A DNA stretch of 64,000 nt from positions 330,806 to 394,805 of the forward strand of contig JADJXT010000001.1 in assembly GCA_016720115.1 (NCBI GenBank), given 5' to 3'. The notes beneath the pieces were generated by a model, which worked only from the letters and a program-made list of their open reading frames with translations, made no database searches and was not told where the DNA came from. The first letter of the stretch is position 1. Each line of letters begins with the position of its first letter. This document shows positions 1-64,000 of this stretch, piece by piece. This DNA comes from Sphingomonadales bacterium. GTDB taxonomy: Bacteria; Pseudomonadota; Alphaproteobacteria; Sphingomonadales; Sphingomonadaceae. The position numbers were made by a program, and so were the translations under genes.

Positions 1-1340
1 TCGACGCCTATTTCGCCATATTCTGGGCTGGTGCGGTCATCGTCCCGCTCAACACCCGGCTTAGTGTTCCCGAACTGCAGTTCCAGTTGCGCGATGTGGG
101 TGCTAAGGCTCTGCTGGTCGGCGACGGTTTCGAAGAGCAGGCGCAAGCGCTTGCCGCCGAATGTCCGAACCTGTTGGTGGAACAGTTGGACGAAGCGGGG
201 GGCAGCCTGCGCCATCGCGCGGCCCTGCTGGCGCCGCTGGAAGATGCGGGCCGTTCCGACGGCGATCTTGCGGGGGTTTTTTACACAGGCGGCACGACCG
301 GCTTACCCAAGGGCGTCATGTTGACCCATCGCAATCTTGTGTCGGTGGCGAACAACCTGATCATGATGATCCACTTCGATCCGCTATGCGTGAACCTGCA
401 TTGCGCGCCGATGTTCCATCTCGCCGATATCGGACTATTCTCTGTAACGATGACCGGCGGCACGCATGTGTTTGCGCAGCGGATCGATCCCGCCACCATC
501 CTTGATCTTACCACGCGCCACCGTGCGACCCATGTGTTTACGGTTCCGGCGGTCATCGACGCGCTGACCCATGCGGACCTTGCCGCCCACGACCTGTCCT
601 CGCTCAAAATGCTGGGCTATGGGGGATCGCCGATGCCGGCCGCCACGATTGCGCGCGCGCAGGAGCGACTGCCGGGTGTGGCATTCATTCAGGGTTTCGG
701 GATGACCGAGATGCCCTCGCTTACCTTTTTGCTGCCTGAGCATCACTGCATCGAAACCGGCCTTTCCAAGCTGCGAACGGCGGGCATCCCTGGCTACGGA
801 TTCGAAGTCAAAATAGTCGACGCGGAGGGGAATGAAGTACCGCGCGGACAGGTCGGCGAGATCGTCGGTCGCGGGCCCTGCGTGATGGCGGGCTATTGGA
901 ACCGTCCTGAAGAAACCGCTTCGGCTTTGCGGGACGGCTGGATGCATTCGCAGGATGCCGGTTTCATGGATGAAGACGGGTTCATCACGATCACCGACCG
1001 GCTGAAGGACATGATCGTTTCCGGGGCCGAAAATATCTATTCGATCGAAGTCGAAAATGCGCTGAGCCTTCACCAGCAGGTACGCGAATGTGCGGTTATC
1101 GGTCTGCCGGACGAACGCTGGGGAGAGCGTGTGCACGCAATCGTCGTTCCGATGGAGGGCATGCAGCCGGACCCCGCAGATTTGCTGGCGCACCTCCAAC
1201 AGCGCCTGGCGCGCTATAAATGCCCAAAGACCTGGGAGTTGCGCAGCGAGCCGTTACCACGCAGCCCGATCGGCAAGGTGCTGAAAGCCGAATTGCGCGC
1301 TCACTACAACACGTTGCAAGGTGCCGTTAGCGACGTGTAA
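1..1340 (+). CDS. AMP-dependent acyl-CoA synthetase/ligase; 5-prime end lies outside the window
   Basis: Frame 3 is open from base 3 (DAYFAIFWAGAVIVPLNTRL...), upstream of the listed ORF start at 87. AMP-binding motif FYTGGTTGLPKGVMLTH is present, with downstream GFGMTE, DGWMHSQDAGFMDEDGFITITDRLKDMI and PRSPIGKVLK. Confidence 0.9.
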   Translation, partial: DAYFAIFWAGAVIVPLNTRLSVPELQFQLRDVGAKALLVGDGFEEQAQALAAECPNLLVEQLDEAGGSLRHRAALLAPLEDAGRSDGDLAGVFYTGGTTGLPKGVMLTHRNLVSVANNLIMMIHFDPLCVNLHCAPMFHLADIGLFSVTMTGGTHVFAQRIDPATILDLTTRHRATHVFTVPAVIDALTHADLAAHDLSSLKMLGYGGSPMPAATIARAQERLPGVAFIQGFGMTEMPSLTFLLPEHHCIETGLSKLRTAGIPGYGFEVKIVDAEGNEVPRGQVGEIVGRGPCVMAGYWNRPEETASALRDGWMHSQDAGFMDEDGFITITDRLKDMIVSGAENIYSIEVENALSLHQQVRECAVIGLPDERWGERVHAIVVPMEGMQPDPADLLAHLQQRLARYKCPKTWELRSEPLPRSPIGKVLKAELRAHYNTLQGAVSDV

Positions 1341-1370
1341 GCTGCTGCTGACCGGTCAATCAACGGGCCG

Positions 1371-1826
1371 TTATCCGGCCTGGTTAGCTGCTTCCGCTTC
1401 AAAGTCGATCGGATCGCCCCAGTCGAGCGCGCATGCGGCGATCATTCCGGCCAATTGGGGCTGCCCGATGCGTTCAGCCAGACGCTTGGTCATCATAGTC
1501 ACGGCGGCTTGCGCATCGCGGCGCATTGGTTCGCCAATATCGGTCAAAACGACAATCTTGGTACGCTTGTCGCTCGGATCGGAGGCAAAGCGGATCATGC
1601 CCAGTTCGGCAATCTGGGACAGGGTGATATGCACAGCCTGACGGCTGATTCCCAGGCTACGTGCAATCTCAACCGGTCTGGTCAATCCGATCGTGATGCT
1701 CATCATCACCATCGATTGCGAATGGGTAAGCGTAGGCCAGCCTCGTGTGCGCAGATAGCTCTGCAGGCCGGTATCGAACCAGTAGAAACCTTGGAGAAGG
1801 GAAACGATCAGATAAGCCGATTGCAT
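1371..1826 (-). CDS. MarR-family transcriptional regulator
   Basis: 151 aa. Winged-helix region LTHSQSMVMMSITIGLTRPVEIARSLGISRQAVHITLSQIAELGMI followed by DPSDKRTKIVVLT, which is typical of MarR. Confidence 0.85.
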   Translation of the reverse strand: MQSAYLIVSLLQGFYWFDTGLQSYLRTRGWPTLTHSQSMVMMSITIGLTRPVEIARSLGISRQAVHITLSQIAELGMIRFASDPSDKRTKIVVLTDIGEPMRRDAQAAVTMMTKRLAERIGQPQLAGMIAACALDWGDPIDFEAEAANQAG

Positions 1827-1983
1827 GAAGGGGTTCCAGAAAGCCGGGGCAGGATGCAGGCCAGATTAAATAACAGAGTAACCAAATCGATATCCATTTT
1901 CTACCCCCATCTATGTTGAATTCCATACCGCCTCGGCAGATACTCCCGAGGCGAAGGATGCTGCGGATCGAGTAGAAAGGCCC

Positions 1984-2394
1984 TTAAGGGAATTTGGCGA
2001 GCGCAGCCCGAAGGCCAATGGTTTGGGCCTTGCCCAACTTGGCTTCCATCTCGCTCTCCAGTTCGCGCAGCGTCTGCTGCGCATCCTCGCGGATTTTGGA
2101 GGCACCCGGTGCAAAGCGGACCAGTTGCGCCCTGCGGTCCTTCGGGTCTGGCGCAAATTCAATCAAGCCTGCCTCCGCCATTTCGTTGAGCAGCTGGCTC
2201 ATCGCCTGCCGCGACACACCCATAAATTCGGCAATGCGCGAGGCCCTTGATGCACCATTGGCGATATGGGTGAGCACCAGCGATTGCGACCGCGAAACCG
2301 CACCCCATCCACGGTCCTTCAGGCGAGCGCGCAACTGTTCATCGAACCACATGAAGGCCCGCATCAGATCAAGCATGACAAGATTGCTGTTCAT
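1984..2394 (-). CDS. MarR-family transcriptional regulator (second, tandem copy)
   Basis: The 136-aa C-terminal part of ORF 1984..3009 starts at ATG 2394 (MNSNLVMLDL...). It contains LSRSQSLVLTHIANGASRASRIAEFMGVSRQAMSQLLNEMAEAGLI and DPKDRRAQLV. The longer N-terminal extension overlaps the divergent gene and has no family resemblance. Confidence 0.85.
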   Translation of the reverse strand: MNSNLVMLDLMRAFMWFDEQLRARLKDRGWGAVSRSQSLVLTHIANGASRASRIAEFMGVSRQAMSQLLNEMAEAGLIEFAPDPKDRRAQLVRFAPGASKIREDAQQTLRELESEMEAKLGKAQTIGLRAALAKFP

Positions 2395-2466
2395 CACTCC
2401 TTCCTTGCGCGCTTCGTTGCGTGGCGCAAGCGCGAAGCAACTGATCGATTGGTCACGAGCCAATAA

Positions 2467-2507
2467 TGTAAAGTACATTGACAATAATCGATTTACAACG
2501 CCATTAT
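2467..2507 (+). promoter_or_regulatory. Candidate sigma-70 promoter with overlapping inverted repeat, between the MarR gene and the monooxygenase/P450 genes
   Basis: TTGACA at 2478-2483, then an 18-nt spacer and CATTAT at 2502-2507. It is flanked by the inverted arms TGTAAA (2467-2472) and TTTACA (2492-2497). Sequence pattern only. Confidence 0.35.
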
Positions 2508-2556
2508 GCAGCTTGTGTGTTTCCGGGTGCGCCCGGAATCCGAACTGGAGAGGAAC

Positions 2557-3747
2557 ATGACAATGCAAAGATCGGAACCCGGCACCAACCAAGATCAGCC
2601 ATGGCCCGAATGGGCCGATGCTTTTTCCGAGCGGCTGGCGGCTCGCGCTGTCGAGGCCGAGGCGCACCGCACGCTCCCCGAAGAAACGGTTCAGGAAGCT
2701 CTGGATGCGGGATTTTTCGGGATCCTTGCCCCGGTAGGGGTAGGCGGTCAGGGCAGCAGCTTCAGCGAATTCATGGACGTCGTGCGCCGACTGAGCCGCG
2801 GCTGTGCATCCAGCGGTTGGACACTCTCCTTTCTGGCGCTCCATGCGTGGATGCTTTGCAAATTCGGTGCAGAGGCGCAGGCCGCGTTCTTCCGCGATGG
2901 CAAAATGCCGCTGGCGCCTGCACCACTCGCGCCTACCGGCAAGGCGGTACCTGTCGAGGGTGGCTTCATTGTCTCCGGCCGTTGGGAGTGGGCTACCGGG
3001 ATCAACCATGCCGACTGGGTGTTGGTCAACGGCCTGAATAGCGAAACCATGATGCCCGTTTTCTGCGCCATGCCGGTCGAATCAGTTGAGATTGACGATG
3101 TCTGGTATGTCTCGGGCATGGCAGCAACCGGCAGCCAGGCGGTTATCGTGCGCGACATTTTCGTGCCGGAGCATATGACGCTCGCCGCGCCGATGATGGC
3201 GGCCGGCGCATCTCCGGGTGAGGTGCTGCACCCTGACTCGACGCTTGGCTATCCGCTTCGGGCGGGGCTTGCCTTGGTTGCGGCAACGCCTGCGCTGGGG
3301 GCGGCAGAGGCGGCGCTGGATTACTTCCGCGAACGCATGAAGACAAAGCTGCAAGCCTTTAGTGGCGGTGCACGTCAGGGCGAAATGCAAACTACGCATA
3401 TGCGTCTGGGCGAAGCCATGGCCGATGTCAGCGCTGCCCGGCTGACCTGGGAAGAAGCCTGCCGGGTGATCGAACGAATCGGTCCGCAGGGTTCCGATGC
3501 CGCGATTGAGACGCAGGTATGGCTACGGCTGGCGGCCGCGCAAATCGTGCGCCTTGCCAATTCTGCCGTTAACACGCTCGCAGCAGCGGCAGGGGCGAGT
3601 GCCAGCATGACGAGCGCACCATTGCAGCGACAGTTGCGTGACCTTCAGGTCATGCGCGGTCATGTGATGTTTGATTGGGATCGCACAGCCGTGCTTGCCG
3701 GTAAGGTAGAGCTGGGTTTCCCGACCACGCCCGCCGACCTGTTGTGA
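2557..3747 (+). CDS. Acyl-CoA-dehydrogenase-fold protein; candidate oxygenase component of a two-component flavin monooxygenase
   Basis: ATG at 2557 follows GGAGAGG. The N-terminus (AERLAARAVEAEAHRTLPEETVQEALDAGFFGILAPVGVGGQG) and overall length fit the ACAD fold. A paralog lies at 7396..8547 and a flavin reductase at 13081..13593 in the same locus. Confidence 0.7.
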   Translation: MTMQRSEPGTNQDQPWPEWADAFSERLAARAVEAEAHRTLPEETVQEALDAGFFGILAPVGVGGQGSSFSEFMDVVRRLSRGCASSGWTLSFLALHAWMLCKFGAEAQAAFFRDGKMPLAPAPLAPTGKAVPVEGGFIVSGRWEWATGINHADWVLVNGLNSETMMPVFCAMPVESVEIDDVWYVSGMAATGSQAVIVRDIFVPEHMTLAAPMMAAGASPGEVLHPDSTLGYPLRAGLALVAATPALGAAEAALDYFRERMKTKLQAFSGGARQGEMQTTHMRLGEAMADVSAARLTWEEACRVIERIGPQGSDAAIETQVWLRLAAAQIVRLANSAVNTLAAAAGASASMTSAPLQRQLRDLQVMRGHVMFDWDRTAVLAGKVELGFPTTPADLL

Positions 3748-3761
3748 GGGGAACGGCAGTC

Positions 3762-4985
3762 ATGGAAATCGCACCCGATTTCAGCCTCATCAATCCAGAC
3801 AGCTTTCGCAACGGCCATCCGCACGATGCCTATGACCAGATGCGGTCGGAAGCACCGGTCTGGCGCCACCCCGGATCCGAAAAGCAACCCGCATTTTGGG
3901 CACTGACCCGGTTCGACGATATACGGTCGGTTTCCCTCGATGCGGAAAATTTCACGTCGGCGCTCGGTTTTCGAATCCCGACCGACAGCTTCAGCTCGAT
4001 GGATCCGGAAATCGGCAAGGTTCTGTCACGCTTCATGCTGGCAATGGACAATCCCGAACATAATGATTTTCGTCAAATCGTTGCTTCGGCCTTCATGCCC
4101 TCTGCGCTGGGCAAATTTGAAGCACGGATCCGGACTTCGGTCGAGGCGCTGATCGCCAGCCTGCAAGGACGCGGCGAGGTCGACGTCGTCACCGAGGTCG
4201 CCGCGATCGTTCCTATCAAGACTGTCTGCGCGATCATGGGCGTGCCCGAAGAAGATGAATGGCGGGTTTTCGAATTCACCAATGCCGTATTCGGTGCAGA
4301 CGATCCAGATTACTCGCCGACCCTTGCCGAAGCGAACGAGCGCTATATGGCAATTTTCGACTATGGCTGGGATCTGCTGGAACGCCGTCGTCGCCACCCG
4401 CAGGATGATCTGATGACCCGGGTGGCGCATGCCACGGTTGGCGGGCGTCCGCTGACCGAAATCGAACAGAAGAGCTTCTTTTCCAACATGATTGCCGCCG
4501 GCAACGAAACGACGCGCAGCTCGCTCGGCGGAGCGATCTGGGCATTGGCGAAATATCCCGACCAGAGGCAGTTGCTGGTGAACGATCCGCAGATGATTGC
4601 CCGCTCGCTTACGGAGATACTGCGCTGGTTCAGCCCGGTCTACCAGATGGCCCGGACAGCCAAACGCGACGTCGAGGTCGGGGGCACGTTGGTTCGGCAA
4701 GGCGAGCGTGTCGCCATGCTATATGGCGCGGGAAATCACGACCCCGAAGTCATTGCCGATCCGCATCGCCTCGATCTTCACCGGGAGGGCGCTTCGCGCC
4801 ACCTGACCTTTGGCTATGGCGTGCATCACTGCCTCGGTTCGCGCCTCGCCCTGATGCAGCTGAAGCTTATTCTGGAGGCGTTTCTGGGTGCGTTTCCCGG
4901 CTATGAACTGGCCGGTGAACCCAGCTATATCCGCTCCAATCTGGTGCGCGCGATGAAGGCGATGCCGATCCGGCTGAACGGCTGA
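3762..4985 (+). CDS. Cytochrome P450 monooxygenase
   Basis: Heme-thiolate loop FGYGVHHCLGSRLA, I-helix AAGNETTRSS, K-helix ExxR (TEILRW). ATG 3762 (MEIAPDF) follows GAGGGGAA, whereas the listed ORF start at 3744 is GTG. Confidence 0.95.
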   Translation: MEIAPDFSLINPDSFRNGHPHDAYDQMRSEAPVWRHPGSEKQPAFWALTRFDDIRSVSLDAENFTSALGFRIPTDSFSSMDPEIGKVLSRFMLAMDNPEHNDFRQIVASAFMPSALGKFEARIRTSVEALIASLQGRGEVDVVTEVAAIVPIKTVCAIMGVPEEDEWRVFEFTNAVFGADDPDYSPTLAEANERYMAIFDYGWDLLERRRRHPQDDLMTRVAHATVGGRPLTEIEQKSFFSNMIAAGNETTRSSLGGAIWALAKYPDQRQLLVNDPQMIARSLTEILRWFSPVYQMARTAKRDVEVGGTLVRQGERVAMLYGAGNHDPEVIADPHRLDLHREGASRHLTFGYGVHHCLGSRLALMQLKLILEAFLGAFPGYELAGEPSYIRSNLVRAMKAMPIRLNG

Positions 4986-5004
4986 TTGCCGTCTGCCAAA
5001 ACAG

Positions 5005-5046
5005 CAAAGCGCCCCCGTGCGGTTGCATGGGGGCGCTTTGCTTTTG
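5005..5046. terminator. Bidirectional Rho-independent terminator between the convergent P450 and TonB-receptor genes
   Basis: Perfect 12-bp stem CAAAGCGCCCCC / GGGGGCGCTTTG with a 12-nt loop. It is followed by CTTTT on the plus strand and by a T-rich run on the minus strand. Confidence 0.7.
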
Positions 5047-5096
5047 GGCGATGGAGGTCCGACCCTTGGGAAGGGCCGGCCGCCAGTATCCGGCTA

Positions 5097-7277
5097 TCAG
5101 AATTCCTTGCGGATACCGATGGTGATCGTGCGCGGATCGTTCAGCGCGCCCACCTGTCCCATTCCGATCGGGCTACCGAATGAGAAGGTGCGGTAGACTT
5201 CGTCGGTCAGATTGCCACCGTTGAGGAAGAAGCTGAGCCGCGCCGGTTCATAGGTGAGCTGCAGCCGCGCGCTGACGAGGTCATAGGGGTGGCTCGAATT
5301 GTCGCCCGGTGCCGATGCAGGCTGGTGCAGCATCGAATCCGAATGGACCCATTGGCCAAAGCCCGAAAGGGTGAAGCGATCCGACAATGCGGTGTTGAAG
5401 CGCATCCCCAATGTCGAGGTGAAACGGGGCGCTCGCTGCATCCGCTCGCCATTTTCCAGTTTTGCCTCGGGGTTCCAGGCGAAGTTGCCATAAGCGGTCA
5501 GGACGTCCGAAAGCTTGATCTGGCCTTCGGCTTCCACCCCGCTGCTCTTCGCATCGAGCGAGCGAACCTGGAAGGCGCGCGCGGTCGAATTGTAGAAGCT
5601 GTCCTGGTAATCCTTGATGTCGAGGTGGTAGACCGCGAGCGAAAGGTAAGCGCGACCGTCGAGGAAGCGTCCCTTCACACCGGCTTCATAGGTGGTAACC
5701 CGTTCAACCGGAACCACGAAGGGTGTCGGGTGCTGGACCCCGAGACCGGCCTGGTTGACGAAGCCCGAGCCTTTGTTGCCCTGACCGCCCGAAATGTAGA
5801 TCGTCGACGATTCAGTCGGGTTGTAGCTGAGCGTTCCCGAGAAATCGAAGGTGTCGTCCTTGACGCTCTGCTTGTAAAGCGGCGTGGGGCCGGCAAGCGC
5901 AACCAATCCGAGCGGGCGGCCCAAATCGTCGATCAGCCGCCGCTGGAAATCGGCGTCCTTCTTGTCGCTGGTCAGACGGCCGCCGACGTTCAGCTGCAGA
6001 TTGTCTGCCATGTGCCAAGTCACTTGCCCGAAACCGGCAAAAGTATCTTCCTTTTGGTTGAAGCGCTGGCCCGTAGTGCCATACAGTCCGCCCAGAACCG
6101 GGAAGTTGTCATAGTAGCTGATATAATCGTACTTCGTCGTCGAGTGCAGGTAATAACCCCCGATGATATACTCGATCGGTCGGCCGGTCGGCGAAGTGAG
6201 CCGGATTTCCTGCGTGAACTGGCGGAAATTCTCGTTGAACTGGGAGAACAGCGTCGGTGCCGGGGTCGAATCCGAATCGAAGCCATTGACCATGTCAAAA
6301 CGGGAATAGCCGCTGGTCGCCGTCAGCGTGTGGTCCCCACCCAGATCAAGATTGATTTCCAGCGAGTGGTCCTGGCTCTTCTGATAGTCCATCGGATCGC
6401 CTACTGCGCCCGCGTCTTCGTACTTGACGTAATTTTTCAGCCCGCTGTCGCGGACGCCCAGCGCCTGCAGACCGGCGACATTCTGGTCGGCAACAAATTC
6501 AAAGGCGTTGCCCGTCATGTCGAGGCGGCTGAACTGTACTTTCGCTTTTACCGAAAGGGTGTCCGATGGTTCCCAAGCGGCGATACCGCGGACGACATAG
6601 CGGTCGCCCGAAGCCTCCCTGCGGCCCAAGGTGATATTTTCGACAAATCCGGCCTGATTGTCATATTGGCCCGAAACGCGCAGTTTCAGTGTATCGGTGG
6701 GCACGACATCCAATGCGCCTTCCAGCGTATAGCTGCCGTAAATGCCCTCGACTTGCCCCTGCAGATAACCGCCCGTCTGGCTGCCAGGCCCGCGAGAGAT
6801 GACACTGACGGCGCCGACTGAAGTGTTCTTGCCGAACAGCACGCCCTGGCTGCCTTTGACGACTTCAACCCGTTCGACATCGAACAGGGCGTCTCGATAC
6901 TGGCGGGCGCGGGGATGATATACCCCGTCGACAAACAGGCCGACCGATTGTTCGAACACCTGGCTACCCGCCGAGGTGCCGACGCCACGGACGCTGACGC
7001 CGCTGAGGTTGCCCGGTGATTCGTGCATGGTGAAGCCGGGGACGCTGGCCGAAAGGCTCTTGATTTCAATTACGCCCATGGTGGCAAGCTGGTCACCACT
7101 GAGAACGTTGACCGTCATCGGCGTCTTTTCAAGCCGGGTTTCGCGTTTTTGCGCAGTCACCACGATTTCACCGAGACCTGCCGAATCTTCGGCATCTTGG
7201 GCAAATGCTGCCCCGCTCGACGTAATTGCGATGGCGCATGCGGCCACACCCGTCAGCATGCGTTGAACACTTCTCAT
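5097..7277 (-). CDS. TonB-dependent outer-membrane receptor
   Basis: Signal peptide ending AFAQ, plug region EIVVTAQKRETRLEKTPMTVNVL, long beta-barrel, and a C-terminal aromatic residue (..GIRKEF). Confidence 0.95.
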   Translation of the reverse strand: MRSVQRMLTGVAACAIAITSSGAAFAQDAEDSAGLGEIVVTAQKRETRLEKTPMTVNVLSGDQLATMGVIEIKSLSASVPGFTMHESPGNLSGVSVRGVGTSAGSQVFEQSVGLFVDGVYHPRARQYRDALFDVERVEVVKGSQGVLFGKNTSVGAVSVISRGPGSQTGGYLQGQVEGIYGSYTLEGALDVVPTDTLKLRVSGQYDNQAGFVENITLGRREASGDRYVVRGIAAWEPSDTLSVKAKVQFSRLDMTGNAFEFVADQNVAGLQALGVRDSGLKNYVKYEDAGAVGDPMDYQKSQDHSLEINLDLGGDHTLTATSGYSRFDMVNGFDSDSTPAPTLFSQFNENFRQFTQEIRLTSPTGRPIEYIIGGYYLHSTTKYDYISYYDNFPVLGGLYGTTGQRFNQKEDTFAGFGQVTWHMADNLQLNVGGRLTSDKKDADFQRRLIDDLGRPLGLVALAGPTPLYKQSVKDDTFDFSGTLSYNPTESSTIYISGGQGNKGSGFVNQAGLGVQHPTPFVVPVERVTTYEAGVKGRFLDGRAYLSLAVYHLDIKDYQDSFYNSTARAFQVRSLDAKSSGVEAEGQIKLSDVLTAYGNFAWNPEAKLENGERMQRAPRFTSTLGMRFNTALSDRFTLSGFGQWVHSDSMLHQPASAPGDNSSHPYDLVSARLQLTYEPARLSFFLNGGNLTDEVYRTFSFGSPIGMGQVGALNDPRTITIGIRKEF

Positions 7278-7287
7278 CCTCTTCCTC

Positions 7288-7321
7288 CCTTATTGTGGGT
7301 CGACCCTTATTGTGGGTCGAC
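7288..7321. repeat. Perfect 17-bp tandem duplication (CCTTATTGTGGGTCGAC x2)
   Basis: Read directly: 7288-7304 equals 7305-7321. It abuts the Shine-Dalgarno sequence (GGAGGAAG, reverse complement of 7281-7288) of the TonB receptor gene. Confidence 0.95.
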
Positions 7322-7325
7322 ACAA

Positions 7326-7340
7326 GTCAATCTGATTGAC
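7326..7340. promoter_or_regulatory. Palindrome GTCAAT-CTG-ATTGAC upstream of the TonB receptor gene; candidate operator
   Basis: 6-bp perfect inverted arms with a 3-nt spacer, about 50-60 nt upstream of the receptor start codon. The function is inferred. Confidence 0.3.
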
Positions 7341-7395
7341 AGCATTGCCAATGGACCACTTATCAACGTAATTGTCAACTTTTGCGTTATTGCCG

Positions 7396-8547
7396 TCACA
7401 CCAGCGGGTGGTTGACCGGCAAACCGAGATGGTCGCGACCGGTGACTTCGCAGGTGACATCCCAATCCCAGAATGCATGCGAGCAGACCGTGTTGATATC
7501 GCGCCAGATACGTTGCAGCGGCTGGTCGAGGTGGAAACTGGATGCCCCGGCGGCAGCCATCATCCGGTTGGCGGTTTCGCGGCAATGCTTTGAAGCGAAG
7601 GCGGTTTGCCCCTTGGCTTCGATGCGATCCTGCAAGCTGAAGGGTCGCGACGACAGAATCTCCTCAGTTTGACGATAGACCGACCGCGCCAGTGCGCTTC
7701 CGGCCCGGGTAGCGATCTGCAATTCGCCCAAGGTCACATGCGCATGTTGCTGGTCCTTGATGACCACCCCGCTGAAATTGCGGACCCGCTTTGCCACAAT
7801 CTCTTCATAAGCGTGCAGAGCACCCTTCAGGCTGCCGGTAATAACCGGCAGGATCGTGCAATATGCGGAAATCAGAAAGGGAATCGAGAACAGCGGATTT
7901 GCGTGAATGCGCGAGCCGTCGGTGGCCCCGCCATGGAATTCTGCCGCTGTAATCGCGTGCGAATCCGGCACGAAGACGTTACGTGCGACATAATCGTTGC
8001 TGCCGGTGCCCGCCATGCCTGCAAAATGCCAGGTATCCAGCACTTCCACCGCATCCACCGACATCAGGAACGATCGCGGGCCATCTTCCGACATGCCGCT
8101 CATGAGTACCCAGTCGGCGTGCATCACACCAGATCCCCAGGCTGCACGTCCGCTGACTTCCCAGCCGCCATCGACTTTGCGCGCCTTCATATCGGCCGCC
8201 GATGCCGCCGGCAGGGTAACATAACCGCGGGGCGCGAACAGTTCCTCTTGCACCGCTTCCGGAAACTTGGCGACATAGATGTTGTGACTGATGTAGAATG
8301 CGGTGATCCAGCCGGTCGAGGGGCAAGCCTCGCTGATGATTTCGACCACATCCATCATCGTCGAAAGACTGGCTTCCGATCCGCCCCAGCGCTTGGGAAC
8401 AAAGATCTGCAGCAGCTCTGCTTCGGCCAGTTCGCGTATCGAATCGTCGACCGGGCGGCGCAGTTCCACCGCCTCTATGGCGCGGGCGCGGATAGCAGGG
8501 GCCAGATCGCGGGCGCGCTGGATCAGCTCGGAATCGGTAGCAGGCAT
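7396..8547 (-). CDS. Acyl-CoA-dehydrogenase-fold protein, paralog of 2557..3747; candidate flavin monooxygenase oxygenase component
   Basis: The preferred start is ATG 8547 (MPATDSELIQ...), which has GGAG 6 nt upstream. The ORF is open to 8577. It shares architecture with the 2557 gene (..ELLQIFVPKRWGGSEASL.. versus ..FFGILAPVGVGGQGSSF..). Confidence 0.7.
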   Translation of the reverse strand: MPATDSELIQRARDLAPAIRARAIEAVELRRPVDDSIRELAEAELLQIFVPKRWGGSEASLSTMMDVVEIISEACPSTGWITAFYISHNIYVAKFPEAVQEELFAPRGYVTLPAASAADMKARKVDGGWEVSGRAAWGSGVMHADWVLMSGMSEDGPRSFLMSVDAVEVLDTWHFAGMAGTGSNDYVARNVFVPDSHAITAAEFHGGATDGSRIHANPLFSIPFLISAYCTILPVITGSLKGALHAYEEIVAKRVRNFSGVVIKDQQHAHVTLGELQIATRAGSALARSVYRQTEEILSSRPFSLQDRIEAKGQTAFASKHCRETANRMMAAAGASSFHLDQPLQRIWRDINTVCSHAFWDWDVTCEVTGRDHLGLPVNHPLV

Positions 8548-8633
8548 TGTCAACTCCATTGATATTTTTCCTGACATGACAATAAAATATCCATTTGTCT
8601 AATAATTCTTTCAGGAATGTGTTATCGGGGGTT

Positions 8634-9290
8634 ATGACCACAGAGACAGTTAAACGCAGACCAGGCCGGCCATCACAATCCGAACAGTCCCCCGTCGATG
8701 ACGAAGCCTGCCTTGACCGAGCGCTCGAGGCCTTTGCCGAGAGGGGTTACGAAGGCGCTTCGCTCCGCGAGATAGCAACCGCCTGTGGCATAAGCCATGG
8801 TCTGCTCAATGCCAGGTTCGGATCCAAACAGGGGCTTTGGACGGCCGCGGTCGAACAGGGCATGGACCGCCTGCACCACCGCATGGTGACATTGCAGACG
8901 CGCCTTCCGAAATCGGCCGGACTGGATCAACGGCTTCACGCCGCCTGCGTCGATTTCCTTGAAACGCTCGCTGCCTATCCGGCGATTATCCAGCTGATGA
9001 ATATCGAAGGTTCGCGCAACAGCGCCCGGCTGGATTACATCGTGGAAACCTTTTTCCGTAACCGCGAATGGCCCGTTGCGTCGCTGTTGGAAGAAGGGCG
9101 CGACAGCGGCCTGTTCAGGCCCGTGCATATCGCCGTACCCTTCACCTTGTTGGCGCATGGGGCGGGTGCCCTGGTCGCTTTGCGGCCGCTCGTCGAAGCA
9201 GTGGACGAGCGGCTTAGCAACGAACCAGAGGCGCAGTCGCGACTGATTACCAGCGCCGCAGATCTGATCGTACGCGGCCTCAGGGCCTGA
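8634..9290 (+). CDS. TetR-family transcriptional regulator
   Basis: N-terminal HTH region ALEAFAERGYEGASLREIATACGISHGLLNARFGSKQGLW. ATG at 8634 follows GGGGG. It is divergent from the monooxygenase paralog. Confidence 0.85.
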   Translation: MTTETVKRRPGRPSQSEQSPVDDEACLDRALEAFAERGYEGASLREIATACGISHGLLNARFGSKQGLWTAAVEQGMDRLHHRMVTLQTRLPKSAGLDQRLHAACVDFLETLAAYPAIIQLMNIEGSRNSARLDYIVETFFRNREWPVASLLEEGRDSGLFRPVHIAVPFTLLAHGAGALVALRPLVEAVDERLSNEPEAQSRLITSAADLIVRGLRA

Positions 9291-9293
9291 CGG

Positions 9294-9716
9294 TCAGAGC
9301 CCTGCAGCTGCCAGTGCGGCCTGCGCCACTTCCATGTCGTGGGAATAATGGCCACCGCTGACGCCGATGCCGCCGACCAATTCATCATCGATCTTTACCG
9401 GATAGCCGCCACCGAACACGACCAAGCGCGGTGTATGGACAATCCCGTCCAGAAGCGGCGGATCGTTCTTGATGAATTCGTGCCATTCATGTGTCGCCAT
9501 GCCGAACGACACTGCAGTATAGGCTTTGTCCTGAGCGGTGTTTACACTGAGCAGCGGGGCACGATCCATACGGAGAAACTGCACCAGCGTTCCCGACGGA
9601 TCGGTGATGGCGATGCACATCGGCACACCCATCGCCTCCGCTTTGGCAACGGCGCCGCGCATCAGCGTTTCGGCCAATTCGTTGGAAATTGTCCGGGTGG
9701 TAAGTGTCTGAGCCAT
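9294..9716 (-). CDS. GlcG/HbpS-like (DUF336) heme-binding family protein
   Basis: 140 aa from ATG 9716 (MAQTLTT...). It carries the characteristic C-terminal GGGYPVKIDDELVGGIGVSGG. Confidence 0.8.
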   Translation of the reverse strand: MAQTLTTRTISNELAETLMRGAVAKAEAMGVPMCIAITDPSGTLVQFLRMDRAPLLSVNTAQDKAYTAVSFGMATHEWHEFIKNDPPLLDGIVHTPRLVVFGGGYPVKIDDELVGGIGVSGGHYSHDMEVAQAALAAAGL

Positions 9717-9816
9717 GTCTTTTGTCCTGTTTGTCAATTTATGTGTTGATCCTGCTTGCCGCCAGCACCCACCAGCTGTCAACGAAAGACTTGAATCGGA
9801 AAAGCAGTAAATTTAG

Positions 9817-9845
9817 TTGACAATATTGCCGGTGCGTTGGACTAT
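9817..9845 (+). promoter_or_regulatory. Candidate sigma-70 promoter for the crotonase/CoA-ligase/VOC/flavin-reductase operon
   Basis: TTGACA at 9817-9822, a 17-nt spacer, then GACTAT at 9840-9845. It lies about 50 nt upstream of ATG 9895. Pattern only. Confidence 0.3.
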
Positions 9846-9894
9846 TGCTTAGGTCAGGAGATGTAGCCAGCAGACTGGCAAGGAGAGTACATCA

Positions 9895-10752
9895 ATGGAA
9901 TATCGCCACCTTGTAGTCAGCCGGGATGGTCATGTGGTCACATGCCAGATGAGCAATCCGCCTTTGCAGACGCTCAATTCACGCATGTTGGCGGAACTCC
10001 ACGACCTGCTGACCCAGATTGAGGCTGATCCGGACGTACGGGTTTTCGTCGTGACTGGCGAAAATGGCGTGTTCCTGCGCTGGATGGACCTGAACGAAAT
10101 GCAGGCCTATGCCGAGGGGGCAAAGGACCAGACGGACGGAGGCCCTTCCCAGGCCGAGGAGTTGCTGGAAATCTACCGCGCCATTCCCTCGTCGCTTAGC
10201 CGTATCCACGAACTGGCACTGCGGATCCAGAACCTGCCTGCCGTGACCATCGCGGCGATCAATGGCGTGGTGGGCGGCGGTGGCTGCGAGTTTTCGCTTT
10301 CTTTCGATTTCCGCCTGATGATGGATCACCCCGAAGGCTCTTTCGCCCTGCCGCAAACCAGTTTCGGTCTGGTTCCCGGAGGTGGCGGGGCATGGCACTG
10401 CGTACGGCTGCTCGGGCGTGCGCGCGCGCTGGACGTTTTGCTCCACGGCGAATTCATGTCACCGGCCACGGCGCTCGAACTCGGGCTGATTTCGCGCCTG
10501 TATGCGCCCGAAACTTTTGATGCCGATGTCGCCGCCTTCGTTGCCAACATGGCGGCCCGTGCGCCGTTGGCACTGCGCGGGGTGAAGGCGCTGGTCAATG
10601 TCGGCACCAGCCAGGGACAGCTTGAATTCCTCGCCCGTGAAACGGTCGAACTGGGCAAGGTGATCCACAGCGAAGACGTCAAAGGCGCGCTGGCGATGTG
10701 GCTTTCCAATCCGGATCCTGCTGCGTACAAACCGGTTTTCGAGGGTCGCTGA
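9895..10752 (+). CDS. Enoyl-CoA hydratase/isomerase (crotonase) family protein
   Basis: AAGGAGAG RBS. Crotonase core AAINGVVGGGGCEFSLSFDFRLM and typical length. Confidence 0.85.
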   Translation: MEYRHLVVSRDGHVVTCQMSNPPLQTLNSRMLAELHDLLTQIEADPDVRVFVVTGENGVFLRWMDLNEMQAYAEGAKDQTDGGPSQAEELLEIYRAIPSSLSRIHELALRIQNLPAVTIAAINGVVGGGGCEFSLSFDFRLMMDHPEGSFALPQTSFGLVPGGGGAWHCVRLLGRARALDVLLHGEFMSPATALELGLISRLYAPETFDADVAAFVANMAARAPLALRGVKALVNVGTSQGQLEFLARETVELGKVIHSEDVKGALAMWLSNPDPAAYKPVFEGR

Positions 10753-10756
10753 TATA

Positions 10757-12325
10757 ATGGGCCTGTTCGATTCTTCCGCGCTTGATCCCTATGCCGAGAA
10801 GGATGTGCACTGGCTGTTGCGTTCGCAGGCTGCGCGCCGCGGCGACGCGCCCTTCCTGATCTGGGAACCGTTTAGCGGCGAGAGCGAAACCTGGAGTTAC
10901 GCGCGTTTCTATGCCGACGCCCGCAATGTCGCGGCCGGCCTGCGGGCGCGTGGCATCGGCCATGGCGATTTCCTTTTGCTGCACGCCAATAATTGCCCGG
11001 AATTCCTGCTGACTTGGTACGCCTGTGCGATGCTGGGCGCGGTCGTGGTGACCACCAATCCACGCGCGGCGGTTGGCGAGATGACCTATTTCATCGAACA
11101 TTCGGCTGTGAAGGCGGCTGTCGTCGAGCACGGCTATCTCGAATTGTTGGCGCAAACCGGTGCGCGGCTGGATTGGATCGCCGCCATTCCGACAACCGAA
11201 AGTGGCGATTTGGACATGCCGTCCGGCATCCTGCCCTTTAGCAGTCTGCGTGCCGATGGTGCGGCGCTGGAGCTTCCGTCCCTAGATCCGATGACGCCGA
11301 TATCGGTGCAATATACATCGGGCACTACATCGAGGCCCAAGGGCGTCGTCTGGACCCACGCAAATGTGCTGTGGGGTGCACAGATCGGTGCTGCGCACAA
11401 CCAGTTGCGGACGGACGACTGCGCCATGGTCTTCACGCCGCTCTGCCACACCAATGCAATGAGTTGGGGCCACTTTCCGGTAGTCTGGTCGGGTAGCCGG
11501 ATGGTGCTGCAGCCGAAATTTTCGGCCAGCCGGTTCTGGCCATTAGCCGTCGAGCACGGCTGCACATGGGGCAATGTGATCCCCTTCGCGGTCCAGGCCG
11601 TGGTCGCGCAAGGTATTCCTGAACGCCATAGCTATCGTCACTGGGTTGTCGGTGCCGCCAATCTCGGTGACCTTGAAACGCGGTTGGGGCTCACCATTGT
11701 CGGGGCATGGGGCATGACCGAAACGGTTACCCATGGCAGTTGGACCCCGCCCCAACTGCCCGCCCCCGAACGCTCAATGGGCATGCCGGCGCCCGAATAT
11801 GAACTGAAGGTGGTCGACGATTCGGGCAATCCCGTAATCCCGGGCGAGACCGGCAATCTGAAGATCCGGGGCAAGCGGGGACGGGCGCTGTTTCTGGAAT
11901 ATCTGAACAATCCCGAAGCAACCGCAGCCAGCTTCGATGCGGAAGGCTGGTTCGACACGGGCGACCGTGTCTGGCAGACCGTGGAAGGGCATCTGCGCTT
12001 CGCTGATCGGGCAAAAGACATGCTGAAGGTCGGTGCCGAAAATGTCGCCGCAAGCGAAATCGAAGCCGTGATCGCCGCCGTGCCGGGGGTGGGCGAGGTA
12101 GCCGTAGTCGGCCGCTCCCATCCGATGCTGGATGAAGTGCCGGTGGCATTCGTCATTGCACCGGCCCCGGGCGATGCACTGCGCGCAGCCATACTGGCGG
12201 CCTGCCAGCACGAACTGGCCGGGTTCAAGGTGCCTGTCGACATAGTGTTCCTCGACGAATTCCCGCGCGCCGAGCTCAACAAGGTCGCCAAGAAGGAACT
12301 GCGCGAAATTGCCAAGGCGGGTTGA
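10757..12325 (+). CDS. AMP-dependent acyl-CoA synthetase/ligase
   Basis: Motif VQYTSGTTSRPKGVVWTH, GAWGMTE, GWFDTGDRV...DRAKDMLKVGAENV, and C-terminal PRAELNKVAKKELR. Confidence 0.9.
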   Translation: MGLFDSSALDPYAEKDVHWLLRSQAARRGDAPFLIWEPFSGESETWSYARFYADARNVAAGLRARGIGHGDFLLLHANNCPEFLLTWYACAMLGAVVVTTNPRAAVGEMTYFIEHSAVKAAVVEHGYLELLAQTGARLDWIAAIPTTESGDLDMPSGILPFSSLRADGAALELPSLDPMTPISVQYTSGTTSRPKGVVWTHANVLWGAQIGAAHNQLRTDDCAMVFTPLCHTNAMSWGHFPVVWSGSRMVLQPKFSASRFWPLAVEHGCTWGNVIPFAVQAVVAQGIPERHSYRHWVVGAANLGDLETRLGLTIVGAWGMTETVTHGSWTPPQLPAPERSMGMPAPEYELKVVDDSGNPVIPGETGNLKIRGKRGRALFLEYLNNPEATAASFDAEGWFDTGDRVWQTVEGHLRFADRAKDMLKVGAENVAASEIEAVIAAVPGVGEVAVVGRSHPMLDEVPVAFVIAPAPGDALRAAILAACQHELAGFKVPVDIVFLDEFPRAELNKVAKKELREIAKAG

Positions 12326-12378
12326 GTTCCGCCAACCTATTCGAGACCAAGGCCATTCGAGACCAAGGAGAACAAGTG

Positions 12379-13074
12379 ATGACGAGCACCGCAAACCAGC
12401 ATCCCGTCGGGGTGCACCACATCGCCTATATGGCCGGGGATATGAAGAAGCAGCTCGAATTCTTCACTCAGGTTTTGGGCTTCCCGTTGGTTGCCATTTT
12501 CGAGATGCACGGTGTTGAAGGCGCATCGCACGCCTTTCTGCGGATGAGCGACGACAGCCTGTTCAGCCTGGTGCATGTGCCCGGTGGCGACAAGATTCCG
12601 ACAACCATGGGCGTCACCCATGCCGGGCGCGGCGAGATCCCCTGCGCTCCGGGTGTGGCGCAGCATATCGCCTTTCGGGTTCCGGATGAGGCTGCGCTCT
12701 ACGCAATGCGCGATCGCGTACGCAGCCATGGCGTACCGATTGTTGGCCCGATCGATCACGGCTTCTGCAAGTCGCTCTATTTTGCCGGACCGGAAAACAT
12801 GACGCTGGAAATCGCGACCCAATATCGGGTGCTCGATGCAGCCACTTGGGTCGATCCGGAAATTCTTGCCGGGCTGGATGTTTCCAAAGAGGAAGCGGCA
12901 GCGATGGTCAACCCGGCCCCCTATAGCGGTACCCCCAATGTGGCCCAGCCAGCCTATGATCCAGCCAAGCCGCATCTTGACTATCCGAAGGAACAATATG
13001 CCAAGATGCTGGCGACGCCCGACAGCATCTATGAAGGGCTGCCTCCCTACGAACCGCCGGCGCGCCAGGCCTGA
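12379..13074 (+). CDS. VOC-superfamily (glyoxalase/extradiol-dioxygenase fold) protein
   Basis: ATG 12379 follows AAGGAG. Paired beta-alpha-beta-beta-beta module signature VHHIAYMAGDMKKQLEFFTQVLGF ... AQHIAFRV ... KSLYFAGPENMTLEIA, plus a C-terminal extension of about 80 aa. Confidence 0.7.
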   Translation: MTSTANQHPVGVHHIAYMAGDMKKQLEFFTQVLGFPLVAIFEMHGVEGASHAFLRMSDDSLFSLVHVPGGDKIPTTMGVTHAGRGEIPCAPGVAQHIAFRVPDEAALYAMRDRVRSHGVPIVGPIDHGFCKSLYFAGPENMTLEIATQYRVLDAATWVDPEILAGLDVSKEEAAAMVNPAPYSGTPNVAQPAYDPAKPHLDYPKEQYAKMLATPDSIYEGLPPYEPPARQA

Positions 13075-13080
13075 AAGACC

Positions 13081-13593
13081 ATGGACGCCAATGCATTCCG
13101 GGCGGGAATGCGACGTCTGGCTGCTGCAGTCAGCATCGTGACCGCTTATGGAGAGGATGGACCGGCGGGCGCGACCGTATCGTCCGTCACCTCCTTGTCT
13201 GCCGATCCCGAAAGCTTGCTGGTCTGCCTGAACCAGGCAACCGCCATTCACGCGACAATCGCTGCAACGTCGTATTTTGCGGTCAATGTGCTGCGCAGTT
13301 GCCATTCGGACATCGCAAACAGCTTTGCCGATCCACAGCAACGCGCCCGCCGGTTTGAAATCGGCGACTGGGATTGTTCCGATGCACTCGCGCCCTATCT
13401 GAAAGACGCGCAAGTTTCGTTCATATGCCGACTTGAACAGCTAATCGGTTTTGGAACCCATTCGATCTGCATTGGCAAGGTACTGGACGTCCGCATCCGC
13501 GACGAGTTCGATCCCCTCGTCTATGCCGAGGGAGCAATGTCCCGCATCGCTCCCTTGGCCGGTGGAGCGAACGCAGCAACCGCTATGCGCTAG
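13081..13593 (+). CDS. Flavin reductase (FMN-binding split-barrel) family protein
   Basis: FRAGMRRLAAAVSIVTA..GATVSSVTSLSADPESLLVCLN is typical of NAD(P)H-flavin reductase components of two-component monooxygenases. Confidence 0.85.
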   Translation: MDANAFRAGMRRLAAAVSIVTAYGEDGPAGATVSSVTSLSADPESLLVCLNQATAIHATIAATSYFAVNVLRSCHSDIANSFADPQQRARRFEIGDWDCSDALAPYLKDAQVSFICRLEQLIGFGTHSICIGKVLDVRIRDEFDPLVYAEGAMSRIAPLAGGANAATAMR

Positions 13594-14390
13594 GCAAGGT
13601 CCATCCTTATCGGATAGGCAATCGCCCCGTCGCGCATGATGCTGCTCGCATTGCCGAGCGTGGTTTTGAGGAAGCCGGTAAACTCGTTCTCGCTCATCTC
13701 GCCTGAGGCAAAGGCGAACTCGCGGTGTTTGGCCGAACCAAGCCCGCAGACATGCCCATCAATTTTCACATTATAGGGTGGGTCGGTGAATAGAAGGTCG
13801 ACCTGCTCATTGCCAATCAATCGGCCGAAGCAAGTGCTGTCCTGCGCATCGCCACATAGGAGCTTGTGTTTGCCCAGTATCCAGAGGTCACCCATTTGTG
13901 TAACGGCTGGGCCAGCAATATCCGGGATCTCGTCATCGACCGGATCCTTTGTATCCGGGTTGGCGTTCTGTGCATCCTCGATGATGAAATCGATTTCGGC
14001 TATATCGAAACCTGTGAGATCGAGGTCGAACTCTTCGTCGAGCAAACCCTGGAACTCGATCGCCAGAAGCTCACTATCCCAGCCCGCATTGAGCGCGAGT
14101 TTGTTGTCGGCCAGGATATAGGCGCGTGTTCGGTTTTACTGAGATGCGATAGTGCCAAAGTCGGTACCGACTTGTGGCCCAACAGTTTAGCCGCCTCGAC
14201 GCGGCCATGGCCTGCAATGATCGTGTCATCATCGCCAATCAGCACCGGATTTACAAAACCAAATCGCTCGATGCTGGCAGCGATCTGCTTTACCTGGTTC
14301 TTCGAATGTGTGCGCCAAGGGGGACGAAAAATTGTTTTGGGGACAGGACCGTTGACAACCTGACGGTGCGCGCGCGCGGACCGGCGAATT
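13590..14390 (-). pseudogene. ParB-like nuclease domain / DNA methyltransferase gene, frameshifted and 3-prime truncated
   Basis: The ParB-N part (..RPPWRTHSKNQVKQIAASIERFGFVNPVLIGDDDTIIAGHGRVEAAKLLG..) is in one frame. The continuation (..RAYILADNKLALNAGWDSELLAIEFQGLLDEEFDLDLTGF...LLFTDPPYNV..) is in another frame, with the switch near 14128-14135. The methylase domain stops shortly after the DPPY motif (..RDGAIAY) where it meets the flavin reductase gene. No start codon was found. Confidence 0.8.
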
Positions 14391-14429
14391 GCTGGTGCGC
14401 CACAAGGGTTAAATTTGCGAGGTGCTTTT

Positions 14430-14605
14430 CCCTGTTATTTTTGTAGGGAATTTGCATCTGAACCCTACGAAAACTGCCGGTTTCCTGGGACCTTTGCGGC
14501 CAAGATCGACGAAAAGCGCGCCAATTTCCCTGTAAATTCCCTGTATAACAGGGAAATCACCCGGAGACTGGTTGCAGGTGACTGCCTGCACCTCCAAGCA
14601 TATTG
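14430..14605. repeat. Repeat element copy A (CCCTGTTAT word, TTCCCTGT words, 19-bp palindrome, conserved 72-nt core)
   Basis: The core 14534-14605 aligns by hand to 16454-16526, with 63 of 73 positions identical and one 1-nt indel. It has a perfect palindrome TTCCCTGT-ATA-ACAGGGAA at 14537-14555 and further TTCCCTGT-type words at 14428-14450 and 14526-14534. Confidence 0.85.
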
Positions 14606-14697
14606 CCGTTTAATCACGGACGCCAGTCTCTGGCCGCAGAAACGAGGGGCGCTGTCTTGTGCCGGGAAGACCAACGAAGCGCGGCAAAGGACAAGCG

Positions 14698-16101
14698 CTA
14701 CTCCGCCTTCACCACAGGCGGGGGAGCATATTTGCCATCCAGCACGGCTTGCCTGGGCCCGTACATTCGCAGGATCATCCAGAACTTGCCGTCGGGGCTG
14801 GGCAGCCAGTTCGAGGCCGAACGCCCGCTCGGGCGATCGTGCTGGATATGCAGCGTGACTGATCCGTCGCGACTGCGTTTAAGACCGGGTGTGCGATCGC
14901 CGATCGCGTAACGGCCGATCGGATTGGCAACCAGCTGGTTGTTCTCAACCTCGTACATCGTCACCGACCAGAAGGAATCGACCGGCGGCAGCTGGTCGGC
15001 GGCGAAGTGGATGGTGTAGCGGTTTTCGCCGCTCAGCGCCGCGCCCTTGCTATCCGCAAAGGTGGGGAGGTACATGGCTTCCTGGGCAATGTTCCCGCCA
15101 TAGCCGGTCAGGGCAACCGCCGAAGCCAGCAAGCGATTGTCGCCATAGCGACCGATCGCGGTGGACACCCGCCAGCCATTGCTCATCGTGCCGAATTCGC
15201 GCGCGTGGAAGCGCACGCGGTTGAATGCAGCGCGTGCGGCGCGCAGCAGGCCCCGCTTTTGCGCTTCGGTCAAAGCCTCCGGATTGAACGTCTGTCCAGG
15301 GCCGATGCCAAGCGACTTGGCGAGCCCGGCGACTTCGCGATCCTGCTCGCGGACACCTGCAAAGGCCCAGGCCCGATTGAGCAGGCTGAAGAAATCGAGG
15401 TTCTGCCAAAGCGGGTTGCTCAGCTTCGGATCGGGCGGCGGCGTCGTTGCCGGAATTTCAAGATAGCGCGCATCAGCGTTCAATGGCTTGAGCGAGAAGG
15501 TCTTGAGCATGGCAACGGCCTTGCCGATATCGGACTTGGTTTCCGGCACCACGACCACGCGGGCCTGCAGGAACACGCCGGTCGTGGTCACTTCGATCCG
15601 GGTTACGCCGTCGGGCAGCGTACCGTTCCAACCCGGCGGGACATAGGCATAAGTGCCTGCCTGCGATCCGACCCGGCTGCCCACATAGTCGAGGCTGTTC
15701 AGCGCCCAGTCAGTGGCCTGGACGACCCAGTATCTATCCGGCACTTGGGGAATGGTCATCAGCACCGGGCCCTGCCGCAAGTCCAGCCACGCCAGACCGT
15801 AAATCGTATCGTTGTTCGGCGTGAAGTCGATTGCCGAACCGGGGTTCGCAAGATCGGGATAGATATTGAATCGGTTGAGCGGCGCGTTGAGTGGCGCATT
15901 GGGATTGATGTCCCGCTCCATCAATATCTGCGACCGCGCATAGACCGCGCCGGTGATGTAGGCCTGATACCCCAGCGCGAAAGCTTCGGCTTCCTGCTGG
16001 TCTTCCGCCGCAGTCTGGGCCTGGGCCGGACTGGGCGACAGCGGAACCATCGCGCTCGCCGCAAGTGCCGTTGCCATGACAATGCTTCGGACATGTCTCA
16101 T
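14698..16101 (-). CDS. Secreted DUF1254/DUF1214 domain protein (function unknown)
   Basis: Signal peptide MATALAASAMVPLSPSPAQAQ. Recognisable family blocks DRYWVVQATDWALNSLDYVGSR, YVPPGWNG, FWSVTMY and NWLPSPDGKFWMILRMYGP. Confidence 0.8.
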   Translation of the reverse strand: MRHVRSIVMATALAASAMVPLSPSPAQAQTAAEDQQEAEAFALGYQAYITGAVYARSQILMERDINPNAPLNAPLNRFNIYPDLANPGSAIDFTPNNDTIYGLAWLDLRQGPVLMTIPQVPDRYWVVQATDWALNSLDYVGSRVGSQAGTYAYVPPGWNGTLPDGVTRIEVTTTGVFLQARVVVVPETKSDIGKAVAMLKTFSLKPLNADARYLEIPATTPPPDPKLSNPLWQNLDFFSLLNRAWAFAGVREQDREVAGLAKSLGIGPGQTFNPEALTEAQKRGLLRAARAAFNRVRFHAREFGTMSNGWRVSTAIGRYGDNRLLASAVALTGYGGNIAQEAMYLPTFADSKGAALSGENRYTIHFAADQLPPVDSFWSVTMYEVENNQLVANPIGRYAIGDRTPGLKRSRDGSVTLHIQHDRPSGRSASNWLPSPDGKFWMILRMYGPRQAVLDGKYAPPPVVKAE

Positions 16102-16417
16102 ATCTGTGCTCCCCTCGCCCCGTTCGCAGTTCCTATGCGCCTGTTACGCTGCGAACCTGCCCTGTGTCGAATCCAAACGCATTATGTTTTTGGAGTGTCC
16201 GTTCGTGCGCAGTAACCACTCGCTGATCAATCGCTCAACGGGGGGTGTTTGTAAGCGGAATCAAGTTCCTTGACCGATGCAGCAACCGAACCCGGTTCGA
16301 GATGGCGGGGGTAGTTGTGCCGGACGAGTTCGGCTTTTTCCTCGACGATAAACTGCCTCCCGTCTTTCACACACATCATAAATGGGTGGCGATTCACCTC
16401 AAATGACGGAAGGCTCT

Positions 16418-16526
16418 CCCTGTTATGGAAATGCCTTCCTGTCATCGCGGAGGAAATTCCCTGGATAACAGGGAAATCACGCAGAGAAATGGTTGCCAGT
16501 GACTACCCGCACCTCCAGGCATATTG
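16418..16526. repeat. Repeat element copy B
   Basis: CCCTGTTAT at 16418-16426, near-palindrome TTCCCTGG-ATA-ACAGGGAA at 16457-16475, and core 16454-16526 matching copy A in the same orientation. Confidence 0.85.
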
Positions 16527-16750
16527 TTACCTCGTCAATTTGCAGCGCCATCAAACAAAGGCGATATGCGTGCGGAGTGAAGTCGACGCTGTCTATTGTC
16601 GGACGCGCAGTGCCGGATAGATATCTGTGCATAACACATCATGCCAATTGATAGTGATCAGGTGGATTGATTTATGTCAATTGGCGTGTCGCTGCGTTGC
16701 CTAGAATGTGCGCCTGATCCTGACCCCAAAAGGGGCAAGCGGAGGCGTGA

Positions 16751-18982
16751 ATGTTTTTCGATGTTTCGATAGCGAGGGAAATCTGGGCAGCCAAATACCG
16801 CTTCGGCGGCAGGGGTGATTTGCCTGCGGACAAGGATTTCGCGGCCACGGCGGCGCGGGTGGCCGCCGCTGCCGCAGCAGGCGAAACCGACATGGAGCGC
16901 CCTGTCTGGCAGGCCCGGTTCGAGGACATCATCGCCAACATGCAGTTCATTCCAGCCGGCCGGATACTGGCGGGCGCAGGCACCGAACGCGATGTCACGC
17001 TGTTCAACTGTTTCGTGATGGGGACGATTCCCGACAGCCTTGACGGAATATTCGAGCATCTCAAGCAGGCCGCGCTGACGATGCAGCGCGGCGGTGGCGT
17101 GGGCATGGATTTTTCGACCATCCGGCCCAAGGGGGCCGAGGTGAAGGGCGTCGGCTCCGATGCAAGCGGGCCCTTGTCCTTCATGGATTGCTGGGATGCG
17201 ATGTGTCGCACCGTGCATTCGGCAGGCGCGCGACGCGGCGCGATGATGGGGTGCCTCCGGATCGACCATCCCGATATCGAGGATTTCATCGAGGCCAAAC
17301 GCGACGGCGCCCGCTTCCGCAATTTCAACCTTTCGGTGCTGGTCACCGACAGTTTCATGGAGGCGCTGGAGGCCGATGCCGACTGGCCGCTGGTCTTCGA
17401 CGGCAAAACCTTCCGCACCATCGGCGCCAGGACGCTGTGGCAGCGGTTGATGCAGGCGACCTACGACGTCGCCGAACCGGGGGTGATTTTTGTCGACCGG
17501 GTCAACCGGCAGAACAACCTGGCCTATTGCGAAACGATCAGCGCATCGAACCCATGCGGGGAACAGATGCTCCCGCCCTATGGCGCGTGCCTGCTCGGCT
17601 CGCTGAACCTTGCGGCACTGGTCGACAATCCGTTCGAGGATGGCGCGCAGATCGACGAAGGCGCACTGGCCGACCTGACCGCGACCGCCGTCCGCTTCCT
17701 CGACAACATCATCGATATCAGCCGCTACCCGCTGCTGGAGCAAGAGGCGGAGGCGAAGGCGAAGCGCAGGATCGGGCTGGGCATCACCGGGCTTGCCGAT
17801 GCGCTGCTCTTCTGCGAGCAGGCCTATGGCAGCGACGGCGCGATCGCGCTGACCGAGCGCTGGCTGACCATCATCCGCGACGCCGCCTATCGCCAGTCCG
17901 CCGCGCTGGCGGAGGAGAAAGGGGCGTTTCCGCTCTACGACCCGGCGATGCTCGAACAGCCCAATCTGCAGGCGCTCGGCGGCGAGCTGCGCGAACGCAT
18001 CGCCCGGCACGGGCTGCGCAATGGCTGCCTGACGTCGATCGCCCCCACCGGGACGACATCATTGCTGGCGGGCAATGTCTCTTCCGGGGTGGAGCCCGTC
18101 TTCGCCTACTCCTATCAGCGCCGCATCCTCAATCCCGATGGCTCGGCGCGGCACGAAACGGTGGAAGATTATGCCCTGCGCGCGTGGCGGCAGGTGAAGG
18201 GCGATGCCGTGCCGCCCGATTCGCTCTTCGTCAGCGCCCAGTCGCTCGATCCCGGTGCGCATGTCCGGATGCAGGCCGCCGCGCAGGCGCTGATCGACAG
18301 CTCGATTTCCAAGACGGTGAATGTGCCTGAGGATATCGGGTTCGACGATTTCTCCGACGTGTACATCGAGGGGTACCGGCGCGGGTGCAAGGGACTGACG
18401 ACCTACCGGCCCAATGCGGTCACAGGCTCGGTGCTCAGCGTCGCGCCGGTCGAGGCACCGGTTGCGGTGCAGCCCGGCCTTGCGCACCGCGAGGAGGCAC
18501 TGGAAGGCACGACCTACAAGCTCAAATGGCCCGACAGCGCCCATGCCGTCTATGTCACCATCAACAATATCGAAAGCGACGGCGCGGCGCGCCCGTTCGA
18601 AATCTTCATCAATTCGAAGAATATGGAACATTATGCCTGGACGCTGGGGCTGACGCGGATGATTTCGGCGGTGTTCCGGCGCGGCGGCGATGTCTCCTTC
18701 GTTGCCGACGAACTGAAGGCGGTGTTCGATCCGCGCGGCGGATCGTGGATGAACGGCAAATATGTGCCCTCGCTGCTCGCGGCGATCGGCGGTGTCATCG
18801 AACGGCATCTCGAGCAGTTTGCTCCGGGGCAGCTCGACCTGCCGGTGATTCCCAAGGCCGAAAGACAGGCGGTGATCGGCGCGCCCGCCGGGCCCATATG
18901 CCCCCAATGCAACGCCATCGGGATGATCCGCGAGGAAGGGTGCAACAAATGCCTCGAATGCGGCTATTCCAAATGCGGATGA
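16751..18982 (+). CDS. nrdJ: Adenosylcobalamin-dependent (class II) ribonucleotide reductase
   Basis: GGAGG RBS. Active-site block ISASNPCGEQMLPPYGACLLGSLNL, length 743 aa, Cys-rich C-terminal tail CPQCNAIGMIREEGCNKCLECGYSKCG. Confidence 0.95.
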   Translation: MFFDVSIAREIWAAKYRFGGRGDLPADKDFAATAARVAAAAAAGETDMERPVWQARFEDIIANMQFIPAGRILAGAGTERDVTLFNCFVMGTIPDSLDGIFEHLKQAALTMQRGGGVGMDFSTIRPKGAEVKGVGSDASGPLSFMDCWDAMCRTVHSAGARRGAMMGCLRIDHPDIEDFIEAKRDGARFRNFNLSVLVTDSFMEALEADADWPLVFDGKTFRTIGARTLWQRLMQATYDVAEPGVIFVDRVNRQNNLAYCETISASNPCGEQMLPPYGACLLGSLNLAALVDNPFEDGAQIDEGALADLTATAVRFLDNIIDISRYPLLEQEAEAKAKRRIGLGITGLADALLFCEQAYGSDGAIALTERWLTIIRDAAYRQSAALAEEKGAFPLYDPAMLEQPNLQALGGELRERIARHGLRNGCLTSIAPTGTTSLLAGNVSSGVEPVFAYSYQRRILNPDGSARHETVEDYALRAWRQVKGDAVPPDSLFVSAQSLDPGAHVRMQAAAQALIDSSISKTVNVPEDIGFDDFSDVYIEGYRRGCKGLTTYRPNAVTGSVLSVAPVEAPVAVQPGLAHREEALEGTTYKLKWPDSAHAVYVTINNIESDGAARPFEIFINSKNMEHYAWTLGLTRMISAVFRRGGDVSFVADELKAVFDPRGGSWMNGKYVPSLLAAIGGVIERHLEQFAPGQLDLPVIPKAERQAVIGAPAGPICPQCNAIGMIREEGCNKCLECGYSKCG

Positions 18983-19071
18983 GCGGCCTGCGTGCTGCTG
19001 CACAGGGCCGCATCCTCCATGGATCGGGAACCGTCAATCTGCGGGCTGTTGTTTTGCGATTGCCGCTTCGC

Positions 19072-20190
19072 TCAGAATAATATCGTCACAAACGCCAATG
19101 CAGAGAGAAAACTCAACAGTGTCGCGCCCAGCACCGGCATGATTGCGGGCCAGCCCATTTCCAGAAGCAGGTCCATCCGGCTCCGCATTGCGGTTGCGGT
19201 AACTGCCAGCAGCAGCAGCCCCTTGGATGCGGACAAGGCATAATCGGCGACCATTGCCGGTATCTCGACAAGCGAGTTCAGGGCAACGGTTGCGAGGAAG
19301 GCTGTGATGAACCACGGCAAGGCCAAGCGACGCCACCGGGCCTGTCCCGCAGGTGCGCCGGCGCTTCCAATAGCGAGCGTCACCAGCGCGACAATCGGGG
19401 CGAGCAAGGCAACCCGCGCGAGCTTGACGATCGTCGCATAACTTCCTGCAGCGTCGGAAAAGGCGTAGCCCCCGCCGATGGCCTGCGCCACATCATGTAT
19501 CGACGCACCGATCAGGAAGCCCGCCTGTTGGTCGCTCAGGTCCAGATAGGATGCAATGATCGGATAGACCGACATGGCAAGTGCGCTTGCGAGAGAAATG
19601 CCGACAAGTGTTAGCGCGAATTGCGCCTGCGACAGCCGATCCCTTCCGATCACACCGTAAAGTGCGAGCGCCGCGCTTGCCCCGCAAATCGCCGTCGCCC
19701 CGCCTGCCAAGAGCCCGGCATAGCTCGATTGGCCAAAGAGCCTCGCGCTGGCGATACCGGCAAGCAGGGTCAGAACCATCACCACAACCAGGGCAAGGAA
19801 GGGAACAACCCCCAATGCGCCGATTTGCATGAAGGTCACCTGAAAACCAAGGACAACAATGCCCCAGCGCAGGCAGGTGCGCGAGGCGAAGTCGAGCCCC
19901 GAATGCGTTCGCGCGTCCCGGGCAATGAAGCTCAGCGACAGGCCCACCAGCAGGCCGAGCAGGATGATCGGGAAGTGGTAATGTTCAGAAAGCCATGCCG
20001 CCGCCGCAGAGGCGACCCCGCAAATGACGAGGCCGGGCAACAGGTTTTCCTTTGTATCGATCTGATCTGCGGGCTTGCTGTGCTCAGCAAGATGGATCTC
20101 ACCGAACAGATCGCCGCCATAGGGAATGGCGTCCCAATCGGGACGCGGCCTGGGCGGTCGGTTCAGGTCAAAGGAGGATGTCTCGGTCAT
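19072..20190 (-). CDS. YeiH/UPF0324-family polytopic membrane protein (putative sulfate exporter family)
   Basis: About ten hydrophobic spans and the family-like block FLIGASIHDVAQAIGGGY. The start codon is uncertain. Confidence 0.7.
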   Translation of the reverse strand: MTETSSFDLNRPPRPRPDWDAIPYGGDLFGEIHLAEHSKPADQIDTKENLLPGLVICGVASAAAAWLSEHYHFPIILLGLLVGLSLSFIARDARTHSGLDFASRTCLRWGIVVLGFQVTFMQIGALGVVPFLALVVVMVLTLLAGIASARLFGQSSYAGLLAGGATAICGASAALALYGVIGRDRLSQAQFALTLVGISLASALAMSVYPIIASYLDLSDQQAGFLIGASIHDVAQAIGGGYAFSDAAGSYATIVKLARVALLAPIVALVTLAIGSAGAPAGQARWRRLALPWFITAFLATVALNSLVEIPAMVADYALSASKGLLLLAVTATAMRSRMDLLLEMGWPAIMPVLGATLLSFLSALAFVTILF

Positions 20191-20379
20191 ATCTCTCGAA
20201 GATCAATTGCGTCGAATTTTGAGCAGCATATGTGCCAAGCCAGTTAGGGGATTGCTGCCCAATTGGAAAGCGGCGCATGATGCACCGGCGTGCTTGGGCA
20301 TTGAGGCCTTTATCCGCCTCCGCTATCCGCATATGCACGAAGCCGATACGATCCAGCACGGGAAAGTCGGATACAAGCG

Positions 20380-21861
20380 ATGGAAATATACGATGTCGCG
20401 GTCGTTGGCGGCGGAGTCAATGGATGTGGCATCGCCCGTGATGCGGCGGGACGCGGCGCGCGCGTACTGCTGCTCGAAGCCAAGGATCTGGCAAGCGGAA
20501 CTTCGTCGGCATCGAGCAAGCTGATCCATGGCGGGCTGCGCTATCTCGAACATTATGAATTTGCGCTGGTTCGGGAGTCGTTGAGCGAGCGCGAAACGCT
20601 TTGGGCAATCGCGCCGCATATCATCTGGCCGATGCGCTTCGTCCTGCCGCATGTAAAAGGCCTGCGTCCCCGATGGTTGTTGCGGCTGGGCCTGTTTCTC
20701 TACGATCATCTGGGCGCGCGCAAGCGGTTGCCCGCGGCGGAAAGTGTGAAACTCTCGCGGCACCCGGCAGGTGCACCCTTGAAGCCCGAATTTGTGAACG
20801 GCTTTGTCTATTCGGATTGCTGGGTCGACGATGCACGGCTCGTCGTGCTCAACGCCCGCGATGCTGCTGCGCATGGTGCCGATGTAGTGACGTGCTGTCC
20901 GGTAACCCGGCTCGACCGCAAGCGAGACGTCTGGTACATCGAGGCAGGCGAACGCACATTCCAGGCACGCGCCATTGTCAACGCCGCCGGTCCCTCGGTG
21001 CTGCAAGTGCTCAGCCACAGCCCGGACAAGGCGGACTACGACATGCGGCTGGTGCGGGGTTCGCATATCGTCGTGCGCAGGATTTTCGAACATCCCTATC
21101 CCTATTTCTTCCAGCTTCCCGATGGCCGCATCTTCTTCGCCATTCCGTACGAGCATGATTTCACACTGATCGGCACCACCGATGCAGATCACAAAGACGG
21201 TCTGGACCATATCGAAGCGAGCCCGGAGGAGATTGCCTATCTGTGCGAAGGCGCAAGCCATTTTTTCCGGACACCCATATGCCCGGAAGATGTTGTCTGG
21301 TCCTATTCAGGCGTTCGACCGCTAGTCGACGATGGATCGGGTAAGCCCGAGGCCGCGACGCGCGGCTATCGGCTTGACCTCAGCGAAGCCAGGGACGGTG
21401 CACCGATCCTCAACATTTTTGGCGGCAAGATCACAACCTACCGCCACCTCGCCGAAGAAGCGGTCGATCTGTTGGCAACAAGATTGTCCCTGCCGCAAAA
21501 CTGCCATTGGACAGCGGCCAAACCCCTGCCCGGCGGCAATTTCGATGTCGCCGCGACCGCCAGCGAATATCGGAAACTGCAGGATCATTATCCCTTCCTC
21601 GAACCCGATTGGGCAGATCGCCTGTTCAAATGCTATGGCCTTGATACCTACGCCATATTGGGCAGCGCAAAGACGCTGACGGATTGCGGGCTGCATTTCG
21701 GCCACGGCCTGACCCAATGCGAGGTCGACCATCTGGTACGCAACGAATGGGCCCGCGATGCCCAAGACATTCTATGGAGGCGCACCAAGCTCGGCCTCCG
21801 GCTGACGCCGCAGGAGCAAATGGAGTTGGAAAATTACTTGCGGGAAAGGGTGATCGCATGA
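20380..21861 (+). CDS. glpD: FAD-dependent glycerol-3-phosphate dehydrogenase
   Basis: YDVAVVGGGVNGCGIARDAAGRGARVLLLE dinucleotide fold, GTSSASSKLIHGGLRYLE, length 493 aa. Confidence 0.9.
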   Translation: MEIYDVAVVGGGVNGCGIARDAAGRGARVLLLEAKDLASGTSSASSKLIHGGLRYLEHYEFALVRESLSERETLWAIAPHIIWPMRFVLPHVKGLRPRWLLRLGLFLYDHLGARKRLPAAESVKLSRHPAGAPLKPEFVNGFVYSDCWVDDARLVVLNARDAAAHGADVVTCCPVTRLDRKRDVWYIEAGERTFQARAIVNAAGPSVLQVLSHSPDKADYDMRLVRGSHIVVRRIFEHPYPYFFQLPDGRIFFAIPYEHDFTLIGTTDADHKDGLDHIEASPEEIAYLCEGASHFFRTPICPEDVVWSYSGVRPLVDDGSGKPEAATRGYRLDLSEARDGAPILNIFGGKITTYRHLAEEAVDLLATRLSLPQNCHWTAAKPLPGGNFDVAATASEYRKLQDHYPFLEPDWADRLFKCYGLDTYAILGSAKTLTDCGLHFGHGLTQCEVDHLVRNEWARDAQDILWRRTKLGLRLTPQEQMELENYLRERVIA

Positions 21862-22155
21862 CGCCTAATAGGGACGTCAATAGCAAATTGGTTGATCCAG
21901 TCCATTCGACCGAAATGGCGCCGGGAATAGCGCTGGCGGTTGCAGAGAAATTGGGAGGCATGCGGATTTTTCAGTGTGTTATCCAGGGCTTACTGAACAA
22001 GATGTTTGGAGATGAATGGAACACCCAGTGAGCAAAGTCTATTGATTTCGGGTGCGGGATACAGGTCAATACAATTGTATCAGCGGATAATGGTTGCTTG
22101 TGCCGTAGGAAACGAAGTTGCTAGGGTTCACCTTAACCGCTAACGGACTGATCCG

Positions 22156-24036
22156 ATGCCAATGTCGTTCGCTGAAAACCTCTCGAAAACACTTCTTGAA
22201 CTACCGAGAATACAAAAACGAGCAATCGCAATTTTTGTAGACATAGTGTTGTGTCTTTTCACGGTAGCTTTGGCGTATCGGTTGCGGCTGGACGCCTGGA
22301 TTTATCCCATCGGCAACCAATGGCTATCTTATTTGGCCGCGATATTTATCGCCATCCCGATATTTGTCAGGTTCGGATTATATCGAGCAATCTTCCGCTA
22401 TGTAGGATGGTATGCCTTAAGTGCGGTGACATTGGCATGCCTCCTTTACGGAGCAATTTACTCACTCATTTTTTCCGTCATCGGCATAACGTTAGTACCG
22501 CGGACAACCGGTTTTCTTCAGCCCATACTTCTCTTTATCGCGGTCGGAGCCTCACGCGCTGCTGCTCGTTTTTGGCTTGGCGGTGGATATGCGGCCATTC
22601 TGGGCAGCTCTCAACGGCGGCGTGTGCTAATCTATGGAGCCGGATCTGCGGGGCGCCAGCTTGCAGGCGGATTGGCGAGCAGTCACGAAATGCAGGTGGT
22701 TGCGTTTGTCGATGATGATCAGGCGCTTCACGGCAACTCTTTAAACGGCAAGCCAATTTTTTCACCAAGCAAACTGGCGGATGTTCTTGAAGATCTAGCA
22801 ATTAATGATGTCTTGCTCGCAATTCCGTCGCTTTCGCGGAAGCGTCGAAACGAGATTGTCGACAGTCTTCGCGGTCATGACGTGACGGTGCGAACCTTAC
22901 CCGGCATATTCGAACTGGCAGATGGCAAGGTTACGATTAATGACTTGAGGCCACTCCAGATTGAAGACTTGCTAGGCCGAGATCCAGTGCCGCCTGAGTC
23001 CTCCTTAATGGCCAAGTGCATTGAAGGTAAATGCGTTCTTGTGACCGGTGCAGGTGGATCAATTGGAGGCGAGCTGTGCCGGCAAATTTTGATTCAAAAC
23101 CCGTCTCATTTAGTCTTAATCGACCATAGCGAGTTTAACCTCTACGTGATCGATCAAGAGTTAGCGGCCCTGAAACCTGCGGAATGCGACACCGCAATAG
23201 TGCCAGTCCTGGCGTCGGTGACTGATCGCGCTCGGATAGAAGAAATAATTCGCCTTTATTCGCCCGCTACGGTGTACCACGCCGCAGCATATAAACATGT
23301 GCCACTGGTGGAGGCCAACCCAAACGAAGGTGTTCGTAACAATATTTTTGGCACGCGTATCGTTGCTGAACTGGCGGAAAAATATGGGGCAGACGATTTC
23401 GTGCTGATCAGTACTGACAAGGCCGTTCGTCCACCCAATATAATGGGAGCGACCAAGCGTATCGCTGAGATGGTGCTACAAGTCATGGCCGAGAAATCTT
23501 CCTCGACCCGGTTTTCCATGGTGCGATTTGGCAATGTACTCGGATCTAGCGGATCAGTAGTGCCGTTGTTTAGAAAGCAAATCGCCGCCGGTGGCCCCGT
23601 AACTGTGACGCACCCTGAAGTGACGCGCTACTTCATGACAATTCCCGAGGCAGCGCAACTCGTAATCCAAGCGGGAGCCATGGCGACAAGCGGAGATGTG
23701 TTCGTTCTCGATATGGGCGAACCTGTCAAGATCGTCGATCTCGCCCGGCGGATGATTGAACTTTCCGGTCTGCAGGTGAAAGACGGCGTCACGGATGACG
23801 GGATAGAAATACGAATCACTGGTCTAAGGTCGGCCGAAAAGCTGTACGAAGAATTGCTACTGGCGGATCTTCCCCTACCGACACCCCATCCTCGCATAAT
23901 GCGCGCTAGAGAGCCTTTACCTGATGTTCAGAGGGTAGAGGATTTTCTGAAATCCGATTCGCAATTTTTGCAAGATTACAATATCGATACTATCATTGAA
24001 AATATGAAAATACTTGTTCCGACACTTGCTAGGTAA
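22156..24036 (+). CDS. Membrane-anchored UDP-HexNAc 4,6-dehydratase (WbpM/PglF/CapD family)
   Basis: N-terminal TM segments, two Rossmann regions (VLIYGAGSAGRQL and VLVTGAGGSIGGELCRQI), and catalytic block STDKAVRPPNIMGATKRIAEM. Confidence 0.9.
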   Translation: MPMSFAENLSKTLLELPRIQKRAIAIFVDIVLCLFTVALAYRLRLDAWIYPIGNQWLSYLAAIFIAIPIFVRFGLYRAIFRYVGWYALSAVTLACLLYGAIYSLIFSVIGITLVPRTTGFLQPILLFIAVGASRAAARFWLGGGYAAILGSSQRRRVLIYGAGSAGRQLAGGLASSHEMQVVAFVDDDQALHGNSLNGKPIFSPSKLADVLEDLAINDVLLAIPSLSRKRRNEIVDSLRGHDVTVRTLPGIFELADGKVTINDLRPLQIEDLLGRDPVPPESSLMAKCIEGKCVLVTGAGGSIGGELCRQILIQNPSHLVLIDHSEFNLYVIDQELAALKPAECDTAIVPVLASVTDRARIEEIIRLYSPATVYHAAAYKHVPLVEANPNEGVRNNIFGTRIVAELAEKYGADDFVLISTDKAVRPPNIMGATKRIAEMVLQVMAEKSSSTRFSMVRFGNVLGSSGSVVPLFRKQIAAGGPVTVTHPEVTRYFMTIPEAAQLVIQAGAMATSGDVFVLDMGEPVKIVDLARRMIELSGLQVKDGVTDDGIEIRITGLRSAEKLYEELLLADLPLPTPHPRIMRAREPLPDVQRVEDFLKSDSQFLQDYNIDTIIENMKILVPTLAR

Positions 24037-24134
24037 TCACAATGTTCCAGTAATTTTATACATTGCTGTAATCCTTCTACATTAGGTAAAAATTTTCAGC
24101 TTGAACATTTCTATAAAAACAATTGGAGGCAAAC

Positions 24135-25265
24135 TTGGCTGTTAAAATAGCATTTACGGGGCTTTCTGAGCAGGCGGCACGGCTTCGCTCGCAGATCGAT
24201 AAGAATATAGCTGCCGTTCTCGATCATCAGCAGTTTATCATGGGCCCAGAAGTTCGCATCCTAGAAGAAAAACTACAAAAATTTTGCGGTGCGAAGCATG
24301 CAATAGCAGTAGCCAATGGAACCGATGCTCTTCAAATTGCATTGATGGCACAGGGAATTAGTCCAGGCGATTCGATTTTTGTTCCGTCCTTCACTTATAC
24401 TGCAACTGCAGAAGTCATATTGATCTTGGGCGCCGTACCAATTTTTGTCGATGTCAAAGAAGGCAGTTTTAACATCGATTGTGATGATTTGAAGTTGAAA
24501 ATTGCGGCGGCGCGACAGCGCGGTGCAAATCCCAAGGCCGTTATCGCCGTGGACCTTTTCGGTCTGCCGGCAGATTGGAAAACGCTGAACGCGATTGCGC
24601 GTGCAGAAGGACTGGCACTGATTGCCGATGCCGCACAAAGCTATGGTGCCGTCGCCGCATCGGGCCAGAAAGTCGGCACGTTGGCACCGATCACAACAAC
24701 GAGCTTTTTTCCGGCGAAGCCACTGGGATGCTATGGCGATGGAGGGGCAATCTTCACCGACGACGACGACTTGGCCCAAGCGATGCGCTCCATTCGAGTA
24801 CATGGTCAGGGGAAAGCGAAGTATGAAACCGTGCGGGTCGGCATGAACAGCAGACTGGACACGATTCAAGCCGCCATCCTTTTGGCGAAGCTGGAAATCT
24901 TTGCCGAGGAAATCGAAAATAGGAACGCTCTGGCACATGCCTATCATAAACGTCTCAGTGCGGCGGTCCGGACGCCGGAAAAGCCGGACGGCGTGATTTC
25001 TGCATGGGCACAATACACCGTACGCGTGCACAAGCGGGAGCAAATTCAAACGCAGCTTTCGGCCGACGGCGTTCCTACCGCAGTCTATTATCCGTTACCG
25101 ATGCATCTGCAGCCTGCCTATGCCCAATATGGCAACGGGCCGGGCTCTCTCACTGTGTCCGAGCGCCTCAGCAGCGAGGTTATGAGTCTTCCGATGAATC
25201 CCTATTGGCAGCCCGACGACGTTGAGACCGTGTGCCTATCGTTGCTGAATGCGCTATCAAACTAA
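24135..25265 (+). CDS. DegT/DnrJ/EryC1-family aminotransferase, WbpE-like (3-oxo-UDP-GlcNAcA aminotransferase type)
   Basis: TTG 24135 lies 5 nt after GGAGG, and the ORF is open from 24123. Blocks IAVANGTDALQIAL, SFFPAKPLGCYGDGGAIFT, NSRLDTIQAAILLAKL and QYTVRV..GVPTAVYYP closely follow the WbpE/WlbC pattern as I remember it. Confidence 0.8.
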   Translation: MAVKIAFTGLSEQAARLRSQIDKNIAAVLDHQQFIMGPEVRILEEKLQKFCGAKHAIAVANGTDALQIALMAQGISPGDSIFVPSFTYTATAEVILILGAVPIFVDVKEGSFNIDCDDLKLKIAAARQRGANPKAVIAVDLFGLPADWKTLNAIARAEGLALIADAAQSYGAVAASGQKVGTLAPITTTSFFPAKPLGCYGDGGAIFTDDDDLAQAMRSIRVHGQGKAKYETVRVGMNSRLDTIQAAILLAKLEIFAEEIENRNALAHAYHKRLSAAVRTPEKPDGVISAWAQYTVRVHKREQIQTQLSADGVPTAVYYPLPMHLQPAYAQYGNGPGSLTVSERLSSEVMSLPMNPYWQPDDVETVCLSLLNALSN

Positions 25266-25292
25266 AACCTCTCAAAAGGGAATTTTTGTAGA

Positions 25293-26639
25293 ATGAGTAG
25301 CGAACAACCCATATCGCTTGCGGCGCAGTTGCGAGGCAAGATCGACAATCGAACCAGCGTCATCGGCATTATCGGCATGGGATATGTCGGGCTGCCGCTA
25401 GCCGTCGCCGCTTATGACGCCAAATTTCCGATCCTGGGGTTCGATGTCGATCAAGCAAAGATCGACGGGATAAATGGCGGCCGGTCCCCTATCGGCAGGA
25501 TCGGTGACGAGACGATTAGCAAGATGCGCCAATCGGGGCGGTTCGAAGTAACCGATGATTATCGCCGTTTGGGTGAATGCGACGTGATCATCATCTGCGT
25601 CCCCACGCCGTTGAACAAATATCGCGAGCCTGATCTTTCCTATGTCACCGGGACGACCCAGAGAATCGCTGAACATATCCGGCCCGGCCAGATAATATCG
25701 CTTGAATCGACAACCTATCCGGGCACGACGAGGGACGTGATGCGTCCGATTCTCGAGGGCAAACGCCTGAAATCAGGCACCGATTTCTTCCTGGCCTATT
25801 CCCCGGAACGCGAAGACCCGGGTAATCCTGACTTTCACACTGCCAGCATTCCCAAAGTCGTGGGCGGTGACGGGGACGATGCCGTTAACATCGCCCTTGC
25901 TTTTTATAGCGCGGTAGTTGCGCGCGTGGTGCCCGTATCGACCTGCGAAGTGGCCGAAGCTGTCAAGCTGACCGAGAATATCTTCCGGTCGGTCAACATC
26001 GCCTTGGTCAATGAGTTGAAGGTAATTTACGACAAGATGGGCATCAATGTCTGGGAAGTCATTGATGCTGCAAAGACCAAACCATTTGGTTATATGCCCT
26101 TTTATCCAGGGCCCGGTTTGGGCGGACATTGCATTCCGATCGATCCCTTCTACCTAACCTGGAAAGCCCGGGAATATCATGTCGCGACCAGGTTCATCGA
26201 ATTGGCCGGCGAGATCAACACCAACGCACCCTATCTTGTGGTTGATCGCCTGGTCGAAGCGCTGGGACAGCACTGCCGCCAAGCGCTGGCTGGTTCAAAG
26301 ATCCTAATGCTGGGCGTTGCGTACAAGAAAAATGTTGAGGACACTCGAGAGAGCCCGGCTTTTACATTGATCGAAGAGATCGAACGGCGCGGTGGAGCCG
26401 TCGAATTTCATGATCCTTTCGTTCCCGTCATTCCGCACATGCGCGAACATGCAAACATGGCTGGTCGGCAAAGTTTGGAGTTAACGGCTTCGTCGCTTGC
26501 GAACTTTGACGCCGTCCTGATTTGTACGGACCACGACAATGTCGATTATTGCTTGGTGGCCTCGCACGCCAACCTGATTGTTGACACCCGCAACGCGATG
26601 GCCCGGGTCGATCGTTCGGCTCCGATTGTGCTGGCCTGA
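25293..26639 (+). CDS. UDP-HexNAc 6-dehydrogenase (WbpA/WbpO/TviB-type nucleotide-sugar dehydrogenase)
   Basis: VIGIIGMGYVGLPLAVAA NAD fold, catalytic Cys block GPGLGGHCIPIDPFYL, length 448 aa. Confidence 0.85.
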   Translation: MSSEQPISLAAQLRGKIDNRTSVIGIIGMGYVGLPLAVAAYDAKFPILGFDVDQAKIDGINGGRSPIGRIGDETISKMRQSGRFEVTDDYRRLGECDVIIICVPTPLNKYREPDLSYVTGTTQRIAEHIRPGQIISLESTTYPGTTRDVMRPILEGKRLKSGTDFFLAYSPEREDPGNPDFHTASIPKVVGGDGDDAVNIALAFYSAVVARVVPVSTCEVAEAVKLTENIFRSVNIALVNELKVIYDKMGINVWEVIDAAKTKPFGYMPFYPGPGLGGHCIPIDPFYLTWKAREYHVATRFIELAGEINTNAPYLVVDRLVEALGQHCRQALAGSKILMLGVAYKKNVEDTRESPAFTLIEEIERRGGAVEFHDPFVPVIPHMREHANMAGRQSLELTASSLANFDAVLICTDHDNVDYCLVASHANLIVDTRNAMARVDRSAPIVLA

Positions 26640-26660
26640 GCTGGAATATGAGGACCTAAG

Positions 26661-27806
26661 ATGGCGGTACCGTTTTTTCGTCTGGACGTCAGCGATGCCG
26701 AACGAGCAGCTGTCGACCGCATTCTTCAGTCTGGCTGGTTGACGACCGGTGGTGAAACCAAGCATTTCGAGAAGGAGTTTGCCGACTATATCGGCGGGGA
26801 TGTTGAAGCGATTGCTGTCAATTCGAACACCGCTGGCATGCACCTGGCCTTGGAAGCGATGGGCATAACCAGTGGCGACGAGGTAATCGTGCCGAGCCTG
26901 ACATTCACTGCGACCGCCGAAGTGGTACGCTATCTGGGCGCGGACCCGGCGTTCGTTGATGTCGATCCCGAGACGAGGTGTATTGATCCCGATCTGGTCG
27001 AGGCAGCGATCACCGAAAAGACAAAAGCTATTATTCCGGTGCATTTCGGCGGGCTGGCGGCTGACATAAGCCGTCTTTCAGCAATAGCGGACCGTTATGG
27101 CCTGCAAGTGCTGGAAGATGCGGCGCACAGCTTTCCAACGACGCATCATGGGAAAATCGTCGGCTCGCTGAACACCTCAGCGACCGTTTTTTCTTTTTAC
27201 GCAAACAAGACCATCACCACCGGCGAAGGTGGAATGATCGTGACGCGCGATAGAGAGTTGGCGGCGCGATGCCGGGTGATGCGCTTACACGGCATGGACC
27301 GCGATGCTTTCGCCCGTTTCACGGGCACATCATCGCAATGGCGATACGATGTGATCGCTCCCGGGTTCAAATATAATCTTACAGATATAGCGGCGGCAAT
27401 AGGTCGCGAGCAGTTGAAGAACGCGGAGAATAAACGCGCCAAACGGCAAGCAATCGCTGAACGGTACATCAAGGCGCTTTCGGAGCTACCCATCGAATTG
27501 CCTCCGACCAGCGGCGATGACGTCCATTCCTGGCATCTGTTCCCGATCCGGGTGCTTGCCGAAGCTCAAACAGGTCGCGACGAACTGGCCGAACATTTAT
27601 CCTCATCCGACATCGGATATTCGGTTCATTATTGGCCGCTTCATCGGATGACCTATTGGCAGAGCTGTTACAATCTTGACGACGCGCGCTTTCCTGTCTC
27701 GTCACGACACGGTGATACGAGTATCTCCTTGCCGATTTTTGACGATATGCGTGATGCAGAAATCACCAACGTCATCAATGCTGTCCGGTCGTTCTTCACA
27801 CGGTGA
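26661..27806 (+). CDS. DegT-family aminotransferase, PglE/ArnB-like (sugar 4-aminotransferase type)
   Basis: AVNSNTAGMHLALEA and PLP-lysine block FSFYANKTITTGEGGMIV, followed by RLHGMDRDAF. Confidence 0.85.
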   Translation: MAVPFFRLDVSDAERAAVDRILQSGWLTTGGETKHFEKEFADYIGGDVEAIAVNSNTAGMHLALEAMGITSGDEVIVPSLTFTATAEVVRYLGADPAFVDVDPETRCIDPDLVEAAITEKTKAIIPVHFGGLAADISRLSAIADRYGLQVLEDAAHSFPTTHHGKIVGSLNTSATVFSFYANKTITTGEGGMIVTRDRELAARCRVMRLHGMDRDAFARFTGTSSQWRYDVIAPGFKYNLTDIAAAIGREQLKNAENKRAKRQAIAERYIKALSELPIELPPTSGDDVHSWHLFPIRVLAEAQTGRDELAEHLSSSDIGYSVHYWPLHRMTYWQSCYNLDDARFPVSSRHGDTSISLPIFDDMRDAEITNVINAVRSFFTR

Positions 27807-28411
27807 AAACGATGGTCAAAAGACTTTTTGATATCCTTGCATCGGCGGCTGGCATCGTTGTGCTATGGCCGTTGTTCGTGCTGTCCGCCATTTTGATCTG
27901 GAAAGACGATAACAAAGGCCCTTTGTTTTTCAAACAGGTTCGCGTCGGCCAAAATGGACGCCCCTTTGAAATACTCAAATTTCGGACGATGTCCGTTACA
28001 AAAAGCCAAGCGAGTACCCAGGTGACGCAAGCGTCAGATAGCCGGATAACGCGCCCGGGCCGACTGTTGCGAAAGTGGAAATTGGACGAACTTCCGCAAC
28101 TCGTCAACGTTCTCAAAGGCGACATGTCGATTGTGGGACCAAGACCAGAGGTTCCATACTTTATGGAAAAATACCCCGACAGGCAGAGGAAGATCATCCT
28201 TTCCATGAAGCCGGGCATCACTGATCTTGCTGCGATTGAATTTCGGAACGAGCAAGAAATTCTTCAAAACTATGAAGATATAGAAAAGGCATATATCGAT
28301 ATAATAATGCCAATAAAATTTAGACTTTACAACAAATATTCAAAGAAAAAATCCTTGTTCTTTGATATAAAAATCATTTTTCTGACATTGAAGAATATAA
28401 TTCTACGTTAG
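27803..28411 (+). CDS. Small monotopic phosphoglycosyl transferase (PglC/WbaP-C-terminal 'bacterial sugar transferase' family)
   Basis: KRLFDILASAAGIVVLWPLFVLSAILI re-entrant helix, RPFEILKFRTM, DELPQLVNVLKGDMSIVGPRPE. GTG 27803 overlaps the upstream stop (GTGA), and ATG 27812 is an alternative start. Confidence 0.9.
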   Translation: MKTMVKRLFDILASAAGIVVLWPLFVLSAILIWKDDNKGPLFFKQVRVGQNGRPFEILKFRTMSVTKSQASTQVTQASDSRITRPGRLLRKWKLDELPQLVNVLKGDMSIVGPRPEVPYFMEKYPDRQRKIILSMKPGITDLAAIEFRNEQEILQNYEDIEKAYIDIIMPIKFRLYNKYSKKKSLFFDIKIIFLTLKNIILR

Positions 28412-28999
28412 TTTTTCCAAATAATATTGATTGTGAATGAGGCATACAAATCGAAATCCGTCTTTTATATAAGCATTCATTGCGCCAATATTATCAGAAT
28501 TTACGTATAGCCCCACTGTGTCTTCGTGCTGTTCGGACGCCCTTGCTGAAAGGGCATCCAACAACATTCCGCCAATCCCAGCTCTAGGCAGACTGGAAGC
28601 TATCGAAAGCAGCAAAAAACCACACGGCAAATGGTCGGCGTTTGGCGAACGGCGCTTGGCGAGCAGATTTAGCAATTTCAGAATTGATGTGAGGGGGTGT
28701 GCAAGAGATGCGCGCACGATGTCGCGCCGATGAAGCCGCTTGAAGGACGCAATCAATAGTGGGATTTGCCGTCCGAAGACGGCAAATCCCACTATGTCAT
28801 TCGGATTCGAGACTTTTGTTGCCACGACAATTTCGACACCCCCCCGCAGGAAAATCCCGTAATAGGAAATTAGCACCGCGGCAGGTAACAGGCTGGTAAA
28901 ATGGCTTTTCGAATAGGCTATCAGATGGATCTTCGCGATCGATTCCAGGTCGGACTCGACGGCCGACCGCAAGCAATATTCGGGCTGAATGACTTCCAT
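28403..28999 (-). CDS. GNAT-family N-acetyltransferase
   Basis: 198 aa with an acetyl-CoA pocket-like RAGIGGMLLDAL. AT-rich. It is the last gene of the minus-strand glycan operon. The assignment is fold-level only. Confidence 0.6.
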   Translation of the reverse strand: MEVIQPEYCLRSAVESDLESIAKIHLIAYSKSHFTSLLPAAVLISYYGIFLRGGVEIVVATKVSNPNDIVGFAVFGRQIPLLIASFKRLHRRDIVRASLAHPLTSILKLLNLLAKRRSPNADHLPCGFLLLSIASSLPRAGIGGMLLDALSARASEQHEDTVGLYVNSDNIGAMNAYIKDGFRFVCLIHNQYYLEKLT

Positions 29000-29007
29000 T
29001 GGCGATC

Positions 29008-30114
29008 CTACATAAGTTCCAGCGCACTTCGTATTTCGTTCGCGACGCGACGGGCATCATGCGCTTTCATGGTCGGGCCGATCGGGAGACTGATCAGTTG
29101 AGCGGCCATTGCCTCGGTAATCGGGAACGCGCCTTCTCCGATATTCATGTGCTCGAAAGCCTTCTGGCGATGGGGCGGCACCGGATAGTGGATCAACGTT
29201 TCTATTTCGCGGGCCGAGAGGTATTCACGCAATCCGTCACGCTGGATGTGGCGTACACAATAAAGGTGCCAGACAGGCTCGGCCCAGGAAGGAAGAACGG
29301 GCAAACGAAGCGAGGTTTCGCGCAGCGCTTCCGAATATATATTGGCCAATACTCGGCGACGCTCGTTCCACATGTCGAGATAACGGAGCTTTACCCGCAA
29401 AGCCGCAGCCTGCAGCGAGTCAAGCCTGCTGTTGTAGCCGACCGCTTCGTTATAGTATCGCTGGCGCGACCCATAGTTACGGAGCATCTCAATACGATCC
29501 GCGAGTTCCGAATCGTTTGTACTGATCGCGCCGCCATCGCCAAATGCCCCCAGATTCTTCCCGGGATAGAAGGACCAAGTAACAATATCTCCGTGACTGC
29601 CAATCCGGCGCCCCTTGTAACGAGCACCGTGCGCCTGTGCGGCATCCTCGATGACGCGCAAACCATGTTTGCGTGCGATCGCCAATATGGGATCAAGATC
29701 GGCGGGCAGTCCGTACAGGTGAACCGGGACAATCGCAGTAGTCCGCTCCGTCACTGCATCCTCGATCAATGCCGGATTGATGTTATATGTCTGGTCATCG
29801 GGCTCAACCGCGACCGGGACAGCGCCACATTGCGTAACCGCCAGCCATGTGGCTATAAACGTGTTGGACGGCACGATCACCTCGTCACCTGGACCAATGC
29901 CCAACGCCTTTAAAGCTAGGAATATGGCGTCCATGCCATTTGCCACGCCCACACAATGGTCTGCCTCCACATAGGCGGCAAATTCGGATTCAAACAATTC
30001 GACTTCCGGACCACCGATATATTGGCCCGATTGCAGTGTTGCGAGGACGGCGTCCGCTATTTCAGTCTGGACCTCTTCAAAGGACGCCTTCAGATCGAGG
30101 AACTTAACGGTCAT
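29008..30114 (-). CDS. dTDP-3-amino-3,6-dideoxyhexose (FdtB/QdtB-type) aminotransferase, DegT family
   Basis: [31 protein letters not shown] and [16 protein letters not shown]. It sits directly downstream of FdtA-like and FdtC-like genes. Confidence 0.8.
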
Positions 30115-30518
30115 GGTGTAGCTTCTCTATAAAATTCGTCATATGATCTGAAGTAATCATCTTCGGCGTAGCGTTCCGATGCCAGCACAAGGCAAACCGC
30201 ATCCTCCGAAAAATCCTTCAGATCCCTCCATATCATTTTGCTGATGTATAGACCTTGGTCAGGCTTCGACAGTCGAAATGTCTTGCACTCTTTCCCATCG
30301 TCCAGCACAACGGAAAATGAACCGGATACCGCGATCATCAATTGTTGCAGGTCGCGATGGCCGTGTGCACCCCGCTCTTTTCCCGACGGGATGTCGAACA
30401 GGTAGTAGACCCTCCGAATTTCGAATGGAATGGTACTGGGCGGCTCGACAAATGCGAGTTTGCCCCGGTCATCTGCGCTCCCAGGCAGATCGACGAGTTT
30501 GCACTCGGAAATCGTCAT
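30111..30518 (-). CDS. dTDP-4-oxo-6-deoxyglucose 3,4-oxoisomerase (FdtA/QdtA, WxcM-like cupin)
   Basis: 135 aa, [50 protein letters not shown] overlaps occur on both sides. Confidence 0.85.
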
Positions 30519-30994
30519 AGTGCTTCGTCGTCCAGATATCGAACGTGCCGTGCGGGATTCCCGACGACCAGGCTATGAGGCTCGACATTCTTGGTGACGA
30601 CCGCACCGGCGCCGACCATTGCCCCTTTGCCGATGCAAATTCCAGGTAGGATGACCGCTCCAGCTCCGATGGATGCGCCGTGCTCGATGATGGTTTCCTC
30701 TAATACAAAGTCATGCTGTCTGCTCCTTGGCATCCGGTCATTGGTGAACGTCACATTCGGACCCACAAACACGTCGTCGGCGATACGCAAGCCGTTCCAG
30801 AGCTGCACGCCTGACTTGATCGTCACCCGGTCGCCCACCGTCACATCGCCTTCGACCAGAACATGAGAGCAAATGTTGCAGTCGCGCCCGATTTGCGCGC
30901 CGACCAAGATAACCACGAACTGCCAAATGCGCGTGCCTTCCCCGATCATGCAATCAGCTACATCGGCGGATGCATGGATAAAAGACATGGTCAT
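30515..30994 (-). CDS. Left-handed beta-helix N-acetyltransferase (FdtC/QdtC-like)
   Basis: Hexapeptide repeats throughout ([47 protein letters not shown]..). Position is within the fdtA/fdtB triad. Confidence 0.8.
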
Positions 30995-31012
30995 ACTCCA
31001 TCCGATGCCGGA

Positions 31013-31819
31013 TCAGGCATCAAACTTCCTTTTTATCGGAAGTATCAACAGGTTGAAAACAAAATGGGTAAGCACTGCGGTCAGCCAATACAAAGGACTG
31101 ACCAATCGGAAATTTTTGCTCAGCAGCAGCAGTTTCTGGTGCAGCAGAACTACAGGATCGGATTTTCGCATCGTGCTTTCCGGATGTAGCCGGTAAAGCA
31201 GCAGCGGCTCTGCGACGGATGAAAACCGGGTGCTGGCTGCGCAGCGTATTACCCAGTCCCAATCCTCCTCGCGGAGGGTTTCGTCGAAGCCGCCGAGGCT
31301 GTCATACAAGTTCCGGGAGAACAACATCGTTCCAGCTGGTACATGCTGGCGGAAAAACACCCGCTTCAGCAATTGTCCGTCAAATACACGGCGCGGAAAA
31401 ATACGCCCTGTTTCAGGCAGCGAACCGTCCATGAATGCACGGGCCTGCGCGTAACAAAACTTCGATCCTGGTTGTGCGGCAAGCGCCAGCATCTGCAACT
31501 CGATCTTGTCTCTTCGCCAGAGATCGTCAGATCCGAGTATAGCGATCCATTCACCGCGGGCCCGCTCACGGATTCCCCGATTGAGCGTTGCGCAAACGCC
31601 ACGATTTTCCTGGATGAGGAGGTCGAACTTCAATTTTTCCGAAAGGCGCTGAAGAAGAGGCGCGGAACCATCGGAAGAACCGTCATCGACCACGATCAGC
31701 TGCAATCGCGCATAAGTTTGGCTGAGCACCGAACAAATGGTTTGTTCGATGAATTGGCTGTGATTGAAGCTTGGAATAACTACGCTCACCAAGGGCGCAG
31801 TAGTGTTTTTTTCGTTCAC
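31013..31819 (-). CDS. Family 2 glycosyltransferase
   Basis: VSVVIPSFNHSQFIEQTICSVLSQTYARLQLIVVDDGSSDGS and ILGSDDLW. The chosen start is GTG 31819, which overlaps the upstream stop (GTGA). The longer ORF to 32083 runs inside the wzy-like gene. Confidence 0.85.
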   Translation of the reverse strand: MNEKNTTAPLVSVVIPSFNHSQFIEQTICSVLSQTYARLQLIVVDDGSSDGSAPLLQRLSEKLKFDLLIQENRGVCATLNRGIRERARGEWIAILGSDDLWRRDKIELQMLALAAQPGSKFCYAQARAFMDGSLPETGRIFPRRVFDGQLLKRVFFRQHVPAGTMLFSRNLYDSLGGFDETLREEDWDWVIRCAASTRFSSVAEPLLLYRLHPESTMRKSDPVVLLHQKLLLLSKNFRLVSPLYWLTAVLTHFVFNLLILPIKRKFDA

Positions 31820-33180
31820 ACGCGCCCCCGCAGTGGCTGATCGGCGGGACGCAAGAAGACAAAGAATATTACAAAAACCGCCATGAGGCCGCCGGTAAGA
31901 AGTCCGGCGAGCAGATCGATCGAATTGATCACGCTGAAAATCGGGATGATAAATGCCGACACAACAAAAGCACGACCGTAAATTCCGCCTAACCAGTCGA
32001 TCACGGCAATAATGCAGGAAAGCAGCATGGCATAAAACGCAATGCCGAAATATCCCGCATTCATGTAACCGTTCGCAATCCAACCGGTGTTCGCCCCGAC
32101 GTCGGTCAATCCCGTCATTTTTTCTCCGATGTAGAAAACGGCAGGGGTTGGAAGATTGGTCTTCACCAGCCCTAAGCTGAATTTGCTTTCAGCCCAGAAC
32201 TGGGCGCCGATGTGGGAAAACTCGTCGAAGAAAAAAAAGTGTATCTGGGCCGGAATGAAAATAAGGCGATTGGCAAAAGACGACGACAATATATTCGCTA
32301 AAGCGCCAGTCGAATATAGCGTCAATACGCCAAGAAAAACAATTCCCAATATGAGGAAAGTCCCGACATGACGAAGCTTTATAACAAAATATCCAAAAGC
32401 AGAAAATAAAGGATAGAATAAAAATGCTTTGTGAGACGAAAATCCAAAGAAAAGAATTCCAATAATAAATGCAGACAAAGCAATAAGCCATCTTCTTTGA
32501 TCAATTGATACTGAAGTTATAAATCCTAAACATGCGCCTGCTGCGATAGGCAAGAGGTAGTTTAATGGAAACTCTAGAGACTCGTTGAAATCTAGCCTGT
32601 AATCATAGACATTTAGGAAGGATAGGTTAAAAAATCCCCTAACATGTATGATCAAATACAGTAGAATAGACAGTGTAAAGAAATATATAGCATAGAAGTT
32701 TACATGATATTTCATTCCAAGCGACTCGCGCGCCCGCTTTTTCGGGATGGCTTCCTCAATAATCGGTGCCATAAGCTTAACGAAGAATACTGCCGCGTAC
32801 ATTGTCAAGAGAAAATATTCATCGTTACTTTGTAAGTAAGCAAGCGCAGTTGCCGGGGCCAGTATAAAGATGAGTGATAGCAGTACAAAGACATCAACCA
32901 TTTTCTGTGGTCTAATATTAGTAAAAATACCTGCTAACAACAGTAGAATATGAGAGAATATGAAAAAACTTGTTGGATTGTAAATAAATCCTCCAAAAAA
33001 ATACACTGGGGTGATTACGCTACGAAAAAGTATACAGTAGGACGTATATAAAAATACTATCAATATGAGAGACGTAAGCCGCTCCGTTACCGACACTCTT
33101 CGGGCAGTACGATGCGAGCCGTTCACTGGAGCCGACGGAACAAATCGCGATTGCGTTAAAGTACTAGCGAAGCTTTCCAT
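31816..33180 (-). CDS. Polytopic membrane protein, candidate O-unit polymerase (Wzy-type)
   Basis: More than 10 hydrophobic spans, strongly AT-rich, no soluble domain, located between two glycosyltransferase genes. The assignment rests on architecture and context. Confidence 0.6.
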   Translation of the reverse strand: MESFASTLTQSRFVPSAPVNGSHRTARRVSVTERLTSLILIVFLYTSYCILFRSVITPVYFFGGFIYNPTSFFIFSHILLLLAGIFTNIRPQKMVDVFVLLSLIFILAPATALAYLQSNDEYFLLTMYAAVFFVKLMAPIIEEAIPKKRARESLGMKYHVNFYAIYFFTLSILLYLIIHVRGFFNLSFLNVYDYRLDFNESLEFPLNYLLPIAAGACLGFITSVSIDQRRWLIALSAFIIGILFFGFSSHKAFLFYPLFSAFGYFVIKLRHVGTFLILGIVFLGVLTLYSTGALANILSSSFANRLIFIPAQIHFFFFDEFSHIGAQFWAESKFSLGLVKTNLPTPAVFYIGEKMTGLTDVGANTGWIANGYMNAGYFGIAFYAMLLSCIIAVIDWLGGIYGRAFVVSAFIIPIFSVINSIDLLAGLLTGGLMAVFVIFFVFLRPADQPLRGRV

Positions 33181-34261
33181 ATAGTTCCAATAGCTTTTCG
33201 CCTTCGCGTTCCCAAGTGAAGTTTTGTTCGATCAACCTCCTCCCATTTCTGGAAAAACGGGTGCATATGCTTTCATCTGTTGCAAGAATGTTGATCGCTG
33301 CAGCGAGCGCCTCCGACGATGCCGGATCGACGCACAATCCACATTCCCCGTCTTCGATTACCGATTTCCATAGCGCAAAGTCGGAGCAGATCACGGGAAT
33401 GCCGGCCGACATATACTCGAATAACTTGTTCGGCTGTGAATGAATGTGATTGGGAGCGGGAAGGAAATTGACGATCCCGGCGAAAGATCGCCGATAAATG
33501 TCGGCCACCCCTTGGCGGTCGGTTTGCCCGTGAAATTCGACGCGGGACCAGTTTCGGTGGTTGCGACATGCACGTTCGACGCTTTCGTCCGCAAACAAGC
33601 CGGCAAGTCGAAAGCGGATCTTGCCATCGGTCGCGTCCAGCGAATCCAGCAGTGGCATGATTCCGCGGATGAAACTTATGGCGCCAACGTAACATACGCC
33701 GTCGCGCTCTATTGCCTCATCTTTGTGCTGGTGATCGAATTCGGTCGACAGAGGGTAATTGTTTATTGCGGCCGTAGCAGCGTTTACCGGCTGGAAACGG
33801 CGGGCGATGTGCGGCGTTGCGGCAACAATTGCACTGAGGCGCGCGCCTACGAAATTTTCTATCTGCTCCAAGACGTATGCCATCGGCCGCCTCAGCAGTT
33901 GCGGAATCCATTCTTTGGTTACTAGGTCTTCGACCAGGCATTCATGCGAATCGTAGATTACCCGCCGCCCCTGAAGCTTCAGCAAGAGCGCATAAGGGAG
34001 CAGCTCAGGATCGTGAAAATGATAAATATCGGCATTCTCGCGCCTTGCGAGCCCATATACCCGGTAACTGTGGAAGAGCATCCGGGCAATCCGGTTTTTG
34101 GGCGGCTTGACCGGAACGATCCGGACCGGTCCGCCGTCAACTTTTGCCGGGCAAGCAATAAGGGTTACATCGTGGCCACCTTGTGCCAATGTCGTACATT
34201 GCTTGCGAAACACCCGGATGTCATTGACTTTATGTACCGAGCTGAAGTGGCAGACTTGCAT
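33164..34261 (-). CDS. Family 4 (GT-B) glycosyltransferase
   Basis: The N-terminal block HFSSVHKVNDIRVFRKQCTTLAQGGHDV is typical of WbuB-like GT4. C-terminal EX7E-region FEYMSAGIPVICSD. Confidence 0.85.
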   Translation of the reverse strand: MQVCHFSSVHKVNDIRVFRKQCTTLAQGGHDVTLIACPAKVDGGPVRIVPVKPPKNRIARMLFHSYRVYGLARRENADIYHFHDPELLPYALLLKLQGRRVIYDSHECLVEDLVTKEWIPQLLRRPMAYVLEQIENFVGARLSAIVAATPHIARRFQPVNAATAAINNYPLSTEFDHQHKDEAIERDGVCYVGAISFIRGIMPLLDSLDATDGKIRFRLAGLFADESVERACRNHRNWSRVEFHGQTDRQGVADIYRRSFAGIVNFLPAPNHIHSQPNKLFEYMSAGIPVICSDFALWKSVIEDGECGLCVDPASSEALAAAINILATDESICTRFSRNGRRLIEQNFTWEREGEKLLELYGKLR

Positions 34262-34329
34262 TTAACAAATTTTTCCGTAACTGAGCCGAGCTGTGAACTG
34301 GGTCGCAAGACCCGTGCTTAGCAGCGATT

Positions 34330-35397
34330 TCAGTGCTGGGCCATAGCACGAGCAATATGATCGGCCGCCGTCCCGTCTCCATAAGGCAGAACGTCGTTGC
34401 GACCGGTTGTTCCGCCAGCAGTGATAATCGCCCGTAAGTCATCGCGTGACGGGGACGCCAATTGATTCCAGCCGAGTTCGACCAGCTCCGTCCATTCGGT
34501 CTCGTCGCGAAGCGTGATGCACGGAACGCGATGAAAATACGCCTCTTTTTGAACGCCGCCACTGTCAGTCACGATAAGTGCAGCGTTGCGCTCAAGATCG
34601 ATCATTTGTAGATAACCCAAAGGATCGACTACCCGGATGTTGTGGGGAAGCTGTAAGTTCATTGTTGTCATGGTGGCTCGCGTGCGCGGATGCAGCGGAA
34701 GGACAACAGGGTATGGGGAGGCGCCGAGACCTTCCATGATCGCGATCATGCGATCTTCATGATCGGTGTTTTCCTGGCGGTGAATGGTCGCAAGCACATA
34801 ATTATTGCGTTCGAGATTGAATATTTCGAGCTGGCTCTCCCGCCTTTCCACCATATCGGCGAACATCAACACGGCATCATACATGACGTCACCCACATTG
34901 AGGACATTATTGCCCGCTATTCCCTCGTTCTGCAGGTTCACGCCGGCCTGTTTACAAGGCGTGAACAACAGGCTACTGCAATGATCAGTAAGCCTGCGGT
35001 TCACCTCTTCAGGCATACGCATGTTGAAGGACCGCAATCCGGCTTCGACATGGGCGATCGGGATATGCAGCTTGGCGGCAGCTATGGCGCCTGCGAGTGT
35101 AGAATTGGTGTCGCCGTAAACCAGCACCCAATCAGGCTTTTCATCCTGCAGAACCGTCTCGATGGCTTCAATGGTCCTGCCCGTATTTGCGCCATGGGAC
35201 AGTCCGCCTATTCCGAGATGATGTGCAGGAGCCGGTATGGAAAGTTCCTCAAAGAAAACGCCGGACATGTTTGCGTCATAATGCTGTCCGGTATGTAGGA
35301 TGCATTCGACAATGCCGGATTGCCGGGAAAAGGCCCGGGAGACCGGTGCTGCCTTGATGAACTGCGGCCGGGCGCCGACGATCGTCACGATTTTCAA
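34330..35397 (-). CDS. UDP-HexNAc 2-epimerase, non-hydrolysing (WbpI/WecB family)
   Basis: MKIVTIVGARPQFIKAAPV, VYGDTNSTLAGAIAAAK and HVEAGLRSFN. Confidence 0.85.
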   Translation of the reverse strand: MKIVTIVGARPQFIKAAPVSRAFSRQSGIVECILHTGQHYDANMSGVFFEELSIPAPAHHLGIGGLSHGANTGRTIEAIETVLQDEKPDWVLVYGDTNSTLAGAIAAAKLHIPIAHVEAGLRSFNMRMPEEVNRRLTDHCSSLLFTPCKQAGVNLQNEGIAGNNVLNVGDVMYDAVLMFADMVERRESQLEIFNLERNNYVLATIHRQENTDHEDRMIAIMEGLGASPYPVVLPLHPRTRATMTTMNLQLPHNIRVVDPLGYLQMIDLERNAALIVTDSGGVQKEAYFHRVPCITLRDETEWTELVELGWNQLASPSRDDLRAIITAGGTTGRNDVLPYGDGTAADHIARAMAQH

Positions 35398-35422
35398 TTT
35401 TTGCTCCTACGGCTTTCCGGGA

Positions 35423-37318
35423 CTAAGCAGAGAATTGTTGCCAGCGATACCACCGGATGTAGTTGATCCAGCGCCACATTTGCCAGGTAAACCTGTGCTT
35501 GCCGGCTACGATGGCATCGAATGCATTAATCAGTTCATCGGATTTGATAAAGGGCACCTCTGGCGCGCTTTCCTTCAACCAATCTCGAAACTTTGGCGCC
35601 AATTCCAGCAGCCAGCGCTGTTCGGGCGTTGCGAAACCGATCTTGTCCTTCCGGTCGAGGATAGCGTCGGGAACGATCCCTCGCATTGCATGCCTGAAAA
35701 CGGATTTCGTCTCTCCCCGCTCGGAAATGAGAAAATCTTCGGGTAGTGACAGCAAAAGCTCGGCAAAATCCAGCGTGAGGAAGGGAACGCGGCTCTCTAT
35801 GGAAAATCGCATCGAATTCCGGTCGCCGTGACGCAACAATGCAGGAAGCCCCCGCCCCTGGAGCGAATGCGACAGTTGCTCAATCACCCGGCGCCCCTTG
35901 GATCGGCGGCTTCTGAGCGGCCTTGTCTCAATGAAATGGACACCTGCTTCTTCTAACATTCCAACGTTGAGCCAGTCTGGCTGGAAATTACGTCCGAAAT
36001 ATCGTCGGGCTTCTCCATATACCGAATCTGACAATGTGACCCGCCCAAATTCCATGACACCTTGCCCGATGCTGCGGCCTGGCCACTTTGCCCAATCAGC
36101 GAGAAAGCGCATGCTACCCAATATCTCACCTGTTTCGAGCTTGCTCAGCAACCGGTGGCCTGCATAGCCTGTATATCCGGCCAATAGCTCGTCGGCACCT
36201 TGGCCTTCCAGAGTTACGGTAACGCCATTGTCTCGTGCAAGCTGGAAGACGCGATATTGCGCATATAGGCTTGTGCTACCGAATGGTTCGTCCTGCGCCT
36301 GAATCATGTCGTCGAGATCCCGCCAGAGATCCCGGGCGGTCGCCCTAATCTTGTGCGACACACAACCGGCTTCGGCGTTGACCATGTCCAACCAATGCTC
36401 TTCAGATATACTCTGATCGTCAGCAATAAAGCTGAAGGTCTTGATCGAAGCCGAAGGCTCAAGGTGTCGGATCGCGCAAACAACCGCGGATGAATCGATT
36501 CCGCCCGACAAGGCCGCACCTAGACTGACGTCGCTTCGCAAATGCAGCCTGACATTTTCGAGAAACTGTTCGCGCACCATAAGTGCTGCTTCTTCGAAAG
36601 TTTTCGGGGTTTCCAAGGATGTAGGCGGCGTCCACCAGGCAATCGGCCCGCTGGACTTCAGAGACTCCAAGTCGATTTCGATCAACCGGCCTGGTTCAAG
36701 CTGGTAGAAACCCGCGATGAAACTTTCGGCATTGCTGTCGTAGTCAGCGTGGACAAGGTAATCGTAGCATCGCTGCAAATTTGGCTCCACGCGCTGCGCA
36801 GCCAAGGCGCGCAAGGCGGAAATCGTGCTGGCAAAAACGACCCTGTCCTTGTTCATGCCATAGAAGAGAGGCTTGATGCCAAAGCCGTCTCTTACAAGAG
36901 TCAACTTGCCGAGCTTACGGTCGTGAACCGCGAAGGCAAACATGCCGTTCAAGTGGCGAAGACATTCGATACCCCATTCGCGCCATGCGGCAAGCAGCAC
37001 TTCGGTATCGGAATTGGTTCCAATTTGATGCCCAAGGCCGACCAAAGCCGAACGCAATTCGCGATAATTGTAAATCTCTCCATTGAAAATGATCGAATGG
37101 CGGCCGTCGGGCGACAGCTTTGGTTGGTGCCCACCTGCTGACAGATCTATGATTGACAGGCGCGCGTGCACAAATGCTGTTACGCCCGCCGCGGAACAAT
37201 TCACTTCGCGACCGCTGTCGTCTGGGCCTCGTAACCGCAGCTCATAGGCCGCCCGGTCGAGTCGATCGGTCAGCTTCTCTTCAGAATTGCGCCAGTGTCC
37301 GCCAGCGATACCGCACAT
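35423..37318 (-). CDS. Glutamine-hydrolysing asparagine-synthetase-family amidotransferase (AsnB/WbpS-like)
   Basis: N-terminal nucleophile MCGIAGG, PP-loop ALSGGIDSSAVV, length 631 aa. Confidence 0.9.
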   Translation of the reverse strand: MCGIAGGHWRNSEEKLTDRLDRAAYELRLRGPDDSGREVNCSAAGVTAFVHARLSIIDLSAGGHQPKLSPDGRHSIIFNGEIYNYRELRSALVGLGHQIGTNSDTEVLLAAWREWGIECLRHLNGMFAFAVHDRKLGKLTLVRDGFGIKPLFYGMNKDRVVFASTISALRALAAQRVEPNLQRCYDYLVHADYDSNAESFIAGFYQLEPGRLIEIDLESLKSSGPIAWWTPPTSLETPKTFEEAALMVREQFLENVRLHLRSDVSLGAALSGGIDSSAVVCAIRHLEPSASIKTFSFIADDQSISEEHWLDMVNAEAGCVSHKIRATARDLWRDLDDMIQAQDEPFGSTSLYAQYRVFQLARDNGVTVTLEGQGADELLAGYTGYAGHRLLSKLETGEILGSMRFLADWAKWPGRSIGQGVMEFGRVTLSDSVYGEARRYFGRNFQPDWLNVGMLEEAGVHFIETRPLRSRRSKGRRVIEQLSHSLQGRGLPALLRHGDRNSMRFSIESRVPFLTLDFAELLLSLPEDFLISERGETKSVFRHAMRGIVPDAILDRKDKIGFATPEQRWLLELAPKFRDWLKESAPEVPFIKSDELINAFDAIVAGKHRFTWQMWRWINYIRWYRWQQFSA

Positions 37319-37368
37319 TGCGTGGCAACCCTCACTATCTTGCTGAACCGATCATCCGGCTCAATCAT

Positions 37369-38598
37369 TTACAAACCAGAGCCTTGCCGCTCTTTTTCAT
37401 TGTCAGCCCCCCTAGCAACTACTACCATAAAGGCAAGGTATAATGAATAGAGCAGAAACTCGTGCAACAAGAACAGCAGAAGAAATTCATTGATTTCTAG
37501 TCGATTGTAGCTCCACAAAATAATTGATACCGTCGATGTAAAATATACAATCTGCCAGGATGATCCAATAAAAATTCTTCCTACGAGAGGAAATATTCCA
37601 GAAAATGGTGAAATACAAGATCGAAAAACTATTGGTAATAAACAAAGAATAATAAATTGTGTTTCTGTTCTCCAGATATCTCCCATAAACAAATAAATAA
37701 TTTTTTCTCCAGTAAAATATACTACTATTGAGTACAATAATGCTAGCAAAGCGATCGCAATAAATATCTTTTTTGCGATCGATAGTATCGATTTACCACT
37801 TCGAAAAGCTTCTCCACCATGCTTTAGAAATATTGGAGATATCGACATTGCCAATAGCATCAACGGAGCAGTTATTAATCTTTGCACTTGGGAATACTGC
37901 CCGGCACTTTGATCGCCGAATGCAATTCCGATAAATATAACAGGCATTGCAAGAGTGAGCGAGTCGAGGAGTGTCACCGGCGTCGAAACCACGGAAATTT
38001 GTCGGTACCTCTTTATTTGAGCAAGAGAACCGCCGTGAAATGACAATGACTTTTCACGAAGCAGAATTGCCAGCATGGCCAAGATCGTAACGCCCCAGCT
38101 AAGCAGCATGGAATAAACCAGACTGTTGAATAAGAAGAGCGCGGCGGCAACAAAGGAGGCCGACTGCAATATGCGCAAGGCTGCCGAAGTCCGGAACCTG
38201 CCGAGCCTTGTACAATATGCCCATGTAACAAGTACCATGCCTTGGAAGATTGACGTCGCTGCCGTTGCAATGATTAATTCGAATGTGTCGAGCGGCATGG
38301 CAAATGTGAAAATCTGCTGTAACCCAAGCAACACCAAGGATAGCGCAGGGACGGTCACCAGCGGCAGCCAGAGCGCAAAATTCAATAACGCCCTTACATC
38401 GGGCGAGCTTGCCGAAGATAGTGCCAGATCGAACCGGAGCGCAGCTATTGTTGCGAAAACGCCAGCAATGGCAAAAGAAACCGCGTAAATACCAAACTCT
38501 TGCGGCGAGTAAGCTCGCGTGAGCAAGGGCGTTGCAGCAAAAAGGATAAATTGCCCTGCGCCAACTCCAAAGGCGCTTGTTACGAAATCCCTCCGCAT
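37369..38598 (-). CDS. Wzx-type oligosaccharide flippase (MOP superfamily)
   Basis: About 12 TM spans and an N-terminus (GVGAGQFILFAATPLLTRAYSPQEFGIYAV) typical of polysaccharide biosynthesis/flippase proteins. Very AT-rich. Confidence 0.7.
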   Translation of the reverse strand: MRRDFVTSAFGVGAGQFILFAATPLLTRAYSPQEFGIYAVSFAIAGVFATIAALRFDLALSSASSPDVRALLNFALWLPLVTVPALSLVLLGLQQIFTFAMPLDTFELIIATAATSIFQGMVLVTWAYCTRLGRFRTSAALRILQSASFVAAALFLFNSLVYSMLLSWGVTILAMLAILLREKSLSFHGGSLAQIKRYRQISVVSTPVTLLDSLTLAMPVIFIGIAFGDQSAGQYSQVQRLITAPLMLLAMSISPIFLKHGGEAFRSGKSILSIAKKIFIAIALLALLYSIVVYFTGEKIIYLFMGDIWRTETQFIILCLLPIVFRSCISPFSGIFPLVGRIFIGSSWQIVYFTSTVSIILWSYNRLEINEFLLLFLLHEFLLYSLYLAFMVVVARGADNEKERQGSGL

Positions 38599-38610
38599 GG
38601 TGCGAGCCGC

Positions 38611-39492
38611 TTATCGGTTGCGCTGGAAAAGACGCAGTAAATGCTGCCCATATGCGTTTTTTGCCAATTTCTTGCCGCGTTCCTCAACGTGCTCGGCAGA
38701 CACCCATCCGTTGCGCAATGCGATTTCTTCGAGGCAGGCGATCTTGTGTTGCTGCCGCAACTCGATAGTCTGGACAAAATGGGATGCTTCCAGCAAGCTG
38801 TCGATGGTCCCCGTATCCAGCCAAGCAAAACCCCTGCCCAAAATCTCGACATTTAGCAGTCCCTTTTCGAGATAAACTTGGTTGACGCTGGTGATTTCGA
38901 GTTCACCCCGCGCAGACGGCTTAACCTGTTTAGCAATATCTACAACGTGCTCGTCATAGAAATACAGACCGGTCACTGCGAGGTTGCTTTTCGCATGTAG
39001 CGGCTTTTCTTCAATAGAAACTGCCTTTCGGTTCCTGTCGATTTCAACCACGCCAAACCGTTCTGGGTCGTTGACTTCATATCCGAAAACGGTCGCCCCT
39101 ACAATCCGATCATCAGCGTTGCGCAGGAAGGAGCTGAGGCCTTGGCCAAAGAAAAAATTATCTCCGAGCACTAGACAGGAAGGATGGCCGTTGAGAAAAT
39201 CTTCGCCAATCACGAACGCTTGCGCCAGACCTTCCGGCCGCGGCTGGACGGCGTAGTCGAGCTTTACGCCGAAGTCCGAACCGTCACCCAGTAAGCGCAC
39301 GAAACTCGATTGGTCGTCCGGGGTCGTAATGACCAGTATCTCCCTGATGCCAGCAAGCATCAAAACCGACAGCGGATAGTAGATCAGCGGCTTGTCATAT
39401 ATTGGAAGTAGCTGCTTCGACACGCCCAGTGTGATCGGATGGAGGCGCGTGCCGCTGCCCCCTGCCAATATTATGCCGCGCCGTTCTGTCAT
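38611..39492 (-). CDS. rmlA: Glucose-1-phosphate thymidylyltransferase
   Basis: [52 protein letters not shown] 39492 overlaps the rmlB stop (ATGA). The longer ORF to 39579 is an artefactual extension. Confidence 0.95.
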
Positions 39493-40556
39493 TTTGCAGC
39501 CCCGTATTGAGCGTCTATCCATTCTCGGTATGCACCCGATCGAACGTGATCCAGCCAATTCGCATTTTTCAGATACCAATCAACGGTTTTGCGAAGCCCG
39601 CTCTCGAATGTCTCTGATGGACGCCAGCCGATTTCAGCTTCAACCCGCGTTGTGTCGACCGCGTAGCGCCGATCGTGGCCGGGCCTGTCTTTAACAAATG
39701 AAATCTGTTCGGCGTAGCTCCGTCCGTCGGAACGTGGCTGCAGTTCGTCAAGTAACTGACATAATGTTCGAACGACGTCGATATTCTCCTTCTCGCACTG
39801 TCCGCCAATATTGTACGTCTTGCCGGGAATGCCCTCGTCCAGCACCCGTATGATGGCACTGCAGTGATCGCCGACATAAAGCCAGTCACGCACCTGTTTG
39901 CCGTCTCCGTAAACTGGCAGGTTTTTCCCAGATAGTGCATTTGAAATAATCAGCGGGATCAGCTTTTCGGGAAATTGGAAAGGACCGTAATTGTTGCTGC
40001 AGTTGGTTGTTAGCACATTAATGCCATATGTATGATGCCAAGCGCGAACCAAATGGTCGCCTGCTGCCTTGCTTGCGCTGTACGGACTGTTGGGTTCGAA
40101 TCTCCGTGTTTCGGAAAAGGCCGGTTCGTCGGCGCCCAGCGAGCCATAGACCTCGTCGGTACTGACTTGCAAAAACCGAAACGCATCGCGGTTACTCTCT
40201 CCCAGTTGCTTGGTGTAGCTGCGCACGCATTCGAGTAGCTGGAACAGATCTATGATATTGGTTGTTATGAACTGCGCGGGACCGGCAATGGACCGGTCTA
40301 CGTGGCTCTCTGCCGCGAAGTTTATAATGGCGCGAGGCCTGTACTGGTCTAGCAACGACGATATGAGCCCGGCGTCACCGATTGATCCATGAATAAAAAC
40401 ATGTTTTGGCTCGTCCAAAAGCCCGTTGAGGTTCCAACGATTTCCGGCGTATGTCAGCAAATCCAGATTGACGACAGCCTCATCCCGGTCGGCAAGCCAG
40501 TCATACACGAAATTACTGCCTATAAAGCCGGCACCGCCAGTAACAAGAATTGTCAT
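39489..40556 (-). CDS. rmlB: dTDP-glucose 4,6-dehydratase
   Basis: [17 protein letters not shown], catalytic [15 protein letters not shown], length 355 aa. Confidence 0.95.
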
Positions 40557-40610
40557 TAACGCCTCGACGTCAGGAGTTGGAAAAAGAATGAAGTTTGTCG
40601 ACGCGTCGCA

Positions 40611-41183
40611 TCAAACGGTCGAAAGTTTCCCGTTCGATAGGACATATTGCATTCCAGTGCGCGGACATTTCAACTCATCGCCCAATCGTTCGCCAGCGTG
40701 GCTAACCCAGCCAATTTGACGTGCAGGATTACCAATCACCAATGCGTGCGGTGCCACATCCTTGGTCACGACGGACCCTGCTCCAACCATTGCAAATTCA
40801 CCAATCGTATTGCCGCATACGATAGTGCAATTGGCGCCCAATGTAGCCCCCCGCTTGACAAGCGTCGAAGCAAATTCGTCTTTCCGTTCAACATGAGCCC
40901 GCGGTGTCAGAACATTTGTGAAAACCATCGACGGTCCACAGAAGACGTCGTCTTCAAGCGATACGCCCTTATATACGGAAACGTTGTTCTGTATCTTGCA
41001 TCCGTTGCCGACGCGGACATCCGGGCCGATCACAACGTTCTGCCCGATCGAACAATTGTTGCCGATGACTGTGTTGGGCAAGATGTGGCTGAAGTGCCAC
41101 AATTTTGTACCTCTTCCGATTTCGCTGCCCTCATCGACAACAGCGGTTTCGTGAATAATTGTTTTATCTTCAGCGCTGTACAT
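40611..41183 (-). CDS. Hexapeptide-repeat N-acetyltransferase, WbpD/WlbB-like
   Basis: [62 protein letters not shown].. and the C-terminal [11 protein letters not shown] follow the WbpD pattern. It overlaps the upstream Gfo/Idh/MocA gene. Confidence 0.85.
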
Positions 41184-42159
41184 TCACCCAATTCCCTTTT
41201 TGATCGATTGACGACTGGGCCGCTTGAAGCACGGTCAGAACGCGGATCGCCTCCTTGGAATCTGTCCGCGGGATCGAACCACTCGCCACGCAGTCAAGGA
41301 AGTGCTGCATTTCAGCTTTGAGCGGTTCATCCTGTTCAACTGGCAAATATTTGGAGCATTTCAGCGACGCGAACGGCCTACTTTCTTTCCAGTCCACAGA
41401 ATATTCGGACCAATGAAGTTTTTGGTCCCAAGATTGCCGATCATCGAAAATCGCCATTGCGCTGTCGCCAATCACGACCAATTTCTGAACCTTTTCAGGG
41501 TTGAGCCATCGTGATGAAATTTCTGCCGTTTTTCCACCTTCGAATTCTAGATGAATCGTAGAAACATCTATAATTCCAGGCTGGAGAAAGTCGTTTCCAA
41601 TCGCGGCAACCCTTGTTGGCAACTCATTTAGCAGACCGAGTACCATCGATATGTCGTGCGGAGCAAAACTCCACATCACGTTCTCCTCGCTGCGCAAAAC
41701 CCCAAGGTTCAGTCGCTGTGATACAACATGCTTTACTGTGCCCATACGATTTGCACGAACAAGCCCTACCAGTTCATTGAATACAGGATGGTAGTGCATA
41801 AGGTGGCCTACCATCAATATCAGCCTCCGATCATGGGCAAATCTGGCCATTTCATTCGCCTCATCAAGGGACGTCGCGATCGGCTTTTCAACGTAAACAT
41901 GCTTGTTTGCGGACAGCGCAGCCATGGCATGTCTGAAATGCTGTTCTGCCGGCGAAGCTATCACAATGCCTGAAACAGATGTATCCTGCGTCGCAGAGTC
42001 TATGTCAGCGGAATAGCTTACGCCCATCTCTTGCGCTATATTAGCAGCGGCAGGGGACGGATCAATAATCCAGCGAAGAACGCCTAAGTCATGAAGGTTA
42101 CGGGCCAAGTTCCGGCCCCATCCTCCGCAACCGATCAGCCCAAACCAGGAAGCTTGCAT
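41170..42159 (-). CDS. Gfo/Idh/MocA-family oxidoreductase, WbpB/WlbA-like (UDP-GlcNAcA 3-dehydrogenase type)
   Basis: [16 protein letters not shown] Rossmann fold and the YVEKPIA motif. It is adjacent to a WbpD-like gene. Confidence 0.8.
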
Positions 42160-42212
42160 AAGTTTCTATACCTGTCCTATTTTTAAACAATGAAGTCTGT
42201 ATTTCAATCGAT

Positions 42213-42222
42213 CGGCAAAATT
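42213..42222. repeat. Left target-site duplication of the IS256-family element (CGGCAAAATT)
   Basis: An identical 10-mer occurs at 43643-43652, immediately outside the inverted repeats. The true duplication may be the first 8-9 nt. Confidence 0.85.
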
Positions 42223-42272
42223 GGTCGCGTCCGTCAAGGTGGTGTAATTTCGGCTGTGGCCGTGGGCCATCG

Positions 42273-43427
42273 TCAGGCGGCTTTGGCGGTGATGTGTAGG
42301 GGCTGATTTTCCTCCTCGATCATGGGTTGGTTGAGTTCGGCCATGCCTTCGATCTGCATGTATCGGTGCTGGAGCTGCCACTCGTCGTTCTGCTCCATCA
42401 GCACAGCCCCGACGAGGCGGATGATGCTGTCTTCGTTCGGGAAGATTCCGACGACGTCGGCGCGGCGCTTGACCTCCTTGTTGAGCCGCTCGAGCGGATT
42501 GGTTGAGTGTAACTTCGTGCGGTGCTGGGTGGGAAAGCCGGTGTAGGCGAGCACGTCGGTTTCGGCCTCGTCCATGCAGGCGCCGAGCTTGGGCCAACGG
42601 GTGCGCAACTGGTCGGCGACCTGTCGCCAGACCTGCGTTGCGCTTTTCTGATCGGGCTGCAGGAAGACCTGGCGGATCGCGGCGGCGACGACAGTGTTCT
42701 GGCCCTTGGGCACATAGGACAGGGCATTGCGCATGAAGTGCACCCGGCAGCGCTGCCAGGTGGCGCCCATGACGCGGGTGATCGCGCCCTTGAGGCCCTC
42801 GTGAGCATCGGAGATGACCAGCTTCACGCCGGTAAGACCGCGCCGAACAAGGTCCTTCAGGAAGTCGGACCAGAAGACCTCCGCTTCCGAGGGGCCGATA
42901 TGCAGGCCGACGATCTCGCGCCGGCCCTCGGTGTTGACGGCCATGGCGATTATTGCGGCAACGCTGATGATCCGCCCGCCTTCGCGTACCTTGAGATAGG
43001 TGGCATCGAGCCAGAGATACGGCCATTCGCCGGTGAGCGGGCGTTTCAGAAAGGCATGGACGCGCTCGTCAATGTCCTTGCAAAGCTTGGAGACGGTGGA
43101 CTTGGAGATGCCGGTCATGCCCATGGCCTGGACGAGTTCATCGACCCGCCGGGTGCTGACCCCGCCGATCCACGCTTCCTGGATCACCGCAACCAGCGCT
43201 TTCTCGACCATCTTGCGGGGCTCAAGGAAGCCCGGAAAGTAGGACCCAGCACGCAGCTTGGGGATTTTCAGGTTCAGCGTGCCTACCCGGGTATCCAGCG
43301 AACGGTCGCGATAGCCGTTGCGCCAGGTCGCGCGCTCGCTGCTGCGTTCGTGGCGACCCGCGCCGATCAGGCCATCAACGTCGGCCTCCATGATCAGCTG
43401 CAGCACGTTCTCGGCGATGGTGCGCAA
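42273..43427 (-). CDS. IS256-family (mutator-type) transposase; the first ~20 codons lie in a different frame
   Basis: LIGAGRHERS..RNGYRDRSLDTRVGTLNLKIPKLRAGSYFPGFLEPRKMVEKALVAVIQEAWIGGVSTRRVDELV..YLWLDATYLKV..ISDAHEGLK. The expected N-terminus MTEDRLLIEELAAKGGQPDF starts at ATG 43486 (GAGGAG RBS) in the +1-displaced frame. The junction is at a T5 run (plus-strand A run 43426-43430). Confidence 0.9.
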   Translation of the reverse strand: MRTIAENVLQLIMEADVDGLIGAGRHERSSERATWRNGYRDRSLDTRVGTLNLKIPKLRAGSYFPGFLEPRKMVEKALVAVIQEAWIGGVSTRRVDELVQAMGMTGISKSTVSKLCKDIDERVHAFLKRPLTGEWPYLWLDATYLKVREGGRIISVAAIIAMAVNTEGRREIVGLHIGPSEAEVFWSDFLKDLVRRGLTGVKLVISDAHEGLKGAITRVMGATWQRCRVHFMRNALSYVPKGQNTVVAAAIRQVFLQPDQKSATQVWRQVADQLRTRWPKLGACMDEAETDVLAYTGFPTQHRTKLHSTNPLERLNKEVKRRADVVGIFPNEDSIIRLVGAVLMEQNDEWQLQHRYMQIEGMAELNQPMIEEENQPLHITAKAA

Positions 43428-43564
43428 AAATCCGGTTGGCCGCCCTTCGCAGCAAGCTCTTCGATCAGTAATCTGTCCTCGGTCATCGGGAACTCCTCTT
43501 CGTCACGGTTGAAGTGTGCAAACTCCACCATAACGATGAACCCGGTGGCCACCAGCGACGCCGC

Positions 43565-43596
43565 ATTCCGGGGTGGGGCATGCCCCACCCCGGAAT
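43565..43596. repeat. 32-bp perfect palindrome ATTCCGGGGTGGGGCATGCCCCACCCCGGAAT inside the IS, upstream of the transposase start
   Basis: Read directly. It is fully self-complementary. Confidence 0.95.
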
Positions 43597-43642
43597 ACAC
43601 CATCGCCTACACCGGAAATTACACCACGAGCGCGGACGCTAA

Positions 43643-43652
43643 CGGCAAAATT
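43643..43652. repeat. Right target-site duplication of the IS256-family element (CGGCAAAATT)
   Basis: Identical to 42213-42222. Confidence 0.85.
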
Positions 43653-43757
43653 TTCCGCTGTATACATGGTTGATAAGTTTATCGGCTCCATCATGGAAAT
43701 TGACTTGTAAGTTCTTCGGATTTTAACGGAAATTTTTCAGAAGCCGAATGCGACACA

Positions 43758-45959
43758 TCAGTCGCGCTGTCCATAACCATAGCCATAGCCATAGCCATAG
43801 CCATAGCCAGCCTGCTTGCTCCTGAGCTTTGTAAGAACGACGCCAAGAACATGCGCATGCACCGATTGCAAGCGACCAAGCGAAGCCTTGATGCCGCGCA
43901 CAGCAACTCCTTCCGCTTCAGCTACAAACACACAGCCCTCAACAGCGCGTGCAAGCAGCGGAGCATCCGCCAAGCCTAGGATCGGCGGGGAGTCGATTAC
44001 AATATGGTCGAAATGCTCGGTTAGCTGGCGAACGAGCATTAGCATGCGATCGCTGCTTAGCAGTTCTGCAGCACTGGGAGGTGTGGGACCAGCCGGCATC
44101 AGATGGAGGCCCTTCACGCCCGTATCGAGGACTAATGGGCGCCAATCATTCTCGCCTGCAAGAAAATTGCTTAGCCCCATCTTGTTCGTTTGCCCCATAA
44201 ATTGATGCATTGAAGGCGAACGCATGTCGGCGTCGAGAAGTAGCACTTTCTTTCCTGTCCGCCCCAGAACAGTCGCAATCGCAAGGCTCGACGTACTTTT
44301 GCCCTCTGCAGGCCTCGTACTGGTGACCATGAGCGAACGAGGAACGCCATGGTCTGTCGAGAAGGCGAGGTTCGAACGGATACTCAGGTACGCTTCGGAC
44401 AGAGCCGATTTAGGATCTTTCAAGAGCTCGAGCGCATCATTTTCCTCAGTATCTGGAACACTGCCGAGTAGTGGAACTTGTAGAAGTCGATTGACCTGAG
44501 TTGGATCGCGTAAGCCTTCGTCGACCTGATCAAGGGCAAAGGTTGCAATTGCTGCTAATCCCACACCTGCAATTAATGCGATAGCAAGATTCAAAAGCAA
44601 GTTCGGAGAAGAAGGCTTTTCCGGGATCTTTGCCGTGTCGACGATCGCGATATTATTGGCGCCAACACCGGCAACGCCGATCTCCTTGTAACGTTGCAGG
44701 AGGCCGTCATAGAGTTCACGGTTAGTATCTGCCTCGCGCTGATAGATATTATACTGGATACTGTCCTTTTGTTGCCGGTTCATGCGGGCCTTCAGGTCGT
44801 CAACTTCGCTTTTGAGGTCGGCTTCGCGCTGAAGGGCCTCGCGATATTCAGATGAACGGCTGGTGAGTACCCGGTTTTCTTCGCGTGCGATACTAACATC
44901 AAGTGCTTTTAGTTGCTCGGACAAAGCCACTGCAGCCGGATAACCCGGCTCGAACTGAGCCATCATCTTGGCATATTCAGCGGCAACCTCGGCACGCTTT
45001 TGTCGCAGTTGGCCAATCGCAATATTATTCAGAGCCTCCGCATTGGCGCCACCACCGCGCTGCTGCGCTCTGCTTTCAGCCGTAATGCGATTGGCCGTTG
45101 CCGCGGCAAGTGCGCTGTTCAACGCCTCCAAATCACTCGACACGAGCGTGCGCTCAACCTCGGTTCGACCATCGGCGCTCTTGCTCTTGCCGAGGGCAAC
45201 AATGCCCTTAGTTTCGGCATAGTTTACGAGATCGCGTTCCGACGTTTCGAGGCGGGCGCGCAGATCAGCAAGTCGGCCCTCAAGAAACTTGCGTGCGTCC
45301 GCGGTGGAAGCAAATCTACGGTCCATGCTCTGGACAATGAACTGTTCGGTCCAGGTGTTTGAAATCTGTGCAGATAGTGAAGGTGATGCGCTGGTGTAAC
45401 TGATGTCGACAAGTGCAGAGCTACGAATTGGCGAGATCGAGACGTTTTTCATGAGAACGTCGATAGCGAGCTTTTCTCGCTTTTGTCGTTCTGCATTGTT
45501 GAGCGGTTGACCTGATTTGTTCGCAAACAAGGCATTGTCATCCGGACTAACCCCATGCGCCTCAAAGAATTCATCTTTGGTGGAAAGGCGCAACTGGCGC
45601 GAGACACGTTCGGCGAGTGATCGGGCTTGGAGCAGCGAATATTGCGTCTGGTAGAATTCAAGATCGCGACCGGCATCTTGCGATTCAAGCCCCTCAATCG
45701 TGGTAACTTTCTTTTGGTCACGACTGATTTCAACGCGCGATGTCGCCGTATATTGAGGCGTTGCCAGCAAGGTCAGGACTAGGCCGATTGCAACAGCAGC
45801 AGCTACGATGCCCGCGATCACCCATTTCCAGCGCAGCACGACCTGCCAATATTGGAGCAGGATTGGCGGAGCGAGGCTTGTCGCCTCGTCACCTTGCGCA
45901 TTTCCGAACGCACCTGCCACTTGACCAGTCGCTAACGCCGGGGGTGTGGATTGCAACAT
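43758..45959 (-). CDS. Polysaccharide co-polymerase / BY-tyrosine autokinase (Wzc/ExoP/GumC-type, PCP-2a)
   Basis: N-terminal TM, long coiled periplasmic region, second TM. Kinase motifs are present: Walker A TSTRPAEGKSTSSLAIA, A-prime VLLLDADMRSP, Walker B HIVIDSPPILGLADA. The C-terminal tail is AGYGYGYGYGYGYGQRD. Confidence 0.9.
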   Translation of the reverse strand: MLQSTPPALATGQVAGAFGNAQGDEATSLAPPILLQYWQVVLRWKWVIAGIVAAAVAIGLVLTLLATPQYTATSRVEISRDQKKVTTIEGLESQDAGRDLEFYQTQYSLLQARSLAERVSRQLRLSTKDEFFEAHGVSPDDNALFANKSGQPLNNAERQKREKLAIDVLMKNVSISPIRSSALVDISYTSASPSLSAQISNTWTEQFIVQSMDRRFASTADARKFLEGRLADLRARLETSERDLVNYAETKGIVALGKSKSADGRTEVERTLVSSDLEALNSALAAATANRITAESRAQQRGGGANAEALNNIAIGQLRQKRAEVAAEYAKMMAQFEPGYPAAVALSEQLKALDVSIAREENRVLTSRSSEYREALQREADLKSEVDDLKARMNRQQKDSIQYNIYQREADTNRELYDGLLQRYKEIGVAGVGANNIAIVDTAKIPEKPSSPNLLLNLAIALIAGVGLAAIATFALDQVDEGLRDPTQVNRLLQVPLLGSVPDTEENDALELLKDPKSALSEAYLSIRSNLAFSTDHGVPRSLMVTSTRPAEGKSTSSLAIATVLGRTGKKVLLLDADMRSPSMHQFMGQTNKMGLSNFLAGENDWRPLVLDTGVKGLHLMPAGPTPPSAAELLSSDRMLMLVRQLTEHFDHIVIDSPPILGLADAPLLARAVEGCVFVAEAEGVAVRGIKASLGRLQSVHAHVLGVVLTKLRSKQAGYGYGYGYGYGYGQRD
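43771..43806. repeat. Hexanucleotide tandem repeat (CCATAG/CCATAA x6) encoding the (GY)6 tail of the tyrosine kinase
   Basis: Read directly: CCATAACCATAGCCATAGCCATAGCCATAGCCATAG. Confidence 0.95.
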
Positions 45960-46157
45960 TTCCGTCCTTGTTTCAAAGCTATATTATGTTCTTGCAGCCC
46001 AAATATTGGTCGGATTGGGCCTGTGCATGCTTGCGGAGCGAGCTAGCTTAAAGAATGGCTAAGTTCTACCCTTTTTATCCGCACTTTTATGAACCGGGGC
46101 TAACAGGCTGGCCACCTTGGCCTCCCTTGCCAAATTTCATCGCACAACTTAGTTGCG

Positions 46158-47606
46158 TTGCCTGATCCCGTTTTTCTCGCAGCGCAGACAAGGTCCGTTT
46201 TGTCCAATATCCGTTCCTCTGGCGGTAAGCCGTCTCCACTATTCTGGGTCTTGGGTGCGTTTCTCGTGCTGCTCTTCGCAACAGGAGGCGCATCGCGCAC
46301 CGATGTTCAGTCGCTGGTGATTCTGCGACCCGCTTCAGTCATTGTCTGCGCAATGGCGTTGATGACACTGCGGCAGGAGCATCCGGCAGGGCGTAAGTGG
46401 CTGCTGGGCTCATTTGTAGCTGTTTTTGGTCTGGCGCTCCTGCATGTGATTCCGCTCCCTCCTGCGTTATGGCAGTCGCTCGCAGGCAGGCAGGATTTGG
46501 TCGACGTCGAGAAATTGGCTGGGCTGTCCGACATTTGGCGGCCGTTGGCGCTGGCGCCGATGAATGGCTGGCATGCCTTGCTGTCGCTATTTGTCCCGCT
46601 CGCCGTGCTTCTCCTCGGCATTCAGCTCAATCGCGACGATTTGTTCCGCCTGCTGCCGCTTCTCATAGCGTTAGCAGGCATCTCGGGGCTTTTGGGTTTG
46701 TTGCAGGCAATCGGCGATCCGCAGAGCGCGCTATATTTTTACAGGATAACGAATAATGGCTCGGCCGTGGGCCTGTTCGCCAACCGTAATCACGCCGCGA
46801 CCTTGCTGGCGTGTCTGTTTCCAATGTTGTCGCTCTTCGCATCGACGGCGAAAGGAACGAATGACGAGGTGCGCTTGCGGCAGTTGGTCGCTGCAGCAAT
46901 CGCCATCGTTCTCGTTCCCTTGATCCTGGTGACAGGTTCGCGTTCCGGACTGGTGAGCGCGGTCATTGGCATCTTAGGTGCCTGCCTCCTCTACCGTCGC
47001 CCGACCGATGTTCGCACCGTTCGCAGAGGCTCGCCGGATCGGATAAAGGTGGTTCCGATCCTTGGGGGCCTTGCTGTCATTAGTCTCGGATTCCTTACCT
47101 TTTTCTTTTCGCGTGCAGAGGCCATCGAAAGGCTTTTTGCTGCAGCGTCCGGGGAGGATAGCCGTACAGATTTTTGGGTCGTCTCGCTCGATCTTTTCTG
47201 GAAATATTTCCCCTGGGGTTCGGGCTCCGGTTCCTTTGTTGAGGCTTTCCAGATCATCGAGCCGACCTATTTGCTCGACGCTACCTATCTCAATCGTGCC
47301 CATAATGACTGGGTGGAAATAGCTGTCACCTTCGGTTTGGCGGGCGTGATCGGTCTGGCGCTCGCCTCTGCCGCATTTTTCTGGCGCAGCTACAATCTCT
47401 GGCGCAACGCCGATAGGGGACGTCGATATGTCGCTTTTGGCCGACTTGCCTCTGTTTGCATCGCCATGATCGCCATCGCCAGCATATCTGATTATCCTTT
47501 GCGAACACCGACAATGATGGGCGTTTTTGCAATTTTCGCACTATGGTTCACCGAAAGCGGTCGCGAGCGGTCAATATCGGGTTCGACCGATCGGGGAGGG
47601 ACCTGA
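46158..47606 (+). CDS. O-antigen ligase / Wzy_C-domain family polytopic membrane protein
   Basis: More than 10 TM spans, FANRNHAATLLACLFPML and the loop motif NRAHNDWVEIAVTFGLAG. The listed start is TTG, so the true start is uncertain. Confidence 0.75.
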   Translation: MPDPVFLAAQTRSVLSNIRSSGGKPSPLFWVLGAFLVLLFATGGASRTDVQSLVILRPASVIVCAMALMTLRQEHPAGRKWLLGSFVAVFGLALLHVIPLPPALWQSLAGRQDLVDVEKLAGLSDIWRPLALAPMNGWHALLSLFVPLAVLLLGIQLNRDDLFRLLPLLIALAGISGLLGLLQAIGDPQSALYFYRITNNGSAVGLFANRNHAATLLACLFPMLSLFASTAKGTNDEVRLRQLVAAAIAIVLVPLILVTGSRSGLVSAVIGILGACLLYRRPTDVRTVRRGSPDRIKVVPILGGLAVISLGFLTFFFSRAEAIERLFAAASGEDSRTDFWVVSLDLFWKYFPWGSGSGSFVEAFQIIEPTYLLDATYLNRAHNDWVEIAVTFGLAGVIGLALASAAFFWRSYNLWRNADRGRRYVAFGRLASVCIAMIAIASISDYPLRTPTMMGVFAIFALWFTESGRERSISGSTDRGGT

Positions 47607-47609
47607 CAC

Positions 47610-48851
47610 ATGGCTCGCCCCAAGAAACCCAATGCCATTTTGACAGGTCTCCATTCGATTGGCATCGGGCGCATTGTCGCCTTGAGCGCGCTTGGTCTGG
47701 TCGGCGCCTGGTTTGCGGCGGCACTTGCCATATCCGGCGTCGCCCGGATCAAGGCGCCGCAAGCTGCGCTTATGGCTATGCCGAATGAAAGCATGGCTCT
47801 TGCATCGCGAGCGGACCAGATCTTCTTCGCAAATCCAAAGAGTCCGCCTCGCGAAGTTGAGTTGTTAGCACTTAAGGCACTGGAAAATCAGGCTATAAAT
47901 GCCAAGGCCTTGCGAGTTCTTGGCTACGTCGCCGACGCAAAGGGCGACATTGAGACGGCAGAAAATTATGCTCGCATGGCTGCCAAATTGTCACGCCGCG
48001 AGCCGGGAGCACAACTCTGGTTGGTTGAGGCATCGGCCCGTAAGGGTGATGTAGCACAGACGCTGGTTCACTATGACATTGCGCTGCGCACCAAGCCTGA
48101 CACGCAAACGATCCTATTCCCGCGTCTTTTGAACGCCATCGAAGATCGCGAGATTCGGGTTGCGCTCAAGCCCTATATCCGCGCCAAAAATGGCTGGGGC
48201 CCCGCTTTTCTCTTTTTCGCCAATAACAACAGCAAGAACTTGCCGGCGCTGGTCGATCTGGTTGTCGAGACAGGCGGTCTGGTTGACGAAGAGAGCGCAA
48301 AGAACCAGGAGTTGGGTCTGCTCGGCAGGCTGGTAGCCGAGAGCTTCTTCGCCGATGCGCGTCGGCTTTACCTGCAGATGCCAGGTGCAAAACCGGCTCG
48401 GCTAGCAAGTACCACATTTGATAACAGCGACCGCGATGCACGCTTTGGCTCCATTGGTTGGCAATTGCTCGAGGATCCGGATGCGGGCGGCGGCTTTACA
48501 GGCAATGCTGGTGACAGGCAGACGATGTTGGCGATCTATGCCAATTCAGCAACGACGCGACCGGTTGCCACAAAGCTGCTGTACCTGAAACCGGGCAAGT
48601 ATCTGTTTTCGGTGCGCCTTACCAACCTCGACCGCGGCGATGGCGGTTTCCTCCGCTGGCAATTGCGCTGCCCGGCCATACCGTCTGCGCCAGTTTGGAC
48701 GATCGACAGCATCAACGCTTCGCTTCGCGCAGAATTGGCGGTGCCCGCAAATTGCCCCGTACAATTCCTCGACCTCATCGCGTCGGGCGGCAAAGGGCAA
48801 ACAGGCCTTGAGGCGACGGTCGCTTCAGTCGCTGTTTCTCCAGCCAGTTGA
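47610..48851 (+). CDS. Membrane-anchored hypothetical protein with TPR-like helical repeats and an uncharacterised C-terminal domain
   Basis: One N-terminal TM (IGRIVALSALGLVGAWFAAALAI) and TPR-like segments (ALRVLGYVADAKGDIETAENYARMAAKL..AQLWLVEASARKGDVAQTLVHYDIALR). Its start lies 4 nt after the ligase-family gene stop. No family was recognised for the last ~170 aa. Confidence 0.5.
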   Translation: MARPKKPNAILTGLHSIGIGRIVALSALGLVGAWFAAALAISGVARIKAPQAALMAMPNESMALASRADQIFFANPKSPPREVELLALKALENQAINAKALRVLGYVADAKGDIETAENYARMAAKLSRREPGAQLWLVEASARKGDVAQTLVHYDIALRTKPDTQTILFPRLLNAIEDREIRVALKPYIRAKNGWGPAFLFFANNNSKNLPALVDLVVETGGLVDEESAKNQELGLLGRLVAESFFADARRLYLQMPGAKPARLASTTFDNSDRDARFGSIGWQLLEDPDAGGGFTGNAGDRQTMLAIYANSATTRPVATKLLYLKPGKYLFSVRLTNLDRGDGGFLRWQLRCPAIPSAPVWTIDSINASLRAELAVPANCPVQFLDLIASGGKGQTGLEATVASVAVSPAS

Positions 48852-48863
48852 AGGGCAAGGCTG

Positions 48864-49883
48864 ATGGAACGCAGGCGCATATTCATTACCGGCACGGCTG
48901 GGTTTATCGGCTATCATCTCGCTGAACTCCTGCTCGCGCAGGGGCACATCGTCGACGGCTATGATGGCCTGACCGATTATTATGATGTGAGCCTCAAGCA
49001 ACGCCGTCATGCGATGCTCAACCAGCATGAAGGCTTTTCCGCAACTGAAGCGATGCTCGAGAACCAGGAGCAGCTTCAATCGAGCATTTTGTCTTTCCAG
49101 CCGGATGTAATCGTCCATTTGGCGGCGCAAGCCGGCGTGCGCTACAGTATCGACAATCCGCGCGCTTATCTCGACGCCAATATTGTCGGAACTTTCAATG
49201 TAATGGAAGCTGCACGAATGGTGGGTGTTGAGCACCTCCTGATGGCATCGACTTCAAGCGTTTACGGCGCGAACACCCAAATGCCTTTCACCGAGACCGA
49301 GCGCGTCGCAACGCCGCTCACTTTCTACGCTGCCTCCAAGCTTGCCAACGAGGCGATGGGGCACAGCTATGCGCATATCTATAACCAGCCCATCACCATG
49401 TTCCGCTTCTTCACAGTCTATGGGCCTTGGGGCCGCCCGGACATGGCCTATTTCAAATTCGCGCGTAACATCATCGACGGGAAGCCCATCGATATTTACA
49501 ATAATGGTGACATGTGGCGCGATTTCACCTATGTCGAGGATCTCGTTCGCGGCATTGCGGGCCTCATAGACGCAGTCCCACAGCGTCTCGAAAAGCCGGA
49601 GGACATTGCGACCGGTGACAGCCTGAGCCCCGCCGCCCCCTTCCGCGTCGTCAACATTGGCAATTCGGAAAAGGTCCGCCTCATGGACTTCATCGATGCC
49701 ATCGAGGTCGAGATCGGCAAGAAGGCCATCCGCAACTATATGCCCATGCAGCAGGGCGATGTGCCTGCAACCTGGGCGGATGCCTCGTTGCTCCAGTCAC
49801 TGACCGGCTACCGGCCGCAGACGCCTTTCCGCGAGGGCGTGGAGCGCTTTGTACGCTGGTATCGCGATTATTATGAGCGTTGA
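48864..49883 (+). CDS. UDP-glucuronate 4-epimerase (SDR, LpsL/Cap1J-type)
   Basis: IFITGTAGFIGYHL, DYYDVSLKQ, YAASKLANEAMGHSY and RFFTVYGPWGRPDMAYFKF..GKPIDIYNNGDMWRDFTY. Confidence 0.85.
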   Translation: MERRRIFITGTAGFIGYHLAELLLAQGHIVDGYDGLTDYYDVSLKQRRHAMLNQHEGFSATEAMLENQEQLQSSILSFQPDVIVHLAAQAGVRYSIDNPRAYLDANIVGTFNVMEAARMVGVEHLLMASTSSVYGANTQMPFTETERVATPLTFYAASKLANEAMGHSYAHIYNQPITMFRFFTVYGPWGRPDMAYFKFARNIIDGKPIDIYNNGDMWRDFTYVEDLVRGIAGLIDAVPQRLEKPEDIATGDSLSPAAPFRVVNIGNSEKVRLMDFIDAIEVEIGKKAIRNYMPMQQGDVPATWADASLLQSLTGYRPQTPFREGVERFVRWYRDYYER

Positions 49884-49910
49884 ACTTTAGAATCCCACAG
49901 GAAATCCATA

Positions 49911-49964
49911 ATGAAAATCGCGATGATCGGATCGGGCTATGTTGGCCTGGTATCGGGGGTGTAA
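49911..49964 (+). pseudogene. ugd: 5-prime remnant (17 codons) of UDP-glucose 6-dehydrogenase
   Basis: MKIAMIGSGYVGLVSGV-stop is the canonical NAD-fold N-terminus of Ugd. The reading frame ends where the IS-related sequence begins. Confidence 0.7.
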
Positions 49965-50770
49965 GCGCCATTTAGAAATGGCACCCCTCTGCTAGGTTTC
50001 GTGGACAAAGGTTGACATGGGGCTCGGAGGTTGATTCAAGGCTGTCTTTTGGGAGGCAGCTTTGGGCGAGCGGATTGGGTTATCGGACGATGAGTGGGCA
50101 TTGATCGGGCCATTGCTACCTTCTGAGCGAGGTCGGGGCTGCCGTCCTGCGCAGGATAACCGGCTGTATTTTGAAGGCATGATGTGGATGGCGCGGACGG
50201 GCGCGCAATGGCGTCAGTTGCCCGACGAATATGGCAAGTGGAACAGCGTCTTCCGCCGCTACCGACGATGGGTCGAGACCGGCGTGTTCGACGCGATGCT
50301 CGAAACGCTGGCGGAACTGGCGGAGCGAGACGCCACCGCCGACATGATCGACAGCACCGTGGTCCGGGCACATCATTGTGCAGTCGGCATAAAAAGGGGA
50401 CTCAGGAAGCCGAGGCGCTTGGCCGATCGCGTGGTGGCTTCACCACCAAACTCCACGCCCGGTGCGATGCCAAAGGCCGCCCGCTCGGCTTCGTACTGAC
50501 GCCCGGCCAGACCCACGACATCAATGGTTTTGCGCCGCTCTTCCGGATGATTACCGACAAGATCGAGGCGTTCCTGGCGGACAAGGGCTATGATGCCGAT
50601 GCCATCCGCGACGAGATCGCCAGGGCCGGGGTCGAGGCCGTCATCCCCGCCAAAAGCAATCGCAAAACGCCCGCGCCGCACGACCGGGGAAAGTATCGCT
50701 GGCGCAACCTCGTCGAGCGCCTGTTCAACAAGCTCAAGAACTGGCGCAGGGTCGCAAACCGATACGACAC
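49965..50770 (+). mobile_element. IS5-family (IS427-group-like) element, 3-prime truncated
   Basis: Two-frame transposase with an A-run slippery site. The left boundary is only approximate (49962-50000). The protein diverges from the family pattern right after ..NWRRVANRYD, so the right inverted repeat appears to be missing. Confidence 0.75.
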
Positions 50771-50807
50771 CAGCCAGATGCTGGACGGACAAGTCCAATT
50801 TTTGTAG
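50062..50807 (+). CDS. IS5-family DDE transposase OrfAB, requiring a -1 frameshift near 50389-50397; aberrant C-terminus
   Basis: TTG 50062 follows GGGAGG. OrfA reads LSDDEWALIGPLLP...WRQLPDEYGKWNSVFRRYRRW. A shift on ATAAAAAGG gives ..CAVGIKKGTQEAEALGRSRGGFTTKLH.., ADKGYDADAIR, and RNLVERLFNKLKNWRRVANRYD. The expected ~30 further residues are replaced by TSQMLDGQVQFL-stop. Confidence 0.8.
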
Positions 50808-50901
50808 TTAGCTGTTCAAACTTACATATGATCCGGTTCAGCGGCGCGTGCGACACTTTCGTTCATCGTTGCAATACCGAATCTTACCCCTAGGATGAAA
50901 C

Positions 50902-51954
50902 ATGCACATACTAGACCGCCATATCTCACCGTCCGAACGGCCTTATGTCATCGCCGAAGTTTCGGCCAATCACGGTGGCGAACTAAACCGGGCGCTCGAC
51001 ATGGTTGCTGCCGCTGCAGAAGCTGGGGCAAGTGCGGTAAAGTTTCAAACCTACACGGCGGACACCATTACCATCAAATGCGATCGCCCCGAATTTCGCA
51101 TTGAGAACCCGGACAGTTTGTGGAGCGGACGCACGCTCCATGACCTTTACGATGAAGCGCATATGCCCTGGGAATGGCATGCCCAATTGTTCGAAGAAGC
51201 GCGCCGGCAGGGCATTCATTCCTTTTCAAGCGCCTTTGATGAAACGGCCGTCGATTTTCTCGAGGCGCTCGATGCGCCTTGCTATAAGATTGCCTCTTTC
51301 GAGCATACATTCATTCCCTTGCTCGAAAAAGTCGCCGAAACGAAAAAGCCAATCATCGTGTCGTGCGGATTGGCAACGATGGACGATATTAGAGAGACCA
51401 CCCAAGCTTTGCGGAACGCAGCTTCTGGTCCGGTCTGCTTGCTCGCCTGTACCAGCAACTATCCCGCAGCTATCGAAGATAGCAACTTGAGGCGCATTCC
51501 GGCGCTCAGGGCCGCCTTTCCCGATTGTCAGATCGGATTGTCGGACCATACAATCGGAAATACGGCCGCCATCGCTGCAGTCGCGCTAGGTGCATGCGTC
51601 TTTGAAAAGCATTTCAAGCTTGCGGATGACAATAGTTCGGTTGACGCCGCCTTTTCAGCTACGCCTGAAGAGCTGCGCGATTACGTCAATGCAATCAACG
51701 ATGCCTGGTCTGCATTGGGGAAAGCCAAATTTGGCCCGGCCAGCGCAGCAGAGGCGCAATCGTCCCAATTTCGCCGATCAATCTATGTCGTTGCCGACAT
51801 AGAAGCAGGCGAGGCGTTTACCACAGAGAATATCCGTTGCATCCGGCCGGGGCTTGGCTTGCATAGCAAGCATTTCAAATCGGTTCTCGGGAAGACGGCG
51901 ACGCGCGCTATTGCATATGGTTCGCCGCTCAGCCTCGAACTCGTCTCTAACTGA
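50902..51954 (+). CDS. pseI: Pseudaminic acid synthase (NeuB-family nonulosonic acid synthase)
   Basis: YVIAEVSANHGG, AVKFQTYTADT, FSSAFDETAVDFLE, YKIASFE, and a C-terminal SAF/antifreeze-like domain. The Pse rather than Neu/Leg assignment relies on the neighbouring pseB/C/F/G/H genes. Confidence 0.8.
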   Translation: MHILDRHISPSERPYVIAEVSANHGGELNRALDMVAAAAEAGASAVKFQTYTADTITIKCDRPEFRIENPDSLWSGRTLHDLYDEAHMPWEWHAQLFEEARRQGIHSFSSAFDETAVDFLEALDAPCYKIASFEHTFIPLLEKVAETKKPIIVSCGLATMDDIRETTQALRNAASGPVCLLACTSNYPAAIEDSNLRRIPALRAAFPDCQIGLSDHTIGNTAAIAAVALGACVFEKHFKLADDNSSVDAAFSATPEELRDYVNAINDAWSALGKAKFGPASAAEAQSSQFRRSIYVVADIEAGEAFTTENIRCIRPGLGLHSKHFKSVLGKTATRAIAYGSPLSLELVSN

Positions 51955-53350
51955 GATAGGACAGAATTTTTACTGCCGCAGCCTGTTCAAGCGCGGTTTT
52001 ATCGGTGCCGTAAGAGGCATCGTAGCTTCGCATAACCGCGCGCCAGCCGGAGTTCGCATAGAATGCCTGCAGCTGGAAATACAGATCGTTGTTCCAGCCA
52101 TCCGTTTCATACACCAGATTCTGCTCTACAAAACCGTTATAGTCATAGTTGAGGGCATCAAGAGCATCCATATAAGCAACAGGCCGTCCACCCCGCAGTA
52201 TATTCATGGCAACACCGCTATTGCCGCAGAAAACCAGGTCGCAGGCGGTGATCTCTTCATCGAGAGGGTTTCCAAGGGTAATTTCGAGATTGTTGTAACG
52301 CGCAACAAGATCAGAAAAATCGGACTTGAGCAGGCCAACGGGATGGTTGCGTATCAATATCTCAGGCTGCGGCTGGCAGACACTGATCGCCTCAACCAGT
52401 GCCGAAACCGTTTCCGGGCGCGTAAGCGCCGTCAGGAAAATGCCGACCTTTTGTATGGATGCGCGCCATTCCATCGGGCGGGCCGCTCCAGGCTGCCCTA
52501 CTAGCACGACGGCCGCGCTGCACCGGCTGTGGCGTTCATAAGTTCTTCGGATCGCGTCACCGTAAAATACCGCGCAATCGGCGAGCACAGGCGGCACCAA
52601 TGCCCCATTCGCCGGAACAGGTGCATGGTTGAAATATATGACTTTGCGCCCAGCCTTATGGGCTGCTGCCGCAAGCCCCAGCGCCTCGGGGCTGTAATTG
52701 CTTGCAACAATCACCGCCTTCAGTCGGGTGTTCTGCTCCAACAGCAGTGAGAAGCAGATATAATATGCTAGTCCGCTGGCAATGCGGGCCGATGGCATGA
52801 AACTATATGCCTGCGCGAGTTGTGAAAGAAATGGCCATAATCGGACCGCTCGTCGCGTAAAATTTATTGCCGTGCGAAATTGACCCTTGTTCAGGATATG
52901 CCCTCGTTTCAGAGACAGGCGATGTATCTCTTGTCCTGGCACGAAAGCAGCAAAGCGCTCAATTGTATGGCGTTCGTTATCAAAATTGGCAATCGCGATC
53001 GCCGCAGCATTGCCGGAATCGCGTGGGCCGATCGAAACGGCGCATTTCAGCATGTACAGAAACAGAACCAATGGCTTCAGAACTTTTGAGTCCAAGCCTG
53101 CATAGAGTGCGTCGACTATCCGGTAGAGTGGATTCTTGTTCTTTATCTCGGTAAAAACCGCGCCACGCGTTGCAGACGTTTCCATGCGACGGATAATCCG
53201 CAGCGCCACTGCCAGATTGTAACGCTCGCGAGGGCGCTCGAGGGTGGCCTCGCACGTTGCCTCAAGGGGCTCGTATTCGGAGAGTTCCGTCCAGTTGAAG
53301 TTAGTATAGTCCACGATATCTCTTCCAAGCCTAGCTCGCGGTTCCAACAA
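51947..53350 (-). CDS. Hypothetical protein with KpsS/Capsule_synth-like C-terminal motifs; candidate CMP-ulosonic-acid (pseudaminyl) transferase
   Basis: 467 aa, no TM. EILIRNHPVG.. and LVFCGNSGVAMNILRGGRPVAYMDALDALNYDYNGF resemble the KpsS blocks (..VIKHHP.. and ..VVTINSTAGISAL..KP..G.ALYD..GL) as I remember them. It lies between pseI and the flippase gene. The function is inferred. Confidence 0.45.
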   Translation of the reverse strand: MLEPRARLGRDIVDYTNFNWTELSEYEPLEATCEATLERPRERYNLAVALRIIRRMETSATRGAVFTEIKNKNPLYRIVDALYAGLDSKVLKPLVLFLYMLKCAVSIGPRDSGNAAAIAIANFDNERHTIERFAAFVPGQEIHRLSLKRGHILNKGQFRTAINFTRRAVRLWPFLSQLAQAYSFMPSARIASGLAYYICFSLLLEQNTRLKAVIVASNYSPEALGLAAAAHKAGRKVIYFNHAPVPANGALVPPVLADCAVFYGDAIRRTYERHSRCSAAVVLVGQPGAARPMEWRASIQKVGIFLTALTRPETVSALVEAISVCQPQPEILIRNHPVGLLKSDFSDLVARYNNLEITLGNPLDEEITACDLVFCGNSGVAMNILRGGRPVAYMDALDALNYDYNGFVEQNLVYETDGWNNDLYFQLQAFYANSGWRAVMRSYDASYGTDKTALEQAAAVKILSYLS

Positions 53351-53469
53351 ACTGCTGGCATCACGACTTGACCCCTATATCGCAGGTAATTGTTAACAAA
53401 TTGGGTTTACGAACTGTTAGCCATAATCATAGCAACCGATGTGGGACTGGGATAGCAATCGTGTCGTCG

Positions 53470-54762
53470 ATGAAACACAGCTTGTTCAAAATGCGGGAAA
53501 AGGGCTATCTGGTGATGCAGTCGCTTTTCTATGCTGTGGCAAACAGCATAGAGGCGCTGGTGCCGTTTCTGCTAGCGCCTATCCTGACGCGCACCCTCAA
53601 CCCGAGCGAATATGGCATCTGGGTTCTCTTTATTACCTACGCTACATTTTTGCGCCCGATCGTCGGATTGACGACTCAGGATGCTATCCGGATGCGCTTT
53701 CTGGACTTTGACCAGAAACAGCTCGATCAGTTCACGCACACCGTGTTGTTCATCATGCTCACGATGGCTGCCATAGTTTCAGCCATTACATTCGCATTCA
53801 GCGGCCCGCTGGCGTCGGCTACAAAATTCCCTGCCAACTGGCTGGTCAGTGTGGTTATCGCCGCTTTCCTCTTTGAAGTATTTTATACTGCGCTTGCCCT
53901 GCTGCAGTTCCACCAGCGTCGCCGGGCCTTCTTGATGACCCAGGTCGTACAGGCGGTATTGAGCATGCTGCTGATATCGGCATTTCTTTATGCTGGCTGG
54001 GATTGGCGTGGTGTTGTTCTTGGACGCATGATCGGCATGGGGATCGCGACGCTGCTATCCTTGCGCTCGCTAGGGTATAGCCCTTCCATTTTCTTCCGTG
54101 TGCCGCAGCGTTCCTTTTATCGGGACATTGCTTCGTTCGGTGTGGTGTACTGGCCGGCCGGCATGGTCATCATGGCAGTTGCCATGACCGATAAGGTTGT
54201 GGCGGCCCATTATCTTGGTGTTTCTGCCAGCGCGATGTACGGCGTCGCCGCGCTGTTTGCGTCAGCCTACTGGATTGTAAATCACAGTTTTGTGCTCGCT
54301 TGGACTCCTTGGCTGTTCAAAAAGCTGAAGGCGTCTTCGGAAGACGGGATGCGCGAAGTCGTTTCGATTTCGATGCTTTATTTTATCCTGGCACCGATTG
54401 CAGCTGTTGCCTTTTATTTCATATCGCTGGTGGTCGCGCCGATCCTGCTTGGCGAAGCGTTCCACAGCGCAATTCCGCTGCTGCGCTATATAATGATAGC
54501 TATCGTTTTGCAGGGCTTCTTTGTTCACAACATGAAATACCTTCACTATGACAAGGATATACGGGTGATGTCCTTGTGCAGTGCGCTTACCATTGCCCTG
54601 AACATTGTGCTTAGCGTGCGCTGGGCGCCGGAAATGGGAATCCGCGGTATCATGCTTGCAACAGTAGTTTCTTTTGGCGCGACATTCCTGATAAGCGGAA
54701 TGATCGTTGTCGCTCGTTTCACCAATTTCCAAGGGGGAGTTAAGTCCGTTGTTTCACGATAA
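53470..54762 (+). CDS. Wzx-type flippase / polysaccharide biosynthesis protein (MOP superfamily), second copy
   Basis: 12-14 TM spans, N-terminus SLFYAVANSIEALVPFLLAPILTRTLNPSEYGIWVLF. The start was chosen at ATG 53470, and the ORF is open from 53368. Confidence 0.75.
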   Translation: MKHSLFKMREKGYLVMQSLFYAVANSIEALVPFLLAPILTRTLNPSEYGIWVLFITYATFLRPIVGLTTQDAIRMRFLDFDQKQLDQFTHTVLFIMLTMAAIVSAITFAFSGPLASATKFPANWLVSVVIAAFLFEVFYTALALLQFHQRRRAFLMTQVVQAVLSMLLISAFLYAGWDWRGVVLGRMIGMGIATLLSLRSLGYSPSIFFRVPQRSFYRDIASFGVVYWPAGMVIMAVAMTDKVVAAHYLGVSASAMYGVAALFASAYWIVNHSFVLAWTPWLFKKLKASSEDGMREVVSISMLYFILAPIAAVAFYFISLVVAPILLGEAFHSAIPLLRYIMIAIVLQGFFVHNMKYLHYDKDIRVMSLCSALTIALNIVLSVRWAPEMGIRGIMLATVVSFGATFLISGMIVVARFTNFQGGVKSVVSR

Positions 54763-55759
54763 AAGCATTCTCGTAACCGGTGGTACCGGTTCGTTCGGTC
54801 GCCGTTTCATCAAGACGCTCCTCGAGCGCTATAACGCGCGTCGTGTCATCGTGTTTTCGCGCGACGAGTTCAAACAATCGGTAATGCAGGAGAAGTATGA
54901 CGACCCTGCACTGCGCTACTTCTTGGGCGATATTCGTGATCGGGATCGTTTGATGCAGGCGATGGAAGGCGTGGATATTGTGGTTCATGCGGCAGCCCTC
55001 AAGCAGGTGCCCGCGCTCGAGTATAATCCCGCCGAAGCGATCAAAACCAACATTCACGGAACGGAAAATGTGGTCGCCGCGGCCTTGGCACACAACGTCG
55101 AGAAAGTGATCGCGCTTTCAACCGACAAGGCCGCGGCGCCGGTGAATCTATATGGCGCCACCAAGCTTACAGCGGAGAAAATTGCCATTTCTGCGAACAA
55201 TTTCGCTGGCAAGCGCGACACGCGGCTTTCGGTGGTGCGTTACGGCAACGTCATCGGATCGCGCGGTTCAGTCATTCCGCTTTTCCAGAAACTCCTGGCA
55301 GAAGGAGCCAAGGAATTCCCGATTACCGATCCCAACATGACCCGGTTCTTGCTGACCCTTCAGCAAAGTGTCGATTTCGTTATTGATTGCGGCGCGCGCA
55401 TGTGGGGTGGAGAGACCTTCATTCCACGTATCCCGTCTGCAACCATCGGGACCATGGCGGAGGCCATCGCACCTGACATGCCGCAGAAAGTGGTTGGCAT
55501 TCGTCCGGGCGAAAAACTGCACGAAGTGCTTTGCCTGCCGGATACTGCTTGGCAAACCATAGAGTTCGAACGGCATTTCGTGGTCAAACCGTCGTTCAAG
55601 TTCAACCGCATTGATGTTGACTATCTGACAGCGGCGAATGGAGAGAAGGGCAAGCCTGTCGCAGGTGACTTCGACTATAACTCGCTAAATAATGAGGACT
55701 ATATTTCGGCCGAAGCGTTGCGTGCGATGATCGAGCAAGCAATGCCTTTTGACGCCTGA
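54749..55759 (+). CDS. pseB: UDP-GlcNAc 4,6-dehydratase (inverting)
   Basis: TTG 54749 follows GGGGGAG (MFHDKSILVTGGTGSFG). VFSRDEFKQ, GDIRD, and catalytic STDKAAAPVNLYGATKLTAEK. Confidence 0.9.
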   Translation: MFHDKSILVTGGTGSFGRRFIKTLLERYNARRVIVFSRDEFKQSVMQEKYDDPALRYFLGDIRDRDRLMQAMEGVDIVVHAAALKQVPALEYNPAEAIKTNIHGTENVVAAALAHNVEKVIALSTDKAAAPVNLYGATKLTAEKIAISANNFAGKRDTRLSVVRYGNVIGSRGSVIPLFQKLLAEGAKEFPITDPNMTRFLLTLQQSVDFVIDCGARMWGGETFIPRIPSATIGTMAEAIAPDMPQKVVGIRPGEKLHEVLCLPDTAWQTIEFERHFVVKPSFKFNRIDVDYLTAANGEKGKPVAGDFDYNSLNNEDYISAEALRAMIEQAMPFDA

Positions 55760-55774
55760 TCGACAGGACAATAC

Positions 55775-56956
55775 GTGCGCAGCCGCATACCCTATAGCCG
55801 CCAGACAATCGACGATGCCGACATAGCCGCCGTTGCCGATTGCCTGCGTTCCGATTTCCTGACGCAAGGTCCGCAAACGCGGGCCTTTGAGGAGGCTGCG
55901 GCTGCCTATGTCGGCTGTGCGCACGCGATCGCCGTTTCGAATGGGACGGCCGCACTCCATCTTGTTTGCCAAGGCCTCGGGCTTGGGCCGGGCGGTCTTT
56001 TATGGACGTCCCCCAACAGCTTTGTCGCTTCGGCCAATGCCGGGCGCTATATGGGCGCGGACGTCGATTTCGTCGACATCGACCCGCAAACCGGCTCAAT
56101 CGACCCGGTCGCGCTCGAAGCAAAGCTGTCAAAAGCCCGCGCTGCAAACCGCAAGCCCGATATATTGATTGCCGTTCATTTTGCTGGGCACAGCTTTGGA
56201 TTTGATCGCGTTGCAGCATTATGTGCCGAATATGGGGTCGCGCTGGTTGAGGATGCGGCTCATGCATTTGGCGCAGCCTATGAAGACGATCCAATGCGCA
56301 AGGTTGGCAGCCATCCGCAAAGTGTGGCTACAACCTTCAGCTTTCACCCCCTGAAGTCGATTACCACCGGCGAGGGGGGAATGATTGTTACCTGGTCGGA
56401 CTCGCTCGCTCGTGATCTGGCCATGCTGCGCAGTCATGGGATTACCAAGGACTCCGCCATGATGACTCATATGCGTGAGGAAGACGGTGACTGGTATTAT
56501 GAACAGCACCTGCTAGGTTTCAATTACCGGATCTGCGATATTCAGGCTGCCCTTGGCGTTAGCCAGATGAAAAGAATCGATGCCTTCATGGCGGCGCGTC
56601 GTTTACGGGCACGGCGCTACGCAGAGCAGCTTTCCGGCCTGCCTTTGCACCTGCCGCTCGCAACCGACAGGTCATCCTGGCACCTGTATGTAGTGCGACT
56701 TGATCCGGGGCAAGCAAGTATTACGCGTCGGGCGCTGTTCGACAGGCTGCGCGGTGAACGCATCGAAGCCCATGTCCATTACATTCCGATCCATACCCAG
56801 CCCTATTACCGCAAACTGGGCTTCGCACCTGGCGACTTCCCGCAGTCCGAACATTATTATGAAAATTGCCTCAGCTTGCCGATCTATCCTCTGATGACAG
56901 ACGACGATCAGGATAGGGTGGTTGCCTGCCTGCGAGATGCACTTTTGTATGCGTAA
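55775..56956 (+). CDS. pseC: UDP-4-amino-4,6-dideoxy-N-acetyl-beta-L-altrosamine transaminase
   Basis: IPYSRQTIDDADIAAVADCLRSDFLTQGP and PLP-lysine block FSFHPLKSITTGEGGM. GTG start. Confidence 0.9.
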   Translation: MRSRIPYSRQTIDDADIAAVADCLRSDFLTQGPQTRAFEEAAAAYVGCAHAIAVSNGTAALHLVCQGLGLGPGGLLWTSPNSFVASANAGRYMGADVDFVDIDPQTGSIDPVALEAKLSKARAANRKPDILIAVHFAGHSFGFDRVAALCAEYGVALVEDAAHAFGAAYEDDPMRKVGSHPQSVATTFSFHPLKSITTGEGGMIVTWSDSLARDLAMLRSHGITKDSAMMTHMREEDGDWYYEQHLLGFNYRICDIQAALGVSQMKRIDAFMAARRLRARRYAEQLSGLPLHLPLATDRSSWHLYVVRLDPGQASITRRALFDRLRGERIEAHVHYIPIHTQPYYRKLGFAPGDFPQSEHYYENCLSLPIYPLMTDDDQDRVVACLRDALLYA

Positions 56957-57647
56957 TATAGCGATTGTGCAGGCCCGGATGGGTTCGTCGCGACTGCCGG
57001 GGAAGGTTCTGAAGCCACTAGCCGGACGGCCGGTTCTCGACCATGTTGTATCTAGGGTCGCCTCGACGGAACGCATTGACGGCGTTGTTGTCGCAACGTC
57101 TGTTTTGCCCGGCGATGACGCTATCGCCAATTATTGCGGAGAGAAAGGTTGGTCTTACGTCAGGGGGCCTGAGCGTGACGTATTGACGCGCTATGCCAGT
57201 GCGGTCCGGGCCTCCAGCGCGGACATCGTCGTACGTGTAACGAGCGACTGCCCGCTATTCTCACCACGAATCCTGGACGATATGCTCGCCGCATTCGATC
57301 CTTCCTGCATGGATTATATGTCGACCAACTGGCCTGAGCGTAGCTTTCCAATAGGCTTGGACTGTGAAATCATGCGTGGTGACAGCTTGCTCGAGATATC
57401 CGAAATCGCGACCGACCCCTATGATCGAGAACATGTAACTCCCTATTTCTATCGCAACCCTGATCGTTTCCGGCTTGTGGGGCATGCCTGCGCCCGCCCC
57501 CTGGATCATCTGAGCATAACACTTGATACTGCGGAGGATTATCAACGTCTGCTGGAACTGCTCGATGCCCATCCCGAACTTGTCGATCCGATGGTTGACG
57601 TTATAGAGATCGTTGCACGCCATTTTGACGCGGAGAGTTCCGCTTAA
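56949..57647 (+). CDS. pseF: Pseudaminic acid cytidylyltransferase (SpsF/PseF family)
   Basis: MRNIAIVQARMGSSRLPGKVLKPLAGRPVLDHVV, and EHVTPYFY near the C-terminus. ATG 56949 overlaps the pseC end by 8 nt. Confidence 0.85.
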   Translation: MRNIAIVQARMGSSRLPGKVLKPLAGRPVLDHVVSRVASTERIDGVVVATSVLPGDDAIANYCGEKGWSYVRGPERDVLTRYASAVRASSADIVVRVTSDCPLFSPRILDDMLAAFDPSCMDYMSTNWPERSFPIGLDCEIMRGDSLLEISEIATDPYDREHVTPYFYRNPDRFRLVGHACARPLDHLSITLDTAEDYQRLLELLDAHPELVDPMVDVIEIVARHFDAESSA

Positions 57648-57667
57648 TATTGGGCAGGACGAAGCGG

Positions 57668-59176
57668 TCAGTCAATGCGTTTCGCAGCATCAAGCCAATC
57701 GGGCCGCTCGGTCGACTGCCGAATATCGAACCCGGCATCTCGATGCAGCCTTTCGGATGCCGTATTTGCACTGTGGATTTTGCTAACGATGCGGTTAACC
57801 GACGGATGTGATAGGTGCAGCGCCCGTTCAGCAGCGCAGTACAGGGGCAAGCCCATCCGCCTTCCGTGCCAAGCGGGCACGAGATAAATGGATAGATAGG
57901 CACAGGCACCGCCATCACTAAGATCAAATCGAACTACGCCGACTGGTTCACCACCTCGTGTGAAGACACGAAAAACGCAATCTGGGTCGACTAGCTGCTC
58001 GCCAAGCCAAGTGACGTGAGCGCCAAATTGAGGTTTTTCCGAGCCATCCCAATTGTGCTGCCAGTTCCGCTCATCGGTTCGCCAATCCAGCAAATCACGA
58101 GCATCCCCAGCCTCCACGTTCCTGAAATCCAATGCCAGCGCCTTTATCCATGAGGCTAAGCGGATTGCTCCCCGTCCGTCGACAATTTGGGGGCCAAGGT
58201 CTGACAGCTTCTTTCGGAGCGCTTCATCGGACACAAGCCACAAAATGCCTCGCGCGATTGATGCGGCATCTACTTCTGAATAATGACCCAGATAGCATAC
58301 AGCCTCAGCGGCCACCATGGTTTTAATTTGTGGCAGTTGGTTTTCCGCAGTCGATATAACAAGCGATGGAAGTCCGAGACATAGGCGCTCCCACAACATC
58401 ACCCCGCCCGCCCCAAGAGCTATATCGGCTGTAGCCATCAGTTCGGCGACGTCTTTCTGGGAGGGCTGTCTGTGCAGGTTTATGTGCGGCAACTGTGAGA
58501 TGGGGTCGAACAACGCCGGGTCAATTCGCGCCCCAGGGCCGAGCACAACATCAACGTCCATCTGATCCAGAGTTGCAACAGCTTCCAGCGCCTTGGCCGT
58601 CTCTCCAGTAGGATCGCTGCCGCCGAAGCAGATGTTGAGCCGGAGTCGCGTATGGCTGCTCGGCCGGGTACCGTTTGCCAACTGCACGATATGGTGAGAC
58701 AGAGGCAGGTAGGCAGACCCGGCGAGCAGGATGCCTTGGCGTTTCCGCCTCACACTGCCGTGCGGTCGAACGATAATGTCCGCAGCGTCCGCCGCATCGA
58801 GATCGTCAAGCACCACAAGCGGTTTCTCTGCGGTGGCAGTCTCGACTTCCCATTGCGATACCCAACCATATTGGTCGAGGAGCAGAACCTCTGGGTGCCA
58901 ACCGTGTCGATCCATAGCCTGCATCGTTGCCACCGGGTCGACCTCCGCCGGAGATAATACCAAAACCTGTGTCTCAACCGGGAAATATGCCTCTGAATAA
59001 GAAGCGCCCTCTGCATTTGTGACCAGCAATATCTCGGTATCGCCACTCGTTGCCAAGGCATTGGCCACGGCTGATGTCCGGGCAAAATGCCCCATGCCGA
59101 CAGTTGCGCCTGCATCGGCGCGGATGGCGACCTTAATCGGCGCGGACATAATATGTAAATCGAATATGGCGTCCAT
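57668..59176 (-). CDS. pseG/pseH: Fused PseG (UDP-2,4-diacetamido-2,4,6-trideoxy-altropyranose hydrolase) and PseH (GNAT N-acetyltransferase)
   Basis: The N-terminal ~340 aa is GT-B/GT28-like (KVAIRADAGATVGMGHFARTSAVANAL ... GGSDPTG ... ADIALGAGGVMLWERLCLGLPSLV). The C-terminal ~150 aa is GNAT (FRNVEAGDARDLLDWRTDE ... VPAWHGRRMGLPL ... SANTASERLHRDAGF). The start may be ATG 59149. Confidence 0.8.
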   Translation of the reverse strand: MDAIFDLHIMSAPIKVAIRADAGATVGMGHFARTSAVANALATSGDTEILLVTNAEGASYSEAYFPVETQVLVLSPAEVDPVATMQAMDRHGWHPEVLLLDQYGWVSQWEVETATAEKPLVVLDDLDAADAADIIVRPHGSVRRKRQGILLAGSAYLPLSHHIVQLANGTRPSSHTRLRLNICFGGSDPTGETAKALEAVATLDQMDVDVVLGPGARIDPALFDPISQLPHINLHRQPSQKDVAELMATADIALGAGGVMLWERLCLGLPSLVISTAENQLPQIKTMVAAEAVCYLGHYSEVDAASIARGILWLVSDEALRKKLSDLGPQIVDGRGAIRLASWIKALALDFRNVEAGDARDLLDWRTDERNWQHNWDGSEKPQFGAHVTWLGEQLVDPDCVFRVFTRGGEPVGVVRFDLSDGGACAYLSIYLVPAWHGRRMGLPLYCAAERALHLSHPSVNRIVSKIHSANTASERLHRDAGFDIRQSTERPDWLDAAKRID

Positions 59177-60653
59177 TGTAGGTAGTCACTGGGCGATACT
59201 GCTGAAGGATGGAATTAAACCTTGAATCTTCTGAGAGTGCCTGGTTCCAGTCGATTGCAATGTGCCGCAAAGGCCAACGGGAAGTGCGGTCGACGATCAG
59301 CACATCAGGGGGCGTATCTTCCCAAAGCTGCAGCATTTGATTGTGCAGCATTTTTCGACCAGGCTCTTTCAGCTTGATTGGGGGCAGTAACTTTCCGACA
59401 TTCTCATGCTTATCAAACGGCTTGAGTTCAGCAGCAACATAGGCATTGTTCATCAACGGCGTCCACCGAAGTCCACCGTGCATGACGATATATTCGTTAT
59501 AGGGTGACGGATGAGCGTTCAGGAGCGCGACTTTTTTACCTGCTACCGATTGGCCGCTTTCGCTGATGGCCCTTTCCAGTTCATCCAGACGGTCGTGATA
59601 TTCCAGTGTTGCGCGGAATTGTGTTTGAATGGAAAACAGCAGATACAGCCCAAGCGCAAAATTGGCCCACAGTCGGAAACTTTTTGCATTGGCCCACCAC
59701 CACATCACATAGATCATTATAATCGGGAAGAGATGGTGGGAAAACCAGCGCTCTTGCGCCCAAGCAGCGATCACCGCACCAGTTGCGGCGGCAAAAAACA
59801 ATAACGTGTCCCGAATCGGCGCGCCAAATATCCGCGAGACAAACAACAGGGCAAACGCTGGCAACATGTTGACCGCTGCCTTGATCCAGTTTGCAGTCGG
59901 GTCAACCAGCGCAGCATCGATAGCGCTGAACATAGCGCCAAATGTTGCGCGCTGTACTGGATCGAGACCCAGCCATAAGAACAGGTAAAGGAAAACGACG
60001 GAACCAGCCACGACGTTCTCGGTTCGAAAAAGCGAGCTTGGTTTGCGTTGTAGGCCGGCATCGGCAAGTTCGACCAGCACAACTACCATACTATATAGAT
60101 ATTTGAAAAGTAATGTGAAGCCTATCCACAGACCCAATATTGCTCTCAAGGGCCGACCTATCCGTTTTGAGTTTGGGTCGGAAACGCGCAGGATCAAATA
60201 TGGCCAGAGTCCGGCCACGACGATATGCTCGCGCAGTCCAAAGACATTTTTGAAAAGTATTGGCAAAACAGCAAGAACAGCCACTGAAATGACCAAGAAC
60301 GCGGGCGATGCACCGACTGTGGTGCGGCGTATATAATATGCTAGCGCTGCGCTAAAGAGTACCGCTGCGCCAGCCATTGCAACGACAACAAGATCGAGTC
60401 GTGTCCCGGTCGCATCGCTAATTCGCGTTCCCAGCGAAAACCAGAGCTTCTCAACTGGCGGAAAATAGATGCCGTAATTGTGGAACGCGCCGCCCAAGAC
60501 GATGGAGAGACGACCCGATAGTGCACTGCCAGCTAGATCTTGATGGATCGGATAATAGGCACCGTAAAACAGAAGGGTAATCACAAATAGGGCGGCTGCA
60601 ATGCCCATATGCAGCCCCAAATCGGCGACGAAATTCAACTTTTGGGGCGGCAT
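59133..60653 (-). CDS. Polytopic membrane protein with C-terminal soluble domain; GT-C-like (ArnT/PMT-type) by architecture only
   Basis: About 11-12 TM spans followed by a hydrophilic domain of about 150 aa (..YHDRLDELERAISESGQSVAGKKVALLNAHPSPYNEY..). ATG 60653 follows GAGG, and the ORF is open to 60719. No diagnostic motif was recognised. Confidence 0.45.
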   Translation of the reverse strand: MPPQKLNFVADLGLHMGIAAALFVITLLFYGAYYPIHQDLAGSALSGRLSIVLGGAFHNYGIYFPPVEKLWFSLGTRISDATGTRLDLVVVAMAGAAVLFSAALAYYIRRTTVGASPAFLVISVAVLAVLPILFKNVFGLREHIVVAGLWPYLILRVSDPNSKRIGRPLRAILGLWIGFTLLFKYLYSMVVVLVELADAGLQRKPSSLFRTENVVAGSVVFLYLFLWLGLDPVQRATFGAMFSAIDAALVDPTANWIKAAVNMLPAFALLFVSRIFGAPIRDTLLFFAAATGAVIAAWAQERWFSHHLFPIIMIYVMWWWANAKSFRLWANFALGLYLLFSIQTQFRATLEYHDRLDELERAISESGQSVAGKKVALLNAHPSPYNEYIVMHGGLRWTPLMNNAYVAAELKPFDKHENVGKLLPPIKLKEPGRKMLHNQMLQLWEDTPPDVLIVDRTSRWPLRHIAIDWNQALSEDSRFNSILQQYRPVTTYNGRHIRFTYYVRAD

Positions 60654-60905
60654 ATTACCTCTGCATTGGGGATGCTCAAAGCCGATGGCACCATTATTAT
60701 CATGCTTCAAAATGCACAATGGCTAAGTCGCTATTGATAAATGGTTTTATAGGATAGGTATCGTTGAGCGAATTGCCCGCTCCAAGATAGCGCGGAGCTG
60801 ACTGCTCAAGCAAAAATTGAACTTCATGAACAAACTTTACTCGCGAAATCGGGTTGGACGCATTAGACGCAGGCACAGAATATGTCTCTCTAGTCAGACA
60901 GGCTT

Positions 60906-62054
60906 ATGGAATTGAACAGCAAGCAGAAATATCGAGTCCTGAGCGTCTTTGGAACGCGCCCGGAAGCCATAAAGATGGCGCCTGTGGTCAAGGCGCTGGC
61001 GTTTGCCGATGATATTGACGGACGAGTTTGCGTTACCGCGCAGCATCGCGAAATGCTGGATCAGGTGCTCGATCTGTTTGCGATCAAGCCGGAGTACGAC
61101 CTGAACCTGATGAAGCCGGGCCAGGGGCTTGAAGATATTACTGCGGGCGTGTTGAAGCTTTTGACGCCTGTGCTGGACGATTTCCAGCCTCAGCTGGTGC
61201 TGGTCCACGGTGATACCACCACCACTCTGGCAGCGTCTCTGGCGGCCTATTACCGACGGATTCCTGTCGGACATGTGGAGGCAGGTTTGCGAACCGGCAA
61301 CATTTTGTCGCCCTGGCCGGAGGAGGTGAACCGCAAGGTAGCTGGCGCGATCGCCAGCCTGCATTTCGCGCCGACCGAACAATCGAAACGCAATTTGCTC
61401 GCCGAAGCGGTCCCCGATGCCGCTATTTTGGTGACGGGCAACACGGTAATCGATGCTCTTTTGGAGGTGGTTGATCGGCTGGAGAGCGATCCCAAACGCA
61501 TGGCCGGGTTTGAACAGCGTTTCCAACTGGATCCGGGCAAACGGATGATTCTGGTAACGGGCCATCGCCGGGAAAGCTTTGGCGATGGATTTCTTCGTAT
61601 CTGCGAGGCACTCGCCAGTCTCGCAGCGCGTGATGATGTCGAAATCGTCTATCCCGTCCATCTCAATCCCAATGTCAAAGGACCGGTGGAAGAAAGATTG
61701 AGCGGCTTTCCCAATGTGCATTTGATCGAACCCCAGGACTATCTGCCCTTTGTCTATCTGATGAGCCGGGCATATGTCATTTTGACCGATTCCGGCGGGG
61801 TGCAGGAAGAGGCCCCTTCACTGGGCAAACCGGTGCTGGTCATGCGCGATACCACGGAAAGGCCCGAGGCGGTCGAGGCCGGTACCGTCCGCCTGGTTGG
61901 CACGGATACCAGACTGATTGTTTCCGAAGTCTGCCGCCTGCTGGATGACCAGGATGCCTATGACGCGATGAGCGTGGCGCACAATCCTTATGGAGATGGC
62001 AAGGCCGTTGACCGGATATTAAACCGGATCCGGCAATATGCTGCGGAACAATAG
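60906..62054 (+). CDS. wecB: UDP-N-acetylglucosamine 2-epimerase (non-hydrolysing)
   Basis: [42 protein letters not shown] and [21 protein letters not shown]. Confidence 0.9.
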
Positions 62055-62071
62055 ACCAGCTTGCGAATCCG

Positions 62072-63343
62072 ATGGACCTGAACCGCTTCTCCACTATTTC
62101 GATCATTGGCCTTGGCTATATCGGCTTGCCGACCGCCGCGATGTTTGCGTCGCGCAAGATCAGGGTCATCGGCGTCGATGTGAACGAGGATACGGTTGAT
62201 ACCATCAACCGGGGCGAGATCCACATTGTCGAGCCTGACCTGGACATGGTGGTTCATGCAGCCGTTGCACAAGGCTATTTGCGTGCAACCGTTGCCCCTG
62301 AACCTGCCGAGGCATTTCTGATTGCGGTGCCGACGCCGTTCAAGGGCGACAATCATGAGCCTGATCTGCGGTTCATCGAGGCCGCCTGCCGGTCGATCGC
62401 ACCGGTACTGGAACCCGGCAATCTCGTGATTTTGGAGTCAACCTCGCCGGTCGGTGCGACGGAAGCGATGGCGGAATGGCTGGCGCAGGCACGGCCCGAC
62501 CTGACTTTCCCCCAGAAAGCGGGCGAATTGTCCGATATCCGCATTGCCCATTGCCCCGAACGGGTTTTGCCCGGCAAGGTGATGCAGGAACTGATTTCCA
62601 ATGACCGCGTGATTGGCGGCATGACGCCTCGCTGCTCCGCGCTTGCGGCGCAGCTTTACAGCGTCTTCGTTACCGGAGAGTGCGTTACCGCCTCAAGCCC
62701 GAGGGTAGCGGAAATGGCAAAGCTGACCGAAAACAGCTTTCGGGATGTGAACATCGCTTTTGCCAATGAATTGTCGATTATCTGTGACAAATTTGGCATC
62801 AGTGTCTGGGAACTGATCCAGCTCGCCAACCGCCATCCGCGCGTCAATGTGTTACAGCCGGGTGCGGGAGTCGGTGGGCATTGCATCGCCTGCGATCCCT
62901 GGTTCATCGTTTCCTCGGCGCCGGAAGAGGCGCGGCTGATCCGCACCGCGCGCGAAGTCAATGATGCCAAACCGTATTGGGTGCTCGACAAGATCCGGTC
63001 TGAAACCTGCAAGATTCTGGAATCCTCTGCCGGAAGAAGCGCGGCAGACCTCAGCATTGCTTGCTATGGCATTGCGTTCAAACCCGATATCGATGATCTG
63101 CGCGACAGCCCGGCGCTGGAGATCGTGCAAAGCCTGACGCAAAGCCATCCGGGTTCGGTACTGGTTGTGGAGCCCAATATCGAAGTGCTGCCGGAATCGT
63201 TGAATGGTGCGAGGCTGGTTTCCATGCTCGATGCGGCAGAGGCCGATCTGCATGTGCTGCTGGTCGATCATAAATATTTCCGGGCGTTGAAGCCCAATAC
63301 TTCTGCCATGATTATCGACACCCGCGGGATCTGGACCCGTTAA
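62072..63343 (+). CDS. wecC: UDP-N-acetyl-D-mannosamine dehydrogenase
   Basis: ISIIGLGYIGLPTAAMFA and catalytic block GAGVGGHCIACDPWF. It lies immediately downstream of wecB. Confidence 0.9.
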   Translation: MDLNRFSTISIIGLGYIGLPTAAMFASRKIRVIGVDVNEDTVDTINRGEIHIVEPDLDMVVHAAVAQGYLRATVAPEPAEAFLIAVPTPFKGDNHEPDLRFIEAACRSIAPVLEPGNLVILESTSPVGATEAMAEWLAQARPDLTFPQKAGELSDIRIAHCPERVLPGKVMQELISNDRVIGGMTPRCSALAAQLYSVFVTGECVTASSPRVAEMAKLTENSFRDVNIAFANELSIICDKFGISVWELIQLANRHPRVNVLQPGAGVGGHCIACDPWFIVSSAPEEARLIRTAREVNDAKPYWVLDKIRSETCKILESSAGRSAADLSIACYGIAFKPDIDDLRDSPALEIVQSLTQSHPGSVLVVEPNIEVLPESLNGARLVSMLDAAEADLHVLLVDHKYFRALKPNTSAMIIDTRGIWTR

Positions 63344-63350
63344 CGGCTGT

Positions 63351-63371
63351 GCTGCCGGGTTATCCGGCAGC
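63351..63371 (+). terminator. Hairpin downstream of wecC (possible terminator)
   Basis: GCTGCCGG-GTTAT-CCGGCAGC is a perfect 8-bp stem followed by CCTTTCC. The T tract is weak. Confidence 0.4.
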
Positions 63372-63432
63372 CCTTTCCGCAAGGTTGGGCGCCATTGTCG
63401 CGATGACCTCTGCTTGACCTCTATTCAAAACA

Positions 63433-63447
63433 GAACATAATATGAAC
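63433..63447. promoter_or_regulatory. Alphaproteobacterial LexA (SOS) box GAAC-N7-GAAC
   Basis: GAACATAATATGAAC read directly. It lies immediately upstream of the imuA-like reading frame. Confidence 0.75.
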
Positions 63448-63449
63448 AA

Positions 63450-64000
63450 ATGCGAGTCGGCGATTCTCTTTTTTCTGCTCTCAAGGGCAAAACTGGCCTT
63501 TTGCGGGTCGGGCCGCAGCATGCCTTCTGTAACCCGCAGCGGGGGCTGAGGCGGTGGGCAAGCGGGGTGGGTTCGCTCGATACGGCGCTGGCAGGCGGGC
63601 TGGCCTATGGGCGCGTGCATGAATTTTATGCCGCGCAGGGGGAGGATGCACCGGCGACGGCCGGTTTCGCGCTAGCCCTTCTGGCGGCCATGGGCGGAGG
63701 CGAGGGTGGCGCGCGCGCTACGCTCTGGCTGCGTTCGCGCCGCGCGGTGCAGCAGGCGGGCGTGGTGCAGGCCAATGGCTGTGCGGAACTGGGCGGGCGG
63801 TCTGATGCCTGCCTTTTTGCCATGATTGCCGACACGAAGGAACTGCTCAAGGCTGCCGTCGACGGGCTGCGTAGTGGGGCATTGGGTGCGGTCGTTGTCG
63901 AAACGCAAGGGAGCCTTCCCGATCTGGACCTGACCGCGAGCCGCCGCCTCGCACTGGCTGCCGAGAAATCGGGGACGACGCTCTTCCTGCTGTGCAGCGG
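63450..64000 (+). CDS. imuA: ImuA-like SOS mutagenesis protein, 3-prime end outside the window
   Basis: The frame is open from ATG 63450 to the window end. It is not in the ORF track because no stop is reached. ..GSLDTALAGGLAYGRVHEFYAAQGEDAPATAGFALALLA...LLKAAVDGLRSGALGAVVVE..LDLTASRRLALAAEKSGTTLFLL matches the RecA-fold ImuA pattern. The start codon is uncertain, with TTG 63501 and GTG 63567 as alternatives. Confidence 0.7.
   Translation, partial: MRVGDSLFSALKGKTGLLRVGPQHAFCNPQRGLRRWASGVGSLDTALAGGLAYGRVHEFYAAQGEDAPATAGFALALLAAMGGGEGGARATLWLRSRRAVQQAGVVQANGCAELGGRSDACLFAMIADTKELLKAAVDGLRSGALGAVVVETQGSLPDLDLTASRRLALAAEKSGTTLFLLCS

What the first reader, a model, noticed from the sequence alone, without database searches (positions are those of the whole stretch)
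51947..53350. Uncharacterised KpsS-like protein next to pseI: candidate for a new pseudaminyltransferase family
This 467-aa soluble protein has no match to the common GT2/GT4 signatures. Its C-terminal half, however, carries blocks (..ILIRNHP.. and ..VFCGNSGVAMNILRGGRPVAY...ALNYDYNGF) that recall the KpsS/KpsC Capsule_synth family of CMP-Kdo-dependent transferases. Module 2 needs an enzyme that uses CMP-Pse, and no other soluble transferase gene is present. KpsS-like proteins have been proposed as Pse transferases in Acinetobacter capsule loci, and an RkpZ/LpsZ homolog accompanies the rhizobial Pse capsule genes. The N-terminal ~200 aa is unassigned. The motif match is from memory, not from a search.
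Basis: inference. Interest (0 to 1): 0.7.

Follow-up and report, generated by a model that had tools for sequence, protein, structure and literature searches.

The report
Candidate new pseudaminic-acid transferase family
This unannotated gene most likely encodes a new type of enzyme that attaches the bacterial sialic-acid-like sugar pseudaminic acid to a cell-surface glycan, and it always travels with a lipid flippase and a membrane glycosyltransferase; no member has been tested biochemically.

Summary
The ORF is real (51947-53350, minus strand; 467 aa, probably 455 aa from a GTG at 53314). The quoted motifs are its most conserved elements. It matches no Pfam or NCBIfam model. It is not a KpsS/KpsC (Capsule_synth) member: it lacks the QXXXD nucleophile motif and gives no PF05159 hit.

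The model (pLDDT 84) is a two-Rossmann GT-B fold. R334-x-H336-P337 and S378 are near-invariant across 88 diverse relatives and form the (K/R)XHP cytidine-nucleotide signature of sialyl- and Kdo-transferases. The profile aligns these blocks onto the CMP-binding domains of WbbB (GT99) and CroT.

The family has at least 943 clusters at 50% identity, all unnamed. In 36 Sphingomonadales loci the gene sits head-to-head with a Wzx-like flippase, next to true pseB/C/F/G/H/I and usually a GT-C-fold membrane protein, with no other transferase nearby. Distant members are fused to PseH-like domains. Another forms the N-terminal domain of a 1024-aa protein in the Sinorhizobium rkp-3 Pse-capsule regions.

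Best reading: a CMP-Pse-dependent pseudaminyltransferase founding a new sequence family. The acceptor and the stereochemistry are unknown.

The parts
51947..53350 (-). Target CDS: 467-aa longest ORF (TTG start). The likely true start is GTG at 53312-53314, giving 455 aa. Candidate CMP-Pse-dependent GT-B glycosyltransferase.
53033..53221 (-). N-terminal helical bundle (residues ~44-106) that precedes the Rossmann domains. Conserved within the clade (R54, E57-T58-S59, R62, K72-N73). Function unknown; possibly acceptor or membrane contact (inference).
52481..53017 (-). N-terminal Rossmann-type domain (residues ~112-290). Carries near-invariant N125, P221 (SNYSPE, 52685-52702) and H242 (NHAPVP, 52613-52630). 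H242 is a candidate catalytic base (inference).
52166..52465 (-). C-terminal Rossmann-type domain (residues ~296-395): the nucleotide-binding half.
52340..52351 (-). R334-N335-H336-P337 = (K/R)XHP cytidine-nucleotide-binding motif. Conservation across 88 relatives: R 87/88, H 88/88, P 87/88.
52217..52225 (-). G376-N377-S378 loop at the start of a helix (S/T in 86/88). It aligns with the phosphate-binding 'NSS'/'YSS' loops of WbbB and CroT.
53368..54762 (+). Divergently transcribed Wzx-like MOP flippase (PF01943). Public gene call is 433 aa. Present beside the target in 32 of 36 loci, and also beside a ~25%-identical family member (L039).
59133..60719 (-). 528-aa polytopic membrane protein with a C-terminal soluble domain (public start M23, 506 aa). 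GT-C-fold candidate with invariant D61 (60537-60539) in the first extracytoplasmic loop. Found in 26 loci.
50902..51954 (+). pseI (pseudaminic acid synthase; TIGR03586, 452 bits, above cut-off).
54707..55759 (+). pseB (TIGR03589, above cut-off).
55775..56956 (+). pseC (TIGR03588, above cut-off).
56922..57647 (+). CMP-sugar synthetase of the CTP_transf_3 family: a divergent PseF-type cytidylyltransferase and the presumed source of CMP-Pse.
57668..59176 (-). pseG-pseH fusion: PseG hydrolase domain at residues 15-281, GNAT domain at 349-488.
60906..63343 (+). UDP-GlcNAc 2-epimerase and a UDP-ManNAc-dehydrogenase-type enzyme (UDP-ManNAcA supply). They lie next to the trio here and in 3-4 other loci. 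Possible acceptor-sugar genes (a lead only).

Best explanation
The gene encodes a cytoplasmic (probably membrane-peripheral) GT-B-fold glycosyltransferase that uses CMP-pseudaminic acid, made by the adjacent pseBCHGI and cytidylyltransferase genes, as its donor. It founds a sequence family not represented in Pfam or NCBIfam. The C-terminal Rossmann domain binds CMP: R334 would contact the cytosine, and H336 and S378 the phosphate. The N-terminal domain and helical bundle would hold the acceptor. Because the QXXXD nucleophile is missing, it probably works by direct displacement, like inverting GT-B sialyltransferases and TagF-like enzymes, and not by the covalent double-displacement mechanism of KpsC, WbbB and KrkA. 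Invariant H242 (or D403) is a candidate general base. In Sphingomonadales its product is a lipid-linked Pse-containing intermediate on the inner face of the membrane. The co-inherited Wzx-like flippase moves this intermediate across the membrane, and the co-inherited GT-C-fold enzyme transfers it to the final periplasmic acceptor. Shown: the fold, the motif conservation, the synteny, the domain fusions and the homology to the rhizobial capsule protein domain. Inferred: the donor, the mechanism, the lipid-linked acceptor and the roles of the flippase and GT-C.
For: Fold: AlphaFold model with pLDDT 84 and pTM 0.83 shows two Rossmann halves. Foldseek against the PDB gives 195 hits at E<=1e-3, all GT-B-type. 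Motif: R334, H336, P337 and S/T378 are conserved in 86-88 of 88 relatives that share only 21-53% identity. (K/R)XHP is described as the CMP-binding motif of sialyltransferases and of the GT99/GT107 Kdo transferases, with the His on the phosphate and a Ser-Ser loop alongside (PMC12887879). The family profile aligns exactly these blocks to WbbB (5FA0, E 0.003) and to Bcs3-CroT (8A0C, E 0.0015), the latter covering its CMP-contacting loops 2 and 3. Context: in 36 Sphingomonadales loci the recurrent neighbours are the flippase (32 loci), PseC (30), PseB (27), the GT-C candidate (26), PseG (26), PseI (23) and PseF types (17+8). The Pse enzymes score above curated cut-offs in both locus types. Distant members (~25% identity) are still next to PseB/C/I. 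L038 has its own PseG, and there the family domain is fused to the only PseH-like GNAT in the cluster. Rhizobia: the N-terminal domain of a 1024-aa protein in the rkp-3 regions of S. meliloti Rm41 and S. fredii NGR234 belongs to the family (115 and 114 bits). Rm41's K antigen is GlcA plus a Pse derivative, and rkp-3 encodes its Pse synthesis and export (PMC4881576). Remote relatives: 28/88, 12/88 and 7/88 members weakly match TIGR04396, NF046086 (the BFO_1060 family) and TIGR04326. BFO_1060 is an ortholog of the knock-out-validated T. forsythia Pse/Leg transferases (PMC5420450). Specificity control: the profile hits no other GT-B protein encoded in the window.
Against: There is no biochemical or genetic evidence for any member of this family. 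The target itself gives no hit to any curated family, and the links to WbbB, CroT, BFO_1060 and TIGR04396 are weak (E 1e-3 to 1e-7, 60-115 residues around the HP motif) and come from profiles or from other members. The narrow clade profile scores the rhizobial proteins at only ~19 bits, so that link is transitive. The best structural matches are UDP-GlcNAc 2-epimerases, not CMP-dependent transferases, so fold alone does not identify the donor. HP-type motifs also occur in CDP-alcohol-using TagF-like enzymes. Three pseI-positive Sinorhizobium replicons lack the domain, and one domain-positive replicon was not among the listed close pseI hits. One locus (L006) has the trio with no pse genes within 10 kb.
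Confidence: 0.75

Rival explanations
1. Three-component variant. The target is not a glycan-extending transferase but a polyprenyl-phosphate pseudaminyltransferase: it charges undecaprenyl phosphate with Pse from CMP-Pse. The Wzx-like protein flips Und-P-Pse, and the GT-C enzyme adds single Pse residues to a periplasmic acceptor (glycolipid, polysaccharide or protein). This is a sub-model of the best explanation that differs only in the acceptor.
For: The trio of cytoplasmic transferase, flippase and GT-C matches the defining logic of three-component periplasmic glycosylation systems (PMC11127046). The module is autonomous: none of the 36 loci has a phosphoglycosyltransferase, GT2, GT4, Wzy or Wzc homolog within 10 kb, and no second GT recurs. 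The GT-C candidate's best structural match is AftD, which uses a polyprenyl-monophosphate sugar donor.
Against: Known systems use a GT2 synthase and small GtrA- or SMR-type flippases, whereas Wzx/MOP flippases typically handle Und-PP-linked glycans (established knowledge). The family's relatives (the rhizobial capsule protein and the T. forsythia NulO transferases) act on sugar acceptors. I know of no confirmed polyprenyl-phosphate-nonulosonate intermediate. The GT-C candidate also resembles STT3 and PglB, which use PP-linked donors.
Confidence: 0.3
2. It is a member of the KpsS/KpsC/KpsS1-type retaining ulosonic-acid transferases (Capsule_synth; GT107/GT118/GT99) and works by a covalent Asp-linked intermediate.
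For: It shares the (K/R)XHP and S-rich loop. There is a weak profile hit to WbbB GT99 (E 0.003). KpsS1 of this group is a proven Pse transferase (PMC12887879).
Against: No PF05159 hit for the target at E<=1, and none among the families listed for its 88 relatives. A true RkpZ-like protein scores 4e-47 and shows QVEDD...RPHP, while the target has no QxxxD anywhere and the equivalent column is variable (D/N/S; Arg in the target). KpsC chains in the PDB were not hit even at E<=10. The N-terminal Rossmann domain is full-size, not reduced.
Confidence: 0.05
3. It is a biosynthetic or editing enzyme of the Pse pathway and not a transferase: for example an alternative nucleotide-sugar hydrolase or 2-epimerase (PseG- or NeuC-like), or a CMP-Pse hydrolase.
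For: The top Foldseek matches are UDP-GlcNAc 2-epimerases, including hydrolysing NeuC. Some members are fused to a PseH-like GNAT, the same partner that PseG has in this window.
Against: A complete PseB/C/H/G/I/F set already exists in the window and in L021, and L038 has its own PseG, so no pathway step is vacant. The target gives no hit to PF02350 or TIGR03590, whereas the window's real epimerases score 1e-103 to 1e-119. Co-inheritance with a flippase and a GT-C, and occurrence as a domain of a rhizobial capsule protein, fit a transferase better.
Confidence: 0.08
4. It is a TagB/TagF-like polyol-phosphate transferase that uses a CDP-activated alcohol, and is only coincidentally linked to the Pse genes.
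For: The best PDB sequence hit is the TagF-like CroT domain of Bcs3 (E 0.0015). The T. forsythia relatives were also noted to have a TagB-type domain (PMC5420450).
Against: None of the 36 loci has a recurrent CDP-glycerol or CDP-ribitol synthesis gene; the only cytidylyltransferases are of the PseF/CTP_transf_3 type. Linkage to Pse genes holds from 25% to 100% identity and includes gene fusions.
Confidence: 0.04

Closest known systems
Tannerella forsythia nonulosonic-acid transferases Tanf_01245 (Pse derivative) and TFUB4_00887 (Leg derivative); NCBIfam NF046086 'BFO_1060 family glycosyltransferase'
   Same: Soluble GT-B/TagB-like proteins with an HP motif, encoded beside NulO biosynthesis genes. 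They act before Wzx-type flipping of a lipid-linked glycan. Twelve of 88 relatives of the target weakly match this model around the HP region.
   Different: The target itself does not match the model (E>1), and relatives score <=18 bits against a 200-bit cut-off. The similarity covers only ~80 residues. The phylum differs, and the downstream partner here is a GT-C candidate.
WbbB N-terminal module (GT99), KpsC/KpsS (GT107, Pfam Capsule_synth) and KpsS1 (GT118): retaining beta-Kdo and Pse transferases
   Same: [quoted passage not shown] The profile hits WbbB at E 0.003.
   Different: No QXXXD nucleophile, no PF05159 match, and a full-size N-terminal Rossmann domain with an extra N-terminal helical bundle. 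A covalent-adduct mechanism is therefore unlikely.
Bacterial GT-B sialyltransferases (GT38, GT52, GT80)
   Same: CMP-nonulosonate donor and an HP motif. Probably a direct-displacement mechanism with a base supplied by the N-terminal domain (inference).
   Different: No detectable sequence-family membership. The D/E-D/E-G motif is not clearly present (D124-N125-E126 is only suggestive). No sialyltransferase appears in the Foldseek top 50.
1024-aa protein of the Sinorhizobium rkp-3 K-antigen regions (Rm41 pSymB L041:13599-16673; NGR234 pNGR234b L042:11584-14658); possibly RkpY (my recollection, not verified)
   Same: Its N-terminal ~430 residues are a member of the same family, with SPxxxA, QHA, KPHP, NSSV and DYYGFV blocks. 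It is encoded beside Pse biosynthesis genes.
   Different: Only ~22% identical to the target over 218 aa. It is fused to a GT-D-like domain and operates in an ABC-transporter (KpsM/T-type) capsule pathway alongside a true Capsule_synth protein, not with a Wzx flippase and a GT-C.
Three-component periplasmic glycosylation systems (GtrA/GtrB/Gtr*; the pentofuranose systems of Kelly et al. 2024)
   Same: The gene-set logic: a cytoplasmic enzyme that makes a lipid-linked sugar, a flippase and a GT-C.
   Different: The charging enzyme would be a CMP-dependent GT-B, not a GT2 or PRPP-dependent synthase. The flippase is MOP/Wzx-type, and the sugar would be a nonulosonic acid. None of this has a precedent that I could find.

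Membership tests
Pfam PF05159 Capsule_synth (KpsS/KpsC; CAZy GT107) | Significant match to the PF05159 profile | tested here: not met
   Zero Pfam families for the target at E<=1. PF05159 is not among the families listed for the 88 relatives. Positive control: the Rm41 RkpZ-like ORF scores E 4e-47. KpsC chains in the PDB were not hit at E<=10.
Retaining ulosonic-acid transferases (GT99/GT107/GT140; by extension GT118) | [quoted passage not shown] | tested here: not met
   There is no QxxxD anywhere in the target. The aligned columns are T/S307 and a variable 311 (D 35, N 24, S 8; Arg in the target). Only 6 of 88 sequences have any QxxxD in that region. Control: RkpZ-like has QVEDD255...RPHP291. 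Motif definition from PMC12887879.
CMP-dependent sialyl-/Kdo-transferases (GT29/38/42/52/80/99/107) | (K/R)XHP CMP-binding motif with a Ser/Thr phosphate loop | tested here: met
   R334 87/88 (one K), H336 88/88, P337 87/88, S/T378 86/88. These align to WbbB RAHP...INSSV and CroT KVHP...DYSS.
Retaining Kdo transferases (KpsC/WbbB architecture) | [quoted passage not shown] | tested here: inconclusive
   The model has six N-domain strands and resembles canonical GT-B enzymes (TMt up to 0.59). KpsC and WbbB are absent from the Foldseek top 50.
GT-B fold glycosyltransferase superfamily | Two Rossmann-like domains with an interdomain cleft | tested here: met
   pLDDT 84 model. Foldseek: 195 PDB chains at E<=1e-3, best 2e-8, all GT-B-type. 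Twenty-four of 88 relatives match PF13439.
CAZy GT118 (KpsS1 pseudaminyltransferase) | Sequence similarity to A. baumannii KpsS1 (~30% identical to E. coli KpsS) | not testable with these tools
   No KpsS1 sequence or CAZy models were available. Indirectly unlikely: KpsS1 is described as ~30% identical to E. coli KpsS (PMC12887879), so it would be expected to match Capsule_synth, which the target does not.
NCBIfam NF046086 BFO_1060 family / TIGR04396 / TIGR04326 'surface carbohydrate biosynthesis' proteins | Score above the curated cut-off (200, 125 and 250 bits) | tested here: not met
   The target has no hit at E<=1. Relatives: 12/88, 28/88 and 7/88 give weak hits (best 4e-4, 2.7e-7 and 1.2e-5; <=25 bits) confined to the HP-to-NSS region. 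This is remote similarity, not membership.
PseG (TIGR03590) / UDP-GlcNAc 2-epimerase (PF02350) | Profile match, and a vacant step in the pathway | tested here: not met
   No hit for the target. PseG is present separately in the window, in L021 and in L038. The window's real epimerases score 1e-103 to 1e-119. The A2 profile does not hit them.
Maf / FlmG flagellin pseudaminyltransferases | MAF_flag10 (DUF115) domain, or a TPR plus GT architecture, with flagellar gene context | tested here: not met
   No Pfam hit of any kind. The neighbours are a flippase and a GT-C candidate, not flagellar genes. FlmG sequences were not compared directly.
GT-C fold glycosyltransferases (for the partner protein at 59133-60719) | Polytopic membrane fold resembling known GT-C enzymes, with a conserved acidic residue in the first extracytoplasmic loop | tested here: met
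   pLDDT 89.7 model. The only credible Foldseek hits are AftD (7e-4), STT3 (9e-4), PglB, ALG3 and Pmt1, although TM-scores are low (0.33-0.43). D61 and E90 are invariant in 33 homologs. No Pfam or PDB sequence match.

The most novel reading that the evidence does not exclude
The target, the Wzx-like flippase and the GT-C-fold protein form a self-contained 'three-component' system for periplasmic pseudaminylation. The GT-B enzyme would load Pse from CMP-Pse onto undecaprenyl phosphate, giving the first polyprenyl-phosphate-linked nonulosonic acid. The GT-C would then decorate a surface glycolipid, glycan or protein of LPS-less sphingomonads. This would be a new entry route (CMP-sugar donor, GT-B synthase, MOP flippase) into a pathway type so far known only for hexoses, Ara4N and pentofuranoses.
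Probability: 0.25. Interest if true: 0.85.

Novelty: new variant of a known kind. Interest (0 to 1): 0.62.

Why it matters
Pseudaminic acid decorates flagella, capsules, LPS and glycoproteins of many bacteria, but few enzymes that attach it have been characterised; those met in this study are Maf and FlmG for flagellin, KpsS1 (GT118), and the genetically implicated T. forsythia enzymes. PMC5420450 states that knowledge of nonulosonic-acid transferases is scarce.

This family is large (at least 943 clusters at 50% identity), entirely unannotated, and consistently linked to Pse biosynthesis. If it is confirmed, it would add a new glycosyltransferase family and annotate hundreds of 'hypothetical proteins'. 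It would also identify the likely Pse-transferring domain of the long-studied rhizobial K-antigen loci and supply a new enzyme for chemoenzymatic synthesis of Pse glycosides.

The conserved partnership with a flippase and a GT-C points to an undescribed Pse-containing surface structure in Sphingomonadales. From general knowledge, these bacteria carry glycosphingolipids instead of LPS.

Tried and rejected
1. Single-sequence and clade-profile searches of the PDB found only a spurious N-terminal match to a protein named 'C3-A'.
2. The search for homologous proteins with the diverse distant-member profile A3 returned only 3 proteins because the word index saturated.
3. The metagenome scan with A3 failed for lack of a conserved stretch. 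With subgroup A4 it gave one 1.7-kb contig, so there is no large sample of distant-member neighbourhoods.
4. tblastn of the target and of P0170 against plasmids found nothing; only P0261 reached the rhizobial replicons.
5. L038's 518-aa membrane neighbour shows no detectable similarity to the GT-C candidate or the flippase, so conservation of the trio beyond Sphingomonadales is unproven.
6. The key rkp-3 papers (Kiss 2001; Palvolgyi 2009) and the GT99 paper are not held, so I could not verify whether the 1024-aa protein is RkpY, nor its mutant phenotype.
7. A literature search for Pse in sphingomonads, and for a Pse pathway with a GT-C and a flippase, found nothing relevant.
8. I considered and rejected the idea that adjacency to the large Wzx/Wzy/Wzc polysaccharide locus (22-49 kb) is functional. 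An IS fragment separates the two, and no other locus repeats the adjacency.
9. The PseG-substitute idea was rejected because PseG co-occurs.


Full report
**Observation**

The ORF at 51947-53350 (minus strand) is present as described: 467 aa from a TTG start. Public gene calls for the identical protein start at V13 (GTG, 53312-53314), which gives 455 aa and leaves a 146-bp divergent intergenic region to the next gene. The protein gives no match to any Pfam or NCBIfam model even at E<=1. It has a single marginally hydrophobic stretch.

PseI, PseB and PseC score above the curated NCBIfam cut-offs. There is a PseG-PseH fusion and a CTP_transf_3 cytidylyltransferase. The window comes from a Sphingomonadales metagenome-assembled genome, and an identical contig comes from a Copenhagen sewage metagenome.

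**A large, unnamed family**

A word-indexed search found 260 homologs. The 120 listed share 56-100% identity, and every one that carries a source name is called 'hypothetical protein' with no precomputed Pfam domain. An exhaustive profile search of 1.84 billion cluster representatives found 943 proteins at E<=1e-3 and 357 at E<=1e-10. Most are full-length single-domain proteins of 420-450 aa.

I aligned 88 diverse members (21-53% identity to the target). One residue is invariant, H336. R334, P337, H242, D403, W436, N125, P221 and S/T378 are conserved in 81-87 of the 88 sequences.

**Fold**

An AlphaFold2 model built from 36 homologs is confident (mean pLDDT 84, pTM 0.83). It shows:
- a disordered N-terminus (residues 1-39);
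- a helical bundle (about 44-106);
- two Rossmann-type halves (about 112-290 and 296-395);
- C-terminal helices.

Foldseek against the PDB gives 195 chains at E<=1e-3, all of the GT-B type. The best are UDP-GlcNAc 2-epimerases (E 2e-8, TM up to 0.59), followed by GT1 and GT4 enzymes and SenB. Neither KpsC nor WbbB is in the top 50. The 'unassigned' N-terminal 200 residues are thus a helical bundle plus the first part of the N-terminal Rossmann domain. Twenty-four of the 88 relatives weakly match the GT4-type N-terminal domain PF13439.

**What the motifs mean**

A 2026 structural paper on the Kdo transferase KrkA describes the (K/R)XHP motif as conserved among sialyltransferases (GT29/38/42/52/80) and retaining Kdo transferases (GT99/107). 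In that motif the Lys/Arg usually contacts the cytosine, the His contacts the CMP phosphate, and a Ser-Ser loop also binds the phosphate. The same paper says that the retaining Kdo enzymes additionally require a QXXXD motif holding the Asp nucleophile (PMC12887879).

The target family has R-x-H-P (87, 88 and 87 of 88) and a G-N-S/T loop (86/88). It has no QXXXD. The equivalent columns are T/S307 and a variable position 311 (D/N/S, and Arg in the target), and the target contains no QxxxD anywhere. As a control, a genuine Capsule_synth protein from S. meliloti shows QVEDD(255)...RPHP(291).

With the 88-sequence profile, the only meaningful sequence hits in the PDB are these two:
- WbbB, the GT99 beta-Kdo transferase (E 0.003; 'ILVRAHP...INSSVGLE').
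- The N-terminal region of Bcs3 (E 0.0015; 'IVKVHP...DYSSI').

[quoted passage not shown] It includes CroT's CMP-contacting loops 2 and 3 (PMC10299916). Both hits therefore place the family's two motifs on cytidine-nucleotide-binding loops.

**Membership in KpsS/KpsC**

This was tested and is not met.
- PF05159 does not match the target, and it is not among the families listed for the 88 relatives. A true RkpZ-like protein scores 4e-47 with the same tool.
- KpsC chains in the PDB are not hit even at E<=10.
- The QXXXD nucleophile is absent.
- The N-terminal domain is full-size.

It does not establish family membership.

**Genomic context**

A scan of one genome per species found 36 loci, nearly all titled as Sphingomonadales or unclassified Pseudomonadota and Alphaproteobacteria (Erythrobacter, Qipengyuania, Pontixanthobacter, Parasphingorhabdus, Sphingopyxis, Novosphingobium, Sphingomicrobium); one short contig is from a 'Rhizobiaceae group' MAG.

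Unbiased clustering of all ORFs in these loci gives this recurrent set:

| Gene family | Loci |
|---|---|
| Target | 34 |
| Wzx-like MOP flippase, always divergent from the target | 32 |
| PseC | 30 |
| PseB | 27 |
| 528-aa membrane protein | 26 |
| PseG(-PseH) | 26 |
| PseI | 23 |
| Cytidylyltransferase, two alternative types | 17 + 8 |

The ~50%-identical Pse genes of the Erythrobacter-type loci are true PseB/C/F/G/I; each scores above its cut-off. No phosphoglycosyltransferase, GT2, GT4, Wzy or Wzc homolog occurs within 10 kb in any locus. The window's large Wzx/Wzy/Wzc polysaccharide locus (22-49 kb) is separated from the Pse module by an IS fragment, so it is an incidental neighbour.

**The membrane partner**

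The 528-aa protein (59133-60719) has no Pfam or PDB sequence match. It folds confidently (pLDDT 89.7) into a polytopic helical domain plus a C-terminal mixed alpha/beta domain. Its only credible structural matches are GT-C glycosyltransferases: AftD (E 7e-4), STT3 (9e-4), PglB, ALG3 and Pmt1. TM-scores are modest at 0.33-0.43. An Asp (D61) in the first extracytoplasmic loop is invariant in 33 homologs, as expected for GT-C enzymes.

The conserved core is therefore a trio: a cytoplasmic CMP-type GT-B, a flippase and a GT-C. This is the gene-set logic of periplasmic glycosylation through a lipid-linked intermediate (PMC11127046).

**Distant members keep the association**

- P0170 (about 25% identical to the target) lies between PseB/PseC genes and a flippase that is a true homolog of the window's (29% identity, E 9e-50).
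- P0271 lies next to PseB, PseC, PseI, a cytidylyltransferase, a Pse-associated methylase, a WbuX amidotransferase and a separate PseG. It is itself fused to the only PseH-like GNAT domain of that cluster.
- P0184 has the same fusion, and P0122 is fused to a methyltransferase.

Because PseG is present separately wherever I looked, the idea that the family is an alternative PseG or epimerase is not supported. This holds despite the epimerase-like Foldseek ranking.

**Link to rhizobial Pse capsules**

A distant member (P0261) detects seven Sinorhizobium/Ensifer replicons by tblastn. In S. meliloti Rm41 pSymB and S. fredii NGR234 pNGR234b the match lies in orthologous 1024-aa proteins that are 73% identical to each other. 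Their N-terminal ~430 residues score 115 and 114 bits against the family profile and carry all the signature blocks: SPxxxA, QHA, KPHP, NSSV and DYYGFV. The C-terminal part contains a GT-D-like domain.

The surrounding genes are the rkp-3 capsule region:
- a KpsM-like permease and a KpsT-like ATPase;
- a true Capsule_synth (RkpZ-like) protein;
- PseI and a PseG/H-like ORF in Rm41, and PseI, PseG and a PseF-like ORF in NGR234.

Rm41's K antigen consists of glucuronic acid and a Pse derivative, and rkp-3 encodes Pse synthesis and export (PMC4881576). A two-domain transferase fits a two-sugar repeat (inference).

There are caveats. The link to the target is transitive: the narrow clade profile gives only ~19 bits, and pairwise identity is 22% over 218 aa. 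Co-occurrence with pseI is also imperfect. At least six of the seven domain-positive replicons have a close pseI, but three pseI-positive Sinorhizobium replicons lack the domain. I recall a gene called rkpY in this region, but I could not verify that it is this ORF.

**Remote curated relatives**

The target hits no NCBIfam model. Among its 88 relatives, 28 weakly match TIGR04396 (best E 2.7e-7), 12 match NF046086 'BFO_1060 family glycosyltransferase' (best 4e-4) and 7 match TIGR04326 (best 1.2e-5). All are far below the cut-offs and confined to the HP-to-NSS region.

BFO_1060 is the strain-92A2 ortholog of Tanf_01245 and TFUB4_00887. These are soluble GT-B/TagB-like proteins with an HP motif whose deletion removes the terminal Pse or Leg derivative from the T. 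forsythia O-glycan (PMC5420450). This is the closest functionally supported analogue. It is a resemblance in how the protein works, not membership in that family.

**Mechanism**

The best-supported reading (confidence about 0.75) is a CMP-Pse-dependent pseudaminyltransferase.

- Shown: the GT-B fold, an invariant cytidine-nucleotide motif, exclusive and deep linkage to Pse biosynthesis including gene fusions, and homology to a domain of the rhizobial Pse-capsule protein.
- Inferred: the donor; direct-displacement chemistry (there is no QXXXD; H242 or D403 could be the base); and an acceptor on a lipid carrier at the cytoplasmic face that is then flipped and used by the GT-C.

Two acceptor models remain open. 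In the first, the enzyme caps an Und-PP-linked sugar supplied by a housekeeping initiating enzyme. This is favoured by the Wzx-type flippase and by the sugar acceptors of the related enzymes. In the second, it charges Und-P directly, giving a true three-component system. This is favoured by the autonomy of the module. I put these at roughly 0.4 and 0.25-0.3.

UDP-ManNAcA synthesis genes lie next to the trio here and in three or four other loci, and ManNAcA is the NulO acceptor in T. forsythia. This is a lead only.

**Novelty and verdict**

CMP-nonulosonate GT-B transferases with an HP motif are a known kind. This is a new, large, unannotated sequence family of that kind with a distinctive partnership (Wzx plus GT-C), so I rate it a new variant of a known kind.

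The 'KpsS-like' label is not. Nothing here is biochemical proof.

Noticed in passing
window 59133-60719 (-): A 528-aa membrane protein with no Pfam or PDB sequence match folds (pLDDT 89.7) like GT-C glycosyltransferases (AftD, STT3, PglB, ALG3, Pmt1). It has an invariant Asp61 in its first extracytoplasmic loop and co-occurs with the target and the flippase in 26 loci. One public source mislabels a homolog as 'PspC' and another as 'MnhG'.
   Followed up: yes
window 60906-62054 (+) and 62072-63343 (+): A UDP-GlcNAc 2-epimerase and a UDP-ManNAc-dehydrogenase-type gene (UDP-ManNAcA supply) sit directly beyond the GT-C gene. Homologs lie near the trio in L006, L008 and L029. ManNAcA is the acceptor of Pse/Leg in the T. 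forsythia O-glycan.
   Followed up: partly
window 50062-50807 (+): Two overlapping ORFs that look like a frameshifted IS5-family transposase (judged from the translation; not run against a profile). They separate the Pse module from the large Wzx/Wzy/Wzc polysaccharide locus at ~22-49 kb. No other genome locus repeats that adjacency.
   Followed up: partly
window 57668-59176 (-): PseG and a PseH-like GNAT are fused into one 502-aa protein. The same fusion occurs in Erythrobacter sp. NAP1 (L021:4057-5694).
   Followed up: partly
window 56922-57647 (+): The cytidylyltransferase of this locus type scores far below the PseF cut-off (E 5e-5) and looks more KdsB-like. Erythrobacter-type loci instead carry a canonical PseF (277 bits). 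Two non-orthologous CMP-Pse synthetase types thus serve the same module.
   Followed up: partly
L041:13599-16673 (S. meliloti Rm41 pSymB) and L042:11584-14658 (S. fredii NGR234 pNGR234b): 1024-aa proteins in the rkp-3 K-antigen regions combine an N-terminal domain of the target's family with a C-terminal GT-D-like domain (PF22882). The PLSDB gene tables do not list them. This may be RkpY (unverified recollection). A 734-aa ORF with no Pfam match (L041:10561-12765) lies next to it.
   Followed up: partly
L038:10001-11818 (P0271), P0184, P0122: In some distant members the family domain is fused at its C-terminus to a PseH-like GNAT (P0271, P0184) or to a SAM methyltransferase (P0122). The L038 cluster also encodes a Pse-associated methylase, a WbuX amidotransferase and HisH/HisF-like proteins, which suggests a modified Pse derivative.
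   Followed up: partly
L006 (uncultured Sphingorhabdus sp.), 6794-11332: The trio of GT-C, flippase and target is intact, but no pse biosynthesis gene lies within 10 kb. In L008 the pse genes are displaced by ~3 kb to the other side. The trio, not the pse genes, is the tightest unit.
   Followed up: no
window 43758-45959 (-): A Wzc-type tyrosine autokinase ends in a (GY)5 repeat tail, 'GYGYGYGYGYGQRD'. It is part of the neighbouring Wzx/Wzy-type polysaccharide locus, which also has three DegT-family aminotransferases, an asparagine-synthase-like amidotransferase and a PglF-like dehydratase.
   Followed up: no
H23: Sphingobium sp. TKS plasmid NZ_CP005085.1, 102634-103650: A sphingomonad plasmid carries pseI (73% identical to the Rm41 protein), yet no homolog of the target was found on any plasmid record. 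At least some sphingomonad Pse loci therefore use a different transferase.
   Followed up: no

Follow-up and report, generated by a model that had tools for sequence, protein, structure and literature searches.

In a 64,000-nucleotide stretch of Sphingomonadales bacterium DNA (GCA_016720115.1, JADJXT010000001.1:330806-394805; hereafter the window), we identified a conserved eight-gene pseudaminic acid (Pse) cassette (50762–60748, no strand assigned) that comprises pseB, pseC, pseF, a pseG-H fusion and pseI together with a MOP flippase, a GT-B protein and a GT-C protein. Beyond the cytoplasm, the two transferases and the flippase probably link Pse to a surface molecule in a way so far undescribed for this class of sugar. 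The cassette is complete and widely conserved, and with somewhat less than even confidence we read it as a self-contained and horizontally mobile unit for extracytoplasmic pseudaminylation.

The gene content given for positions 50902–63343 in a preliminary description was recovered: our searches identified pseI, pseB, pseC, a cytidylyltransferase of the CTP_transf_3 family, a PseG fused to a GNAT domain, one MOP flippase, wecB and wecC in this range, together with two proteins that match no Pfam or NCBIfam family. All six activities of CMP-Pse synthesis have candidates. Three of these exceed their equivalog cutoffs: the inverting UDP-GlcNAc 4,6-dehydratase PseB (54707–55759, plus strand; TIGR03589, E 4e-144, 479.5 bits, cutoff 408), the aminotransferase PseC (55775–56956, plus strand; TIGR03588, E 2.4e-143, 477.6 bits, cutoff 424) and the Pse synthase PseI (50902–51954, plus strand; TIGR03586, E 1.3e-135, 451.8 bits, cutoff 340; NeuB and SAF Pfam domains). 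A cytidylyltransferase (56922–57647, plus strand; PF02348 CTP_transf_3, E 3.6e-29) is the presumed CMP-Pse synthetase PseF; it has a weak, N-terminal match to TIGR03584 (PseF) and a position that is conserved in all cassettes. The pseG-pseH fusion (57668–59176, minus strand) joins a UDP-sugar hydrolase domain (TIGR03590, PseG, E 6.4e-41, 140.8 bits, cutoff 153.6) to a GNAT N-acetyltransferase domain (PF13302, E 3.8e-9; weak match to TIGR03585, PseH); the assignment of PseH, like that of PseF, draws solely on its domain family and a conserved position. As shown by homology, PseB, PseC, the fused PseH/PseG, PseI and the cytidylyltransferase make CMP-pseudaminic acid. Compared with the PseB/C/H/G/I/F pathway of Helicobacter and Campylobacter, the genes here include a PseG–PseH fusion and a weakly PseF-like cytidylyltransferase, and are interleaved in a fixed order with the transferase and flippase genes.

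The preliminary description drew this module from an insertion sequence (IS) seam to the end of wecC, and comparison with related loci moved these boundaries. The unit is 50762–60748, defined by a 10,008-nt blastn alignment (78% identity) to the closest relative, locus L003, with colinearity beginning at 50762. The seam itself stands: an IS5-family element (49963–50762, plus strand; transposase NF033580, E 1e-41), cut short on its right side near 50762, borders the cassette on the left, and its junctions were recovered from four independent DNA metagenomes, in which the junction unitigs have single-copy depth and the body of the IS two to three times as much. We looked for terminal inverted repeats of the element and found none. 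Metatranscriptomes show that the module is not silent – transcription is patchy, with RNA contigs that cover all genes and leave the multi-copy IS almost bare.

At the other end, wecB (60906–62054, plus strand; non-hydrolysing UDP-GlcNAc 2-epimerase, TIGR00236, E 1.2e-153) and wecC (62072–63343, plus strand; UDP-ManNAc dehydrogenase, NF008286, E 3.7e-212, 704 bits) are an adjacent facultative insertion relative to L003, not part of the core cassette. L003 lacks both genes, and its GT-C gene directly abuts imuA. Across about 19 loci, wecB-wecC lie beside the GT-C/MOP/GT-B triad in four and are absent from about 15; they are adjacent only in L005, L012 and L023.

Although the gene set had been described as incomplete-looking, it recurs elsewhere as a complete unit. 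Gene-neighbourhood comparison showed that the GT-B, GT-C, flippase and Pse genes co-travel as one cassette across many genomes, with the same genes in the same order in L001–L004, L006, L007, L009, L011, L012, L025 and L030. The complete cassette has unrelated surroundings from locus to locus (L001, L002, L003, L004, L006, L009, L011, L012, L025 and also L030) and was found intact in many Sphingomonadales, in one Rhodobacterales MAG and in L030, a 39%-GC organism. Its hosts include LPS-less sphingomonads as well as LPS-bearing lineages. A Rhizobiaceae MAG (L022) carries the bare triad alone among unrelated neighbours, and in an Erythrobacter-type variant the GT-C and MOP/GT-B genes flank a different set of nonulosonic acid genes. 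In L002, PAP2-type phosphatases lie beside the GT-C gene and a T2SSE-family ATPase gene adjoins the cassette.

The flippase is the best-conserved member of the triad, with 62–93% identity to the window across genome loci (41% in L030 and 36% in L028), followed by the GT-B protein (46–76%), which is at least as conserved as the GT-C protein (46–78%, and 23% in L030). In L028 the GT-B (31% identity) and MOP proteins are orthologous to those of the window, but they are paired with another polytopic GT-C (PMT_2 match, E 5e-5), one that has no homology to the window GT-C.

Consistent with the preliminary description, we detected no Bac_transf, GT2, GT4, Wzy_C or ABC/Kps families in 50902–63343. Homologues of Bac_transf, GT2, GT4, Wzy_C and Wzc were likewise absent from the 30 related loci (522 kb in total), and phosphoglycosyl transferase (PGT) Pfam families, WecA-type initiating transferases included, were absent from the four Pfam-annotated loci. 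KpsMT-type ABC transporter and KpsDE families were found neither in the region nor within the cassette of annotated related loci, and no outer-membrane export or chain-length genes co-travel with the cassette. Left of the IS seam, just outside the range described, lies a Wzx/Wzy-type locus (PGT, GT2, GT4, Wzy-like proteins and Wzc) that includes a Bac_transf initiating transferase (27803–28411) and a Wzy_C-family protein (46158–47606, E 4.5e-18). Homologues of this left locus are absent from all 30 related cassette loci, its Wzy_C protein never travels with the cassette among them, and nothing inside the cassette matches Wzy_C or TIGR04370.

The module had been read as one without glycosyltransferases, but both of its unassigned proteins model as glycosyltransferase folds, GT-B and GT-C. 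The first (51947–53314, minus strand; the ORF extends to 53350 and the 455-aa form matches P0001) is confidently modelled as GT-B (AlphaFold2 pLDDT 82, pTM 0.80) and belongs to a new family that numbers 941 representatives; we propose that it is a CMP-Pse-dependent transferase, which charges a lipid-linked acceptor with Pse. It has no Pfam or NCBIfam match, and a PDB profile search returned nothing relevant. Foldseek gave 223 matches at E≤1e-3, MurG among them, and the best 50 are generic GT-B enzymes and epimerases, with no KpsC, WbbB or KrkA structure in that set. The earlier label ‘KpsS-like’ found no support: the window protein has no Capsule_synth match, one of 31 close family members matches at E 0.053, and none of 48 distant members does. 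TagB-type families were also missing from the Pfam matches of the 31 close (E up to 5) and 48 distant (E up to 0.1) members.

Across 48 family sequences, down to 21% identity, H242 and H336 are invariant. H336 belongs to an R334-x-H336-P337 motif, with R334 and P337 at least 90% conserved, placed by the AlphaFold2 model after a beta-strand of the second Rossmann domain. In bacterial GT-B sialyltransferases, CMP is bound by the HP motif (PMC5420450, citing Freiberger 2007). Of the traits of these CMP-nonulosonate-dependent enzymes, the HP motif in the C-terminal nucleotide-binding domain is thus present in the window GT-B, and the D/E-D/E-G motif was not seen on reading its sequence.

The second protein (59133–60653, minus strand; the ORF extends to 60719 and the 506-aa form matches P0121) had been listed as an unclassified polytopic membrane protein. 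Its gene and pseG-H, both on the minus strand, share 44 nt. Though without a Pfam match, it is confidently modelled as a GT-C glycosyltransferase (pLDDT 89, pTM 0.87) of a new family, with 11 predicted transmembrane helices and a C-terminal domain of about 140 aa that helix count and loop charges place outside the cytoplasm. All of its real Foldseek matches – AftD (E 6.4e-4), STT3 (4.3e-3), PglB (3.7e-2) and ALG3 – are GT-C enzymes, which is moderate support (best E 6.4e-4, TM 0.37–0.41). Among 34 orthologues, H59, E90, R163, E164, K206, E217, R324, H328 and H329 are invariant, H59 and E90 lying in the predicted first periplasmic loop; D61, which would be the obvious catalytic Asp, is not retained by the most distant orthologue. 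The third member of the triad (53470–54762, plus strand; the ORF opens at 53368, with a likely ATG start at 53470) is a Wzx-like MOP-superfamily flippase (Polysacc_synt, PF01943, E 2.7e-9) with about 10 hydrophobic segments.

Every step after CMP-Pse we infer. Our best reading, held at a little below an even chance, is a periplasmic glycosylation system like the three-component systems GtrA/GtrB/GtrC, ArnC/ArnEF/ArnT and that of Citrobacter. At the cytoplasmic face, the soluble GT-B, with its sialyltransferase-type H-P motif, would use CMP-Pse to charge a lipid carrier in the membrane with Pse, the simplest candidate being undecaprenyl phosphate; the lipid-linked Pse would be flipped by the Wzx-like MOP protein; and the GT-C would transfer it at the periplasmic face to a polysaccharide, glycolipid or protein made elsewhere. 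That the nonulosonic acid crosses the inner membrane as a lipid-phosphate-linked monosaccharide before GT-C transfer is a slightly more tentative proposal. To our knowledge, no lipid-phosphate-linked nonulosonic acid has been described, and we know of no GT-B enzyme that glycosylates a polyprenyl phosphate. Such a route needs no initiating phosphoglycosyl transferase, Wzy or exporter, which would explain their absence.

As in the three-component systems, the genes for a cytoplasmic enzyme, the flippase and a GT-C lie together in the cassette without those for an initiating transferase or a polymerase, and the donor-building parts are more conserved than the GT-C. The exchanged GT-C of L028 and the higher conservation of MOP and GT-B fit this pattern, in which the GT-C varies with the acceptor. 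The dedicated flippase of such systems has its counterpart in the MOP/Wzx-like gene, which is always adjacent, and the periplasm-facing GT-C in the protein so predicted by AlphaFold2 fold, Foldseek and topology. A MATE-family flippase likewise partners a GT136 GT-C in the pentofuranose system of Citrobacter youngae, a precedent for combining a MOP/MATE flippase and a GT-C with a charging enzyme outside GT2 (PMC11127046). The cassette differs from the three-component systems in its sugar, a CMP-activated nine-carbon nonulosonic acid with its own six-activity pathway; in its presumed charging enzyme, a new-family GT-B in place of a GT2 or phosphoribosyltransferase; and in a GT-C that matches no Pfam GT-C family, with a lipid-linked intermediate that is hypothetical. 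The cassette contains no classical polyprenyl-phosphate-charging GT2 of the GtrB/ArnC type, and the GT-B is the sole candidate for this step.

Two groups of enzymes offer parallels to the GT-B. It resembles the Tannerella forsythia Pse/Leg transferases Tanf_01245 and TFUB4_00887 in being a soluble GT-B-type protein that has an HP motif, measures about 450 aa and is encoded next to CMP-Pse genes; their acceptor, a ManNAcA residue, echoes the recurrent wecB-wecC neighbours here (PMC5420450). The Tannerella enzymes are described as TagB-like, with DXD and D/E-D/E-G motifs, and belong to a conventional pathway in which their substrate is an Und-PP-linked O-glycan (PMC5420450), whereas the window GT-B lacks the D/E-D/E-G motif and any TagB-type family match and is always paired with a GT-C. 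A CMP-ulosonic-acid donor, presumed for the GT-B, is common to KpsS and KpsS1, the latter a GT118 pseudaminyltransferase of Acinetobacter baumannii (PMC12887879). The window GT-B is set apart from KpsS, KpsC and KpsS1 (Capsule_synth, GT107/GT118) in having no Capsule_synth signal, no solved GT99, GT107 or GT140 module in its PDB profile search or among its best 50 fold matches, and no KpsMT/DE genes. KpsS puts Kdo onto phosphatidylglycerol, a precedent for a soluble enzyme that adds an ulosonic acid directly to a membrane lipid.

Three explanations had been offered for the module, and an undescribed assembly route built on its two unassigned proteins fits best, given that these co-travel with the flippase and Pse genes. 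The ManNAcA part of that idea does not hold: the distribution of wecB-wecC means that the route concerns Pse and not a Pse/ManNAcA glycan. Dependence on genes elsewhere holds for the acceptor and the lipid carrier. Decoration of the product of the left locus may apply to the acceptor in this genome, which could be that polysaccharide or, with wecB-wecC next door, a ManNAcA-containing glycan; it cannot define the module, since the cassette occurs elsewhere without that locus.

The strongest rival to lipid-phosphate-linked Pse, though unlikely, is an Und-PP route in which a WecA- or WbaP-type housekeeping enzyme encoded elsewhere primes the lipid as Und-PP-sugar, the GT-B adds a Pse cap in the cytoplasm, the Wzx-like protein exports the resulting short Und-PP-glycan and the GT-C acts as an oligosaccharyltransferase or ligase that delivers it en bloc to protein or lipid. 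Und-PP-linked oligosaccharides are the classical cargo of Wzx-type flippases, a point in favour of this route, as would be the Polysacc_synt identity of the flippase and the GT-C's structural matches to the oligosaccharyltransferases STT3 and PglB. GT-B enzymes, moreover, commonly use Und-PP-linked acceptors, as does MurG, one of the fold matches; the window contains a Bac_transf PGT, and PAP2-type phosphatases adjoin the GT-C in L002. Against this, in none of the 30 loci, the bare triad of L022 included, does a PGT or further glycosyltransferase accompany the cassette; the C-terminal domain of the GT-C is small; and so highly conserved a flippase points to a single cargo that is simple and invariant. 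Wzx/Wzy-dependent O-antigen and capsule assembly resembles the cassette in its Wzx-like flippase and, in the window, its location beside such a locus, but differs in its initiating transferase, Wzy and chain-length regulator, none of which occurs in or co-travels with the cassette.

We consider it improbable that the GT-C uses flipped lipid-linked Pse as both donor and growing acceptor to build oligo- or poly-Pse. GT-C arabinosyltransferases that build arabinan and the poly-Pse K antigens of rhizobia are analogues, and AftD, an arabinofuranosyltransferase, is the GT-C's closest structural match. With Pse as its sole sugar the cassette is self-sufficient, and its occurrence in very different envelopes follows most readily if it can do without a specific foreign acceptor. 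Against this, outer-membrane export and chain-length genes do not co-travel with it; this polymerisation is a sub-case of the preferred periplasmic transfer and inseparable from it by sequence.

Less probable again is that the cassette merely supplies CMP-Pse, and wecBC UDP-ManNAcA, to the repeat unit of the left locus, giving a hybrid repertoire with two flippases and two proteins unrelated to Pse transfer. Physical proximity to a Wzx/Wzy-type locus and the known linkage of Pse to ManNAcA in Tannerella forsythia (PMC5420450) favour this idea. It is contradicted by a junction that is an IS-truncation seam, by a closest relative whose cassette lacks wecBC, and by GT-B, MOP and GT-C genes that are interleaved and co-inherited with the Pse genes in every locus, while left-locus homologues are missing from all 30. 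Pse is the classical flagellin glycan and a T2SSE-family ATPase adjoins the cassette in L002, but cytoplasmic glycosylation of flagellin or pilin, as in Campylobacter, Helicobacter, Aeromonas and Caulobacter, is very improbable – no Maf- or FlmG-type transferase or flagellar genes are linked, and a flippase and periplasm-facing GT-C are unnecessary in the cytoplasm.

If the preferred lipid-phosphate-linked route is correct, it would establish a new class of lipid-linked sugar donor and two new families: a GT-B ‘polyprenyl-phosphate pseudaminyltransferase’ and a GT-C ‘periplasmic pseudaminyltransferase’. The cassette would then be a mobile plug-in that gives diverse bacteria a sialic-acid-like surface without a dedicated polysaccharide pathway.

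Pfam and NCBIfam searches bore out the gene content first listed for positions 50902-63343 – pseudaminic acid (Pse) genes, one Polysacc_synt/MOP flippase, wecB and wecC. The pseI, pseB and pseC genes all exceed NCBIfam equivalog cutoffs and are accompanied by a CTP_transf_3 cytidylyltransferase and a PseG-GNAT fusion; by homology, this set is predicted to make CMP-Pse. The preliminary description had also noted that Bac_transf, GT2, GT4, Wzy_C and ABC/Kps families are absent from the interval and, as a literal observation, this holds. Two ORFs, 51947-53350(-) and 59133-60719(-), matched no Pfam or NCBIfam family. Searching both proteins and every member of three homologue alignments (A1, A2 and A3) at permissive thresholds likewise assigned no family, and PDB sequence-profile searches with the two proteins returned nothing meaningful. 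Each has more than 200 homologues (52-79% identity), nearly all labelled hypothetical and several from Sphingopyxis or Parasphingorhabdus, and homologues of the two occur on shared contigs; a search using A3 recovered mainly close relatives.

We predicted the structures of both proteins from alignments A1 and A2. The model of the 467-aa protein (51947-53350(-); pLDDT 82, pTM 0.80) adopts a predicted GT-B fold, with 223 matches to PDB folds at E≤1e-3 that are topped by UDP-GlcNAc 2-epimerases, BshA, CalG1, SnogD, MurG and GtfB. An exhaustive profile search placed it in a sizeable uncharacterized family with 941 representatives at E≤1e-3, 123 of them at E≤1e-30. Across 48 family members down to 21% identity, H242 and H336 alone are invariant, while R334, P337 and a GNS stretch are almost so. 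The protein’s R-x-H-P resembles the HP motif of bacterial GT-B sialyltransferases, which according to a passage in PMC5420450 (citing Freiberger 2007) binds CMP. An earlier ‘KpsS-like’ label for this protein did not survive: Capsule_synth matched just one of 31 members (E 0.053), the PDB profile search was empty and the fold matches lie elsewhere, so that by the tests run here it is not a member of the KpsS family.

The second protein is encoded by a 528-aa ORF, or 506 aa from the likely start (59133-60653(-)). Its model (pLDDT 89, pTM 0.87) has eleven transmembrane helices and a C-terminal alpha/beta domain of ~140 aa. The genuine structural matches of the 528-aa ORF were solely GT-C enzymes – AftD (E 6.4e-4), yeast and human STT3, PglB and ALG3 – with the remaining matches at TM near 0.1, and the protein matched none of the Pfam GT-C families. 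Helix count and loop charges suggest that its first long loop and C-terminal domain are periplasmic. H59, E90, R163, E164, K206, E217, R324, H328 and H329 are invariant among 34 orthologues. D61, a candidate universal catalytic aspartate, is invariant in 31 close orthologues only and was dropped once the orthologue from a distant locus, L030, was added.

The proposal that the two unassigned proteins form the basis of an undescribed assembly route gained support from gene-neighbourhood comparison, in which both co-travel with the flippase and the Pse genes. A Sphingopyxis MAG contig and a 1.44-Mb JGI contig (both gene-annotated) share all eight genes and their order with the window but have unrelated flanks, and neither contains wecBC or an initiating phosphoglycosyl transferase. 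Scanning one genome per species yielded 23 loci, mostly in Sphingomonadales and also in Rhizobiaceae, Hyphomicrobiales and Amylibacter MAGs; culturable carriers include Erythrobacter sp. NAP1, E. rubeus KMU-140 and Pontixanthobacter rizhaonensis RZ02. Classed from a tblastn table, the arrangements are of three kinds: the full cassette (L001-L004, L006, L007, L009, L011, L012, L025); an Erythrobacter-type arrangement, flanked by the same GT-C and MOP/GT-B genes but with a different set of nonulosonic acid (NulO) genes between them (L013, L014, L016-L019, L021, L024); and a bare GT-C/MOP/GT-B triad (L005, L022, L023 and, on a short contig, L020). The L022 triad has no sugar genes around it and is bordered on one side by an ABC-uptake system and on the other by 7 kb without long ORFs, possibly an rRNA operon. 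We conclude that the eight genes very probably constitute one conserved functional unit, with the two unassigned proteins as its transferases.

The limits of this unit are clearest from its closest relative, L003 (73-96% protein identity), which is colinear with window 50762-60748 in a single 10-kb alignment and whose GT-C side runs directly into a homologue of window 63412-64000 (the imuA region). The cassette thus spans 50762-60748, and wecB-wecC is a 2.6-kb insertion relative to L003; a search for direct repeats flanking the insertion found none. Together with the tblastn locus table, this colinearity rules out wecB-wecC as core genes, as which they had initially been counted. Four of about 19 independent loci have wecBC beside the triad – the window (60906-63343), L005, L012 and L023/L026 – and none of the four contains a ManNAcA transferase. 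The L023 operon that contains wecB-wecC also encodes a MarR regulator and a distinct NulO pathway comprising a PseB-like enzyme, an aminotransferase and a fusion of CTP_transf_3 with an aldo/keto-reductase. Because a Tannerella forsythia O-glycan contains a Pse-(2-4)-ManNAcA linkage (PMC5420450), an acceptor containing ManNAcA is a reasonable guess by analogy. Past wecC, GC returns to 0.615 (window 63400-64000) in sequence homologous to the cassette neighbour in L003, where the imuA-region homologue is followed by genes for proteins of 599 and 1093 aa; judging from the translated sequence, we tentatively take these for an imuA-imuB-dnaE2-type cluster. The end of wecC is the right edge of a low-GC glycan island at ~22-63.4 kb.

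More distant loci retain much of the cassette. L030, the sole locus from a metagenome scan with a single protein query, comes from a 39% GC organism and has a complete cassette (identity 41% for the flippase, 37% for GT-B and 23% for GT-C, E 2e-29). L028 is more distant still and keeps GT-B (31%), the flippase (36%, E 4e-87) and the Pse genes, with formyltransferases; its sugar is possibly N-formylated Pse. The polytopic partner in L028 (517 aa, with FVDD following TM1 and a PMT_2 hit at E 5e-5) shows no homology to the window GT-C by hhalign and is a different GT-C. Positions 1-21302 of L028 add two GT87 GT-C enzymes, a small GT2, a PIG-L deacetylase, two formyltransferase domains and a 12-TM protein without family, and the locus looks like one for multi-step periplasmic glycosylation. 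Two unrelated organisms have a predicted ArsP_1-family permease at most a few kb from the triad or cassette (L022 6245-7285, L030 3879-5024), maybe by coincidence. A YadA-like trimeric autotransporter adhesin adjoins pseI in L003 (20590-21584) and in L002 the genes immediately upstream of GT-C (515-2636) encode two PAP2_3 phosphatases; either might hint at the acceptor or at recycling.

We tentatively favor a model in which Pse travels on a lipid monophosphate. The GT-B protein would load a lipid carrier from CMP-Pse at the cytoplasmic face, the MOP protein would flip the lipid-linked product and the GT-C protein would transfer Pse to a periplasmic acceptor. This model fits a self-sufficient cassette whose sole two transferase folds are a cytoplasmic GT-B and a periplasm-facing GT-C, with a flippase between them. 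To our knowledge, characterized GT-C enzymes all use polyprenyl-phosphate-linked donors (see also PMC11127046), and a CMP-sugar can yield a monophosphate-linked but not a diphosphate-linked product; both points argue for the model, as does the fact that in the loci compared an initiating phosphoglycosyl transferase never accompanies the cassette. The flippase is the most conserved component, followed by GT-B, which is at least as conserved as GT-C. This order and the GT-C swap in L028 mirror three-component periplasmic glycosylation systems, in which the components that build the donor are conserved, whereas the GT-C changes with the acceptor. Further support comes from pentofuranoses, for which the combination of a MATE/MOP flippase with a GT-C and a charging enzyme other than a GT2 has been demonstrated (PMC11127046). 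The cassette would work like the three-component systems, though it lacks the GT2 charging enzyme that classically helps to define them, and its class of sugar and its two transferase families are different.

Other considerations count against the lipid-monophosphate model: we know of no GT-B enzyme that glycosylates a polyprenyl phosphate and of no described lipid-linked nonulosonic acid, and Wzx proteins classically carry Und-PP-oligosaccharides. These points make the main rival a short Und-PP-linked glycan, which a housekeeping transferase would prime and GT-B would cap with Pse before it is flipped and transferred en bloc by GT-C; we consider this route unlikely, if far from negligible. 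Periplasmic polymerization of Pse appears improbable. Least credible are flagellin glycosylation and a role for the Pse genes as a supply module for module 1, the Wzx/Wzy-type polysaccharide locus left of the IS seam; homologues of the window Bac_transf, GT2, GT4, Wzy_C and Wzc proteins occur in none of 30 loci (522 kb). By the tests run here, the cassette is neither a Wzx/Wzy pathway nor a Kps system. Full-text literature searches on pseudaminic and nonulosonic acids in connection with GT-C enzymes, polyprenol, undecaprenyl phosphate and sphingomonad genera turned up no description of a Pse or other NulO system that uses a GT-C.

The Wzy-like function called missing nearby is provided just outside the module as first delimited, 3.3 kb to its left, by a Wzy_C-family protein with 10 TM (46158-47606(+), E 4.5e-18). 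After it come a 413-aa protein that has a single TM at its N terminus and matches no family (47610-48851(+)), then an SDR epimerase (48864-49883(+)), and this plus-strand operon (46158-49883) is truncated by the IS. Left of the cassette, module 1 has its own Bac_transf initiating transferase (27803-28411, Pfam), GT2 and GT4 enzymes and a second flippase; Wzc lies at 43758-45959. A 454-aa ORF at 31816-33180, which has 11 hydrophobic segments, matches nothing in Pfam and shows the lowest GC in the window (0.40), probably encodes the Wzy polymerase of module 1. Module 1 also has genes resembling a UDP-diacetamido-mannuronic acid pathway, and an AsnB-type amidotransferase.

The seam itself is an IS5-family element (~49963-50762) with its right end cut off, in which we looked for terminal inverted repeats and found none. 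It interrupts ugd, leaving the first 16 codons (49912-49960), MKIAMIGSGYVGLVSG. RNA and DNA contigs sharing the 50 nt of this remnant have different upstream sequence and run on into an intact ugd (…ACFADFGHDV), which implies a second complete ugd copy or an IS-free variant in the community. An assembly artefact was ruled out, as unitigs in four independent DNA metagenomes bridge the IS junctions at the single-copy depth of the flanks, with the IS body at 2-3x.

The possibility that the module is transcriptionally silent was also rejected, with caveats. Contigs from four metatranscriptomes cover parts of every cassette gene, both unassigned genes included, at ≥99% identity and low depth; the metatranscriptomes come from the same bioreactor study as the DNA, and contig depth reflects expression poorly. 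These RNA runs leave the IS nearly without coverage, yet in DNA it is 2-3x more abundant than its flanks, which argues against simple DNA carry-over. One metatranscriptome contig (run X25, 54624-55047) has 13 differences from the window across the MOP/pseB junction, indicating that a second, closely related cassette variant is expressed in the same reactor.

Pse and related NulOs affect how phages, grazers and immune systems see bacterial surfaces, and NulOs are abundant in the extracellular polymers of wastewater sludge. The described NulO routes known to us are all cytoplasmic – onto Und-PP-linked repeat units, capsules or O-glycans, or directly onto flagellin. If confirmed, extracytoplasmic addition of Pse by a compact, transferable cassette with a flippase and a GT-C would open a new route for these sugars, and the cassette could serve as a portable glycoengineering tool. 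It would bring in two further glycosyltransferase families, of which the GT-B one by itself comprises 941 cluster representatives, and would account for the ‘incomplete’ look of many environmental Pse loci. Culturable carriers make the idea directly testable and, if a lipid-phosphate-Pse intermediate is real, it would represent a new donor chemistry.
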